A stretch of 63,993 nt of DNA, filler included, from Basidiobolus ranarum (lineage: Eukaryota): NCBI GenBank assembly GCA_040143965.1. It is 4 parts of 4 records of this genome, joined end to end, with 100 filler letters (N's around TTAATTAATTAA, not from the genome) between each part and the next. Parts side by side here need not be neighbours in the genome. Positions count along the whole stretch, not along the records: positions 1 to 16,178 come from JASJQH010000351.1; 3 more parts are not named here. The stretch is one strand, 5' to 3'. Position numbers and translations under genes: made by a program. This document shows, piece by piece, positions 1-63,993 of the stretch (its first letter is position 1; each line of letters opens with the position of its first letter). The notes beneath the pieces are model-generated. The model was not told the origin of the DNA and did no database searches. It saw only the letters and a program-made list of their open reading frames with translations.

Positions 1-770
1 GGAAACACTCCCATACTCAACGGACGTACCATCTCACTAGGCAGTCTTATGCATGAGTACTAAATAGATCTGTCATGCATCCCGCTCCTGGGCTGAATTT
101 CATTTTCTATACGACTGAAAGTGGCGAAGGCTAGAGAGAACAGGCAATTCTCTAGTGGGACAATAGCTAGCTTTCTTCCCCAGAAGTCCCACTAACCGAA
201 TATTTCAGTAGAGGACGGCACTCCCACTTCACAATTTACTATACACATTGTATTTGATTGTAACTGGCTTCGATATGACCACGCGACAAGGTCATTTAAT
301 TACTCCATTAGGAAAACGGTCTCGATGCTCTCACTCCGTAAGGGGGACTCTAAGCAATTGGTAACTAAATATACGACACAAGTCCTTCAACGTGGAGAAA
401 CCCTCACTGCTTTAATATTATATAATATAATGCCAGTAAGCTAGAAAACAGTGGCTCACTAGTAGAACATGGAGCCTTAGTAATCCAACGATGTCTCATA
501 CTAACAATCTATTCCGTATTATTATACCAAACCTGGAGAAAGGGGGAAAGGAGTAGATTCAAATTGATGACCTGTTTCATAAACCAGACTAGAAGATACC
601 AGCAGCTAAACTAGGCGAGTAGCGTTTTTAAGTGAACTTACTCTTTTCATAATGCTCGTAATTTTCGTAACCTTATTTAGGGGTAATCAGTCCACAATGA
701 AAAGATATTTAGTTCGGTCGAAAGTCACTTATTGTATTAATATCACTTACTCTTCTGACAACAATCTTTA

Positions 771-1256
771 ATGTCACCTAACAACCACTACGCTTCATCT
801 GGCTTCACTGGATGTCCGTTTGCAGCCAGTCTAGGAATACCAAGCTCCCCACCGGTAGATGAAGCTTACTATGCCGAAGACATGAGTTCGACATGCTCCA
901 GTATACCAACATTGCTAGATTTATTTAGTGAGCGAATGTTGGAAGTGTTAGTAGATCGGTTTTACAAGTACAATCTTCGCGATCGTAGTATCAAGCACTT
1001 CTTCAAAGGAGTGAACATGGAGCATTTGAAATCCATGCAAACCAAATACCTGCTTCATATCCTTGGAGGAAAAGCTTATAATGGCCGTAGTATGCGTGCG
1101 GCACATAAACGTCTGCTCGATTTTAAAGATAAACACTTTGACTCAATCCTGAAGAACCTAGGAAAAGCCATGAAGGATATCAAGCTCAGCGACCCCATTA
1201 TGAAACTAGTATTATCTTCTGCGGAATCCACCAGAGACGAAGTACTTGGGAAATGA
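771..1256 (+). CDS. Group I (trHbN-like) truncated 2/2 haemoglobin with N-terminal extension
   Basis: Intronless 161-aa ORF. Motifs: LVDRFY (TyrB10), HFF (PheCD1), HLKSMQ (LeuE7/GlnE11), LGG..YNGRSMRAAH (GG motif and proximal HisF8), and HFD..L...L plus the C-terminal RDEVL typical of group I truncated globins. Confidence 0.9.
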   Translation: MSPNNHYASSGFTGCPFAASLGIPSSPPVDEAYYAEDMSSTCSSIPTLLDLFSERMLEVLVDRFYKYNLRDRSIKHFFKGVNMEHLKSMQTKYLLHILGGKAYNGRSMRAAHKRLLDFKDKHFDSILKNLGKAMKDIKLSDPIMKLVLSSAESTRDEVLGK

Positions 1257-1751
1257 TGTTCTTGTATTTTGCGGATCCAACCTTGTTCATTTTTGTAGCA
1301 ATATTTTATATCCAGCTAAACTTGTCGACCGAGTTAAACTAACTATCTTCCTACATCTTCTTATCTACATATAATGGCATATATGCATCATATTAGCACT
1401 CCAAAAGCTGGAATTTTGATTGGAATTCTATGATACTATGACCATCTTTTTCTAACAGTAATAAAAGTATAAACTCAATCACGTGCTACCATATTTGAAT
1501 ACTTTCTTGGCTAAAGAGAGTTTGAAACTATCCAGATATTTTTGACAGGTCACAAATTCTCTCGTTAATAAATTAGCCAACACAATGATTGTGTTCAATC
1601 TTACAGGACTCAATGCCTACTAATAGAATGATAAGGTATTCCTTTTTTAGTCTAAACTGGGATTAGTTGGGCTGCTAGAATCTATGCTTTTTAGAGTCTT
1701 TTACTAACGCCAGTGTTACCAGAATCGCAACACCGATACTCACACGTTTAG

Positions 1752-2410
1752 TTACGCGCCTGGACCCTTGGATAATGACATGCAGTGTACTTTCAGGGAA
1801 ATAATTGATGACCCAGAACAGAAATCTATATATTCAACTATGCAAAATGAGGCTTTTCTAGGATTAAAAAAGAGTGTCTTCATTACAATACTGATCCATT
1901 TAGTGTTTATCCTACAGAGAAAGTTAGTGAAGATGGATGAGTCGGCCGAAAACTTGTGTAAGCTTTTGTTTCGGATAACGGGTTCGCTTCCGGCCCTCAT
2001 ATTGACTTCTATGATATCTAATGGCATGCCTGGTAATCAACAATTGCTTTCTTTTAATGAGGCGGTGGCTGTTGATGCCTAAACCATAAGCCTAGTATCT
2101 CTATTTGCGTTAGAATACAAGCATTATTCCCAGCGTTAAAATTCTAGAATTTGTTTCCATTCTGGGTTTGTCTGATTCCCTTGACGGTTGACGAATCTGA
2201 GTATATCGTCTGCAGGTGATGGCATCATCCCCTGTACAGACTCATAAATGTCTAGATCAGAGAAATAATGAGATTCTTCTTCGGCATTAGAAGAATTCTT
2301 CCCAACTTGAAGCTAGTTAATGTCAGTCCATTTAACAAAGAGGGTGGTATCATTATATGTATTGGTAATGTTGTCCTCACTGGCTAATTGATCAATCAAG
2401 CAAAGGCCAT
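1752..2410 (-). pseudogene. Degenerate reading frame of unknown family
   Basis: A single minus-strand frame runs about 220 codons (LIDQLASEDNITNTY...PLDIIEVNMRAGSEPV...) with only about five stops (TAG/TAA/TGA), all explicable as C-to-T changes. No family recognised. Confidence 0.3.
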
Positions 2411-2779
2411 ATCATCGTTGTCATTCCAGTCATAAATCCTTAATTTATCTCATGGAAGGTAAATTTTTAAGCTTAGTTTGAGTTTGGAGAGAGTCTGGTC
2501 TATATACTCACCACACTCTCACGTTAGCATTCATTCTTGTGCCTAAGCCACCAATCTTGCACCTTGTCACAAATGAATTTGTCAAATCCAGCTGAACTAA
2601 GCCACTACCTAAGTAAACGTAATAAGATGACTATGGGATAAGTGAATAAAATAATTGTAGACAAATTGTATAGTTCATTGCTCTAACTCATCAGTTTTTT
2701 TTTGAGAGTATATACTTAACAAACCTTTCTATTAGTAAACTAAAAAAGATGTCGATTCTCCTTTTCTCTTCTTCTCTTT

Positions 2780-4141
2780 ATGGAACCACCTCTAAAGATT
2801 ATAGCAGTCAAGAGCTCAATCGCTGGTATTGGGTGGAAGCCACAGTATGCTCTAAAACTCATGCCATTTGTAGATAACATTCATACCCTTATTTCACATA
2901 CGTTTTCCTTTTTTAAGTACATCATTACTCATGAACTGGAAGATGATTCTACTTAAGGCCAAGCTGGCTATTTCGTCAAGAAATATTGAAGATATACTTG
3001 AAGAATTTCTGTCTTCAAACGATTTGGATATGATCCATAATCTTTTTGGCTCTTATTCAACAGGTTATCGATTTGCATGAGACTCAATCTATTACGACTG
3101 CAAAAGCAACCCTCTCAAGCATATAAAGGCGTACACCAGACTGTCAAGCATGTGCAAAGCTTTCCAAAACAAGCCATTCAACTACTTTCCGCTAAGAAGG
3201 GGCTTCATACCATCCTACATCACAATCGATATATATATTTTAAATACTCAAATCCTAGAGAATTCTGTCATCAGCCACTTGGATAAAGAAACAGTATGGG
3301 GAACCGTTATTGACCCCACATCAATGGCAATGAAACCACAAGGAAAAAGCAAGTCAATGAAGTTTAGAGGTACGATATGCACAGTGGTAACGAATACAAG
3401 TTTGCCGAGTATCTTCAAGAAAAAGCTCAAGTCACTCCGGTCATGAGAGGGTATTACTCAAATGAAGATCGTCCTGCAGGAGAAGACCACAATAGGCATT
3501 TACGGATAGAGCGTAATGCGCGGTGACTTTTGACAACAATGAGATTAAATTATTTGGTCCAACCGTCTACTTCTAAGCATGGTATGTACGATCATGATAC
3601 AAAATATATTGCCAAGAATCTTCGAGAGAAGTTTGGGAATGATACTATATTAATGCTTGGTAACTGGTCAGCTGGAAATGTAAAGTATCATGAGCCCAAT
3701 AGAGGCGTCGGAATGAGAAAAATGCTAGCCAAAGAAGGCTTCCAGCTATACCTCCTTGACCAGTTTATAACTTCAAGCCTATGCCCTACTTTCCAGAACG
3801 GTGAACTGGAAAAGCCTCAAAAGGTACAAAATCCTATACCATACAAAAGAGAAAAGTATCCTATTGTATATCGTCACGGCCTTTTAAGGTAAACGCTTTT
3901 TACATGCAAGTTAAAATTCCTAATTCAAACCTAATTTCTATTCAGGTGCAAAAACCAACAGTGCTTAAAGGCCGTGACCGATACTACTTTTAACTTGCAC
4001 TCAAATGGAGAAAGACCAGGACGTTTTTGCAGATTGAAGGAACCTCTCTCCATCGGGTATAAAAGAAAGGGTATCTCGTCAGATAGCAGCAGTCGACCAA
4101 TGAAAAAAGCAAACAACCCTGTGTGGTTATCGCAACGCTAA
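2780..4141 (+). pseudogene. Fanzor1 (eukaryotic TnpB/IS200-IS605-derived RNA-guided nuclease) pseudogene with one intron
   Basis: Collinear Fanzor1-type blocks: MEPPLKIIAVKSSIAGIGWKPQY...HTFSFFKYI; KPFNYFPLRRGFIPSYITID...WG.V.D...KPQG..MKFRGTI; KFAEYLQEKAQVTPVMRGYYSNED; AKNLREKFGNDTILMLGNWSAGNVKYHEP.RGVGMRKMLAKEGFQLYLLDQFITSSLCP; NP.PY...RHGLLR, then intron GT 3889-3945 AG, then CKNQQCL...FNL..NGERPGRFCR. Stop at 4139-4141. Contains stops, frameshifts and internal deletions. Confidence 0.85.
3489..3611 (+). repeat. 123-bp segment duplicated at 7253-7375
   Basis: Ungapped alignment to 7253-7375 with about 10 mismatches, counted by eye. Confidence 0.9.
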
Positions 4142-4179
4142 ACTTTTGATACAGAGTAAATATTTGAATACTTTCTCTT

Positions 4180-4304
4180 TTGCCATGTGTCTACATTTGT
4201 CTAATTTGTCTTGTTCACTTAAATATTTTGCGATCGTCTCATTTATTTTATGAAATATCTAATTGATTGTTTTAATTCGTCTCATTTTAGATTAAAACAC
4301 TGTA
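4180..4304 (+). mobile_element. Right end of a Tc1/mariner-like DNA transposon carrying the Fanzor gene
   Basis: Ends ...AAAACACTG|TA (reverse complement TA|CAGTG, the Tc1-family terminus with TA target). Two internal direct repeats TCGTCTCATTT (about 4234 and 4277) resemble transposase-binding sites. Lies about 160 bp downstream of the Fanzor stop. Confidence 0.65.
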
Positions 4305-5806
4305 CTTTATGAAAACGTTCAAAGCTACAAGTTGTACCTATAGCAATTAATTTGGTTGCAGTATCACAAAATGACTTTTAATACAGCACAGGAGAATGAT
4401 TTTCAGGTTTAGCTGATGCTGATGGGTTTGAACCATCCTGTAGTATTTATCATATGTGAATCTAATATTCTCGTAGCAATGAAAAATGAAAAGTGTATAA
4501 AGTTATATACAAAACGCGATTAGTTTCTGAAGCCTGTACGTACTTGCAAATCCTGGTGGGTTTGTAAATGAATCCATTCTTTGAATCTAATCACATATGT
4601 CGAGGTAGTATCCCAGAGAATCTTGGTATTTAAATGAGTTTAACACATTATATCATGCAAACAGTTCAATAAATACCCTTTAAGACCTTCAATCTACCTA
4701 AAAGTCACTCGCTTCTTGGGAGATAATATTTCAGCGTCAGAGTTTTGAGACTCAAGTCTACTTATAGAGAATAAAATGCTCGTTTTGTAGAGACATTCAC
4801 AGTGCCTAATTACATGTTAGGGTTTAATATTGGAAGCATTAATACTTCCTAGCCCGGCTCTCAATAAATTGGTTTGTATAATAGGAATTTCCAATGTGAC
4901 CCAATCTTCCTGGTACCACTTACATCCAAGAATGGGCTGGAAGGATACGGTTTTGAAAACCTTACAGTAATATTTCATGCACTTGAAGAAACATATTAGC
5001 TAAAATCAATACATATGGCAGTAGAACTCTAACAAACGCTGCTCTAAAGCTCGAGCCAAATAATTGTATACACTAACACTTAAAGCAGATTACTTTGTAT
5101 GATGTCAATATCCCAATTTTGGGTTCTTGAAAACAAAAATGTTAGATGCAGGAAAACTTCCAAATGATTGCTTCAATATGTATGCCCTCACGTCTTTAGT
5201 TGGGTGACTGTTGCATTTTGAGATTGCTTAAATTTCTTTTTTCGTATTCAAGTTTTTGGAGAATCTTCCTAGCCATTTTTCAACATATCATCTGAAATAT
5301 ATCTAGGAACACCAGAAATAGTTATTTGACACATGTTTGTATTTTTACAGCTTCCTAACTTAACAGGAGGATGTTTGGCTACAATCGATAGTTGCTAGAA
5401 ATTATTTTCACACAAGCATAAATATATGACCAAAGGTGTAGGCCAGTACAAGGGAGAATACAAGCCATTTACTTTCCTCATCCCGCAATATTCCAGAATA
5501 AAATACCATTTCTTTTGTAAGAATAAGAATACTTCGAATTCATATTTTACAGCTATGGTACTGTGCCAACGCTTCATATATAGTAGGGCTATTGCCGACA
5601 CTGCAATCATACAACTCTTATTGTATGCTGCCAGAAATTGCAGGCCAGATATATAGTTGAAATAATGCAATGTTTGGGTTAGAGCATGTTTCCGCACAGT
5701 TAGAGATTTTAATTATTCTATCCAAGTGAAGAAGCTTCCCTTATGCCTTTGTTACTTGTCTTCAATTGCCACTTACGCTACTATGTTTATTTCATCAGTG
5801 TCTATG

Positions 5807-6112
5807 TGTTGGAAATGACATAGCTTAAGCATCTATATAGTCATATATTTCGCTACCTAAATTACACTGTTATTATTCAATATCTTCATGAGGAATTTAC
5901 TGAAAATATTGAGACCAACTTGGAAGTTTGAAGATTATATGATTTTCTCAAACTTGTCCAAGAGACCCCAAACTTTGTACTCCATACTTTAGTTTAGCTA
6001 CTTCTTGACAAGAATATAAATGTCAATTTGCATGAAATAAATCATTAAGTGAAAACCACCAATTTTCCTAGTTCACCAAATCACTTCCAACAACTCCCAA
6101 AATACTTCAACA
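5807..6112 (+). mobile_element. Solo LTR (TGTTG...CAACA family) with 5-bp TSD CTATG
   Basis: Starts TGTTGGAA and ends TTCAACA, flanked by CTATG at 5802-5806 and 6113-6117. Homologous to copies at 46626, 47586, 48342, 48496 and 50605. Confidence 0.85.
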
Positions 6113-7169
6113 CTATGAAGGTTTTCTTAGTGTATCCCGAGGCCATAGCTGATGCAACTACTTTCTACCTAGTTTAGTTTGTGGAGTCCCATCATCATTA
6201 TTTATTGTAGTGCTAAAACTAACTCTTAAAGAACTTTCAACTATCAAAATAATCAACCTCTCGCTGCTTTTACAATGCTTACCATATATAAGTTGAATTT
6301 GGTTGTATTGCTATTCTAGAAGATTTTACTTTGCTCTCTAGCACCACATCAACATTCAGGTACTATGGGAAACTTAGCCAAGTGATTATTCCCATACTTA
6401 AAACTATCTTGCAAATATCTGACTTTTAATGCTAATAATGCAAACATTGAAGTCATGACGCACTGATATAGCTAATGATTATAATACAAAACATCATTTA
6501 TTGGGAAATATCGGAGGAGCGTTTATCTCAGAGTGCAATCAGAAAATAGCCAGCTTAAAACTGATTTACTTCAACAATTATAATCATTGATACAAGGTGT
6601 GCTATTTTCAGAGAGTTGTTTGCATGGAAATTGTGCCATATGGTTCAATTCACCTAGATCAACCGTTTGGTTGCAGAGCTATAACCTTTGTAAATGTACA
6701 TGCAAAAAATGTAACCAGTTATGAGCGCAAATGAATATGGAAAATTATGAAAGAAGCATCTCATACACTTTGAATCTTAGAATGTCCGGCTATTAATAAT
6801 TTAGACTCTTCGCTACTGCTACCTAAGTCCATTCTTTAACTCTATTCATCGAAATAAAAGCACGTTGTCTTCATGTATTTTACGTATTTAATTTGCTGGT
6901 AAAATTTATGCTGTTGCGCCTCCGCATCACGTGTTACTTGGTTGAAGCGTGTGTCGGTTCAAGTCAATCAAAGGGGAATGAGGTACAAAGCAGTCTTACG
7001 GGAATCGAATTTTGTGACAGAAAGAGAAAGTTCACACCTTAATTATCAGTTGAGGTGGTTTTATATTTAGATTCATTTAACAATTGAATATTAATAAAAC
7101 CGTAAGCGCCATCAAATATTACGCAAAATCACTCGAGCATTCTCAAAATACCAAGTTCAAAGAGTGGCC

Positions 7170-7670
7170 AACGTGAAGTTATTTCAGCTTGGCGTTATCT
7201 CAACCTAAGCACCAAAGGATTTTGATCTCCAAGAATGCTTGTATTTTCGATGACAATAGGCATTGACGGATAGAGCGCAATGCGTGGTGACTTTCGACAA
7301 CAATGAAATTGAATTATTTGGTCCAACCGTCTACTCCTAGGCATGGTATGTACGATCATGTTACAAAACATATTGTAATAAGCGTCACCCACCTCATCAT
7401 TCAGAATATGGAAGTTATTGTTGTATAATTCCACTTAATATAGCCGACATACCCATGCTCAATTACAACGTGGAAATACGTGCATTAGCTACTAAATACA
7501 AAAACCTCCAAGCACACAGCCAAGAGGTTCAGAGTGTTGCTCACCAAATGTAGGAAAATCCGAAAGGCAAAAACCCCCTGAGGAATAAAGCGGTATTTGA
7601 TTAAACTCATGCACCAATTTGTCATTAAAGCTAGGGCCAGATTAATGGGTTCTTACAAACTACCTTATGA
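7170..7670 (+). mobile_element. Highly degenerate Ty1/Copia pol relic (post-integrase linker to RT start)
   Basis: Frameshifted translations AWRYLNLSTK/RILISKNACIFDD (cf. AYRLYNP..KIIISRDVVFDE), VEIRAL...PKGKNPLRNKAVF and KARARLMG (cf. P.GKKPIGCKWVF, KARLVAKG). Confidence 0.4.
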
Positions 7671-9784
7671 AGCCAGGTTACTACAAAGTCAAATGACAGC
7701 TGTATAGCATTCCATCCAAGAATAATCAGTTCCGTGATTCGAATTTGGATCTGGATTTAAGTTTAGTGCCTAGATTGATAGAACATACGAGCATAGATCG
7801 GTTTCACGACATATCTCTAGGTCTCTAGATTTGAAGAGAGCAAAGATTTACCCAGCTTACAAATATCCTGCAGGCTCAGTGTGTTGTGCGATACTAATAG
7901 CAGTTTCCCATAGGAGTACGTATCCTTCCCCACTTGGTCAAAATTAAGATAAAACTGCACTACACTCCAAGCCTATTATAAACTTGAGTTGGTGAGTGGC
8001 AAGCGGATTTAACCTTGATTAAAATAAGATCCCATTTGCCTAGATTGAGTGGTGGAAGGGATAATACTGGTTTAGACAGCGCCATTATCCGTGACTCCAC
8101 ATACTGGGACAAATTACCTAACATCATTAACTTGTTCTACAGCCTATCTTGGATATGTAAATTCATGCATCACTTTTTTGTCTGTTTAGCATAATGAATC
8201 CCAATAAGAAGTGAAATTTTCCGAAAATCAAATTGAGTTCATTAATTAACTTGAAACTTCTTGGAGCAATTCTGCCTAAAATAGAAATTTCATCAAATGA
8301 AATTATTGGAAACTTCCTATCATAAACCTCACATTAGGGCAATAATTAGTTTTTTGGAACTCGCTCTCCCCATAGTTTAGATGTTCGCAGCGGATATTAC
8401 ATTTGCATTGGGATTGTTGCTGAATGAAAACATAGCACACCTCGCATTACTCCGAGCTATTCCCAGGGGTTACATCTATGTTTACCTCATCTGGTCGATA
8501 TCCAGAGACCCAAAATCCACCAAAATGAAGGCGCCAATTTAATTTCCACATGGTAATGTTGACGCCCGCACAACCATCAGACTGGATGTCCAACGTTATT
8601 CCAATTTTGTATCCCAAAATGGGAGAGCAGATTTTTTTCAAATGATCGCAATCCCTCCACTGCGTTTTTGTTGGCAGTTCCCAGAATTTATGTCGAGGAA
8701 TAGTTAAATTTGGCAAGATTAATCCGCAAACGAACTCCTTACCTTGTTCAGTTGATTCTAGCTTTGAGCGATGGTGCCAATTGTAATACATGAATCAGGA
8801 TAGAGCACATATTCCTCTCTCTTGCGAAGAATGAGGCGAGTGTGAAGAAGCCGAAAGAATCTACAGAAAATACGATAAATATGCTAGGTTTTGTATTGGT
8901 AACTACTCATGTGTCACCTTCATCTAATTTGGTCTCACATGCCTAATTGACAAACATGTTCTGGCCTGCCTGGTGATTGAACAGCAATGAAATCCATCCA
9001 CCAATTCATCCTCATTGGTAATATTAACTGAGAATCCTTGCAGCACCTGATAGGTTCTTAATTGTGTTGGCATGAAAGCGCTAGCATACTTCACCCTACA
9101 CAAAAGAACATTTTGATTGAGCTATCAACAAACCTCGTATTACTCTGAATTAAGGCTGTGTCCATTTATTGACTGTCGAATCTGTAGCCCAAACAAACAA
9201 TCGAATAGATTATGACTCAATGCGAGATTTTGCTCATCAAAATAATGGCAATCTCATGAAAGGAATTCTAAGAAAAAAAAGAGCTTGGTGGTTGGAATAG
9301 GTAGTTGATTGAACTGGATAATATCCCAGTTTGGCATTTCATTAATATTGATTGATGAAGCTCAGCAAGATGTACTACCAAAGGTGGGGGAACATCAATA
9401 TAGCATTTCTAATACGGGAGTTGGCGAATAATAAAATTCATTTACCCATTAGCATTGAGCGCTAAATACCGATTCATTGGTAATTATCGAAGGATCGAAA
9501 AGTATAAGTGTCCGGCTTGCCTCCCTAGCTTCCACAAAATCCGGGTGACAGTTTTCTCTCTCTTACTTTACACTCCCCGGTATTAATCGGAAGTCTGGCA
9601 TTTCACTCTTTGAACATCTCAGTTTCTTCTTGGTTCTTTCCCAGCGTTACTCAATTACAGTAGTAGTATTGTCTCATTAAATCTCGATCCATCGAATACT
9701 TCGACAATTGTGCAAGCAACGACCCACTATACACTTATTCAATCCTCAATATCATAGTATCTTCGCTAGAAACCCGGGACAGTC

Positions 9785-10534
9785 ATGAATAGTATCTGGT
9801 GCACACTTCAAAAATTCCTCATAATAGCATGTTTGGTCAACTGTGCTGTATCTTTTAGTCCTCAGAACAGCCTTAAGATGTTTGTTACATACGAGCTTGC
9901 CTGGTTGAACGCGAAGAGCGGGCAGTTTGGTGCAAACATGACCATCTCGCTACCTCAAGAATCCACTTCAAACTGGAAGCTCAAAATCAAATATCAACAA
10001 CCAACCACAAAAATCGCACTTTATTGGGATGGTGATCCAAACACTGGAGACACCTGGAATACTATGTCTGATAAAAGTGATTCCTATATTGTTGAGCCCA
10101 AGAAATCCAATCGCTTGGTGCGCTCATACTTGTTCAATGCCTTGTTTCCTGTTTCCGATGAAGAGCTTGCTACTGATATAGTCAAAGCATATACTCTACC
10201 TGCAAGTTATATTGTGATTCTAGATGATGGCAGCAGTATAACTTTGAATGTAGAGGATGATTTCAAAGCTATGTGGAGTACTGTTCCCACCAAGCGGTTT
10301 GGACCATACGATCGAGCATATCCCCCTGGAGTATCGGCCAGTCCCTCAGGCCCAACGCCGGACGGTACAACTATCGTAGGCACTCCTATTGGTCTCTATA
10401 TGTATGGTGCAGTGTTTCTTATTGGTGCGATGGCCTATTTCTTTGGGACCTTTCAAAGAAGCAGATTCCGCTCGCAATTTCGGTATCAGATGAATCTTAG
10501 GGATGAGATCAAAATGGTTCCTATGTCCAATTGA
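9785..10534 (+). CDS. Secreted/type I membrane protein of unknown function
   Basis: 249-aa ORF with an N-terminal signal peptide (FLIIACLVNCAVS), a beta-rich ectodomain, a Pro/Ser/Thr linker, a C-terminal TM helix (IGLYMYGAVFLIGAMAYFF) and a basic tail. Confidence 0.75.
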   Translation: MNSIWCTLQKFLIIACLVNCAVSFSPQNSLKMFVTYELAWLNAKSGQFGANMTISLPQESTSNWKLKIKYQQPTTKIALYWDGDPNTGDTWNTMSDKSDSYIVEPKKSNRLVRSYLFNALFPVSDEELATDIVKAYTLPASYIVILDDGSSITLNVEDDFKAMWSTVPTKRFGPYDRAYPPGVSASPSGPTPDGTTIVGTPIGLYMYGAVFLIGAMAYFFGTFQRSRFRSQFRYQMNLRDEIKMVPMSN

Positions 10535-11323
10535 ACACCCACATAAATTACATTCCTACCTACCATCAAGCACCAGGATTTTTGGCACTCTACAAACCAT
10601 TATTTCTCGCATCGTCATTGAATTTTCCCGTGAGTACGTATACTTACTGTATCATATTTGAATTCTACTACATCCTTCCATGGCGTAAGATTAGCCATTT
10701 AGTTATTTATCTGTACAGCAAATACTTATGCTTCCACGATATGGAGGAATTCCCCTTATTTTCCATTTTTGAAAACAGAAAGAACTGTCCTTTCCCGTCA
10801 TTGTTTCTTTTCCTTCCTCCTTATCAATAAACAATTTACGCAGGCCTAAATTGGATCTCCTTGATATCAATATAGTACTTAGGAGCCATGGCGCCATTGC
10901 GGGAAGAGCTTACACAGCGGCTCGGGTGTTGTTATTTTTGGTTTAGTCCAGTGCTATTTCCCTAAGGTTTGGGGAGTATTAGGGAGGAGATCAGAGCACT
11001 GATTGGGCATTATTTGTACATGATCAACCTCAAAACCATGTGGTACCATATTCTGAATCATTAGCATCTGATCACATCATGATGAGTTTTTTTTCACTAA
11101 TGAGCGTTGAAATTGCATCCACGAAATCCCGATGAACATGGATTCTGAATACCTTATCCATAATTGAATTTGACATTGCCAAGCTAATTAATACCTGTTT
11201 TAATTATTCACTTCAATTGATGCATTTGCGATGTTATTAACCATAGCTACATTATTTCTTATTACATACAACCAACGAAATCAATCTTTGGAGGTCTTTT
11301 AGCATTTTCTTAGTTTCTTCAAG

Positions 11324-12613
11324 ATGACTAGCTTTGCTACCTGTGACACTCAAGAAACCTCGGAGAATTCACTACCTAAATACACATTGAAGGAGGATTT
11401 TATACGCAAAACTCCATTCAGGCGTAGAGTAAACTCGTGCAGAGAGAGACCAAAAAGTTGTCCAACATTTAACCGAAAGATTCCGAAGCAATTCGAAGGT
11501 ATTGAAATAATATTTCTTTAAAACTTCCTAACCAGTACAAGGAACTGTCTGTTTGCTTCCATTTACCTTTGAAATTCACAAACTCATCTTAATAGATCCA
11601 CAACAACCTTCTAAAAAAACCCGCGAAAAACAGAAAAGTCGATGGGAAAGTACCAAGCCTAAAAAAGAGAATAAAGAAGATGAAAGTTCCAATTTCAAGC
11701 GAAAACCCTCCTCAAAAGACAAGTATTCTTGTCGAAAAGTAGCACCCATGTAAGTTATGTTTGAAACACTACTAGCATAGTTCATGTAGTACTTATCATT
11801 TTTGACTAAATTTTCAACTGTATATTTTGTAGTCGTCTCAGTCAAGGGGTTATCAGTTATGGTTATCAATTGTACCTTGTATACAACGGTCTATACATCT
11901 TAATACGTTCTTGTAATTTTTCACTCCAACTACAATCCTTTGTACATTTAGTTTTTGCCCTTACCACAATTTACCACCTATGTTTCTTATTTGGCTCATT
12001 TGTATCTCCCAGACTTTTGCGCCTCGTTGTCCTTAATGGGACGCACTTTATCAACAGCTCACTATGGCTATGTGTCTGGATCGTCCCTTCAATTTATAAA
12101 CCTAGCGCTTTTATTGAGACGTATGGGCTGTCGGGGAATGAAGAAAAGCTTGCATTGTTAGGTTTTTCAAGGTATGGAAACTGGACTACCATTTGGATGC
12201 CAATCATTCACTGGTGCATTTTCTTATTTCTACAACGGAACCTCATGTCGATAATCTTCTGGGAACACGATGGTAACCTCAATACCAGGCAGCTTCTTCA
12301 ATATCGAGGATTCAACGCCACTTCATCACTCCTTGTGATACTGATATGGGAAGGGATCAGGCCCTTCTATTTGGAAAGTAAAAATTTCTTACTGATCCAA
12401 GGGTTGATTTCTTTCGATTTTAAGACAGACATATCTCAGTTCCCTGGATTCTTCACACCATCAGTTGTAAGTATTGGAGCAGGGTTCGCTTTGTTTTGGT
12501 GGTATAACTTCATGAGCTTTCAGTATGCGGGTATCGCTTGGCAAAAACCATTTCGAAGGGGAACTTTGTTCTTTTATGATCGTAGAAAGCTGGTATTTAG
12601 TGAGGTCTACTGA
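11324..12613 (+). CDS. Multi-pass membrane protein with basic N-terminal region (3 exons)
   Basis: Exons 11324-11498, 11596-11749 and 11833-12613 join in frame via GT-AG introns. The last exon encodes several hydrophobic helices. Confidence 0.7.
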
Positions 12614-13454
12614 GCCTGAGAGTTACCAGAGCTCAATCATTTCATTCAATTCCCGTCATACGTTTAACCTGGAGAGTCATACTTTATCAGACTCTTCCCC
12701 TATTCTATCTTAATTTTCACATACCTGTTCAACTCTGTATAGAGCCGTTGTATCATTTCGATCTTCTTGTGAAATACCAAGAGCCCTACATCCTCATCAT
12801 CTTACATTTACACACAGCTATACAACTATACATAACTCAGCAATGGGGTACTGTTCTTGTTTCTTCACTTTTCATTAGCTTTATTGTTACCATGATGTAT
12901 ATTCCCTAAAATAATCCTCTTCTCTCCTGTGGATAAACCCTCGTTGGTAAACAACAAACAAAATATCTTGGGTGAAATCATTGGAGAATAGCCATAGAAG
13001 CTACAATCCATTGCATGAAGTATAATATAATTGGCTTCTTACTCGTGGACGTATACTAGTTCTGATCAAAAGTGAATGACTTCAGGCAGAATTGAGCTTT
13101 GTACTCCAAGAATTGGCTGAGATATTAAGCTATGGATATGCACGTTTATTAGACATGAGTTATATAATGCACAATAATGAATTGGTTTCTGCTTTTCATG
13201 TTATTGAAGTGGATGAAGTACTATGGGCTTATCAATTGGGTTAATGAGTATCTAGAATTGATGAGCAAATTCCATTTTTGTAATGTAAAGGGGACAGGTT
13301 GGTTGATGTTAGCGATGATATCGAGAGTATTAAGTATGCTGTTTCGAAGATTCGACACCAACACGTTTGGTTTGGGTTGATGGGTGGTTTTTCAATGGAT
13401 TGAATGTGGACTGGATGGTTACTTCGGGATCTGCATGTTGGATGTTCTTTGGAT

Positions 13455-14960
13455 CTAATTTTGAGTTTCTGGTCAACGATCAAGTAAAATGAGAGTAGTA
13501 TTGATATGGAAACTCACCTAGGAATGCCTTAAATTGACGAGCAACATCCTCCAGTGTGGATGAAGCGTTTACCAAGTGGTATGGGAAATATTTTCCTAAT
13601 TCGGTTACGATTTAATTAATTCCGTGACTCTCAATGCAAGATTGAACATAATTACTTACCAAGCTCGGTTAACGCATGATAATGTTGCATAAACACCTGG
13701 TACCGTTTACGAACAATCTAAAAGGGAATATTGGTTGGTTTCATAGTCCCAGATAGATTTCATCGTGTGCTATCTTACCTCTTCATCAAAGTCCGTAGCT
13801 CGCTCTTCTAAAAGTTCCCCTGTACCAGCTTTTCTTACCTACAAGATCCTGGTTAGAATGCTGAAGAGGGTTATGAGACATACATTGTATCTAACCTTTT
13901 CATTGTGTTCACGTATTTGCCTTCCACGTTTCAATTGTCTAGCAATACTAATATCTTCATCGACATAGAGTACTGCTATGCTAAATTTTGGCATTCTAAA
14001 ATTCAAAAGTATAACTTGTTAGTAACATGGAGGATATACTGGAATTCATCTGAAATATAATCACTTGAATCGGTTCGCCATCGATGTATACTTGAATTGG
14101 TTGTGAAGCTCCACTAATTTCTCGTAGAATAGTTTTAAACAAGTAATTTGAACTTCTGTTCTAGGGAATCCGTCAATCAACACACCAGCGTTGGGGTTTC
14201 GATCAAGCAAAGCTCTAAACAGTGACTGGAGAACTTGGGAATCGTCTGATAAAAAATTGTTCAGCTAAACTTACTTCAAATATACATATTAATCAGACAA
14301 AGTACCGATCATTTTCCCCTGGTCTATGGATTTCTTCATTGCAGGTGAAGTTAAAAGTGAGCTCATGCAAACTGGGGAATTGGTGATCTTTCTAGCCTTA
14401 AGTATGAGTGGAGTATTAACACCTTTACCGGCACCAGGGGCACCTGAAATGGGATCTGATTAGTTAAAGTGGAGCTGGTTGGACTTTAACAAATATATTA
14501 CCCATTAACCAAACGATATCGGTAGGAATACTAATAGTAGCATAGTGAAAGAAATAGTTAATCAACGGATCATTAAATTTCAGGTTCAAGTTCAGGAGAT
14601 TCACCTCAGATTTTGTCTACCGTACTCTTTTTCCATATGACTCCAGGCTTCCTTAAAAGTCTCCTGGGCTGTTCTGTTATGATGTACGAGATTAGTGGAC
14701 GTTCAATGCAATGGTAAAGTGAAGTTTATAAGGTACTTGGGTGTGTTTATATTAGAAGTCTCCGGTTTACACGTCAGTGGAGTGGAGATATGATGCTCTA
14801 TAGAATAATCTTTCATGGTTTTGGAGTGAAGAGTGCAGGAACCCACACGTATTGGCGAGGCTTGTTTTGCTACATTGAACAGTCGAGACGTAATGACTTT
14901 AGGTCTATGTATAGCACACTTAGAGAGTGAAATGAGAAATGAAGGGGCCGTGCGGAACAT
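13455..14960 (-). CDS. Atypical adenylate kinase-family P-loop kinase, probably mitochondrial (multi-exon)
   Basis: Spliced translation: basic presequence MFRTAPSFLISLSK..., IPTDIVWLMGAPGAGKGVNT (P-loop), VLIDGFPRTEVQ, IAVLYVDEDISIARQLKRG, GTGELLEERATDFD, KRYQVF, YFPYHLVNA. The 3' end is approximate. Confidence 0.8.
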
Positions 14961-16178
14961 GGTGGTGTAACTTCTATGGGTTTGAGAATAACTACAGTGA
15001 AGCTCTACTTTGATAATAAGATACAAAAGATTATGTTGAAGCTGTCTAGAGTGCTTCTATCATAGATTCTATACTGTAGTAGTAAGAAGTAAAATTAGTC
15101 ACAAGCTTGAAGACTTGATAGAAAAGGAGTGCTCTCTTACGGTATGAGGAGAACTCGTGGATTAAAAACTGAACTTGCTTTGAATCAACGGTTGTTGAAA
15201 CAGTTACCGATCGAGAGCTTTTATGGACCCGTAAGTGATTCGGTGGAAGGGATAACTGACCGTTTAAATATGCCCTTCAATGCTGGATGCAAGCTACTCA
15301 TTGTGACTACTTTCAGGTAAACAATCCCATATATGAAACAAGAGTCACTGAGCCCATTTCCTTCATCAATTGTAAGCTTTAGCGTAGGGTAACCTGATCA
15401 TTATTTGGCCAATGATTCAGCAAACCTAAGGATACTCGTGGGTAAAAATTGAAGTATGAGGATTAATTAGGGAATGTCTTGATTCGTCAACAATCAATCT
15501 TGGGGTCTCAATCTCTAGGATGATTTTTAGAGGAATAAAATACGTATTCAAATATACATTATGAAGTAAATGGCCTAGTATAGAAGCAATAAGTGTATTC
15601 GATGGTCCCATATTAAGTCACATTAGAACCTTCTCTGGCAACGGCAAAGTCACACATCCACTGGTGGTCTTCAAATTCTATCATCAACAGCAACATGAAG
15701 CTCACATAACTGGTTAGAGCCTTGAGTTCTATTTGCTACATGCTGGGATTGCTGCTTTCTCAAAACTCAAGAGTACGGTCGCTAGCATGTGTTTTGGAAA
15801 ATCCTATGTCGACACCAATATTAATTGTGAGGGAATTTGCGCTGTTCAGGGGCTTGCAGAAAGTATATCTAGAAACATCTAGTTAAAAATGAATCCAACC
15901 ACCGACTGCGCATCATTGTTATGGAAATTCATTGCTACTTTCAGCCATTGAAGCGTATTTTTACCTGTTCTAAAGATGGTTTGGCCAGTGAAAATATGTC
16001 TGACTCAAATGAATCCTCTAATATCAATGGTTGAAGAATGCACATGATTCACAATTACTTCATGGTGGGAATTATGATCAAGATGCTCAACAATTTATAA
16101 CTTAATCAATTCTCGTAAACAATCTTGAATCTTATTGTAAGTGAACTCAATGATGTATGGAGCGGGCGGCGCCGGGGG

Positions 16179-16278
16179 NNNNNNNNNNNNNNNNNNNNNN
16201 NNNNNNNNNNNNNNNNNNNNNNTTAATTAATTAANNNNNNNNNNNNNNNNNNNNNNNNNNNNNNNNNNNNNNNNNNNN
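16179..16278. other. Artificial contig linker (N44-TTAATTAATTAA-N44)
   Basis: Six-frame stop spacer embedded in Ns; identical structure at all three gaps. Confidence 0.95.
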
Positions 16279-18200
16279 CTAATTTCCATTGTTGACAAAC
16301 CATTTTTACCTTTGTTACTCCCTCCCACTCCACTTAACAGTGTCTTAGATTCTACTGACTTAACTTTTCTGCTTTGCAACATTCATACACATATTCCTGA
16401 TCTCCATACATTAGTTAAGAAGCTACAAAAATAGTTATGGCTTCTTTGTTTTGTTTGAAATAAAGATTTCACCTTTTGGTGAATGTCTCCCCCCTAACTC
16501 CATTAAAAATACTGCTCCAGGCAAAGATTAGATTAGCTATGAGTTGCTGAAAGTTGCTCCTGCTTGCATAGCTTCCTTCTTGTTACCTTTGTGTGAGCAG
16601 TGTTGCTTGCAGCTTAGTATTCCTGAAAAGTGATATATAGCTAATGTTCTGCTTCTTTACAAGGGTAATGGCAAACACAGTGATCCTAAGACCTACAGAC
16701 CCATTTCATTGCTACATACTGTCTGGAAGATGTTTGAGCATCTCTTGGTGAAATCCATCCATGAGAGGCTTTCATGCTTTCACAACAGTCAATTTGGCTT
16801 CCTGCTTATGCTCTCCTTGAATGCAGCAGTAGGACTCATTGATGACAACACCTAGCAAAATCCACAAGCAGCTATTCTTTTTGGTATAACCAAAGCCTTT
16901 GCCTCAGTGGAGAGAGATCTGCCATGGAGAAGGCTACAGTCTTTGACTTCCAAGTCCTTCACAATGCTAGTAATGGCTATATATATTAAGATTAAAGCCA
17001 GAACCCTCAATCCTGAAACCTTTTCCTGCTTATACTTGGTGCCAAATGGTGTGGTGCATGGTTCAGTGCTAGATCCTCTGCTTTTTGTAATATTTGTTAA
17101 TGATTTTCCTCAGCTATCTCCTGAACGTCTGTTTACTTTATTTGCTGACAATATCACAGTTTCTACTTCTCAGCCTCAGCAGGATTCTGCTACAACTCAG
17201 AGGTATGCATTGGAGGATAACTTGAAGTTTTCTACTGCCAAAATAATTCCACTTGGCTGTACTCTTTCCTTGTATGATGCTGAGCTCTCTCAAATGAACC
17301 ATACATCATATCTTGGCTTCCCATTTACTAAAATTGGCATTGATGTGAAGAAACACTTATCAATTAGAATTGCCTTCACTAAACAGGCTGTTCACAAGTT
17401 ACTTGTAGTTACACCTCCCAATACCAGTTACCATGGCTGCTCAAGACTTCTCAAGCAGTTTGTGATACCAGCTCTGGAATATGGAGTATATCTGCTCTGA
17501 CTCAACCTAAGAGACTGCCCTAAGCTTGACAGATTCATCAGCTACTCCCTCAGGCTGCTGATACCTGCTTTGCCTGAGACTCCCTATGATCATGTTCAGA
17601 ATGGAACATTTTGATTCTTCCTACATCATATTAGAGTAATGTTACTGAGGGCAAGAATTTTACTCCAGCTATGTGACTGGAGAAATCCACTGATCAAGAT
17701 GTGACTGGCCACACAATCTTCAAATCCACTACCATGCTGGAAACTGATATAAGATGACCCCCTTGTATCTGAACTAGTGTTACAACTGCATGAAACCAAG
17801 CAGCCTAAAATTGTTGCTATAGACTTCCAGCTAGATCTTTGGAAGCAATAGTGTGCCTCCATGACACCTTTCTTGATCCCCATTATTCCAAGTTGTTGTC
17901 CTATTGCCCATTTAGTTTGTACTGAGCATCTTGCTCTGTGCATGCCACCTTTGCCCCTGAACACTATGTTTACATCTTGAGAACTTGATTAAATTGATTA
18001 CCAAGTTGAGTATGGATATGATCCAGTCTTGTCACAATATCTGTGTAAATAAAGTTCACACCACTAGGTACTTTTCATCCCCCAATAGCATTTATCTTGT
18101 ACCATCACAATATCTTAGAAATTGATATCTTAAATCTAACTTTATTTAGATTAGTATATAAGCTACATAAAGTCCACACCACCTGGTGATTTTCACCCCC
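16279..18200 (+). mobile_element. Degenerate non-LTR (LINE-like) retrotransposon: RT domain, C-terminal Cys/His motif and 3' UTR
   Basis: APGKD*ISYELLK, YKGNGKHSDPKTYRPISLL, SQFGF, KAFASV, GVVHGSVLDPLLFVIFVND, LFADNI (decayed YADD), YLG and CCPIAHLVCTEHLALC. Multiple stops and frameshifts; 5' end cut by the contig edge. Confidence 0.9.
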
Positions 18201-18998
18201 GCCCTAAGATTCTGCAGTCTTACCAAAAGAGCAACCTGCCATAAGTGGTAGGATTATTTGGTTTTTTGTCAAAACAGATGATGTATTCCAACCAGGAATC
18301 AATCTGCTACTTTGAATTATATAGCATTAGATCCATGCATCCAGTAATTTACAGAATTGCCTGCAATATTCAGAATAAAGTAACAGATCTGGGGCCTTCA
18401 AGTTGTTATCATAGACAAAGCAATCTTGCATACTGAGGAAACTCTGGTATGTACTTGAATATATTATTGTTGGGCTATAACATAATGCCAACAGTTAAGT
18501 TTTAAATCTTGGGCTTACTCTTTCAAATCCTGTATTTAGTCATTAGCTGCGTTGTGCAGAGCTTCGGGATATATTTCTAGCCAACTATTACCAATATATC
18601 ATGAAGAGCAAAATGTAGAAATGTGGAGAATTACCATAGCATTTGTTAGCATTGGATATCGTTAATGGGCAGTAGTAGTTTATGGAAAGAAATGAGTCTA
18701 TATACTTAAGCTTTTAGGATATTATAAAATTTAGCTCTATTACGTGCTTCCTTCATTTCTGGTGCTCTTTGAGAAATATTATTGGCATAGTGATGTCATA
18801 TAAAGGTGAAGGTGACTGTGTGAATGTAAAGAGTATTCGACCCCCCATATACCCATTTCAGTATTACTATATCCTTTAAGCATTTTCCAGAGGCTTATGT
18901 TATTGAAAGAGCATGATTTATTTCAACAAAGTTTGCATTGTACGTATGCGAGTTTCATATACCTATTTCTGTCAAATTAATTGCTTTGAGGTTGGTCC

Positions 18999-20150
18999 TC
19001 AATCAAAGGAGTATCCCCATTCATGTTCATTTTTCACATAATCCATGACTTTCTTAGCGCTACGCTTCCATATATCATCATCTTCTGGGTACGCTTCGGC
19101 TAGTTTTTTCAAAGCTCGAACGCTTTTTATCACATGGGCAAGGACATCTTCGCTGTCTACTGCAGCTTGAGAGATCTGCACCCAAGCCTCGGTTGCATCT
19201 TTAGATAGGCTGCCTGTTGGATATTGACTTATATTCTCCCATGAGACTTTAGGACTCCTGACTGCAACATGCATTTGGAGCGTAGTTAGCCACATCAGGC
19301 GTAGCGCTCTAATTTGATCTTTCTTCATTAGCTGAGGGAGTATAGATCGAGTAGCATGCAGTCCAGTCAAGAGATGGCATAAGAAAAAGTTTGGGCGGTA
19401 CTGCGAGGATTGACCTAGAAATAACAAGGTGATTGCCTTTGAAAGCTCATGGACCCTTTCAGAATACTTACCATCCGGAAAACTAGGATCCCATGCCGCC
19501 AGGTACTCTCCTGTACACTCCACGTGTGTCTCATCAACTACTTTCAGAAGATTGGTATTTATATTGTATTCAGGAGTGATATCATTCAATCGAGAGTCAT
19601 CATTCATTTGTTCAAGAGTCTCTGTTAATGATTTAGATGTCGATTTAAACGCTACTGTGTCAATCAATTCACCATGAGAATCATACGCGAGAGTTGCAAA
19701 TGCCAGAGCTTCGGCTAGGACCATATCATTTCGAAATTCAACAGCATAGCCAAGGTGAATAAGAGGATGAACTATATGCCCACCTAGGCCCGGTAACAGC
19801 GTTGGTACATACTTCTGAAAAGCCCTATCAAAGCCAAGTTTCGAGACTTCTCCTTCAAAGAAATCCGTCAAGTCACGATAAGCTGAGTCGTTGCCATAGA
19901 AGTCTTGATAATTATGCTCAGTTATGCTATACTTTGACTCTGGCATCTTGGCCAGGTAAGTGGCAACAAGCTTCTCATATAATTCACGCATACGCTCCTC
20001 AGTGGCCCCCATATCGTATAGACTCCCTAATAGGTGGACCCCATGATTGTGCTTAAATGTTTCAAAGAATAAACCGTAATCCTGATGATTCCGAATAATT
20101 AATTCTTCAAAGGCTTTCTTAGCATTGTCGCAGGTAGAAGTAGAGGTCAT
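18999..20150 (-). CDS. Questin oxidase-like / AflY-HypA (DUF4243) oxidoreductase
   Basis: HNHGVHLLGSLYDMGA, HPLIHLGYAVEF, LAEALA, FFLCHLLTGLHA and HVIKSVRAL motifs. Intronless; likely start MTSTST at 20150. Confidence 0.85.
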   Translation of the reverse strand: MTSTSTCDNAKKAFEELIIRNHQDYGLFFETFKHNHGVHLLGSLYDMGATEERMRELYEKLVATYLAKMPESKYSITEHNYQDFYGNDSAYRDLTDFFEGEVSKLGFDRAFQKYVPTLLPGLGGHIVHPLIHLGYAVEFRNDMVLAEALAFATLAYDSHGELIDTVAFKSTSKSLTETLEQMNDDSRLNDITPEYNINTNLLKVVDETHVECTGEYLAAWDPSFPDGKYSERVHELSKAITLLFLGQSSQYRPNFFLCHLLTGLHATRSILPQLMKKDQIRALRLMWLTTLQMHVAVRSPKVSWENISQYPTGSLSKDATEAWVQISQAAVDSEDVLAHVIKSVRALKKLAEAYPEDDDIWKRSAKKVMDYVKNEHEWGYSFD

Positions 20151-22714
20151 GATGTTGATTGAACTCTCTTTGAGCGCAATGAACACTCTATATAGTTGTG
20201 AATGTATGCGATGTTTGGTATACCAAAACCCTCTGGATGAAACATTAATGATGTGCAGGCCAATGAAGGGATGATAGCACATTAGTCAAGCCTAAACATT
20301 GAAGATCTTCGAGTCACATTAAACCTAGATGACGCTTCCTAAAATCCATTCGGCCCGAATCTTATGTTTGACCGATCAGAACTTGCATTAGTAATAGCCC
20401 TAACCTTACTAATCGTCACTTGATACTGTGTATCTGACTAATTGGAATATTGTTTAAGTCTCCGATCCTTCAAGATGAAAGCCGAAAGGAGTCGATCCGA
20501 GATCAAGGTGAGAGAGCCGAATATTACTTCGATGCAACTCCAATCATTCCTATTCTATGAAATAGATCATGGATTACTTGTAGCATGAGATTCATTAATC
20601 ATGTTCAAATTCTAGAAGCTAATTGAGATCAAATTAAAAGATAGCTTGAAGATTAACTGGTTTAGTATTTCGTTTGACAGCTATGAAAATATTTTCAATG
20701 GCCTAATAACTGAAGTAACACAACCCTTCAATCTCGTTTGAGTACCTTCTTATCTTTAATTCACTACCCTCCTTGACGCTCTGAGCTTCTTTCAAGTACA
20801 TGAACACGATGGCTTTTAGCAGCAATGTCTTTAGATGACATAGTATCCATCCATGTAACGGGACTGTACGCTACCTCAGAAACATAGACCTAATCATATT
20901 TATCATATTGCACTAAGCCGGCAAGTAACTAGAAAAATGAATCTCATCCATTGTAGATAGTAGAGATTTCAGTGAAGAGCGAATTGTGCTAGTTTTCGAG
21001 ATGGTCTCAGCAAAGGGTCTCCCCTTAAAAGTTAGCCAGCACATTCTCCCCAGATTCCATGCTAGCGGATTTTATATAAATACATGCAATGTTTGAATTA
21101 TTTTTTATCTGGCAGGTGTATGGTCGCATTTGGTATTACCTCTACATAGGTTGTCACTCGCTAGCTAGCTTTACCCAGACATCGTTTTGACTATACAGGG
21201 CGGCGGATCTTGTCATGATAAGAATAGCATCAGTCTAACTTGCCATTCATATATATAAGGATTCTCTATATTTCCATACCTCGATGCACTCTTGGCACTA
21301 CGCTCGACCACTGCTCCACCCGATCTAACATTGATGGTAACGAGTTGCTAAGAATATTGCAGAAAATCCAACCAATGGCATTGCACCAAACGTACAATCA
21401 TTCCAATCAATCTACAGATGAATATAACCTGACTTTTTCGCTGTTTGATTGTCAACATCTATGCTTAATACCCTATTAATCTTTATGACACAGAATCCAC
21501 CACTATTGTGTATGTTATATCAAAGCAACTTTATTCCGTAGTAGGCAACTTCTGGCAATACGCCTCCATAATTTTCTATATCTCACCAAGTTGTGGCCAT
21601 ATGCACCAAGTACTGCTACTGCACCTAACATCAGTCCTCTCGACAAATATTCAGCATTAATTTTCATTATTTTAGAGTTGCTTCTTGCCAAAAAAAAGCA
21701 CTGTTGTTGGAGCAGCGTCATATACTGTTTCCATATAGGGGCTATTTCGAGGACTTTGTGTGATCTTAGTGACAAGTTGGCCCAGCACTACGAATACACT
21801 ACTGGTACCTAATAGTTTTTAATGTTACTCGCCTTGTATACGGCATCACCATGTTCGATCCTATCTTCAGGGTTGCCAAACTTCTGATTAATGCAATCAA
21901 AAAGGTCATGGAGCACCTTTTACTTTACAATTCTTTTTTGTCAAGGACCTATTTGATTGCTCTTGCATTGAGATGTTGTAACATGCCAAATTTATGTTTC
22001 TGCGTATAATGTAGAATTTCCACACAGCTATTATAACCGATTTCTGACTTAGTACGTACATTATTGCTCGTATCGGATTCATCTTCTATGTACAGATTGT
22101 ATTGTAACTGACTCCCAACTCTCCTGAAGCAAGTTGTACTTCCCCCGGTTTGAGCATCGCCCTTATTGATTCTATCCACTTTAGACCTCGACATTCTTTG
22201 TATTGAATGACCAGTATAGCAACCACTCTCAATCAGTGAATGAATTAGTAATCATATTCTCATAAAACCAACAAAAACCCATGCCAAGCAATTTAATCCT
22301 TTAAGCTCGTGAGTAGATTCCGAATTAACGATATCTCAATACCAACTGCCTAGTAGGAGCAACTCGTGAAGTAACTCTCTATAGATTTGGCGGAATAGTA
22401 AGTGTTATAGTTAAACATATGTAGATAAAACAAGATTATGATGCGCAAACGCTCTTTTGGCTTCTCATGGATTCGACGAGAAAATCATGAATCTCAATGG
22501 CGTTCAGCGAAGCAAGGGTTAGGTAAAATGTTTATTATCAACTTAAGGATGACAAACGACAAAAGTTTTAGATGCACAGAAAAATGGATATGTATCCGTT
22601 GTGTGCATCATTTAACTGCAGTACAAATTTAACGAGATAAATGGATAGAGTAGATGACCAGGGATAAGTTTCGTTTCGAATATACTTGAGTTACTCTTTT
22701 GTTGGTTTCTTAGT

Positions 22715-23060
22715 TCAGAGAGGGCTCACAGACTTTCCAGTCTTCTTTATGGTATTGAATATATCTTCTTGGGAAGCTGTTCCTTGAACGATTACTGTTT
22801 GATCTTCCAAGGAGATATCTACTTTTTCTACGCCTAGAAAGGGGAAATGAATTAGGTTCGTCGTATCTAGCTTTCTTGTCATTAGCAGGGAGGCCTACCA
22901 TCCAATTTTTTGAGAACTCTATCAATGGCACCAGTGCAGCCGGAACAGGTCATTCCAACCTTGAACTTGTATGTTTGCTGAATTTTTTGGTATGAAACAG
23001 TGTGAGACTACAGAATAGAATGATGGGTGGCTTAACAATGGCACTTACCGATCCTGGCAT
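22715..23060 (-). CDS. ATX1: Copper chaperone Atx1 (HMA domain), 3 exons
   Basis: Exons 23060-23049, 22977-22899 and 22833-22715 splice to MPGSQTYKFKVGMTCSGCTGAIDRVLKKLDGVEKVDISLEDQTVIVQGTASQEDIFNTIKKTGKSVSPL*, containing the MTCxGC and KTGK signatures. Confidence 0.93.
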
Positions 23061-25602
23061 GTTGTTGAAGCAATGAATGTGGAGATGATTAATGAATTGG
23101 CAACATTGCGCTAGCCCTATTTATATACAACTGTGAATTCCTCGTCCGTGCTGGCTCTCATGTATTACAAAAAAATCACTTTATCAATCGTCATTGTAGT
23201 CAAAACCATGAATTCCTAATGGACAAGTTATCAACAGGATTTACTACCAAAATGATTGTTGATAATTTTGCGGTTAATAAGCCATTGGATAGATACTCTA
23301 GAGGCCAATATGCGATTGGCCACCAAGTGATTTGTTAGTAGCAAATATGGTATGTCTCGATTTAGACAATGAGCTGATGATTCTTTCAGGTATATAGTGC
23401 TAGTTGTCAGCAGACCTGGTATCCAGTTAGATGATCCATTCTTCGCAGTAAAGTAGTCGAGGCTCAAACGCACTGCTAATGAAATCCTTAACACCTATGA
23501 AAGAATTTTTTTGAGAGGAATAACAGATTTGGTAGTTTCAGATTTCAATTAAGAAACACTCTAGTATACCAATTGATAGTAATATTTGAATGAGAGATGA
23601 GCTTGAGTAGCAGTAATTTATTCTTGTAGTTAATTGTGGCAAGTAGAGCAATAAAATATGTAATTCTGACCCACTATTGCATATGTCTGTTGGTACGACT
23701 ACTGCTTTGATTGAAATACTTGTTAGGCATCTCTGTGTACGAATGATTTAGATGGTGTATATACAGCTCTCAGTAAATGATGCATTTCGATATAATAATG
23801 TGTTGAGGGTTAGAAGTTCATACTTTCATGTTAAATATAACGAGTGAGATAATTTTCCAGGGAGACCAAAGATATATCGAATTCCCTTGATCCTCTCTTG
23901 GTAATATCCTTATACCTTCAGCAAGAGTAAGATTGCATAATCTTGTGTATGCTAGTAGAGATAATTCAATCATTCCAACTTCATAATAATCATTGAAAGA
24001 ATTGGTATAGATAATACCCTAAAACCCTTCTCGTATACACTATACAATTTACTACAGCATCTCGTATATCCCTCGAATACTTAACGTATTTATCATCCAT
24101 TCACGTCGGTCCATTCATCAGAGTGCCTTTATGTCTAGTGTACTCTTGTCATTTTAGTAGGGTTATTCTTCAAAATGGTTACCTTTTGTAGTACACAGAT
24201 GTAGGCCTATAAGACATTTTCACTAAAGACAACTGAGCACAGCATGTTTAATGCCAAGAGAAGAGCCTACCACGGTCCAAGATTACCGACTGGAAAAGAA
24301 ATCTATAAATGACTTATTGTAGGTGTATTGAGTCTGCGATTGGTGGACCGTCTATACTAACTTAGGTTGAGGTTTTTTCACTTGAACAGGCTAAGTAGAG
24401 TACTAACCAAGATCGTATTTAGACAAGTGTAATAGCACCTAATCCTAGGAATCCTAGGATGATGGAACGTACTGATAAACGTATTTATGTAACAAATAAA
24501 ATACTGACGTTATACTCGCGGTTCGGCAACCACCAGCTCTCTAAGTATCGAATAATAGTAATATAAAAGTGGTGATGTTATAATACAAAGGCACCTAAAT
24601 ATATATCAGATCTATTCTTATTATCTAAGTATTTCATAAGTTGAATATGAAATAAGAACTTTGCGCTCAGCCTACAAATATTAAGAAGGGACAACGACTT
24701 TCTTATTTAAAAGTAGCTAGCCATTCCCCGATCTCACTTACCATTTCACCTACTGCAGCAATACTGTTGTATTGTAGTGTTTTGAAATCAAATCAGAGTG
24801 GCATTCCAATATTCTCCTCAATATCCAGCTTACAATCAGGTCATATTCATGTGTGACTTACCAGGAATAAAGCACTAGTAATCACTATTAGTATCTATTT
24901 CTCTATTCTCAACATTCTATTCTTCCACATGGATGCTAGCAATAATTTGATTCATTATTTCTCTTCCGGAATACCCTCAACTTAGCAACTAGGTGTCCCC
25001 TAGCCAGGGCCTTAAATTCCATGTGAGTAGGCTGGACAATATGTGGTTGGAAATACTTTAGATATCTGGACTGCAAACTTTGATAACATTTTTCTAATGT
25101 TACAAATTATTCATAGGGCTTATTCTTGAGATACAGTGGGGAAGTGAACCCCAAAATTAAAAGTATCTGAAACTATTGCTTCATCCAAGCGTCATGTGGG
25201 TATAAATATCGGTATGATGTCAGTTTCATCGATTTCCTAGAATCCATAATATATATCTATTCTTAGCAATTACCTTATCAGATGATAGCCAGACTTGGTG
25301 CCCCGCATAATTCCGTATATGGTAGTAGCATAGCCGAGGAACTCCGCCTTACCAGGTTGCAGCTATTTCTAGCTTATCAAACGGATGTAGGGAATTTACT
25401 ATTACCCCCCCCCAAAGAGCTCGGTAAGCAATGCCAAGTTATCGCTTGAACATGATTTATCTGGGCTAGTTGAATAAAAAGTGTATGCCAGTCTGCCAGT
25501 AATTTAGGTAATGATACAATTTATTTATCTACAAGCGTTGTGTTTTATCAAAATGAATGCAAAAACTCGTATATACAAAACGAAATCTAAAGATTTTCAC
25601 CG

Positions 25603-26232
25603 TCAATTAGTATGGTGGATGGTTCTTGAGGCAGGTGGAGGATATGTTGAGATATTGGGGTACATCAAATGCTCAACGAGTTCAGAGAAGCTAGGTAAAC
25701 TCGGTACATGACAATCACTATCTGATCCAATAGGCTCGCTCTTGTAACTATACATTGGTGCTATGGTTGGTGATACTTGAGGAGAGGAATGTGGAGTCAA
25801 AATGGATTTATCACTATCAGAGTTAGGTGTATCAGAACGCGAAAATGTCGTAAGTCTAGTTTTCTCGGCTGGTGGGCTACCAGAGAGCCTGGGATTAGGT
25901 ATGTAGATAGCATTTAGAGATAGAGGCTGGATTCTTATAGAGGCCTCTACAGTGTGACTCTTTGGTTTACGACCTCGCTTGCTAGGCCTAGTGTGGATTT
26001 TCTCATGGCGAAGTAACTCATCGAGTCGAGAAAACCGCTTTGAACAGTTAGTATGGGTACATTCGTGTGGTTTCTCGCCTGTATGAATTCGAATGTGACG
26101 GGCTCTATGTTCAATACGATAGAATGCTTTTTCACATAAAGGACATTGATAAGGTCTAGGGATTTCAGACTTGTCCATGGTGGCAAGTAAAGCCGATGCA
26201 GCTTCGGGAGAAACTAACTTATTTGTCTCCAT
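25603..26232 (-). CDS. CreA/Mig1-like C2H2 zinc-finger transcription factor
   Basis: [33 protein letters not shown]...[18 protein letters not shown], a Ser/Pro-rich tail and a LPSFSEL motif. Start taken at METNK; an upstream in-frame ATG at 26313 is also possible. Confidence 0.85.
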
Positions 26233-26362
26233 GACGCTAGAGGTGGATAGAAAAACGATAATAGTGGATGAATCTGAGCAGCCGGAAGCGAAGTTTATAT
26301 GTAGTCCACTCATACTCTGGGACTAATGACTCTTCCCTTCTCATCACCAATCGTATTTGTCT

Positions 26363-26916
26363 GTGGGGATTAAATAACTTATCAGATGTTACTTTGGTGC
26401 GACTCTACTTACGAATGAGTGGGTTTACTCGGTGAATAATTTTGTTTAAACAGAGCTAAATCTCTCCAAATCAGGGCAACAGAAAGCAGGATTTATATGG
26501 GGTCTGATACAGTCCAAGTGGGTCAAAGATATTGACCAACCAACAGTCAATCTGATATGTGAATAGCGTAATCAGATGTGGGTGTTGATTCATCGCTGAT
26601 TATTTATCCAATCTACGGCTTTATTTCCATTTAGTGGTGCCACCTCGTCTCCACATCATTTGTAGCAGCAGGCTTGGGCGGGAAAAATGACCAGATGCAA
26701 CTACCGGTTCTACAACTGGGGAAGCATCTTCTCACCAATTAATCCGACAAGTAGCCACTATCAGATCCAACGTCGTCATTCCATAAGCAGTCTTCGTGCT
26801 GGTTTTTTGGCTCGATCAACATCAAGGGTGGAGCTCTTATTTCTCCATATGTCGGTTCGATTGTAACGGAGCATGGGGCTCCATCTTTGGCAAGTCAGTG
26901 GCACCTGATCTGATAG
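26363..26916. promoter_or_regulatory. Cluster of ATCWGATAW-like GATA elements and SYGGRG elements upstream of the CreA-like gene
   Basis: ATCTGATAA (rc 26379-26387), ATCTGATAT (26550), ATCTGATTA (rc 26569), ATCTGATAG (rc 26758 and 26908). SYGGRG at 26363, 26649 (rc), 26716 and 26828. Confidence 0.45.
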
Positions 26917-27589
26917 GACGTGGGCGATACTATTCAATAGCTTGCCATGGCATGGATTATAACTTGCTTTGTGAATTGAATTGAATTGATGAGTTGGATA
27001 AATTGTTTAATCTGTGTTCTAAGGGATTTCTCAATTTCCAACCATCTGACATACGAGACAAGCCCATATAGTACCATTAATTCTCTGTGGGACCCTTGAC
27101 CCCATCTCTAGCGAAATGTTCACACATTTGACTTCTTTATTCCTACCACAGTATCACACTACATAAAGATTATGGCTTATGGGCCGTATTTTGCTATTGA
27201 GGAGAACGAATAGCTACTAGGATTTCTCACAAGCAACGTACTGGACAATTCCAAAATACTAACTAAATGATTAGTAATCGCCTATGAACCATCTAAGGAA
27301 ACTTGATTTGGAAATAAAGGAGTAATGAATCCTCACTGTATTTGTTTCAGTCCTCTAACCTCAGCTTCATCCCTCACCCCTATACTTCTGATTAATTCTG
27401 GCATTTGGTGGCTTATTCAAGTCAGGTTTTGAGTTCTCTCCCCTCTCTATGTCAATAAAGGCTAATTTAAACACATTGAATAGATATTGACACTTTTCTG
27501 CATTAATATACCAAAGTCTTTGCTTACATAGTGCTCAAGCAACGAACAAAAAGCAAACTTTATAGTTGTAGTACAGTCAGATATATTTC

Positions 27590-29035
27590 ATGGTAGCAAA
27601 CAGTCCGCAGCTCTCCCCACCTACCTATTTGAGCTCACAAGAAGTACCGAATGAACCCTTGAGAGTGGGATGCAAACTTTTCGTAGAAAAAATTATGGGC
27701 CCGAATGATGTTCAATATCGTAAAGCTGAAGTATTATCCATAAGACAACTAGAAAGTTCGACTCTTTCGGAGTATTATGTGCACTACGTCGAATTTAATA
27801 AGCGCCTGGATGAATGGGTAGCTAGTTCAAGACTAGATTTAACCAAAGGAGTGGAGTTTCCAAAAATTATAAAAGGGAAACTCTCCGCAACCGGTCTTCC
27901 AGAGACTTCCGGGAGAGGCCGTAGAGCTTCTAAACTATCTAGTTCAGGCCCTGGAAGAAAACGAAAGTTCTCAATTCAGCATTCACCAAGCCCTGTGTTG
28001 TGCGAGGAAAGCCCTTCAACCACAGCCTCCCCTATCTACGACAAGCTAGGGGAGGAAGGCGATAATCAAGATCCTCTGGAAAATAGGAGACGAGATTCTA
28101 TGCTGATAGAGACATTCTCCAAAGAAAAAGAGATTGAAAAGCTACGTACTTCAGGATCAATGACGCAGTGTATCAATGAAGTTGCTCGAGTCAAGAACTT
28201 AAATCGTATCCAAATGGGCAAATATGAAATTGAAGGATGGTACTTCTCTCCTTATCCTCCGCAATATGCACACGCAGAACTTATATACATATGTGAGTTC
28301 TGTTTATGTTATTTCTTATCGCTTAAGACATTCTCACGGCACCGAATAAAGTGTACCCTACTCCATCCTCCTGGCAATGAGATCTATCGACACGAGGATA
28401 TATCATTTTTCGAAATCGATGGACGTAAACAACGAACGTATTGCCGGAATCTCTCATTGCTCTCCAAGCTATTTCTGGATCACAAAACCTTGTATTACGA
28501 TGTAGATCCTTTCTTATTCTACATTATGACCAAAAACGACGAATACGGTGCACATATAATCGGATACTTTTCTAAAGAGAAAGAGTCTCTAGAAGAATAC
28601 AATCTAGCATGTATACTGACCTTACCACAATACCAACGTATGGGATTTGGGAAGCTCCTCATCTCCTTTTCGTATGAACTTTCAAAGATAGAAGGGAAAA
28701 TCGGATCACCTGAAAAACCACTGTCAGACCTCGGCCTGTTAAGCTACCGTGCCTATTGGGCTGAAACAATTGTAGGGCTTTTGATTGAATTCAAAGGGGA
28801 GACTACGCTAAATGATATATCCACGACCACCTCAATTACCGTTCAGGATGTTATGCACACGCTACAAAGCATCGACTCGCTCAAGTACTATCATGGACAA
28901 CATATCATATGCTTGAATGACAAAGTGGTCAAGCACTACTATTCCACCCAAGCAAAGCCCAGACGCTCCATTGAGCCTTCAGTTATAAGCTGGAAACCGC
29001 CTGTATTTACCTCTGCTCAATTGAGATTCCTGTAA
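27590..29035 (+). CDS. ESA1: MYST-family histone acetyltransferase Esa1/Tip60
   Basis: Tudor-knot chromodomain (YYVHYVEFNKRLDEWV), WYFSPYP, C2HC finger, HPPGNEIYR, KLFLDHKTLYYDVDPFLFY, QRMGFGKLLI and GSPEKPLSDLG. Confidence 0.95.
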   Translation: MVANSPQLSPPTYLSSQEVPNEPLRVGCKLFVEKIMGPNDVQYRKAEVLSIRQLESSTLSEYYVHYVEFNKRLDEWVASSRLDLTKGVEFPKIIKGKLSATGLPETSGRGRRASKLSSSGPGRKRKFSIQHSPSPVLCEESPSTTASPIYDKLGEEGDNQDPLENRRRDSMLIETFSKEKEIEKLRTSGSMTQCINEVARVKNLNRIQMGKYEIEGWYFSPYPPQYAHAELIYICEFCLCYFLSLKTFSRHRIKCTLLHPPGNEIYRHEDISFFEIDGRKQRTYCRNLSLLSKLFLDHKTLYYDVDPFLFYIMTKNDEYGAHIIGYFSKEKESLEEYNLACILTLPQYQRMGFGKLLISFSYELSKIEGKIGSPEKPLSDLGLLSYRAYWAETIVGLLIEFKGETTLNDISTTTSITVQDVMHTLQSIDSLKYYHGQHIICLNDKVVKHYYSTQAKPRRSIEPSVISWKPPVFTSAQLRFL

Positions 29036-29663
29036 ACAACGGCACGTTTCTTCCGCTTCTTTGTAAAGGTATTCCTTAATGTAATCTCCTTGTATTGTAC
29101 TCGTCATTGCCTCCACTCCATTCATACTAATTCACACTATTCCTGTACTTCGCACACGATGGTATCTCATCACAACGTCATGATATATGACGTTAATTAG
29201 ATAAGAACTTTCCATTTTTAGCCAGATTATGTAGAATATATTTTGTTAATCAAGCTTAGTAGTACAGCTGGTGAAGTAATTTAACACTTGACTTCATCTT
29301 TACTGTATTTGTCAAATGGAAGTATTTTCGCCACTAATGATCAGGAGTGAATTGAGGTAGCCTAACAGTTAGCTACGTTCGTGGTAGAATTTGGATGTTG
29401 TCGATCATAGTAGAATGCATATATATATTATGGTTGAATACTCGATATGGAAATACGTTGAATTAAAATTGATTTGCCATATATTGTTTCCTAGCAGTTA
29501 GCAGTCAAAATTTTCAATTGTTCTTGGTAGCTATTCATATTTAATGAGGGTAAGGAGTAATATATACATACATAGAGAAGGTTCAACCTTGATTATAGCT
29601 TCTTTGTCCTATAATATTTCTGAATTTTTTGTTAAACAGTTATCCTGAGAACGTATTCATTAC

Positions 29664-32424
29664 ATGAGCTGGGAGTTTGACCCACAAGATGTACCACTTT
29701 CGCGTATGTTGAGTAACCACTCCGCGGAGGAAAATAGACCAGGCTTTTTCGATTTAAGCACTTCAGACGATATAGCCACTAGAATGCAGGAATATACTCA
29801 AGTACCAAAGCAACGTCCAAAAAACTCTCTCCTAAATGAAAATTGGCCGAAGAGTACAAGTAGCAGGTCCTTTCCTTCCACAAGCCAGTATCTTGAACCA
29901 CAGCATAGTCATTTAGCACACTCGACCAATCCAATAGTTACTGTAACTGATTGGACAGATCCCTTGCAAGCAGGTAAAAGCTATGAAGAACCAGATACTC
30001 CATTAACATCAGCAAGATCCTCAGTTTCTGATTCAAGCAATATCCCTTCCTCTTGGAGCAACCAGTCGAATAAGGACAAACACAAACAGATGTCTGTCTG
30101 TTCAGATTCTCTCGCGGAGCAAGACATGGAATACGATGGTAAACCACCCGTACTTCTTGATTCCCAAGCACGTTCAAAGCAACCTGTAGATATTAAACCG
30201 AAAAGAAACTTTTTAATGCGAATACTCGCGTATACTAAAGAGTCTGTTGTAAATTCACTTACTACAAGTGCGTTTCACTCCTTGATTCGTTGCTTATTCG
30301 CCTTTGTTGTCATTAGTCTTCTAATGATTATCCCTAGTACCTCGAGATGGATTGGGCCTGTAAATATTCTAACTTGTTCTGGCTTGGTATTTTTTCCACC
30401 AATTAGGACATTGGGTGCTCAGTTTGAAGCCTCTGTGTTAGGTATCCTATTTATCATGATTTCGTGTGCATACAGTTACGCTGCTTTGGCCAGCTTAGTT
30501 GCATACAATTCTCGAGATAATGCACAGGACTATGGCGCGCCATTGATTACTGCCGCTTTCATCATCTTTGCAACGCTCGTCTTGGGATATTTGAGAACAA
30601 AGTATACCAGATTATACACCCCATGTGTAGCTGCTCAAGTGACTCTCTTTTTCGCTTTATTCTCGAACTTAAGAATAACCGAGCTGAGTTTCTTGATCGT
30701 TTGGAACATACATAAACCACTTTTGCTGGCAGTTGGCATTACTTTCCTTTGCAGCTTTTTCATCTTCCCACAAAGTGCGACAGGAAAACTGGCGTAAGTA
30801 TGAATTACCATTCATATGGTACCTTTAATACTTTCATTAACTGGTAATTTCCTTATTTTTGACAGTGATGAGACTCAAAATGCGTTGAACTTGACCAGTG
30901 AACTATTGGAAAATATTTCGAAGACATTCTTGGTTGCCGGAGATGATATCAAATTGCCAGAAGAATTGGAGGTTACGAGGCTGAGCTTGCGTAGCTCTTT
31001 GGGGTCGTTAAACGCTGTAGGCAGAGAAGCAATGTATGAATTATCGGTTGATCGGTGCGCACCGTGGGATTACAATTGGATTGGCTCCACATTGACGACT
31101 GTTGGACAGACTCTCGGTAGTATGCTGCTCTTGGTATTTAAAGAGCGGGCAATTCTCCCAAGCGATCCACATGCACCATCATTATCCAGCTCACTTGTTA
31201 GAAATGATACCCTTGTGGTTCAAATACGGAAAAATCAGGAATTCAGTATCTCTGACGATCGCATCTACAAGGCTCTATTGAACACGGTTAGAGACCCTGT
31301 CGCCCGAATAGTTCGTGTCTGTTGTCGAGTCATCAGCCACATACAAGATCAACTAAAGTCCAAGCATTCCGATAGCGATTCAACAGGTCCAAACGGGCAA
31401 TATGGTCGAACAGATGTGAACACTTCGTTAGTTAACAATTCTGAGGCTCACAGTACAATTGACGAGTTAGAGCACGCCATCAAAGAGTTCGATACCACCG
31501 AGGTATTGTGTCGTCATGCTCTCAAGGAGATGGGTCTAGACACAAAACCACGTGATGAGCTATTCATGGTCTTCACTTTTCTATTTTGTATCAGAGAAAT
31601 CGCTCGCAAACTTTTGAAATTAGCTAAATTCCAGAAAGAACTTTGCAAACTTCGAGTTACTAAGAAACGAATTTGGTGGCCGGCAGTGGGTATTTTCACT
31701 TTACTGAGTGCACCCAGATACGACGATATTATCAATACCCCAGAGAAAGGTTCGTTTGACATGAGGATCACCCCGTTTCTACTTGAAATTTACTTAAATG
31801 CTGGTTACTTTGCTAGATATAGACTTAGTAGAGCAAGATAACCTTGCCCCTTCCCGTAATGCCGAGATGCATCAACATTTACGATATCGTTTGTGGCAAT
31901 TCTTGATGTGGTTTCAAAACCCCGAATTCAAATTCAGTATCAAATTCACGCTAGCTCTCTGCTTAGTCGCTATTCCAGCTTTCGTTTCGAGCACTTACGA
32001 TTGGTTCCTGCAAGTCCATGGAAATTGGGGCTTAGTGACAGTAAGGCAGCATAACTTCGCAAGCACATTCGCTATTACAAAATCTAACATCAGATTTTAT
32101 TTGTTTCCAGGTTTGCTTGGTAATGAACCAGACTGTTGGGTCTACGATAAGCGTTGGTATTTATCGTATTATTGGTACTATTGTAGGGGGGTTTTGGGGA
32201 TATCTTGGTTGGCTTGCGAGTCAAGGAAACCCTTACATCATTGCAGTCTTCACATATGTTATTGGTAAGTGCTACATTTGTGATTACTCCGTTTGTGAAT
32301 CAATCAGCATCACTAATGGCAAGAAATATTGTATCCACCGTAGCTATCCCGTGCTGGTATTTCTTTATCACTAAACCGCAAACCTAGTTACCCACTGTAT
32401 CATTGATCACCTACATGGCAATTA
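29664..32424 (+). CDS. FUSC/aromatic acid exporter-like (ArAE_2/Bre4-like) membrane protein, 3' end cut by contig end
   Basis: Multi-exon gene with FFPPIRTLGAQFEA, a TM cluster, FIFPQSA, EAMYELS, VFTFLFCIREIA, FKFSIKF...IPAF, GNWGLVT and VG.TI..GIYRIIGTIVGGFWGY. An in-frame TAG sits at 32385 close to the contig end. Confidence 0.8.
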
Positions 32425-32524
32425 NNNNNNNNNNNNNNNNNNNNNNNNNNNNNNNNNNNNNNNNNNNNTTAATTAATTAANNNNNNNNNNNNNNNNNNNN
32501 NNNNNNNNNNNNNNNNNNNNNNNN
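32425..32524. other. Artificial contig linker
   Basis: N44-TTAATTAATTAA-N44. Confidence 0.95.
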
Positions 32525-33629
32525 TGTATGTATGATCCTTGAAATGGAATTGACTAGCACAGGGGGGCAAGGATAGGGTCACAAATCCATGAAAGGCCGA
32601 GAAACGAACAGAAGTAACACCAACTAATAAATTTACAAAATTATGAAATGTTGATTCGTAATCATCTTAGAGTATGGGCTTGATGACTTGCTGAGGCATC
32701 CTTTATTAGTACAAAGGGTGCCATTGGTTGCAGAGCTTCTTTTTGCTATTGCCGTGGGAAATTTCCTAGTTGCTGAAAATCATCCACATATATCTGAGTA
32801 AACTTGAGTTCAACTTTTCCCATAAATTGGTGATACTGACTTGCAGTCATCAAATGGGCTAAATGATTGGCCCGATTTTCCATGGAGGCTAGACATTAGC
32901 AACCACCTTCACAGAATGAATCTTCGAGACTTGGCTCTCTCATGAACTGGCCCAGTTCATGGCAAAAGGTCTTCCTTAGTCGATTATAATGCTGGTCTGC
33001 TTACTCATTGGCCAGTATGGTCAGGACTGTAAATATCTCACTCAGTCCACTTCACGTGGCGTGTGATTAAGTTGCGCACCTCCTTACTTGGTGAGTTACT
33101 GACTGAAAGATGCTGGGTGATATCTTTTGTGAGCATTCCGCAGATACAAGGAGTTTTCTTGACAAAGAGTCGTCTCGTTAGCTTTGTGTGGGAAGTTTCA
33201 ATCACTTCGCGCAAGGGCTAAAGGTTTGGACCCTACTACAAAAATGGGGTCTGTCTTAGATTTCATACTTTAGAGAAACGAGAGTGGTTCCAATCCTTGA
33301 ATGGTGCTATGATCTATAGAAGCCGAGGTATATTGTCGACTCGTTCTACAGTCACATTTTGGTCACGGATTTCAATTATATTTAGTCATGAACGAGTTTT
33401 GCATGTTTGAATACGTATTAGATCAAATCGTTCTCCAATTGGATACTCGGGTTGCTTTAATATAGTTATTAGTCCACTATAGAATCAGCAGTCACGCATT
33501 TATCCTTCTTTCATGCCACTATTCCGCTTCCGATAAAGCATTACGAGTCAACTCTACTCAAAATAAATTCAACTATCCCTTCTTTGGTTCTCTAGATTTC
33601 CCAGCGCGACGATTAAACCAGATATCACT

Positions 33630-34409
33630 ATGTCCAAGAACCACCGTAAAGTAGTCATTGCCATTGATCCAAACTCCCCTCAAACCACCTATGTGCTTAC
33701 TTGGGCTGTTGAGAATTTTTTGTCAGCAGATAGAGACCAAGTAGAAGTTGTAACTGGACACCTTTTAAATGCTGACTATGATCCAAATGCTACAGGTATA
33801 TATAAGTATAGTTGAACAAACATCCCAGTGATGGATCTCTAAAGTAACTCCACATTCTAGACAATTTATATGTTGGAGAGTACTTGACTGAGATAGAGCA
33901 AGAGGTATGTCTTCAGGATACACTCGAATTTATAGCAGAAATATGCTTAAACTTTCACTCTTTCTGTTTAGACTGAGAAGAAACTGTTAGAAAAACTTGA
34001 AAAACAAACTGACATTCTGAGAGATGCGAAGGTAAACGTCCGAATGAGTTTCTTTATCTAAATTGAATTTCAATATTCTTTGTGTACCAGTAAACCTAAT
34101 TATTTATGTTTGTGTATTAGATTCAATATAGTATCAAACTCTTAACTTGTCAAACTGATACCAGAAAATGTCTTTCAGATCATATTGAAGATGTTAAAGC
34201 TGACGTACTGTTAATTGGAAATCGGGATCTTAGCCATTGGAAAAGGTACGTTAGATGGGGGATCTTCTATGGATTCATTTAAGCTAAGCCTAAAACAACA
34301 CCATATACACAGGATGTGGCTCGGAAGCTTCTGTGATTTCTTGGTACATTCAGTTCATTGCCCAGTAGTAGTGATCAAACCTCCTAGAGATAGGGAAACT
34401 ACTGCATAG
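33630..34409 (+). CDS. Universal stress protein (UspA domain), about 5 exons
   Basis: RKVVIAID...LTWAVENF at the N-terminus and ADVLLIGNRDLSHWK/RMWLGSFCDFLVHSVHCPVVVIK at the C-terminus, joined through GT-AG introns. Confidence 0.85.
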
Positions 34410-36819
34410 TTCGAAGCTTTGAAGCAAAGCTTCTTCATTAATTGGCGAGTGTACTAATATCTAAGATACGACACGAACTAAAGGCTTATTTGAATACCTT
34501 GCTTACCCATTATCCTATCCTTTATGTGACGTTATTAATCTTATTCATTAAAGATACAGCCGCAATAACCTGATAGCATTCACACCAAACTATGAAGAAA
34601 TAACCATTTATGAAGGCAAACTAGGAATATAATAATCGTTAACATTCTAGCAATCAGAATAGACAGGTTGTAAAGTTTGGCTATGATGAGTGATGGACAT
34701 TGTTTCCTAATCCCCGCTGCATCTACAAATAGTTCAAAATGGAAGGATTCTGATAGACAGGAGATTTAAGGATTTCATGGTCAAGCTAAACTATCGAGTT
34801 GTACCAAGTTCATCATAAACAAGTGTATAACCATAGAAATGACCCAGTTCCAAAATAGTACTCATCATTTAGGATCTGGATCAAACCCATTGATGTAACA
34901 CGAAAGCTCAGTCAAATTTATGCATGAAAAATATGTACACACCTTTGAAATATTTCTACGGCAGGAACATTCAAAGCTTCTGCTATTTTACAATAGATAT
35001 TCAGCTAAGGATATAACTTTTGGCAATCAAAATTAGAAACGCAAAAAACAAGTACAAATGTGACCGGAAAATTCATAAAGGCACTATATCGTTAGTATTC
35101 AGGAGCGTTCGCAAGCTATTGTGAGTACATTGGCCTGGTATAACAATGCATAAAAATCTGACAGATCGATTTTGTGCACATATTCAGCACCATATTTTTT
35201 AATAGAAACTCTCAAGATTTAATATTAGAGATTCTCGCCATGCAGTCCAAGATTCTATCTCGCTTCCCTACGAATAGCAGGATAAGAAACTCTAAACTCG
35301 AGCAGAAGTATAGGAGAAATATAGGTGCCATAGTCATAGAGCTTGGCAAATCTAAAGCATTGCCTGCCTATTACATGCATATATTTGGTTTAGAATTTGG
35401 ATGTAACTATGCATTGGTGACAAAGGTAATCCTTGAGATCGGATACCACAGCTATGCTTAGCCATGAAAGATCATTGATGTCAATCTTTTTTGGAACCTA
35501 CTGATATCCCAGATACTGGTGTTACTCAGGGTCTCCTTAGGTTTGTACTTGGCTCCAGATTAGAAATATGCCTTCTTCATGGTAATAATAAAATGCTAGT
35601 ACTTTCCAAAAACCTCTTTATGGTACTGTTCCTCATTATCTTATATTAAAGGTAATGTTGAATCTTATGGCGTACCATTTGGATATCTTCGAGGAAGCAC
35701 AGTCGGAGCTAAGATCTCTCCGATCAAATCTTGTTAGTATCAAATCACGGCAATATAGCGAGCAAAGCTTATTACATCGTTGAAGTACTGTCAGTGAAGA
35801 TGTTTTGCAGTACTAGTCTGTATCGGTTATTTCTGTAACAGAAAGATGAAGAAATTTGCTCATCATTCGCAAGTCGGCTCTAGTCACCGTTTTTTCACTG
35901 AAATTCAATGCAGATCGCAGGCGAAACTGGTTTGGTAACAACTACAATCCCTTGCTACTGGATTTTGAGATTGCAAGTAGAGTGACTTCCGGTAATGGCC
36001 ATGAACACTGAATTGCTTTTTAGTAAAGCAGTTCTTGACATCTCTCTATCGTGCTTAGTCATATATCATTAGACGTAGCCCTACTTCTATTCCATCCCGT
36101 GGAGCTATTAGCAGGCAACAAGTTTCGGCATTTATAAGGTTTATTTGTTCTAAATCAACATTTACCAAATATAGTTAACTTCCTAAAATCAGCAAACATT
36201 CAATGCAATGGAAGCTTTAGACGTTTGTACGTATATTAAATCGAGTTGGTATTGGACTGATAATGGTAAGATCCATGTAGTTAGTAAGGAAGCAGAGTTT
36301 TGTACCAAAAGCATAACCAGCCTCCACAGCAGGTGTAGTAGTTTCGTTACACTCTATTGGTCAGCTTGGATCCATGAAATACGCAATATTGAGTAGAGAT
36401 TATCATCATAACAGAGCATCTAAAAATTAAGAAAATCTAATGCACATAAGCCCGCTTGGTCTACGCGACCTACAGCATCGGGCAATAAAGCGAATTTCAG
36501 TAGTAATCAAACACTACTCAATAGCATTACTTGCGGAGATACCTTTCCTAGTGAAAATTCAGCTCACAAAACACGAGAAAGACCGAAGTTGGCCGCGTTA
36601 CGTACGGACGAATTCAGGCATCGGTAAGATATACTGAGATCAATTCTCCGATTCAAAGCAGTAAGCACCGCTGTATAAAAGGTAAACGAAGGCGATTTAT
36701 CTCCACTATACTCACATTTCGCTCTCTACATTACTTCTCGTGACTTTTCAACCGAAGTATTCTAGACTATCCCTATCCGTTATTTCGTACTATATATCTC
36801 TTATATTTAGATACTAATT

Positions 36820-37884
36820 ATGAAGACCTCTACTCAACAAGTATACACAGTTAGTGACTATTCCCCTAAAGATATTACCCATACCTCTGTTCATACTCAG
36901 GAAACTCTGACATATCCATCTTCTCAAGCACATGCACTACCCACTCAGTCATATCATCCCTCAATATCAGAAAGTATCCATTTTGGAATGTATACGAACC
37001 CTTATTCAGCTCAGGATGTGTATTACCATCGTCAGCAGCCACAGCCACATCCTCATCACCATGAGCCTGTATATGCCAACTATTCAACAATGATTAACGC
37101 CCTACCAGCACATCACTTCATGGCACTTGAATCCGAAACCAATCTTGATTCCGCTTCGGTACACTCAGAACTACTCGAGACGGAGGAAGTCTCAACTGAA
37201 TCAAGGAAGATAAAGATACCACGACCCGCAAACTGCTTCTTTCTATTTCGACGTGATAAACAATCCGAGATTTTTTCTTCCAATCCAGGCATCACTAACA
37301 TGGAAGTATCTCGAATAATTGGTAAAATGTGGAAAGGTATCTCAGTTGAGGAAAAGCGCAAATACCAATGGATGGCTGAAAAGATCAAGCTTGATCATCA
37401 ACAAAAATATCCGGACTACAAGTATAGTCCCAACAGAACCAAGAGCAAGCGTAAACAATCCCCTGGCTCTGAATTTGACTCTCCTTCTGAAGGCTCTCCA
37501 TTGAAAATCCAAAATTGCGGAGGAATAATGGACCATATGAACGGCTCTACTCTGAAATCTTACTTTGCCCCACCTGTAACCCATCATAACATGATGGGAC
37601 CGTATTTTCCATTTCCATCAAACAAACCTGCTACTTATTATTCTAACTACGAGACTAACAACAACGACACCAATTCCCATAGTTCCAGTTTGCGGAAAAA
37701 AGGGCTTGGCGTTGGCGGCTTGGCTGCAAACGACTTTTCAAATATAATTGATGGCGAATATGCTCCATTACCACCAGTTCCCATGCCCGATGCCACTGGA
37801 TTTGACTTCAAATGGCTACTTGAAGAGGATGCATGGCTACCATCATCAACATATCCAGGTCCAACATCAACCAACCGTTTGTAA
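36820..37884 (+). CDS. Sequence-specific HMG-box transcription factor (MATA_HMG/SOX-type)
   Basis: KIPRPANCFFLFRRDKQSEIFSSNPGITNMEVSRIIGKMWKGISVEEKRKYQWMAEKIKLDHQQKYPDYKYSP. TATAAAA at about 36675. Confidence 0.92.
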   Translation: MKTSTQQVYTVSDYSPKDITHTSVHTQETLTYPSSQAHALPTQSYHPSISESIHFGMYTNPYSAQDVYYHRQQPQPHPHHHEPVYANYSTMINALPAHHFMALESETNLDSASVHSELLETEEVSTESRKIKIPRPANCFFLFRRDKQSEIFSSNPGITNMEVSRIIGKMWKGISVEEKRKYQWMAEKIKLDHQQKYPDYKYSPNRTKSKRKQSPGSEFDSPSEGSPLKIQNCGGIMDHMNGSTLKSYFAPPVTHHNMMGPYFPFPSNKPATYYSNYETNNNDTNSHSSSLRKKGLGVGGLAANDFSNIIDGEYAPLPPVPMPDATGFDFKWLLEEDAWLPSSTYPGPTSTNRL

Positions 37885-38885
37885 TTTCCTGGGAACAGAC
37901 CCATGGAAAAACCACTTTGAGCTAGATTATTACTATTACTTACATCACACATCTTCTCTACCTAATTGCTTTAGTTGAGGAAAATGGAAAATGTGCCTTG
38001 AATTTTGAGCTAATTTTGTTTAGATATTCATTTTCCCGAACAAAGCTTTCCCCTCTCCCTCTGTTTCATTATGTTTTCATTAGTTTACGATGATTATTGG
38101 TCATTTTTACATCTTTTTACACTGTAGATAGGCTTACGCTATGTATGAGTTTCTTTCCCTAATGAATTAAGACATATTTGCCCTTTACTTTCTAATTTTT
38201 TAGTCTTATTTTTCTCACATCTGTTGTTTTCTGTAGAATCATAACCCGGTTGACTTGACTATCTTCCCTATATCTCTCTTTAGACTTTCTATTGAGAAAT
38301 GAGTTGACCTTCTAGTGATTTTAAATCAAGATTCATTTTCTAGACGTTCAATAAAGGCATCACTACACTGCACTGACTAAATTTCCTACAATCTTATTGA
38401 CAAAGGCAGCGGATGCTTTATTGAAAACACCGATTAGAAGTGGCCATAATACCCTATCTTGGCACCAGGTATAACACATTGCTCAAGAAAGACGCCCCGA
38501 CGCCTACGTTATTTCACGCAGTAAAACGACTCGTCTATTTTGTTAAGAAGAAATGGATTATATATTTCACCTATCGTGCATACTATTTTCCTATATCGCT
38601 TGCATCTGCACTACTAAAACATAGATGCCCTACTATCGAAAATCACCCAACTTCTCTGTATCAATTGAGCAGTTCAAGATCTCTACGAAGTGAGTTACCT
38701 ACGTAGCGAAACAAGGTGGTTCTTCATCTCTTTATTGTGAACAAAGAATACAAGAAATAGGCTACAATCGTGATGGATCCTTAGTAAGAAATAAATATAA
38801 GTGTTTGACAAAGAAGTACTCTAAAGAAGTCTAATCAAAAAATAAGAAGTAATTGAATTTTTACAGAATCATTACGTTATACATA

Positions 38886-40011
38886 TTAATGATGGCCCTT
38901 GAGGTAGGTGGTAACATACTCATCGGTAACTTGGAAACCCTCCTTTAAACGATTAACATACATGGGAAGACCTTGACCCATGATGGTCATCTTAATGAGG
39001 ATCTTTTGCTTCTCCGCATCAGCAGAGATGTCACGCTCCACAGGAGTGTAAGAGGAACGACCGAAGGCATGATTGAGAATGTATAGTTGCTGCACCATCT
39101 CTCCGTCTTTCTCCTCTTGGAGCTTGATCAATCCTTTGACACGATAAATCTCATCCTTGGGTAAGCTAGAAAGGAATTTTTCGAATGCCTTCTTTTCCAA
39201 CACGGGACCAGTGTGGTCTTCGGTATCATCCAAACGGATCACTTGCACAATATCAATCTCTTTATGATGATGATCCTGATCAAATGTTTCTCCATCTTTC
39301 TTGGCGTCTAACTGGAAGAGTTTGGTATCAATACCAAACATGACTTCGGGTGGAACACCAGTTTTCCCTTCGCATTTGATCTTTGGAGTATCGGTGTTGA
39401 GTTCGTTGATGTGATCTATGACAAGGTCCAACTGACGATCATCAACCAACTCGTGCTTATTCAAAAGGATCAAATCGGTATATTGAGCTTGCATCTTTGC
39501 AGTATAACTAGTATCCTCATATCCAGTGAAATTAATGCAATCCACCACGGTAATTATAGAATCCAAAACAAAGCCGTCATCAGCCATCTCTCTAATTTGC
39601 CAAGCAATAGGAGCAGGAAAAGCAGAACCACTGGTTTCCACAATGATACGATCAGGTTGGAAAGTTTCTGGATAGTTAAAATCATCAAAAATTAGATACA
39701 ATCTACCACACTTTTTTTTGTTAAATATCTTCTTCTGATCTATAAATACCTTTGAGTTCTATCAAGGCAAGTTTCATCTGTCCAACAAGTACGCAGCACA
39801 TGCAGCCGTTAAGCATTTCTTGTACGGCTACATTACTTTCTTTAACAAGTTCGCTGTCTACTTCGACATCACCGAACTCATTTTTTAATACAGCAATCTT
39901 GTAACCAGGGTCGACACGGTTTAACAAGGAGAGAATCATGGTAGTTTTACCGGAACCCAAGAAACCAGTGAACACTGTGACAGGGATGATGGGCTTAGTT
40001 TCATTAGTCAT
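38886..40011 (-). CDS. COG0523/CobW-family G3E GTPase (Zng1-like zinc metallochaperone), 2 exons
   Basis: TVFTGFLGSGKTT, KNEFG, NGCMCC (CxCC), IVETSG, LLNK and YRVKG. Exons 40011-39750 and 39667-38886. Confidence 0.92.
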
Positions 40012-41489
40012 GGTTGATAGCAATGGGATGAGATGAACAAGCAGTAAAGGTAAACACTGAAGGGAACTCAGGAGTGAGGCTAAATAGGTGAAAAATGTTG
40101 AATCCTGATACTGCGATTGAATGTGACTTGCCAAACAACAATGAATGCCTAGATCATTATAATTTGGGCACTGATATAAATGATATTGAACGTTCGACTA
40201 CTAATATTCCTGATAGATATTTCGATAAAGGATTGTCTTCTTCTGGAGCAATCCGATCCGGTATCAATCCGGTATCATATCCGCTGTGATTGGCTTGAAC
40301 GGAGAGAATCCACCTTTAATAGAAATCGGTAACAGGATTTGGGAGAAAACATGTTGACGCAGCGTCAGTACAGAATGGTCGCTACATCATTGGGTCTACG
40401 TTGCAGGAGAGAGATAGAGGAAAGCGAATCTAGTACCATTTTGACGAGCAGTGTTCGATTCCTGAATTGGTTGGATTGATCAGAAATTCGTTTTATCAAA
40501 GCAAATCTCCGCCAACTTGATTATTTCTTAATCATGTGTGAAAAGGATAAATTCGGCCCTCGATGAATGATTTGTGCATATCAAGATCGAAACATCTCTA
40601 AGACCTCTCAGATTGACTACTGGCTCCTAGATTGAATGTTTCAACCACTGGTGAGAAGATTCAATTTAGCCACTGCCAACAATAGTAGGCTCTTCCTCTC
40701 AGGGATCCTTCGCCTCCTTGCAAGACTTTGGGACATATTGAAGGGTGAGGGATTCATCCAACTGGGTCAAATCCCGTTTCGAGAAGGGAAGGATGCAATG
40801 CTCTATTGATTTCCCGCTGCGTCTTGGATAATGCAATCAAATTCTCACGAGGTAGCCTCATTGCAAAAGATTAGATTAGATGACTCGCACACATGTGGTG
40901 TCGAGGTTTTATGAAAGTATCTCGATATCCCATGAATCAAGATGAATGTGAGTCTTACCAGATGATAATTACCAAAACGAGATTTGCAGGGAACGAATTG
41001 GAAAGACATGCTGAGACAAAGATGTCTTTGTGCAAGACGGAGAGTCGCTGACCCTTTCAATTTGCTAGCTTAGGTTGTTATAATATCAGAAGATCGGGAT
41101 ATGTTTATTCACAGAAAATCTATTTGTTAGGCTATATAAGTACATCGGATAAAATGGTCTTTCGTAACGGCATTATATATATGAAAAGTCACCAGTGGCG
41201 ATGTAAAAACAGATTTCGAATGGGTAATAACAAGTTAATTTTCAATACTTTATACTAAATAAGATTGTTGACGAGGTGATACGTATTTATGTGAATTGGG
41301 GGCCTTTCAGATATGTACCTCGTATTTGCAACATTTCTTGGAGCGTATGGCAGCTTTGAAATGGGTGGGAAATGAGTGTTTGACAAAAAGCATGATGCTG
41401 GAAGTAAGTAGTGGATGAGTTCAATCGAGTGGTTGTTGATTTGGCTTGAGAAATGTATGGTTTCCCAGGGTTCTGCCTAGCAAATGTGC

Positions 41490-42623
41490 TCATTTCATTA
41501 CAACACTCTCCGCTTTGGGATGTATAAATAAGCGATATAGCAAGCCACCCAAGGCAGCTCCTAAGAATGGCCCGGTAAATGTTATCCAAAAGTAGCAGTT
41601 ATTCGCGGAGAACATCTCTGATCCGTATCCGACCATGGCGGCTACAGCCCTGCCACAAAAATCGCCAGCGGGATTAATTGCATTTCCTCCTATTCCGATA
41701 AATAATGTCAATTGAAGTCAATTTAATAAATTAAACCAAGCATCTCATACCAAAGCACACCAAAACCGCTAAGAAATGGAAGGACACACCAAGAACTACA
41801 TAGCCGTTGGCTTGCCCATTCTTAACATCGGTAATACCATAGATGCCCAACAAAAAGACCAGATCGTTGAGGACCTCTTTGAAGAACCCGGCCAAGTTGC
41901 TATAGTAACCGGGTGGATTGAAAGCAAATATCCCTGCAGTAGCAAGTTCTCCGGTGACTCTATGCAAACCTTGGTCATAATGATTGATATCTGGCCAGTA
42001 ATATAAAAAGGCAAAGAGTGCAGCAAAGAAAGCACCCAAAAGCTGGGCTCCAATATAGCGAGGCACTTTCCGCCACGGGAATTTACGATGGATTGCGAAC
42101 GATACGGTAATGGCTGGATTAAGATGACCTCCCTTTTGGAATAAGAGTAAGTAACTGGAATCATTCGAAGAGAAGAACTGACTGCCAACCGAAATTTATG
42201 TCATTCCGCGATGACATGATTTGATTCAAATAAAGACTAGGTACATACCGAAACTCCACCACTGACATATAGACCAGCAGCCAACCCCAGTGGAGCAGCC
42301 AAAATCGCGAATGGTGATTTGTAAAGGATACTTTGGGCATTCCCAGCATATGAAAAGAACATCAACAAGAAAGTCCCAATAAATTCGGCGCAAACCTGAT
42401 TTCTAGCTGTTTCCAATCGACTCCATCCATGATGTGATTGTGGCTCGACTGTAGTGACCAACAAACTGTCCTTAATTTCGGCTCCATTTGGAGTATCTAT
42501 ATTGATTACGGAAGCCACGGGTTGGGCGAACTTTAACATAGGTTGCTGGATGTTCTGCTCTATAGGCTGTACATACTGCACCTCCATATCAGCGACCCTC
42601 TCCATATCCATATGAACTGTCAT
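41490..42623 (-). CDS. Aquaglyceroporin (MIP family), 3 exons
   Basis: AEFIGTFLLMFF, GGVS|GGHLNPAITV, FPWRKVPRYIGAQLLGAF, ATAGIFA, NAINPAGDFCGR and YFWI...GPFLGAALGGLLY. Confidence 0.92.
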
Positions 42624-45107
42624 ACTATCGGTAAATGTGTGGATTAAGCTGTGTAGTTGGTAAAAAGGTTCGTTTTTGTAGATCTCGATAGACTTGGGCT
42701 GGTGAAGATGGGAAAAGTTGGTATGGGAAGGTAAAGCAAAGGGATCTCTCGATAGCCCAAAGCCCAATCCAAAGAATGGACGATCTGATGTCACAATAGA
42801 CGGCTAAATCGTTGAGGTCTGAGTAGCAGAGATATATATATGAGAAAGAAGCAGCGATTATCTGCCATCTATTGCCACTGATGACTAGCTCAGTGAAACC
42901 TAGTTAATTTGACATTGCCATCCCCAAATCTTGGCTGGGGATAATAAATTTTTGCATTTCCATTTAGCGGAGCTTACAAAGACCATTATTGAGTACATCT
43001 CCCTAGTATCAGATACTGGGTAAGATTGCGAATAAATCCAACTCAACCATCCGGCCAATGACCTCTGTTCTGTACTCCAGACAAGTTTGGAGTTATAATA
43101 TGTCACACGAGGTCAGATACAAAATAATCCTGCATGGTTTAGATTTTAAAGACATCTGATACTTGTTGAGTAGGCTAACCAATTTAAAGTTGGATTTATC
43201 CATTTATAACTCAGGCCCTGGTGGCACCTACCGTCGATCTCGTGTCTTTACCAAGGTTACGACTGCCTCTACAGGCCATATCTTAGGAGTACTTTCATGC
43301 TGTATCTCTCAACTATGCCTACATCAAGGATACACATCACAAACCCAGGTCTTGACAAATCACAGAACCCCAACATCTCAGGCCACTTCCGCTGCGAAGA
43401 AGAGCATACAAGAAGTCGATGTATATAAAATGGAGTTAACTTGTCCTTTGACGATGGTCAAATCCTTGCGGCGTTCTTTTTCATCTCTGGAGTTAACCTC
43501 AATCCTGGTAAATCCCAGAACTATCCATCCAATATCAACCGCTCTCGATTGTGTCAGTGTCTCATCCCAATATGGCTATACTACTAGCGCGCCTATTTGA
43601 CACAATCATGACATAAACAATCAATCTAGAAAGATGGAAGGGCCAAAACCTATCACTCCCCTATTTCACCCCATAGATCCTTGCCATCCTCAGCAGTGTT
43701 GGGAGTCAAGGCTCCACCTCCACTAGCCGGCCATTTCAACACTACTTGCGATGCTTGGCCATATGTTTGTATTCATAACCACCAATGCATTATTCAAAAG
43801 ATACCTCTTGGATTGTGTTGCGATGGCAATCGCTGTCAATACTCCCGGTGACATTGTGACTGCCTATAGAGAGAATAGATTAATGTGTTGTAGACTTTTC
43901 GATGTAAAGCTTGGTCACAGTTGGAACAGAAAAGGATTGAACATTACGCTATATTGTATTGCTCCATATGTTCTGGCTTTCATCAAAGGCCATGATAATC
44001 AGTTCTAAAAATAACTTCATTGTGTCATGGTTCCCTCACATTTCATTAGATCGTCTTCGTTTCTTCCGAGTCTTTCCATTGGATGAGATGGCTTACAACT
44101 AGTATTTGTGTATGTACGTATTATAGAGTCTGCATCGGGTCATCCATTTCGGCCAGATAAAGGGATACTATGGGATGAGCCTGGCTAAACACAGGATAAT
44201 TGGGAAGAATGCCTTCGAGAGGCAAATCAGGAACTCTATAGCCAAGTGAAAAGCAATGGACTTGCTGTGATAGTGTACCGCTTTAGATCATGCGACATGG
44301 TTAGATCAGAAATTGTATGCCCGATGGGTTTTCAACCTTCTTTTGTGCAGATAATGAAAGCAACAACACACTATAGGCTGCTGGCCTCCATGCACTGGGC
44401 TTCTCTGGGAATTGGGCCAGGAGTTTCACCCTTATTGCCTCCTTCAAGCGACCCGGAGGTTGCGTTGTCTTTCTAGAAGTCCAGGAAGGTAGCCAAATAA
44501 TGTACCTCCTGAAAAGTGTTGAGTTCTTGTGAAACATCAATACATATACATACTTTGACCTAATCTTTCGTTGAGGTTCAATTTGATCTAGTGTAATCAT
44601 GTTGTCGGCCATTTTCGTTTCAACTTACCCTATTTGACTCCCAATGATACACCTCTGTAGTACATCCTGGACTTGGCGAACAAATATGTACTGAAACATC
44701 TGTAAAACCATTCTATTATGCCTTCGATTTGTGCACAACGGCTGATTGAGCGGACTAACTCTACAAAAGTAATCCAAGAGATAATTCCTGACGTGCAGAG
44801 CTCAGCTCAAGTAGGTTAAGTCCAAAGTGCACGTCTAGTCCTATTTGGATATGCTATTTGCTTGACATTTCGCTGACCAAAATCATCGGTTACTCGTTGT
44901 TACTATCCAAGCTTTGGGTTATGAATTCTCGTGATTTGCTGGCCGAGCCAAAAATCAGTTCAACTTGATAATCTATTGCATGCTATCATGTGACACATGT
45001 GGAATTCATATTGTGGAAATGTATTGTTGTGACTAATGACTCCGAAGCTCGTTGGTTGGCTCGCAAGTGGGAAATTGGTTCTTTTGCACCTCCCTCACCT
45101 TGTATAG

Positions 45108-45815
45108 ATGTTAACATACGATATCATCGCAAACGTTTTTGCATATCTCTCTCCAAAAGAACGATACTCTTGTTTGTATATTTCGAAACTCTGGAATGAG
45201 CTTACCACTCCTTTGATATGGGCAGCACCAAAACCTGAAACAGCTCGTCAACTTAATTACCTAGTTTATACCTTGAACCAAACTCGCCGTCGAAGAATAC
45301 GCAATCTATGGCGCAAGGCAATATTCAATATCCTAGCTACAAACTCGAACTGTTTAAAAAGGTATCCCTTCTTCCAATCTCGTGAGGACTATTTCTCCAC
45401 CAGAGACTATGGAGTAATGATCCAGATACTAGATCTTTCAGAAGTAAAAGGGAAAGAAATGATCACGGATTATATGATTACAACAATGGCTCGAAACTGC
45501 CCGAATCTTATCAAAGCGAACCTGTATAACTGCTTCAACCTCACCGATAAGAGTATTTCACAACTACTGACCCGAAGTAGCCACTTGACTTGGCTTTCTT
45601 TGTCTGTTTGTACTGGAATTACGGACGAAGCTTTGTTACCCTTGACCACTCTACAACGATCCTGCCCTCTAACACACCTGAGCTTGAACTTTACACTTAT
45701 CCAAGGGAAATACTTATCGAAGGTATTGGAGGTAAATCCTGACTTAAATTTAACTTTAGACCAGACGAATCTATATAATGTAAAGCATCATCGAACCAAT
45801 CGACATTTAGCTTGA
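45108..45815 (+). CDS. F-box / RNI-like leucine-rich-repeat protein
   Basis: F-box-like N-terminus (LTYDIIANVFAYL...CLYISKLWNELTTPLIW) and Cys-containing LRRs (CPNLIKANLYNCFNLTD, LSLSVCTGITD). Confidence 0.85.
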   Translation: MLTYDIIANVFAYLSPKERYSCLYISKLWNELTTPLIWAAPKPETARQLNYLVYTLNQTRRRRIRNLWRKAIFNILATNSNCLKRYPFFQSREDYFSTRDYGVMIQILDLSEVKGKEMITDYMITTMARNCPNLIKANLYNCFNLTDKSISQLLTRSSHLTWLSLSVCTGITDEALLPLTTLQRSCPLTHLSLNFTLIQGKYLSKVLEVNPDLNLTLDQTNLYNVKHHRTNRHLA

Positions 45816-46625
45816 ATCTTCTGTTCGTTTTTTTGTCATTCACAAAAGGGATTCTCCTTATTCCTTTTACCTCCATGATAGACGATAATATGTAAAAAAG
45901 ATTATATTAAAACCATTAATATTGGTATGTACGTACAGAAAAAGGAAATTATGACATCCCCCAGTAATATTGCACAGAAGAGTATGAGATGTACTGAAGT
46001 ACATTGGAGCGCTCAAAAGTCCGAAATTATTTCATGATTTAAATCAATCGTTTGAATGTAGTGGTTGAAATATCAATATTTAAATACATAATTCTAATAT
46101 TTCATGTTTTGAAATATTCTGTAAATAGATATTAAATATGCGCAAGTCTGAATCTTTAGATATCTGAGAGCTGTCTGGAGAAATCTATATTTTCAAACTC
46201 GTCGCAAACTGCCCACCCCAATGTAGTCTAAAGTCTGGAATAATCTAGAATTTGAACTAGTATTGTGCTTATCATATGATGAAGTATTGGAGTCTAAATA
46301 TTCATAGATCATGGTTAGCATGCTTTATATTGATCTAAGGAGTATTTTCAAGTTTGAATACAACATCTATTTTGATATATCTCAGAAATGTTGAGAGGGG
46401 TCAAAATTTCCCAACTCATCGCAAACTCTCCAAGTTTGTTCTTTAATTTCCTTTTTATCCTATCATCCCAACTCTGCAGCTATACTTCTTCATCTCCAAC
46501 ATAAAATTTGGGCCATCTTCATTGCAATCAAACAATGAATTCAAGTCACATATTTCTTCTAATTATCTCAAATACTCTCACATCTATATGATATAATTAG
46601 CAGTTGTGGTCACTAGTCTCAACTC

Positions 46626-46962
46626 TGTTGAAATTAGCATTGCCTAAACACCTATATAGTTATATATAGCTTAGTATTTAGCTATCCTATATTGAACTAA
46701 GATATTACCCATAGTTCGATATCGGAATTTACTTCGAATATTGACCAACTTAAAACTCTCAGATATATAGATTTTTCAAAGAAACCCCAAACTTTGCACA
46801 CATGTTCCTGGGACCTTCCTTAACACACTCTACACGTTAGTTTGTTTACATCTTGACAAAACTATAAATGTCAACTGAATACTCAATAAATCAACAAGTG
46901 AAAACCACCAATTTCTCTAGTTCTCCAAACCACTTCCAACAGGCTCCCAAAATACTTTAACA
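46626..46962 (+). mobile_element. Solo LTR with 5-bp TSD AACTC
   Basis: TGTTGAAA...TTTAACA flanked by AACTC on both sides. Same family as 5807-6112. Confidence 0.88.
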
Positions 46963-47585
46963 AACTCCTCCCTATATCTGGTGAAGATATTGTGACCGCT
47001 GTATTAAGTTAGCACTAGCCCAAGTATGCTATTAGTCTAGTATATCAAATATGAAAGGGAAGCTCATAATCGTAATCTTGTAATACACTACTTTCTTTGA
47101 CTAATTGTTGATTCCAAAGATGTGACAACTGGCATATAGCATTGTTCACTTGGAACTGGACATTGTTATTATCATATCGATATAGGTCTATACAATCCAT
47201 TGCATATTGGATTGACTCTTTCTAAACATCTTTCCACCTGATAGTGTCTTATTCATTGGCCAAAGTGAGACCCAATGTGTGAATATGGAATGATATTCAT
47301 AAATCACTATCATAACAGATATTGAGTTTTTTGTACAAAACTTACGTTATGTCTGAGTTTCTAGTGATCTTTCCTAGCTTGAATATATACTATAAGCACA
47401 GTAATATTGCTCTTCAAGCATGATAGGATAGGAAACAATCAAGTGGTAGCAACCTGTTACTCTATGTGATTATAGCAATGTATATAAATGATGGAATGGG
47501 TTTTGGCATCATTACTGCCAACATTAACCATTTGATTTTTGCAGCAGCACAGTTGTTATTGTTGAAATATTTTGAGAGTTTGTTG

Positions 47586-47913
47586 TGTTGAAGTTACATA
47601 GCCTAAACACATATATAGTCATATATAGCTTAGTATTTAGTTATTCCATATTGAACTAAGTTATTACTCACTAGTCTCAAGAGGAATTTACCTAGAAGTT
47701 TCAAGATATATAGATTTTGAGAACTTGTCCTAGGGGCCTCAAACTTTGCACACATGTTCTCGAGACCTTCCCAAACACATTTGACACGTTTATTTCTTTA
47801 CTTCTTGACAAAGCTATAGATATCAATTTTCCACCCAATAAATCAATATGCAAAAACCACCATTTCTTCCAGTTCTCCAAACTACCTCAACAAACTCCCA
47901 AAATGCTTTAAAA
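47586..47913 (+). mobile_element. Degenerate LTR copy, same family
   Basis: Starts TGTTGAAG and is collinear with 46626-46962. The 3' terminus is decayed and no TSD is visible. Confidence 0.75.
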
Positions 47914-48341
47914 GATGTCACTTCATATTTAGTATATAGTGTTATCTGAACCAAAATAATAGTCTCTGACATTATGAAAGTGATGCCCCTACTCTTTGTG
48001 ATGCTGTATAAATTTACACTCAGTCCTAGCAATAAATCAATTCAGAGTTCATATTTTTTAAACAATTTTTTTAGTAATTAGTCTTTGCTCTCCCTAAAGT
48101 TAGTAGTTGTCATGTCTGAGACTGCACTGATCTCAGATGTTGAATCTGTTCAAATGTTAGAAGTAAGCTTGTAACTATGCAAATATAATGCTTATTATAT
48201 TTGTTTTTTGCTCAGCAAATATTTCACAAGTCTGAATCATCATATCAACTTTGAATATATTTGACAAATATCAGATATGGTCAGGAAGATGGAAGTATTC
48301 AAACCTGTTCAGAGCTTCCCAAACTTGAACACCCTAGAAAC

Positions 48342-48495
48342 TGTTAAGTATTTGGGGGCTTGTTGGAAGTGGTTTGGAGAATTAGAGGAATTGGTGATTT
48401 TCACTTATTGATTTATTGAGTAGAAAGTTGACATTCATAGTTTTGTCAAGATATAAGCAAACAAACATGTGGAATGTGTTAAAGAAGGTCCCAGG
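48342..48495 (-). mobile_element. 3' half of an inverted LTR copy, interrupted by another LTR
   Basis: Reverse complement matches the 3' half of 46626-46962 (…CCTGGGACCTTC…CCCAAATACTTAACA). Confidence 0.8.
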
Positions 48496-48658
48496 TGTTG
48501 AAATTAGCATTGCCTAAACACCTATATAGTCATATATAACTTAGTAATTAGTTATCTTATAATTCACTAAGATATTATCAATTATTCTCAATCGGAATTT
48601 ACTTAGAATATTGACACCAACTTAGAAGTTCTCAGATATATAGATTTTTCAAACTTGT
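48496..48658 (+). mobile_element. LTR 5' part (nested insertion), cut by contig end
   Basis: TGTTGAAATTAGCATTGCCTAAACACCTATATAG is identical to the start of the 46626 copy. Confidence 0.85.
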
Positions 48659-48758
48659 NNNNNNNNNNNNNNNNNNNNNNNNNNNNNNNNNNNNNNNNNN
48701 NNTTAATTAATTAANNNNNNNNNNNNNNNNNNNNNNNNNNNNNNNNNNNNNNNNNNNN
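48659..48758. other. Artificial contig linker
   Basis: N44-TTAATTAATTAA-N44. Confidence 0.95.
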
Positions 48759-49265
48759 AACCCTGACCGTCGGAAGACCGTTATAGTGAGATCACCGACT
48801 GATGAAGAGGCAGTGATTATCCCGAATCGAAATATTCTGGTGTATCCCAACTATTTTGAAATGCACTCTCAGAAAGCGTTTTATCCCACTATCCCTGAAC
48901 ACCGAAATGGACTGGACAAGGAAAGTGGCACCTACACCATTAAAATTCAAGGGTCTAATATCAAAGTAAAACTTCGGGCTTTAATTGCCGGAAGCTCTCA
49001 AGGTGGTGCTCTTTCCTCTACTCTTACTTTATTTACGGATACCAATCCCGAGCTACTCCCCGCTTCTGATATGCGCAAGTGGACTTTACTCAAGACGCTT
49101 CATCAATCTAGTATATCTAGCAATATCGAATCACTGATTTATGTTGAATTGGATCACATCTTGGATCTTGAGGAGGCTTCAGAAATGAGCATGACGCTTA
49201 AAGCTACCTGTATGACTTTATATCTTTACCACCTGGAGATTATCCCAGTTGATGAGTGTAACTAA
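48759..49265 (+). CDS. C-terminal part of an unidentified protein (5' end lost at contig start)
   Basis: The frame is open from the first base of the contig to TAA at 49265, with protein-like composition. Confidence 0.6.
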   Translation, partial: NPDRRKTVIVRSPTDEEAVIIPNRNILVYPNYFEMHSQKAFYPTIPEHRNGLDKESGTYTIKIQGSNIKVKLRALIAGSSQGGALSSTLTLFTDTNPELLPASDMRKWTLLKTLHQSSISSNIESLIYVELDHILDLEEASEMSMTLKATCMTLYLYHLEIIPVDECN

Positions 49266-50604
49266 TACACATACACATAGTATGAAACATCAAGTAAACA
49301 ATAAACCAAAGACAGTTTAAACTATTTAAATACTTAACCAGCACACAGTCTAAATAACTCAAAGATATGTCCAGAATTACATGGGTCACGATAAATGTGC
49401 CGGAATGAGGTAGTTAACTCAGGTCTGTTGCATATCAATGCGCATACAAACGTACATATATCCTCACGTGATTCATGATATAGATTTAGATGCTTCTATA
49501 TTCGGAAGATATACCAACAAGAGATAGGAACAAGTCTACCCAAAACAACTTTCCCAACACGTTCTCCACAAAAGGGTAAAACGAATTCTTGAATTTCTCT
49601 CTCTTTTTTGAAGAGGTCCATAACCAGTCTTGTGTCGGGAGAGCAAACCAATGAAGGATGGTAAAGAAAATAGATAATATTATTATCATCACTGATCAAG
49701 ATTGCGTTTGTAGGCGCAACCAGTAAGGCGCAACCAATAAATATGTATGCATAATCAGGTTTGTCTTGTTGATATTTACGTTGGAGTATTTATTAGATAT
49801 TATTCAATTGGTATACTTATGTATAGTTACTTTCCTATCTACCTTTAGTTCTACTCTGTTGCTTGGGGCTTAAGGTTAGGCAGCAGTCACGCTATTGGAT
49901 CTCAATGTACTCTATGCGTGCATGTTACAACCATCCTTTTATTCAGTATGAAAGAAGTATGTTCGGGGGCATTTTACCTTTCTGATAGGCGCCAGTAGTG
50001 ACTTGCACTATATAATAGAGTATGTAGCCACAGTGGTTTATCAGTCTGAGAAACAAGCGTAATATAAAGTGCAGCAAATACCTGTATATTATGAAGCTTT
50101 GGAAACCCTTACAGGTTCAATATTTTCCCTCAATTTTGTCAAGCAGTAGGTAATCAAACTTGAAATTAACCAATTCACACCTTAATCTAGCTAAATTAAT
50201 CCAGCTAGAGGGCAGCATATAAAGTGTTATATTATATAATATGATTACAATAAGACCGGGATTTTAGCAGGAAGCTACAATGTCACTATAGAAATAAATG
50301 ATTTAAAGTGTTTCATGGTTTTTGCACTGAACACTTGTAGAATATTTAACTTGAGTCTCAACTGATCTTGTCTAGTATCAATTGACTGGAATTGATATTT
50401 AGTAGAAATTAGCTTTGTACTTACAGTTCCGTATACTCTAATACTATATATATGGCTGCACAGAGCTTGGATAGATATAAAGCAGGATTTCAAAAACCAT
50501 GAATTTATAATTAAATCCTTAGGGAATACTGATCGGAATTGGCAATGCTGAGTTTTGAAACTTCAGATTATATTCTAGAGTAAGACATTGACTACTGTGC
50601 TAAT

Positions 50605-50939
50605 TGTTGAAAATGACATAGCTTAAGTATCTCTATAGTCATATAGCTGGTTACCTAAATTCTTTAATTATTATTCTATATCTTCATGAGGAATTTACGC
50701 TGAATAATTTTACCAACCTGGAAGTTCTCAATTTATATGATTTTCTCAAACTTGTCCAAAAGACTCCAAACTCTGTACACATATTCCTGGGGCCTTCTTG
50801 AATATATACTACAGGTTATTTTATGTACTTCTTGACAAAACTATAAATGTCCACTTTCCACTCAATATATCAGTAAGTGAAACCCCCATTTCTTCGAGTA
50901 GTCCAAATCACTTCCAACAACTCCCAGAATACTTCAACA
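50605..50939 (+). mobile_element. Solo LTR with near-perfect TSD CTAAT/CCAAT
   Basis: TGTTGAAAATGACATAGC...ACTTCAACA; most similar to the 5807 copy. Confidence 0.85.
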
Positions 50940-51172
50940 CCAATGAGAGTGCAACATATGAGAAGCTCATACAATAAAAGATGTAGGAAACACCAATGGC
51001 ATTCTCATCAGTCATTTCTTTAGAGAATTTTTCTTTGCAAAGAATGCAACGCTTCATACTGGATAAGCATCATCAATTAATTTTGCTCAATTTTGCAGTT
51101 GATAATATTTTATTTTATTATGTAGGAGCTTGTATATTATTTCAGCAGTAATAGTCAGTATATATATATAAT

Positions 51173-53008
51173 TCAAGATGCACAAATGTTAACCTCCTTT
51201 TTTGCTTGTGCAATTACCATATCCGCTGACTTTTCACTAACCATCTCAATTGGAATAGTAACAAAGAAGCCAGGAATTTTAGGAAAGATCGACGCATCCA
51301 CAACTCTGAGCCGATTAACACCGTACACCTTTAACTCGGAATCAAGCACCGCCGATGGATCATTTTTAGCACCTATTTTTGCGGTGCAACAGGCATGATG
51401 GCCCCAGCTATTATATCGAACATATTCTTCAACATCTGCCTCAACTCCGGGGAGTAATTCCTGATTCACAAACAATCTGTTTATCAAGCCTCCATTGAAT
51501 TGGCGACGCATCCATTTCAATTGTTTAGCATTGGCGTCAATATCTTTGTTTCCATCCGACCAATAAAGAAAATTAATATCAGGAACATCAGTGGGATCAG
51601 AGTTTCTTAGCCGTACATAGCCGTTATTGTTATTTGTATGAGCTTTGAGCATTATGATGCTGACTTTGTCGGTAGTGTTTGTAGCCTCAACAGAATAACC
51701 TTGGTAATACCCATGAAACATTCCCACTGCGCCAAAGATGTAAACATCGGGTTCTTCAAGCGTACTTGAAGTTTTGGTATTCAGTCCAAATATGACTCCA
51801 GTGGAAGTATAAGGTCCTGAACGCTCATTGATGTAAGTGGCATAACATGGATCTACAAGTGGATCCGCGACGAATTTGCATCCTTTCAGGAGTTGATGTG
51901 GTGAATTCATTTGAAGATTGAGAGAGATTTCCATATGATCTTGAAGATTTTTCCCTACTCCGGGCAGTGCAGACCTGATGGGTATATGCCACTTCTTTAA
52001 CTCTTCTGGATCACCAATTCCACTCAACATTAATAATTGAGGTGTATTAAAGGCACCACCAGCAAGAATCACCTCCCGCTTTGAGTAGACTGTTTGAACA
52101 CTTTTTCGAGAGTTTTCTTTATGACGAGGACTAGCCTTGTATAAGTAAGCTCCTTTCATATACTCTACGCCTATTGCATCGTTATTGTTATCGAACAACA
52201 CTTTGGTGGCCAGTGTCTCAGTCCATATAGTAAGAAATTGTGGCACTTGTCGAGCAACTGACTTTATGAAATCCCGTGTGCTAGTTCTTACGTAGCCATT
52301 TTCTTGATCAATATTTTGAGGTGGTAGATGCCATCCAGGCTGTTTGTTAGGATAGAATGATTCGTGTGCAGCCCCTCTATTTACATCACCTCCTGGTGTC
52401 GGCAACATACTTGTAATAGCATTCTTAAACAGAGTCATTAATTGAAGGTCAGGATATTTAATAGCCAAAAGTATGTCAAGATAAGAGAAGGAAGCCCATC
52501 CAACATTCTCATCACTCTGTTCTCTGTGATTCTTCTTCAATCGATTATAATATTTTCTCATATTTTGATTTGACCAAGAGTCATCACCCAACTCTTTCGC
52601 AATACCATTGAAATCACTCACATGAGGATACATACCTATCATAGCATTATGAATGGTACATCCCCCTAATCCCCCAACCCGCGGATACCAGACATTTTGT
52701 CGTTTACCAGTAGACTCTGGAAACTGCTTGGTAAAGAAGTCCCAACTGATATTTGCATCCTCTGAAGCCTGAGTATAGAAAGCTGGTGTGGATACATTAG
52801 CACTATTATAGTCTGGACCAGCTTCAATGAGTAATGTTTTATATCCAGCAAGTGCCAATCTACCAGCCAAAGGTCCACCACCAGCTCCACTTCCCACCAC
52901 AATATAGTCATACTCTGCTTGACATCTAGACTGACCGTGAACTTGAGTAAAGATAGAAGCAACAAGTGAAAGTGTTACAGCTAACCGACGCTTCTCAGTA
53001 GTGAGCAT
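51173..53008 (-). CDS. Secreted GMC oxidoreductase (AA3/choline dehydrogenase-like)
   Basis: Signal peptide, YDYIVVGSGAGG (FAD binding), YPRVGGLGGCTIHNAMI, EVILAGGAFNTPQLLMLSGIG, GVGKNLQDH, SWGHHACCTAKIG and LRVVDASIFP. Intronless. Confidence 0.93.
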   Translation of the reverse strand: MLTTEKRRLAVTLSLVASIFTQVHGQSRCQAEYDYIVVGSGAGGGPLAGRLALAGYKTLLIEAGPDYNSANVSTPAFYTQASEDANISWDFFTKQFPESTGKRQNVWYPRVGGLGGCTIHNAMIGMYPHVSDFNGIAKELGDDSWSNQNMRKYYNRLKKNHREQSDENVGWASFSYLDILLAIKYPDLQLMTLFKNAITSMLPTPGGDVNRGAAHESFYPNKQPGWHLPPQNIDQENGYVRTSTRDFIKSVARQVPQFLTIWTETLATKVLFDNNNDAIGVEYMKGAYLYKASPRHKENSRKSVQTVYSKREVILAGGAFNTPQLLMLSGIGDPEELKKWHIPIRSALPGVGKNLQDHMEISLNLQMNSPHQLLKGCKFVADPLVDPCYATYINERSGPYTSTGVIFGLNTKTSSTLEEPDVYIFGAVGMFHGYYQGYSVEATNTTDKVSIIMLKAHTNNNNGYVRLRNSDPTDVPDINFLYWSDGNKDIDANAKQLKWMRRQFNGGLINRLFVNQELLPGVEADVEEYVRYNSWGHHACCTAKIGAKNDPSAVLDSELKVYGVNRLRVVDASIFPKIPGFFVTIPIEMVSEKSADMVIAQAKKEVNICAS

Positions 53009-53527
53009 TTAGTGTTCAATTCAGAAATGAAACAATGATCTCTCAAGTTTCATCCTAATGACTGAACCCACACCTATTTATCTTTTCTTGAGTCATCCAA
53101 ATCCACACAAACCCGTAGGTCTGACTACAACAGGTCCATTAAAGCATAAGTATATGCATTGGGTCGTATTTCTCCTGAGGAGCGTGTGAGTACTATTGTA
53201 GTTGCATATATACATTAAATTAGCATCAATTCAAAGACCAAATATTTACTAAAGTTTAGTGAATGCTCACAAAATTCATCATTAACAGCAACAAGATAGA
53301 AATCATGAATGTAGGGGTGGGATAATGCGGAAGATTTAGGAATAAATTCACCTAGTAAAGGAGATCAATGAAATAATCAACCAATATTAACCTAGAATTT
53401 TCATATTTCCCTACTCTGTATTGGTGCTTAATTAAGTGGATGTTGAATCACTATAGGGCCACTATAGGATGGAATATTAATCCAAACAAAAAATTCCAGT
53501 CCCGAGACATTCTACATGTAGAGGAAA

Positions 53528-54626
53528 TTAAGATTCTAAGCTTGGCGGTATGACCGGTAATGGTAAAGATGAATTACCTCCCCCAACACTGGTAGTACTC
53601 TGTAGTATAGAGTCAGGGGTTGTGGTTGTAGTGGTGATGGGGGTGGAAGGTTGAACTGGTATATGTGTGACTTGAGCTCGAGAGGAACCATCATTTTCAT
53701 TCAATCTCTCCAGTCCCTGTGATTGTAGTGCTGTTCCACGTAAATTCCCCAGAAAACTCATTCTTCTCAAGGTAGGTCGTTCACGAGGTGGAGGATTAGG
53801 TCCTCGTTCAAAGTCCAACGGGATCGATCTACGTCGGATCATATATGGATGGAATGAACCGTTGGTTGGGTTGGAACTGTGTTGTGCATGTAAGGAACTG
53901 GGATTTAACTGTCTAGCTAATGTAGGTACGCTTGGAAAGTTCGCTACTGAAAAATGATTCCCAGAAGCATGTACAGTTGGTCTGGCCAAGCTTGAAGACA
54001 AATAAGCGCTCATGTCACGTGATAAACGACGTTCCAAAAATAGCGTACCATTAATATCGCGTGAGAGTCGTCTCTCGACAAAAGGTAGATCATTGTCACG
54101 TGAGAAGAGTCGTTCTAAAGATGGGCGTGTGGATACATCGCTAAACTGTGGTGCATCCAGTGAATTGGTGGAAGGTGAAACACTCTCAGAAGTAGAGAAG
54201 GGGGTTTGAGTATCAAGTTGAGGCTGAAATATGGAGCTTAAACTTGGTCTATGTCTATTCGTATACTCGGTAAAAGGTTGAGTTCGTTTACGATATTTAT
54301 GTGCAGTATCCTAAATTAAGCGAGTCCATTTAGAGTGGATAAATAAATGGAAAGTAGAGAATTTATAAACCGACCTTAATAAGAAATTCAAAAATTTGCT
54401 TTACGAAACTGTTGTTTTCATCCAGACTATCTACAAAAGTTTCGTAGCTAATTACAAGGTCGGTCTAAGAAAAGGAGAGTTGGTGTCAAAAGAGTGTGAA
54501 ATAAGTAGAGAGTTAAGTTGACCTAATTACCGAATCCTTCGTCGTCTTTTCATTGAGTTCAGTAAATAATAACTTTACTTTTCTTAAAAGCTCATCGTCG
54601 TAGGATTTTTGTGACCATTTTCCCAT
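53528..54626 (-). CDS. Uncharacterised protein with a small N-terminal helical domain and a disordered RRxS-rich tail (3 exons)
   Basis: MGKWSQKSYDDELLRKVK...|TDLVISYETFVDSLD...FLIK|DTAHKYRKR... splices in frame (GT-AG) into ORF 53528-54037. Confidence 0.7.
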
Positions 54627-55622
54627 ATTTGCTATATAGACAGTTCTTTGAGAGATTATTACAGTGTGGAAAAGGTGGCGTTAGAATCAAGTTGGAACAG
54701 TAATGTATTCGCCCCTACAGAGTTAAATAGAAGCAGCAGACCAGGGGATAGGGGAATAAGCAACAATCAACGAACGAATTGGTGAACGAATTAATGGTCT
54801 GATCCATAATCAAAGCCATGTGGGTCGTCGACGATGTGAACTGAATCAGTTCAGCATTAGTAGCACAACATCGGTAGCTCTAATATCAGCTAGGCTGCAC
54901 AAAACGAGGTGGGGGGAGGAACAGGGATATGATAAATTAATCGGCAAATATTAATACTACGAAATATTAATACTACATACGGAATTCATTTGCCAGAAAC
55001 GCTCCCCCAAAATGATATATTGAGCTATCTTTCAAGGCTTCAACCAAACGACAGCACAACAACATCAGATGAACCGGAGAAAATACAATACTAGAAGACA
55101 CAATACTTCCATTCGCAGGATAGTAGGCTGTATCCAATCAAATATGGATGCATCTAATGTTAGGTGAAAACGAATAAAGAAAGGAGGTGATTTTAACTAG
55201 ATCTGGGCCTGAGATTGCATATGGCACTTATTATTTCTAGAAGCACATATGAATCATCTCTCGGTAATAAACCTTCTTCGATATAGCGCTAGGAAGGGCT
55301 ATCGCTGAGGTACTGGAAACGTCGTTCTAGCATGTAGCATGGGGTTAGGAATCAGGAGTGCTTGGGAGATAAATAGTAGAATCCATTTCAATCTCTCCGA
55401 GTCTGAAGCACAAAATTTAGGAACTAATTGAATTGCAGTGAGAATTTTGTACAGCCTATGAATGAGCGATGCGGTATGCACTGTACTACATCGATGATCA
55501 GCAATTTGGGGGGATATAATGCTATTATCACTGCTAGTGATTATATGTATCATTATTAAATTACCGAAACATGCCAGGTTCATCCGATTATGTGAATTTC
55601 TGGGAATTAGGATCACTTAGTT

Positions 55623-55695
55623 GGTCTCGTAGCTCAGTGGATAGAGCGTCCGCCTCCCAAGCCGAAAGTCCCAGGTTCGACCCCTGGCTGGGTCG
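55623..55695 (+). tRNA. tRNA-Arg(CCU)-derived gene with anticodon CCC (possible pseudogene or anticodon-shifted tRNA)
   Basis: 73-nt cloverleaf, 70/73 identical to the two tRNA-Arg(CCT) copies. Loop CTCCCAA, a C:C mismatch in the anticodon stem, followed by TTTT. Confidence 0.8.
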
Positions 55696-55850
55696 TTTTC
55701 ACCATTAAATCACAGTTTTACAAGCAAATATCGAAGATGATGGTTAACTGTCAAAGTTTATTTTTTACTTCAAAATGTACAAAATTTGAAGGCAGGCGCA
55801 ACAAAAGAAGTAGCTAAATAGATTTCCATATAGAAATTATGTAACCAGTA

Positions 55851-56705
55851 TCACTTTTTTGAGGAACCACATTCGTCAGCAACACCGAACTCAATATTTC
55901 TGAAGTAAACATACGCATCAACTGGAGTGGCAAATCTTGGCTCAGAACCACCGAAAAATGTGCTGAACATCAATGATTGAATGCCCAGGTTGGGATTCGT
56001 TCGGTATGTAAGCGAGTCTATCGCTAACACTTTGGTTTTGTTTATATACAATTCAATATTTCCATTCGAAGATCCCACATCGTTGACTTGGACAAACATG
56101 TGAACCTGATTCCAACCAGTAGAAAATTTATATTTGTCTCTCCCAATAGATGTGCCGTAATCCTTATTACAAACAACATCCGTCGTTTTGCAAAAACTAT
56201 CCCCTTGTTTAGGTAAATAGTCGTATACCTCTCCAGCACCACTTTGACGCCACATGAGGCGCGTGCTAAAGCATTTCTTTCCGTCCGATTGATTACCACC
56301 AGAACACCCGCTAGCGGCTTCACCGGCGTACAAACCCGGGAGTTTTCCCCCTTCAACAAAGTTGAAGCCTTCCTTGAACCCAACCTCATAAGTTAGGATT
56401 GCACGTTGATAACCATTTGTACCAAACGGCTGTGAATAGAAATTCACTCCTCCTTCCTTGTTAGAACCAGATGGGGAGTAACTTCCCTTGGGATAGGACA
56501 CCTGAAATACATTCTCACCAGAATTCTCGAAAGGATCTGGGACCACCTTTAGACGATCTAATTTGGCGTCTTTAGCTAAGGCTAAATTGTTAGAGTTGGG
56601 GTCCATTTTCCACGTTTTCTCCATTTGATATTTGCTTGTTACTGGCGCATTATCCACTAATTGAAGAACGCCAAGGAAGCAAAGTGTAGTCAATGTGAGT
56701 TTCAT
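55851..56705 (-). CDS. Secreted polysaccharide lyase family 14 (alginate/glucuronan lyase-like)
   Basis: Signal peptide, YPKGSYSP, GGVNFY, FNFVEGGKLPGLY, CSGG, CFSTRLMWR, YGTSIGR and FSTFFGGS. Confidence 0.9.
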   Translation of the reverse strand: MKLTLTTLCFLGVLQLVDNAPVTSKYQMEKTWKMDPNSNNLALAKDAKLDRLKVVPDPFENSGENVFQVSYPKGSYSPSGSNKEGGVNFYSQPFGTNGYQRAILTYEVGFKEGFNFVEGGKLPGLYAGEAASGCSGGNQSDGKKCFSTRLMWRQSGAGEVYDYLPKQGDSFCKTTDVVCNKDYGTSIGRDKYKFSTGWNQVHMFVQVNDVGSSNGNIELYINKTKVLAIDSLTYRTNPNLGIQSLMFSTFFGGSEPRFATPVDAYVYFRNIEFGVADECGSSKK

Positions 56706-57621
56706 CTTAAGGTGAATGGGAGGTTATTGTTCAAAGAGTATCAGGAAGTGTTCTAATTAAAGCAGTTTACCAGAAACTGTTAAAATGAGAGATGATTTAA
56801 AAAGTAGACAAGATACTAAGTAAACACAGAAAGATGGTCTTTTTCTGTAGTGTTGAGTTAGGATTTTTATAGAATATTTTGAAATCCCGACCAACTCAAG
56901 GTACACTGATGAAAGTTCCCTTTTTTAGTCGACCCATTTACATGAAAGTGAATCGAGGAAACACAAACCCTTACGAGTCTTTGCAGATTGGATTCAACGA
57001 TGTAATATTTATTAATCTAAGGACGAACAGTCATTTTGAAAGGGGACCTTTCTAAGTTTCAATGAACAACCATACAGACAACACTAAATATTCATGAGAA
57101 CAGGTACAAACAAATTGATCTCATAGGGGAGTGGCCAATGTATTAAATGTTCTTGACCTTTTGGTTACCAAGTCTTTATCAAACGCGGATTGTATTGGCC
57201 TGATGTCAGATTTTAATGAACCTTTGTTTATTTTACATTCTGAGGTACAAATGGAGTTAGATGATTTAGGTCAGCACCATTATTGGCAATTTCCTCCAAC
57301 AATCGATGAACTTCATAAATTTCCAAATTCAATCAAAGTCACTATATAACTTGCTAAGCACTGAACCCGGGGTGAAATTAAAGTCCATATAAATCATACC
57401 AAAAAGAGGGGATGGACAAATTATTGGTTTGAGTTCTATTGAGAGCCAATGGAGGTATACCATGGGGTTACTCTTCGAGTACGTGGCATGTAGTACTGAA
57501 AATTCCATGATACAATCAGGGTTCAGGTGAATGTCAGTTCCATGATTCAGAACCGTTTGATTGGCATATAGCTCACGTGTAGATTTGACATTAATATAGT
57601 TACTATGTGTATGGAAGAAAA

Positions 57622-57694
57622 CGACCCAGCCAGGGGTCGAACCTGGGACTTTCCGCTTAGGAGGCGGACGCTCTATCCACTGAGCTACGAGGCC
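57622..57694 (-). tRNA. tRNA-Arg(CCU)
   Basis: GGCCTCGTAGCTCAGTGGATAGAGCGTCCGC-CTCCTAA-GCGGAAAGTCCCAGGTTCGACCCCTGGCTGGGTCG followed by a T-run terminator. Confidence 0.93.
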
Positions 57695-58022
57695 TTTGAA
57701 CAGAAAAAGAATGTGCTTTTCCCAAGCCAAATATAATCACTAACCGCCCTAGTTACATCATACTACACTTGTTTGTATAAAACCCATGAATCGAACCACG
57801 AAATACAATGCATAGGCTCCCAAGGAAATATTAAAGAGTAAAACTTTGATTGCGTGGCTCCGTTGATCCTTCTTAGAATTAGTATTCTCAGACGGGTAAT
57901 GTAATGCTACAACCAACATATATTATTTCCATAGATCATCTATTTATTAATAAACAAAAGCAAGACTACATGAGAGTGGACTTGGAAAGAGCGAAAATTA
58001 AAGAGTACTAAGTGGACTTGAT

Positions 58023-59536
58023 CTAGTTTTGTGAATTATTTTGGTATTTTCCATTGATTCCATCCAAACTGAAATCTTGTCTCCAGATTGACTCTTGAAC
58101 GTATGATTCTTCAATGTCGCAATTATCCGGGCAACTGTATATAATCAGAGTACCCCAGTCAATGGAGTCTGAGTTTGTGTAGTCTATCTTCAAGAAATGA
58201 AGCAACTGTGGCAACACCTGCATCTCAAAAGTTTTCTTCTGACCGCACTTGGCACAGTTGGGGACATCGGCGTCTTCAACCTTGTCAATGTCACTGACAT
58301 ATAAGGGGCCTTCTGTACGAGCGCCATAACCGGTTCTAGCATAACTGAAACAAACATAAGATTAGACTAACCCATGGACTTATGGAATCAAACCCAATGA
58401 ATACATACCGAATTACTTGATCGGGATCTTGGCTCATCTTCTTCTGGAATTTCAAGAATGCTTTGTCAACATCGACCTCGGTATTTTCGTAAATTTCATC
58501 ACCAACTGGGACGAGGGCTCTAGCTTCAGGGTTAGGCTGGTTATTTACATCATGTAATTGTTTCACTTCTTCTTCCTCCTCCTTCTCTTCTAACTTTTCT
58601 GGCTCTGAGACGATCTCGTATTCCAAAAACATCAATTGTTTGAATTTCTCTTGATCCATCTCCAGGTCCTCTTCGTCGATTTCTGTTGCGTTACAAAGTT
58701 TCTTATGCATTCCAACAGTCCAATGGAACATCTGGTGCTCTTTAGAGCAATAATAAGTCTTGTGGCATTGTCCACAACTCTTAGATCCAGCAAGTCCGCA
58801 GACAACACAGGTACGGGCTAATGGTATGGATGTAAGTAAATGAATGAAAAAGGGAAGAAATTTGTCGAATTAATTACCATCTACGTCGGGACGTTTGTAC
58901 CATTCAGATAAGGGTTCTTCCTCTTCGTCATCATCATCCGCAGGCTCACCAGCTACCTCAACATAATACTCATTCTCACGTGGGAGTTGGTTGCGGAACA
59001 CTTTAAAGCTACCGATGAGATATGTTAGCCATTGCTTAACCCTACATTAACTATATATTGACCAACCTATCCTTCCAGGATTTTTTATGGCATACACCAT
59101 TTTTGCAACAATAAATATAGACCATACGATGGTAAGCACAAGGTGGTTCATCTTCCGGAGTATATAACTAAAGTCTAAATTATTGGTATTTCTGTTGCCT
59201 ATTCTGCTGACTGAAGGAAGGTTTTACCTGAAGAAGAAAGAGCATGGGTTTTTCGCATACACCACAACGAACATCGTCAGCAGACAAGATGTTTTTAGGA
59301 TTAAGCCAAATCTATTGAACGAGGCAAGTTTGTATTTTGAGTGAGAAATGTGGCCAAGTGAACTTTAGTAACTACAGTAAACACCCAAAAATCTACCAAG
59401 TAGTCACGAAAATATTTTGTAAAACGATATTTACAGGTCTACCACCAATTTTGTTGGCAAATGGGATTTCGAAAAACTCTTTCCCCGGAGTTTCAGCGAA
59501 ACCAAGTTCAACGGTAGCAATTTCGGAAGAATCCAT
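58023..59536 (-). CDS. PDCD2/Zfrp8/Tsr4-family uS5 chaperone with MYND-type finger (multi-exon)
   Basis: VELGFA...NKIGGRP, CGVCEKPMLFLLQ, AYHRMVYIYCCK, FRNQLPREN, CVVCG...CGQCHKTYYCSKEHQMFHW, DPDQVIRY, FEMQVLPQLL and IDWGTLIIYSC. Confidence 0.9.
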
Positions 59537-59893
59537 GTTGACTATGGTTATGTTGAGTGAATGTAACTTTTAGAAAGTAACTGCCGAACTAGACTTTGTT
59601 AAGAATAATTAAGTCTTTGGTATATTTCGGTTATGTTGATTCTTTTTTTCTTCTCTTTTTTTCCTAGTGTTATGAATATCTCAAAATCTATTCTTTTTTA
59701 GTGAGTGAAGTGTCCTGATCGATTTTATATATGTAACAAAATAATGGAATTGAATTAAAAATTCCTACGAATAGGACTAGTTCTAATCGGTGAAATATTA
59801 CATAGATATGATGAAATTTAAATTCAAATACTAACCAAGGATTATCTTGGACTTCTCTTACTTGAACACCTCAAGCGTAGAATACCCTGCAAA

Positions 59894-60362
59894 ATGTCCA
59901 ACGGTACTGCATCTACAGTTCTTACTAGAAACCAGGAACCAACTGGTACACAAACCATAACTATCGACCCAACCACTTCACAAGAAGTAACACCCCTTAC
60001 CTCTGATGCCGAAGAACATTTCGCTGGTACTATAAGATTAGCAGGTGCGACGAGTCCTAATCGCAGAGTACGTTGGGACGATAATGTAGTGGATAATGAA
60101 GGACTTGGAAAAAAGAAAAGCAAAAGTTAGTCAGAGAATATTTTTTAAAATTGAGTATAGTTTACTTACGACATTATCTTTAGTTTGTTGTATCTACTCC
60201 AAACCTAGAGCTTTTGGAGAGTCTGACTCTGACGAAAGTGACACTGATAGTGAGACTGATAGCGACCTCAGTGACGATGAGAAGGTTCACCGTGCCAAGC
60301 GTCGGGCTACACCTAATGCCTATGAGAAAGCGAACTATTCTAAACATCCACAAGGTCAGTGA
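59894..60362 (+). CDS. YPI1: Protein phosphatase 1 inhibitor-3 / Ypi1 (PPP1R11), 2 exons
   Basis: RRVRW (RVxW) DDNVVDNEGLGKKKSK|ICCIYSKPRAFGESDSD. Intron 60126-60183. Confidence 0.92.
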
Positions 60363-61067
60363 TTTTTTAAACCCTCATAAATTTCAACAGTAAGGAACCT
60401 AGTAATAACCTCTTTGTATTAGGATGCAAACATAAAAATACTCACAGTCACCATCATAGTCATTAATGGAACTTCGCTTGGACTGACTTCCATTTTCACC
60501 CTTCGTTACTTGAAGCCTCTTTACTTTGATAATGTTTTATATTTGTACATAACTTCGAAGTCATTAAACGAGCTATTTTCTTTACATTCCCATACACGAA
60601 CGAAAGTCAACAAACCGTTAGTAATAATTTACCTGTTAACACATAAAGTAGAACGTTTGTTATGAAATAACAACCCCTTTTAACAATAAGAGTATGACCT
60701 GAAGTGGTATTGAGACATAATAGGGATAGATAATCGAAAAAAGAGTGTTTATATCTCTCTTGGGTGGTTTAAGCTCGCCAAGAGTGCATATATTTCATGA
60801 CATCCTTCAATATTATTATTTTGAATAATTACAATGATTAGTTGTAAAAGAACTCAAAACTTAGCTGTGAACCTAATATCTTGCCGCAATCCAGTTTCAT
60901 CTCTATACTACAGTGGATGATGATTCAGTCAATACGAACATCAATCCAATGGTTATTTTTACTCACACTTGTTCATTATTTACATAAACAATCGCCAACT
61001 CTTCTGATTTATTTGTATTTAAGAAGTCGGCTCTTGTGTGTTTCTCTTTCCAAGTTGCATTTGCTTC

Positions 61068-61652
61068 ATGGATATTTTCAAGATACAACGAAGAGCTCAT
61101 GATTATAAGGTAGTGGCGGTGGCCACACAAAGTGTGGAATGTACGATCACGGGCAACAACACCGGCCAAAATACCCTCTCCACTATGCTGGAGGGGCACG
61201 AAGAAATCCTTTGGCAGAGCTCAGATACCCCCAATGTGAACACGCTACGTTTGCACAGCGAGTATTTCTACAACAAATGGTGCATGTTCTACTGGTACAA
61301 GAAGGATAATTCACTAGAATTCACCTTCATTTGGGACCAGGTTCGGTACGTTTGGAAGAAGGAGGGAACATCCGGACTCAGATGTCGGGACTGCACCGGC
61401 AAGATCTACGCTACAATAGAAGCATTTCTTGGTAAATTTGTCACCTTTTCGAGCTTGGAAGTGGTGAATTCACTCCAGTCAGAATTCACCACCTTGTTGA
61501 TTCTTACGGCCGTGTTATCTATTGAGCTAATTCAAAAGCAATGGATTCCCAAGATCCATATTCCAAAATTATGGATAAAATACGCACTCTCCAGGTCCAA
61601 AAGCATTCACTCGTACTTGCAAAATAACGAAATGATTCAGAAGCTGGGTTGA
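61068..61652 (+). CDS. Hypothetical protein (possibly tubby/LURP-like beta-barrel)
   Basis: 195-aa ORF from MDIFKIQ, with FTFIWDQVRYVWKK, alternating beta-strands and a C-terminal hydrophobic helix (LLILTAVLSI). Confidence 0.6.
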   Translation: MDIFKIQRRAHDYKVVAVATQSVECTITGNNTGQNTLSTMLEGHEEILWQSSDTPNVNTLRLHSEYFYNKWCMFYWYKKDNSLEFTFIWDQVRYVWKKEGTSGLRCRDCTGKIYATIEAFLGKFVTFSSLEVVNSLQSEFTTLLILTAVLSIELIQKQWIPKIHIPKLWIKYALSRSKSIHSYLQNNEMIQKLG

Positions 61653-61719
61653 TTTCTATGTATTATTTATTCTTATGATAACTGACGAATATATATATTT
61701 TGGAGTTACACAAAACCAT

Positions 61720-62665
61720 CTATCTCTTTCTGTCAGGCTTCCACTTGTAAACTGACAAGCCGTTGCTATCAACACCGATCTTCTTTCTTCTGCCTTTAGA
61801 CTAAAGAAGGGAGGATTAATATCGAGTCAGTAGTACCAAAGATCAACAAGACATACCATTAAAGCTTTCTGTGTGTTAAATTCATGTTCCAATTTAGCCA
61901 ACTTCTCTTCACGATCCAAACGAGAGCTCAGTTCCTTGTACTTATTTTCTCTAGCTTTACGAATCTTCTTATCTTCCAAAGGATTTTCCTTTGGAATTTC
62001 TGTATTTAAAGTGTTCAATCTAGGTCGATTGAATTTTCGATTCATCAATTCTGGTAATGTATCGAAATGTTTGGCTACATCGAAATTCTTCACTTCTTCT
62101 TCATCATCAACGAAGATAACATGATTAGTTGGTTTAGGTGTAGACTCTTCCTCATCTTCCATATCTTCCTCGCCCTCTTCCTCTAAGAAATGAAGTCCCT
62201 CCTTAATCTTTCCTAATTTCTTCTTACTAATATCACGTAAATGAGTGACATAGTTAACATCTTGAGTTTTCAAAAGTTTCAAAAATTCCGCAGTGAACTG
62301 CTCGTTTCTTTCAGCAATATGTACACCTTTCTAGAGGAATATTTGAAAATATTAGAAGGTATTGAAGAAAGAAATAAACCAAGAGAGAGAGAGAGTTTAG
62401 AAACAAGGTAAAGTGAGATGTTTCTTTGAGAGTAAAAGTAAAATACCTTGGTTTTGGTGTTGATCATTTTATAATAGAATTCATCCGGGTTCTTGAAGTA
62501 TGCTTTTTCACGTAAGCCCTTAAGTCGGTTTTGTTTGGAGTGATAATCTTTGGCACGTAAAACATAATCCTTATGTTTTTCCAAAAGACCAAGTTTGGTA
62601 CGTGCACCAGGTTGGGAACGCTCCCTATGTGTACGACGGTGTACACTATTTCTTAACGAAGACAT
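61720..62665 (-). CDS. UTP11: U3 snoRNP/SSU processome protein Utp11 (3 exons)
   Basis: [19 protein letters not shown]...[18 protein letters not shown]...[42 protein letters not shown] and C-terminal [10 protein letters not shown]. Confidence 0.95.
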
Positions 62666-63113
62666 GAGATCCTAAGTTATTGAGGAAAGGAAAGAGAAGG
62701 AAAAGGTTTCCACTCAATAGTAGAAGTAGTAACGAGTAATAAGGTAATAACTATTAGATGATTTAGTAGAATCTTGATTGTTGAGACTATTCCTTTTTTC
62801 CATTCATCAATATTGTAGTCATACTGGTAATAAAAAAAAAAATTATCAATTTTTTTATGCTTCAATCACTTGAAAGTCCTACCTATATGTAATTGGTTAA
62901 ACTCGTTGATTCGAAATCGGTTTATAAAAGTACAATAATTTTTTTCCAGATTCATGGTTGAAATCAAAATAGTAGTCAAAGTATTTAACACCTTTTGTTG
63001 CGTCTACCTTCAAATTTTGTACACTTTGGAAGTAAAAAATAAACTCTGACAATTGACCATCATCATTGATATTTACTTGCAAAATAGAGATTTAATCACG
63101 GTGCTAGTAAAAG

Positions 63114-63186
63114 CGACCCAGCCAGGGGTCGAACCTGGGACTTTCCGCTTAGGAGGCGGACGCTCTATCCACTGAGCTACGAGGCC
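63114..63186 (-). tRNA. tRNA-Arg(CCU)
   Basis: Identical to 57622-57694; followed by CTTTT on the minus strand. Confidence 0.93.
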
Positions 63187-63431
63187 AAGTGATGGAATGT
63201 CTTACTTCTTCCCCGAAACCAAATAAAAACAATAATAGTCACAATTCGTTACCTAGGTATTTGTAGAACTCTAAATTGTTGTTACTATATCTTCAGTATA
63301 TTGAACTTTACATTCAACTATTGTTTTATGTCAAATTATTGAGGTAGAAATTTGCATGTAATTTTTGTTGTATATTGTTGTATAGGAATGTTTAATTCCA
63401 CATTTCTTAAAAGTAGAGGGTATATTGATTT

Positions 63432-63993
63432 TGTTGGAGGATCTTGACATAATGGGGGTAGACTTTGGGTATTAGAAGCAACTTATGATAGTGCGTTTTA
63501 GTTACTTTATTCTTAAGAGTATAAAGTAATTTATATAGTAGAAAAGTAAATCAATTGTTTGAGATATTCAGGAGTTTGTGTAATCAGATATAATAGATAA
63601 GTGGGGGTAATAAGACATACTTGTTATATAGATACAGAGATATTCCTATTTAGAATATAGGGGCTATAGATACATTGCTTTCTGTTTCTGATATATGTAT
63701 CATAACTAAAGTTGACTAAGATTTTGAATAAAGATTAATTATCTAACACCTTCCCTTAAATCTTGTTCAGCATTGTGCTTATATTCACTAATGTCTATTC
63801 CTGCTCTTAACTTCTCAAAGCTTGAAGTTTTGAGTGGTTTTGTTAGTATATCTGCAAGCATGTTCTCAGTATAATAATAAATGAAGTTCATTTCTTTATC
63901 TTGAACTTTCTCTCATATAAAATGATATCTTATGTCAATGGGTTTTATCCTTGAGTGATGCTCAGGATTCTCAGTGATCTGATTACAACTAAT
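63432..63993 (-). mobile_element. 3' end of a Ty1/Copia retrotransposon: RNase H C-terminus, PPT and 3' LTR
   Basis: NPEHHSRIKPIDIRYHFI*EKV...TENMLADILTKPL, then polypurine tract AAGGGAAGG (63749-63757) abutting the LTR start TGTTAG at 63748. The LTR end could be at 63432, 63376 or 63366 (each reads CAACA on the minus strand). Confidence 0.9.

Follow-up and report, generated by a model that had tools for sequence, protein, structure and literature searches.

A decayed Fanzor1 transposon remnant in a Basidiobolus ranarum assembly, probably derived by horizontal transfer from Rhizopus-lineage Mucorales

Earlier work has covered the Fanzor1 elements of Mucorales with their introns and mariner-type carriers, as well as the probable passage of such elements from one eukaryote to another (PMC3627910, PMC10432273, PMC10530073, PMC11423790). 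The closest solved structure to the locus analysed here is PpFz1 of Parasitella parasitica (PDB 9cf0-9cf3; PMC11423790), a nuclease that is active, has 5'-ATN as its TAM and carries, in its RuvC domain, an insertion that binds cyclophilin. SpuFz1 of Spizellomyces punctatus (PDB 8gkh) is encoded by a single Fanzor ORF between inverted repeats, and full-length, partial and 'ghost' SpuFz1 copies are reported from one genome (PMC10432273); its catalytic triad is D383/E541/D606 (PMC11423790). In active Fanzor1 elements the scaffold of the guide (omega) RNA is encoded at the right end (PMC10432273). Elements that carry Fanzor1 only and have Mariner-type ends and TA duplications, such as PUl-4, were reported by Bao and Jurka (2013, PMC3627910). 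The main text of that paper places ROr-4, a Rhizopus element with 9-bp duplications, in MuDR and does not describe the TA-flanked Rhizopus family reported here. A full-text literature search found no paper that contained both 'Basidiobolus' and 'Fanzor'.

The window, that is, the whole stretch of 63,993 nucleotides that was analysed, consists of four contigs joined by N spacers, so that the true genomic context of the remnant is limited to positions 1-16178. Comparison with full-length relatives resolved positions 2780-4141 of the plus strand into collinear pieces of one Fanzor1 gene. By tblastn, residues 1-56 of the relative P0013 mapped to 2780-2947, and residues 75-217 and 338-577 of P0002 (a UniRef 'Transposase' of Rhizopus oryzae) mapped to 2955-3383, with 76% identity, and to 3389-4123; the tblastn E-values of 2e-73 and 8e-67 exclude a chance match. 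The window's own pieces also showed significant homology to the experimentally characterised Fanzor1 proteins: the ORF at 3081-3446 matched PpFz1 (9cf0) at E=1.8e-22 and SpuFz1 (8gkh) at E=1.7e-4, the public gene model P0019 matched them at E=1.2e-33 and E=1.1e-11, respectively, and a full-length member of the family matched PpFz1 at E=9.7e-101. The first-pass annotation, made from the DNA alone, had assembled several fragments into one collinear Fanzor1 protein; all the motifs and coordinates that it listed are present, and both the assembly and the protein identity held. Sequence comparison confirmed 2780-4141 as a broken transposon gene of the Fanzor1 (eukaryotic TnpB-like) kind, predicted to be nuclease-dead. 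A Pfam search with six pieces of the window returned no family above noise, and the full-length relatives reached PF07282 (Cas12f1-like_TNB) only at E=0.007-0.04, under the cut-off. Matched relatives carry the precomputed domain assignment PF26935.1, and no relatives of P0002 were found among viral contigs.

PpFz1 and the window family have the motifs FPLRR.FIP.Y.T.D, GNWSA.N.KY..P, DEF.TS..CP.C and HGLLRCKN..C in common. PpFz1 has ~100 residues left unmatched between two aligned stretches, whereas such an insertion seems to be missing from the P0002 family and from the window copy, and PpFz1 is active whereas the window copy is catalytically dead. SpuFz1, as its E-values indicate, is more distant than PpFz1, although the arrangement of one Fanzor ORF between inverted repeats is the same as in the window family.

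The most informative reference was a metagenome contig, L001, which carries a full-length relative and encodes a Rhizopus arrhizus/oryzae protein with 99.6-100% identity. Its element (1721-4580; 2,860 bp) has terminal inverted repeats of 135 nt, compared with 30 nt in SpuFz1, that are 89% complementary and flanked by TA on both sides; the ends read ...TA|TAGTG...CACTA|TA..., and longer target duplications do not fit. L001 thereby resembles PUl-4 and its like, in another host and with another sequence. No DD(E/D) transposase was found: the L001 element contains Fanzor frames only, and six ORFs of contig 1 gave no transposase domain, so an element of this kind would be at best non-autonomous. 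The first ~80 codons in L001 lie in another frame, and the reference may therefore itself be not fully intact. The Rhizopus arrhizus/delemar element represented by P0002 and L001 shares with the window copy its gene order, intron position, terminal repeat and TA flank, with 81% nucleotide and 75% amino acid identity over 380 codons; the window copy differs in its missing left repeat and 5' end, its internal deletions, its CACTG terminus, a foreign 121-bp patch, two stops and its place in a contig labelled Basidiobolus.

Read from 5' to 3' on the plus strand, the remnant begins with what is left of the 5' UTR (2654-2779), in which the blastn match to L001 is robust from 2734 onwards (79.7%) and weak over 37 nt at 2654-2689 (E=0.29); upstream of ~2654 no similarity to L001 is left, and relative to L001 the copy is without the left repeat and ~390 bp of the 5' end. 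The N-terminal coding fragment, MEPPLK... in frame 2 (2780-2944; 55 codons), to which P0013 maps, has 82% nucleotide and 75% amino acid identity to L001 2220-2384. It ends at a first deletion junction with a change of frame (2945-2954), where the N-terminal region has lost ~406-409 bp and L001 2382-2790 has no counterpart. The middle coding fragment, in frame 3 (2955-3384), aligns without gaps over 430 nt to L001 2791-3220 (81.4% identity); it holds an in-frame TGA at 3078-3080 and, inside the ORF that was matched to PpFz1, the motif FPLRRGFIPSYITID. At a second junction, again with a change of frame (3385-3388), 359 bp are missing (L001 3221-3579), including the aspartate of RuvC-I IDPGRRD, and residues 218-337 of P0002 are unmatched. 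There follows a frame 2 fragment with KFAEYLQEKAQVTPVM (3389-3489), 83% identical to L001 3580-3680, and then a non-Fanzor patch of 121 bp (3490-3610) that stands in place of 79 bp of Fanzor sequence and is non-homologous to L001 3681-3759 in the alignment. Inside the patch lie an in-frame TGA (3524-3526) and the codon at which an annotated 181-aa product starts, and a second copy of the patch sequence (123 bp) is found 3.7 kb downstream in contig 1, on the same strand, positions 3489-3611 and 7253-7375 being 92% identical.

The RuvC-II and zinc-finger fragment (3611-3888), with 83% nucleotide and 78% amino acid identity to L001, carries GNWSAGNVKYHEP, LLDQF, TSSLCPTF and HGLLR; GNWSAGNVKYHEP, LLDQFITSSLCPTF and HGLLR fall inside the frame 2 ORF at 3527-3892. 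Next comes an intron of spliceosomal type (3889-3945) of 57 nt and phase 2, which runs from GT to AG and has a TAA in frame, and after it the second half of the zinc finger, CKNQQCLKAV (3946-3976), 87% identical to L001 4081-4127 and aligned with CKNMSCLE of PpFz1. A third junction (3977-3987) marks the loss of ~89 bp (L001 4128-4216), including the WNRD aspartate of RuvC-III, and in P0002 the stretch ...RRLWNRDMAATLNF... finds no match in the window. The C-terminal tail with its TAA stop at 4139-4141 (3988-4141) has 82% and 71% identity to L001 4217-4363, and the 3' UTR and right terminal inverted repeat (4142-4304, the repeat at 4197-4304), matched to the L001 repeats and ending in ...GATTAAAACACTG, are bordered by a TA at 4305-4306 that would be one half of the target-site duplication and is assigned to neither strand. 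The ~409-bp deletion, the non-Fanzor patch, both in-frame stops, the missing left terminal repeat and the joining of four contigs were all absent from the first-pass annotation.

The same intron occurs in L001 at the same position and with homologous sequence (4038-4096; 59 nt, GT..AG), where the reading frame shifts across it and splicing is therefore required. The public gene model P0019 likewise splices out 3889-3945, and the spliced window product is identical to a public protein named Basidiobolus ranarum. The intron proposed from the window's sequence is a genuine feature of this family. The 181-aa 'hypothetical protein' itself would be an artefact of gene prediction on the last open stretch of the gene, that is, a pseudogene fragment.

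By residue counting in the alignments, the SpuFz1 triad corresponds in this family to the aspartate of IDP, the glutamate of DE(F/Y) and the aspartate of WNRD. The RuvC-I aspartate (SpuFz1 D383, motif IDP) is absent from the window copy, inside the 359-bp deletion; the relocated RuvC-II glutamate (SpuFz1 E541, motif DE[FY]xTS) is replaced by Q in LLDQFITSS; and the RuvC-III (N)RD aspartate (SpuFz1 D606), where P0002 reads RLWNRD, is absent, inside the ~89-bp deletion. In the Fanzor2 protein ApmFNuc, cleavage was abolished by E467A, a mutant of the alternative glutamate (PMC10530073). The C4 zinc finger (CPxC ... CxxxxC) is incomplete as well, CPTF ... CKNQQC retaining three of the four cysteines. 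Earlier reading had described this copy as nuclease-dead, with a RuvC-I DPG region missing after FRGTI, a RuvC-III block missing after KAVTDTT, DE turned into DQ and CPxC into CPTF; both breaks proved to be real deletions relative to L001 (at ~3384 and ~3977), and the description of the remaining residues was accurate. Since the catalytic residues, a zinc-finger cysteine, the N-terminal region and the left repeat are lost, and a patch, two stops and two frameshifts are present, the copy should neither cut DNA nor transpose.

The terminus at 4300-4306, ...AAAACACTG|TA, reads CACTG where the Rhizopus element in L001 has CACTA; CAGTG is a typical Tc1 terminus. The stretch 4197-4304 is 73.9% identical to the right repeat of L001 and 76.5% identical to the reverse complement of its left repeat, and over the last ~30 nt the two right ends are almost identical. 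TA target-site duplication is complete in L001 and is represented in the window by the right TA only. The left repeat of L001, sought across the whole window, gave no match, and an inverted-repeat search inside the window yielded no terminal pair, the right end being recognised only through L001. The proposed Tc1/mariner-type carrier is borne out by this homology to a 135-nt repeat with TA on both flanks, and the CACTG|TA end is a real feature of the family. Positions 4142-4304 may correspond to the omega-RNA region of active elements and share ~67% identity with L001. In a consensus fold of two sequences only, none of the 14 predicted pairs covaries, and an Rfam search of L001 found no family. 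The omega RNA of SpuFz1 has been shown experimentally, whereas that of the window family would be putative.

The first-pass annotation had noted a resemblance to Rhizopus-type Fanzor1 and the possibility of horizontal transfer, and the comparisons upheld both. Organism names were obtained for 21 of the 27 related clusters that were examined (12 Mucorales, seven Coemansia, one Syncephalis and one Basidiobolus, the last being the window copy). In the finished tree (LG+G4; 27 of 39 rows; unrooted, drawn with midpoint rooting), from which 12 rows had been dropped as gappy, long-branched or near-duplicate (P0032, P0189, P0190, P0020, P0191, P0081, P0078, P0348, P0169, P0011, P0016 and P0068), the window copy and six Rhizopus rows formed a clade with support of 100/99 that lay inside successive clades of Mucorales only, supported at 97/94, 100/99 and 100/98; a quick tree of all 39 rows under a better-fitting mixture model agreed (SH-aLRT 98). 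Monophyly of Mucorales without the window copy, a group named post hoc after the tree had been seen, was rejected by an AU test (delta lnL 101.9, p=9.8e-6). Over the 380 codons the window copy and L001 were 81.4% identical in nucleotides and 74.7% in amino acids (dN 0.137, dS 0.603, ratio 0.23), with 73% identity at third positions, and non-coding parts (5' UTR, intron start and terminal repeat) could still be aligned. Descent of an old Fanzor1 family from the ancestor of Mucoromycota and Zoopagomycota, kept in both Rhizopus and Basidiobolus, would accord with the wide occurrence of Fanzor1 in early-diverging fungi, the Zoopagomycota Coemansia and Syncephalis included (also PMC10432273), but a dS of only 0.60, third positions that still agree this well and alignable non-coding DNA speak against it, as does the position of the window copy, which lies nearer to Rhizopus than does Gilbertella, itself a genus of Mucorales. 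A highly conserved MYST acetyltransferase is, moreover, only 57-60% identical between the hosts as against 75% for the Fanzor1 pseudogene, and placement outside Mucorales is what the AU test rejected. Contradicted by dS, the MYST comparison, the tree and the AU test, vertical inheritance was rejected, and we regard it as highly improbable; the low divergence from the Rhizopus copy (dS ~0.6) would point to a move that took place long after the phyla split.

One explanation would need no transfer into Basidiobolus at all: an unsampled Mucorales fungus in the sequenced material as the source of contig 1, or of its relic-bearing part, which would make the contig a contaminant or a chimera. The nearest relatives are all Mucorales, the GC content equals that of Rhizopus-type DNA (although values of 0.37-0.39 everywhere make it non-discriminating), no taxonomically placed flanking gene fixes the origin of contig 1, and the assembly is in fragments of ~16 kb. 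Against this, the relic, at only 81% identity, stands too far from the well-sampled family of R. arrhizus/delemar to be a Rhizopus arrhizus read-through; contig 1 carries a dispersed repeat family that recurs on two further contigs of the assembly; the patch has its source, or its derivative, 3.7 kb away within contig 1; and the protein is named Basidiobolus ranarum in the public record. We consider contamination unlikely. The dispersed repeat is common to contig 1 and contigs 3 and 4 and does not tie contig 1 to contig 2. The MYST acetyltransferase, which has 79-80% identity with proteins of Basidiobolus and 57-60% with those of Rhizopus, sits on a sister contig and not on that of the relic. 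Retention of the Fanzor C-terminus as a functional host protein, the spliced 181-aa P0019, would have as its models the nuclease-dead regulators derived from TnpB: the spliced frame is open over 181 codons and annotated, and the loss of every catalytic residue has its parallel in known dead TnpB derivatives (10.1101/2023.11.30.569447). The start codon and first ~24 residues, however, come from the unrelated 121-bp patch, the absence of the REC/WED part, RuvC-I and RuvC-III leaves no RNA-binding fold, one zinc ligand is lost, and no second copy or orthologue was seen. On account of that patch-derived start, the missing parts and the lost ligand, a domesticated P0019 was rejected, and its probability is in our judgement very small.

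The reading that we prefer, and hold to be quite probable, is that 2654-4304 is the decayed remnant of a Fanzor1-bearing Tc1/mariner-like element whose parent belonged to a Rhizopus family and was acquired horizontally from Mucorales. It is likely, too, that what moved from Rhizopus-lineage Mucorales to Basidiobolus, a member of a different phylum, was a Fanzor1-carrying Tc1-like element without a transposase. The parent, of the family found in Rhizopus arrhizus/delemar, would have been a non-autonomous Tc1/mariner-like element bounded by long terminal inverted repeats and a duplicated TA target, with a single gene, for a Fanzor1 RNA-guided RuvC nuclease, that had one intron; in active relatives such a nuclease binds the right-end omega RNA and cuts DNA matching the flanking guide. 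Horizontal transposon transfer out of a Mucorales fungus would then have brought the element into the Basidiobolus lineage, where it decayed, a 121-bp piece of local DNA being patched into the copy. The direction was apparently from Mucorales to Basidiobolus and, given the missing left end, the element may have arrived as a fragment of DNA and not through transposition. In the sequences searched, no Fanzor copy or orthologue was seen beyond the one visible copy, and nothing supported the first-pass suggestion of intact copies in this genome.

The window copy itself is an ordinary dead transposon and adds nothing mechanistically. It does offer a concrete and datable example of a Fanzor-bearing transposon common to Mucoromycota and a Basidiobolus assembly and, if the transfer is real, transposons that encode RNA-guided nucleases would be demonstrable carriers of exchange between phyla of early-diverging fungi that live in common dung, gut and litter habitats. 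The analysis also flags a public 'hypothetical protein' as a pseudogene fragment, and L001 defines a TA-flanked, long-repeat Rhizopus Fanzor1 element whose right end could be mined for an omega RNA.

Stop-to-stop reading frames were listed across positions 2000-5200, and every motif and coordinate that the first-pass annotation had listed was present in the sequence; the relic spans 2654-4304 on the plus strand. The N-terminal fragment begins at an ATG at 2780 in frame 2 and opens with MEPPLKIIAVKSS, a middle fragment in frame 3 carries KAKLAISSRN and FPLRRGFIPSYITID and extends to FRGTI at about 3383, and a later fragment, in frame 2 again, carries KFAEYLQEKAQ, GNWSAGNVKYHEP, LLDQFITSSLCPTF and HGLLR, followed after an intron by a tail (CKNQQCLKAV...) that ends at a TAA at 4139-4141. 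In-frame stops occur at 3078-3080 and 3524-3526, and the right end of the element (4292-4306) reads GATTAAAACACTG followed by TA. Local Pfam detected no family in the relic pieces and, in full-length relatives, Cas12f1-like_TNB below threshold only. Piece 3081-3446 matched 18 longer proteins (8 from Rhizopus at 70-79%, 5 from Gilbertella at 61-66% and 5 unnamed), in line with the Rhizopus-type resemblance first proposed; an exhaustive HMMER search with 3527-3892 returned 682 proteins at E<=0.001. Among solved structures, the annotated 181-aa spliced C-terminal product of the window copy matched Fanzor1 of Parasitella parasitica (PpFz1, 9cf0; E=1.2e-33) and of Spizellomyces punctatus (SpuFz1, 8gkh; 1.1e-11), piece 3081-3446 gave E-values of 1.8e-22 and 1.7e-4 against PpFz1 and SpuFz1, and a full-length Coemansia family member matched PpFz1 at E=9.7e-101. 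Both structures represent active RNA-guided nucleases (PMC11423790; PMC10432273). At the level of sequence, these searches were decisive for the proposed Fanzor1 identity, which holds for the relic's own pieces.

A scan of metagenome contigs yielded a full-length reference, L001 (4815 bp), which encodes the Rhizopus arrhizus/oryzae Fanzor1 protein P0002 at 99.6-100% identity. Its element occupies 1721-4580 (2,860 bp), has terminal inverted repeats of 135 nt that are 89% complementary, and is flanked by TA on both sides of termini that begin with TAGTGTTTTAATC and end with GATTAAAACACTA; a target duplication longer than TA is not compatible with these ends. It contains Fanzor frames only, the same architecture as in the Fanzor1-only elements with mariner-type ends (PMC3627910) and in the SpuFz1 loci (PMC10432273). 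In the Fanzor gene of L001, the initial ~80 codons (2220-2483) are out of frame with the remainder (2419-4038), and this copy may itself carry a frameshift, or a short unrecognised intron, near 2420-2480. Upstream of the element, an open frame at 1-906 gave a weak, sub-threshold tyrosine-recombinase match (Phage_integrase, E=6.4e-4) and may represent a Crypton-like neighbour, while a perfect 43-nt inverted repeat pair (975-1017 and 1192-1234) and a third related arm within 908-1234 suggest small MITE-like insertions adjoining the element.

Alignment to L001 showed the extent of damage to the window copy. Window 2734-2944 corresponds to L001 2179-2384 (79.7%), after which L001 2382-2790 is lost at window 2945-2954 (deletion A, about 409 bp); window 2955-3384 aligns without gaps to 2791-3220 (81.4%), and 3221-3579 is lost at window 3385-3388 (deletion B, 359 bp). 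Window 3389-3489 then matches 3580-3680 (83%), a 121-nt patch at 3490-3610 stands in place of 3681-3759 (79 bp), window 3611-3916 matches 3760-4065 (84%), 4128-4216 is lost at window 3977-3987 (deletion C, 89 bp), and window 3988-4304 corresponds to 4217-4580 (66.8%). The patch is without Fanzor homology, and the 123-bp sequence 3489-3611 is 92% identical to 7253-7375 of the same contig. Since 4197-4304 of the window aligns as well with the L001 left repeat in reverse complement (76.5%), 4304 is a true transposon terminus. Within the right terminal repeat (window 4250-4304; L001 4520-4580), a CGTCTCATTT..TTTTA-like motif occurs twice in direct orientation, an arrangement presumably similar to the paired sites that transposases bind in some repeats of the Tc1 family. 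No part of the window matched the L001 left repeat or some 390 bp of its 5' end, and a second relic copy was likewise absent from the four contigs.

The catalytic residues of SpuFz1 are D383, E541 and D606 (PMC11423790). By residue counting in structure-match alignments (chain numbering offset 394), D383 corresponds to the aspartate of IDP, E541 to the glutamate of DE(Y/F) and D606 to the aspartate of WNRD, all three of which P0002 keeps (LIDPGRRD, LLDEFRTSSLCPSC and RLWNRD). In the window copy the RuvC-I IDP aspartate falls within deletion B and the WNRD aspartate within deletion C, the catalytic glutamate has become glutamine (LLDQF), and the second zinc-finger cysteine has become phenylalanine. 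The glutamate is the relocated RuvC-II residue of Fanzors, and E467A in the Fanzor2 ApmFNuc abolished cleavage (PMC10530073). The nuclease of this copy is thus inactivated more than once over, as originally read, and the copy, its left end being absent, is also immobile. The proposed intron at 3889-3945 (57 nt, phase 2) has a counterpart in L001 at 4038-4096 (59 nt) that interrupts the same codon (AG/G of HGLLR/C); both are GT...AG, with clear homology over their first ~24 nt, and both public gene models splice them out, which gives comparative support to the predicted intron. In L001, frame 1 ahead of the intron gives way to frame 3 after it, and the WNRD block would thus be readable only if spliced.

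The relic is, then, a thoroughly dead Fanzor1 of a Rhizopus-type, TA-flanked, long-repeat element, and as a copy it is ordinary; what is of interest is that it sits in an assembly of Basidiobolus. The C-terminal product is letter-for-letter 'hypothetical protein K7432_007251 [Basidiobolus ranarum]', which was the single Basidiobolus entry among related clusters with organism names (21 of 27 looked up; 12 Mucorales, 7 Coemansia and 1 Syncephalis), and Basidiobolus was absent from the longer matches listed in two candidate-limited protein searches (0/18 and 0/14). With window pieces joined by X and the patch masked, the quick version of a mixture-model tree (39 rows) placed the window copy with R. 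arrhizus/delemar copies (SH-aLRT 98), and a completed LG+G4 tree restricted to 27 of these rows united it with 6 Rhizopus rows (100/99), nested in clades of 11 (97/94), 12 (100/99) and 20 rows (100/98) whose named members, the window aside, are all Mucorales (5 rows are unnamed). Constraining the 19 Mucorales-clade rows, a group chosen after the tree was seen, to cluster apart from the window copy lowered the log-likelihood by 101.9 units (p-AU 9.8e-6). Across the 380 codons that align, identity between the window copy and L001 is 81.4% in DNA (73% at third positions) and 74.7% in protein, with dN 0.137, dS 0.603 and dN/dS 0.23, and the non-coding parts of the two are still alignable. Synonymous sites so far from saturation, together with alignable non-coding DNA, are incompatible with vertical descent from an ancestor common to both phyla, a reading that we rejected. 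The low dN/dS suggests that most divergence arose in functional elements, and neutral decay of the window copy would account for a small share.

Nesting within Mucorales and the modest dS thus support the transfer first raised as a possibility, and the relic probably reflects horizontal movement of a transposon across phyla, from Mucorales. Horizontal gene transfer into Basidiobolus has been reported (PMC7466969), and a full-text literature search found no paper with both 'Basidiobolus' and 'Fanzor', although supplementary tables of Fanzor surveys may list Basidiobolus matches. That contig 1 is instead a Mucorales contaminant we consider unlikely. The window consists of four consecutive contigs of one assembly (16178, 16146, 16134 and 15235 bases, split at N runs 16179-16278, 32425-32524 and 48659-48758, each spacer being 44 N, 12 bases and 44 N); different pieces are physically unlinked, so the genuine context of the relic is 1-16178 only. 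A dispersed repeat family is common to contigs 1, 3 and 4 (5806-6113, 46626-48658 and 50605-50940; 72-88% identity), and it forms the end of contig 3; between contig 1 and contigs 3 and 4 the identity is 72-82%. On contig 2, a single-exon MYST/Esa1-type acetyltransferase (27572-29035) shares 79-80% identity with two proteins of Basidiobolus and at most 61% with every other fungus listed (57-60% with four Rhizopus rows).

The two nearest Basidiobolus MYST proteins are 77% identical to each other, which indicates that Basidiobolus has several divergent copies of a normally single gene. Contig 2 also carries a reverse-transcriptase fragment (16856-17500; RVT_1, E=4.6e-8), probably from a decayed retroelement. 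Outside contig 1 there are ordinary fungal genes, namely a questin-oxidase-like gene (18999-20285), a GMC oxidoreductase (51173-53008) and a polysaccharide lyase of family 14 (55851-56723). On contig 1, 1.4 kb ahead of the relic on its upstream side, an ORF at 759-1256 encodes a bacterial-like globin domain (Bac_globin, E=3.5e-10) and is the best candidate marker for taxonomic placement of that contig.
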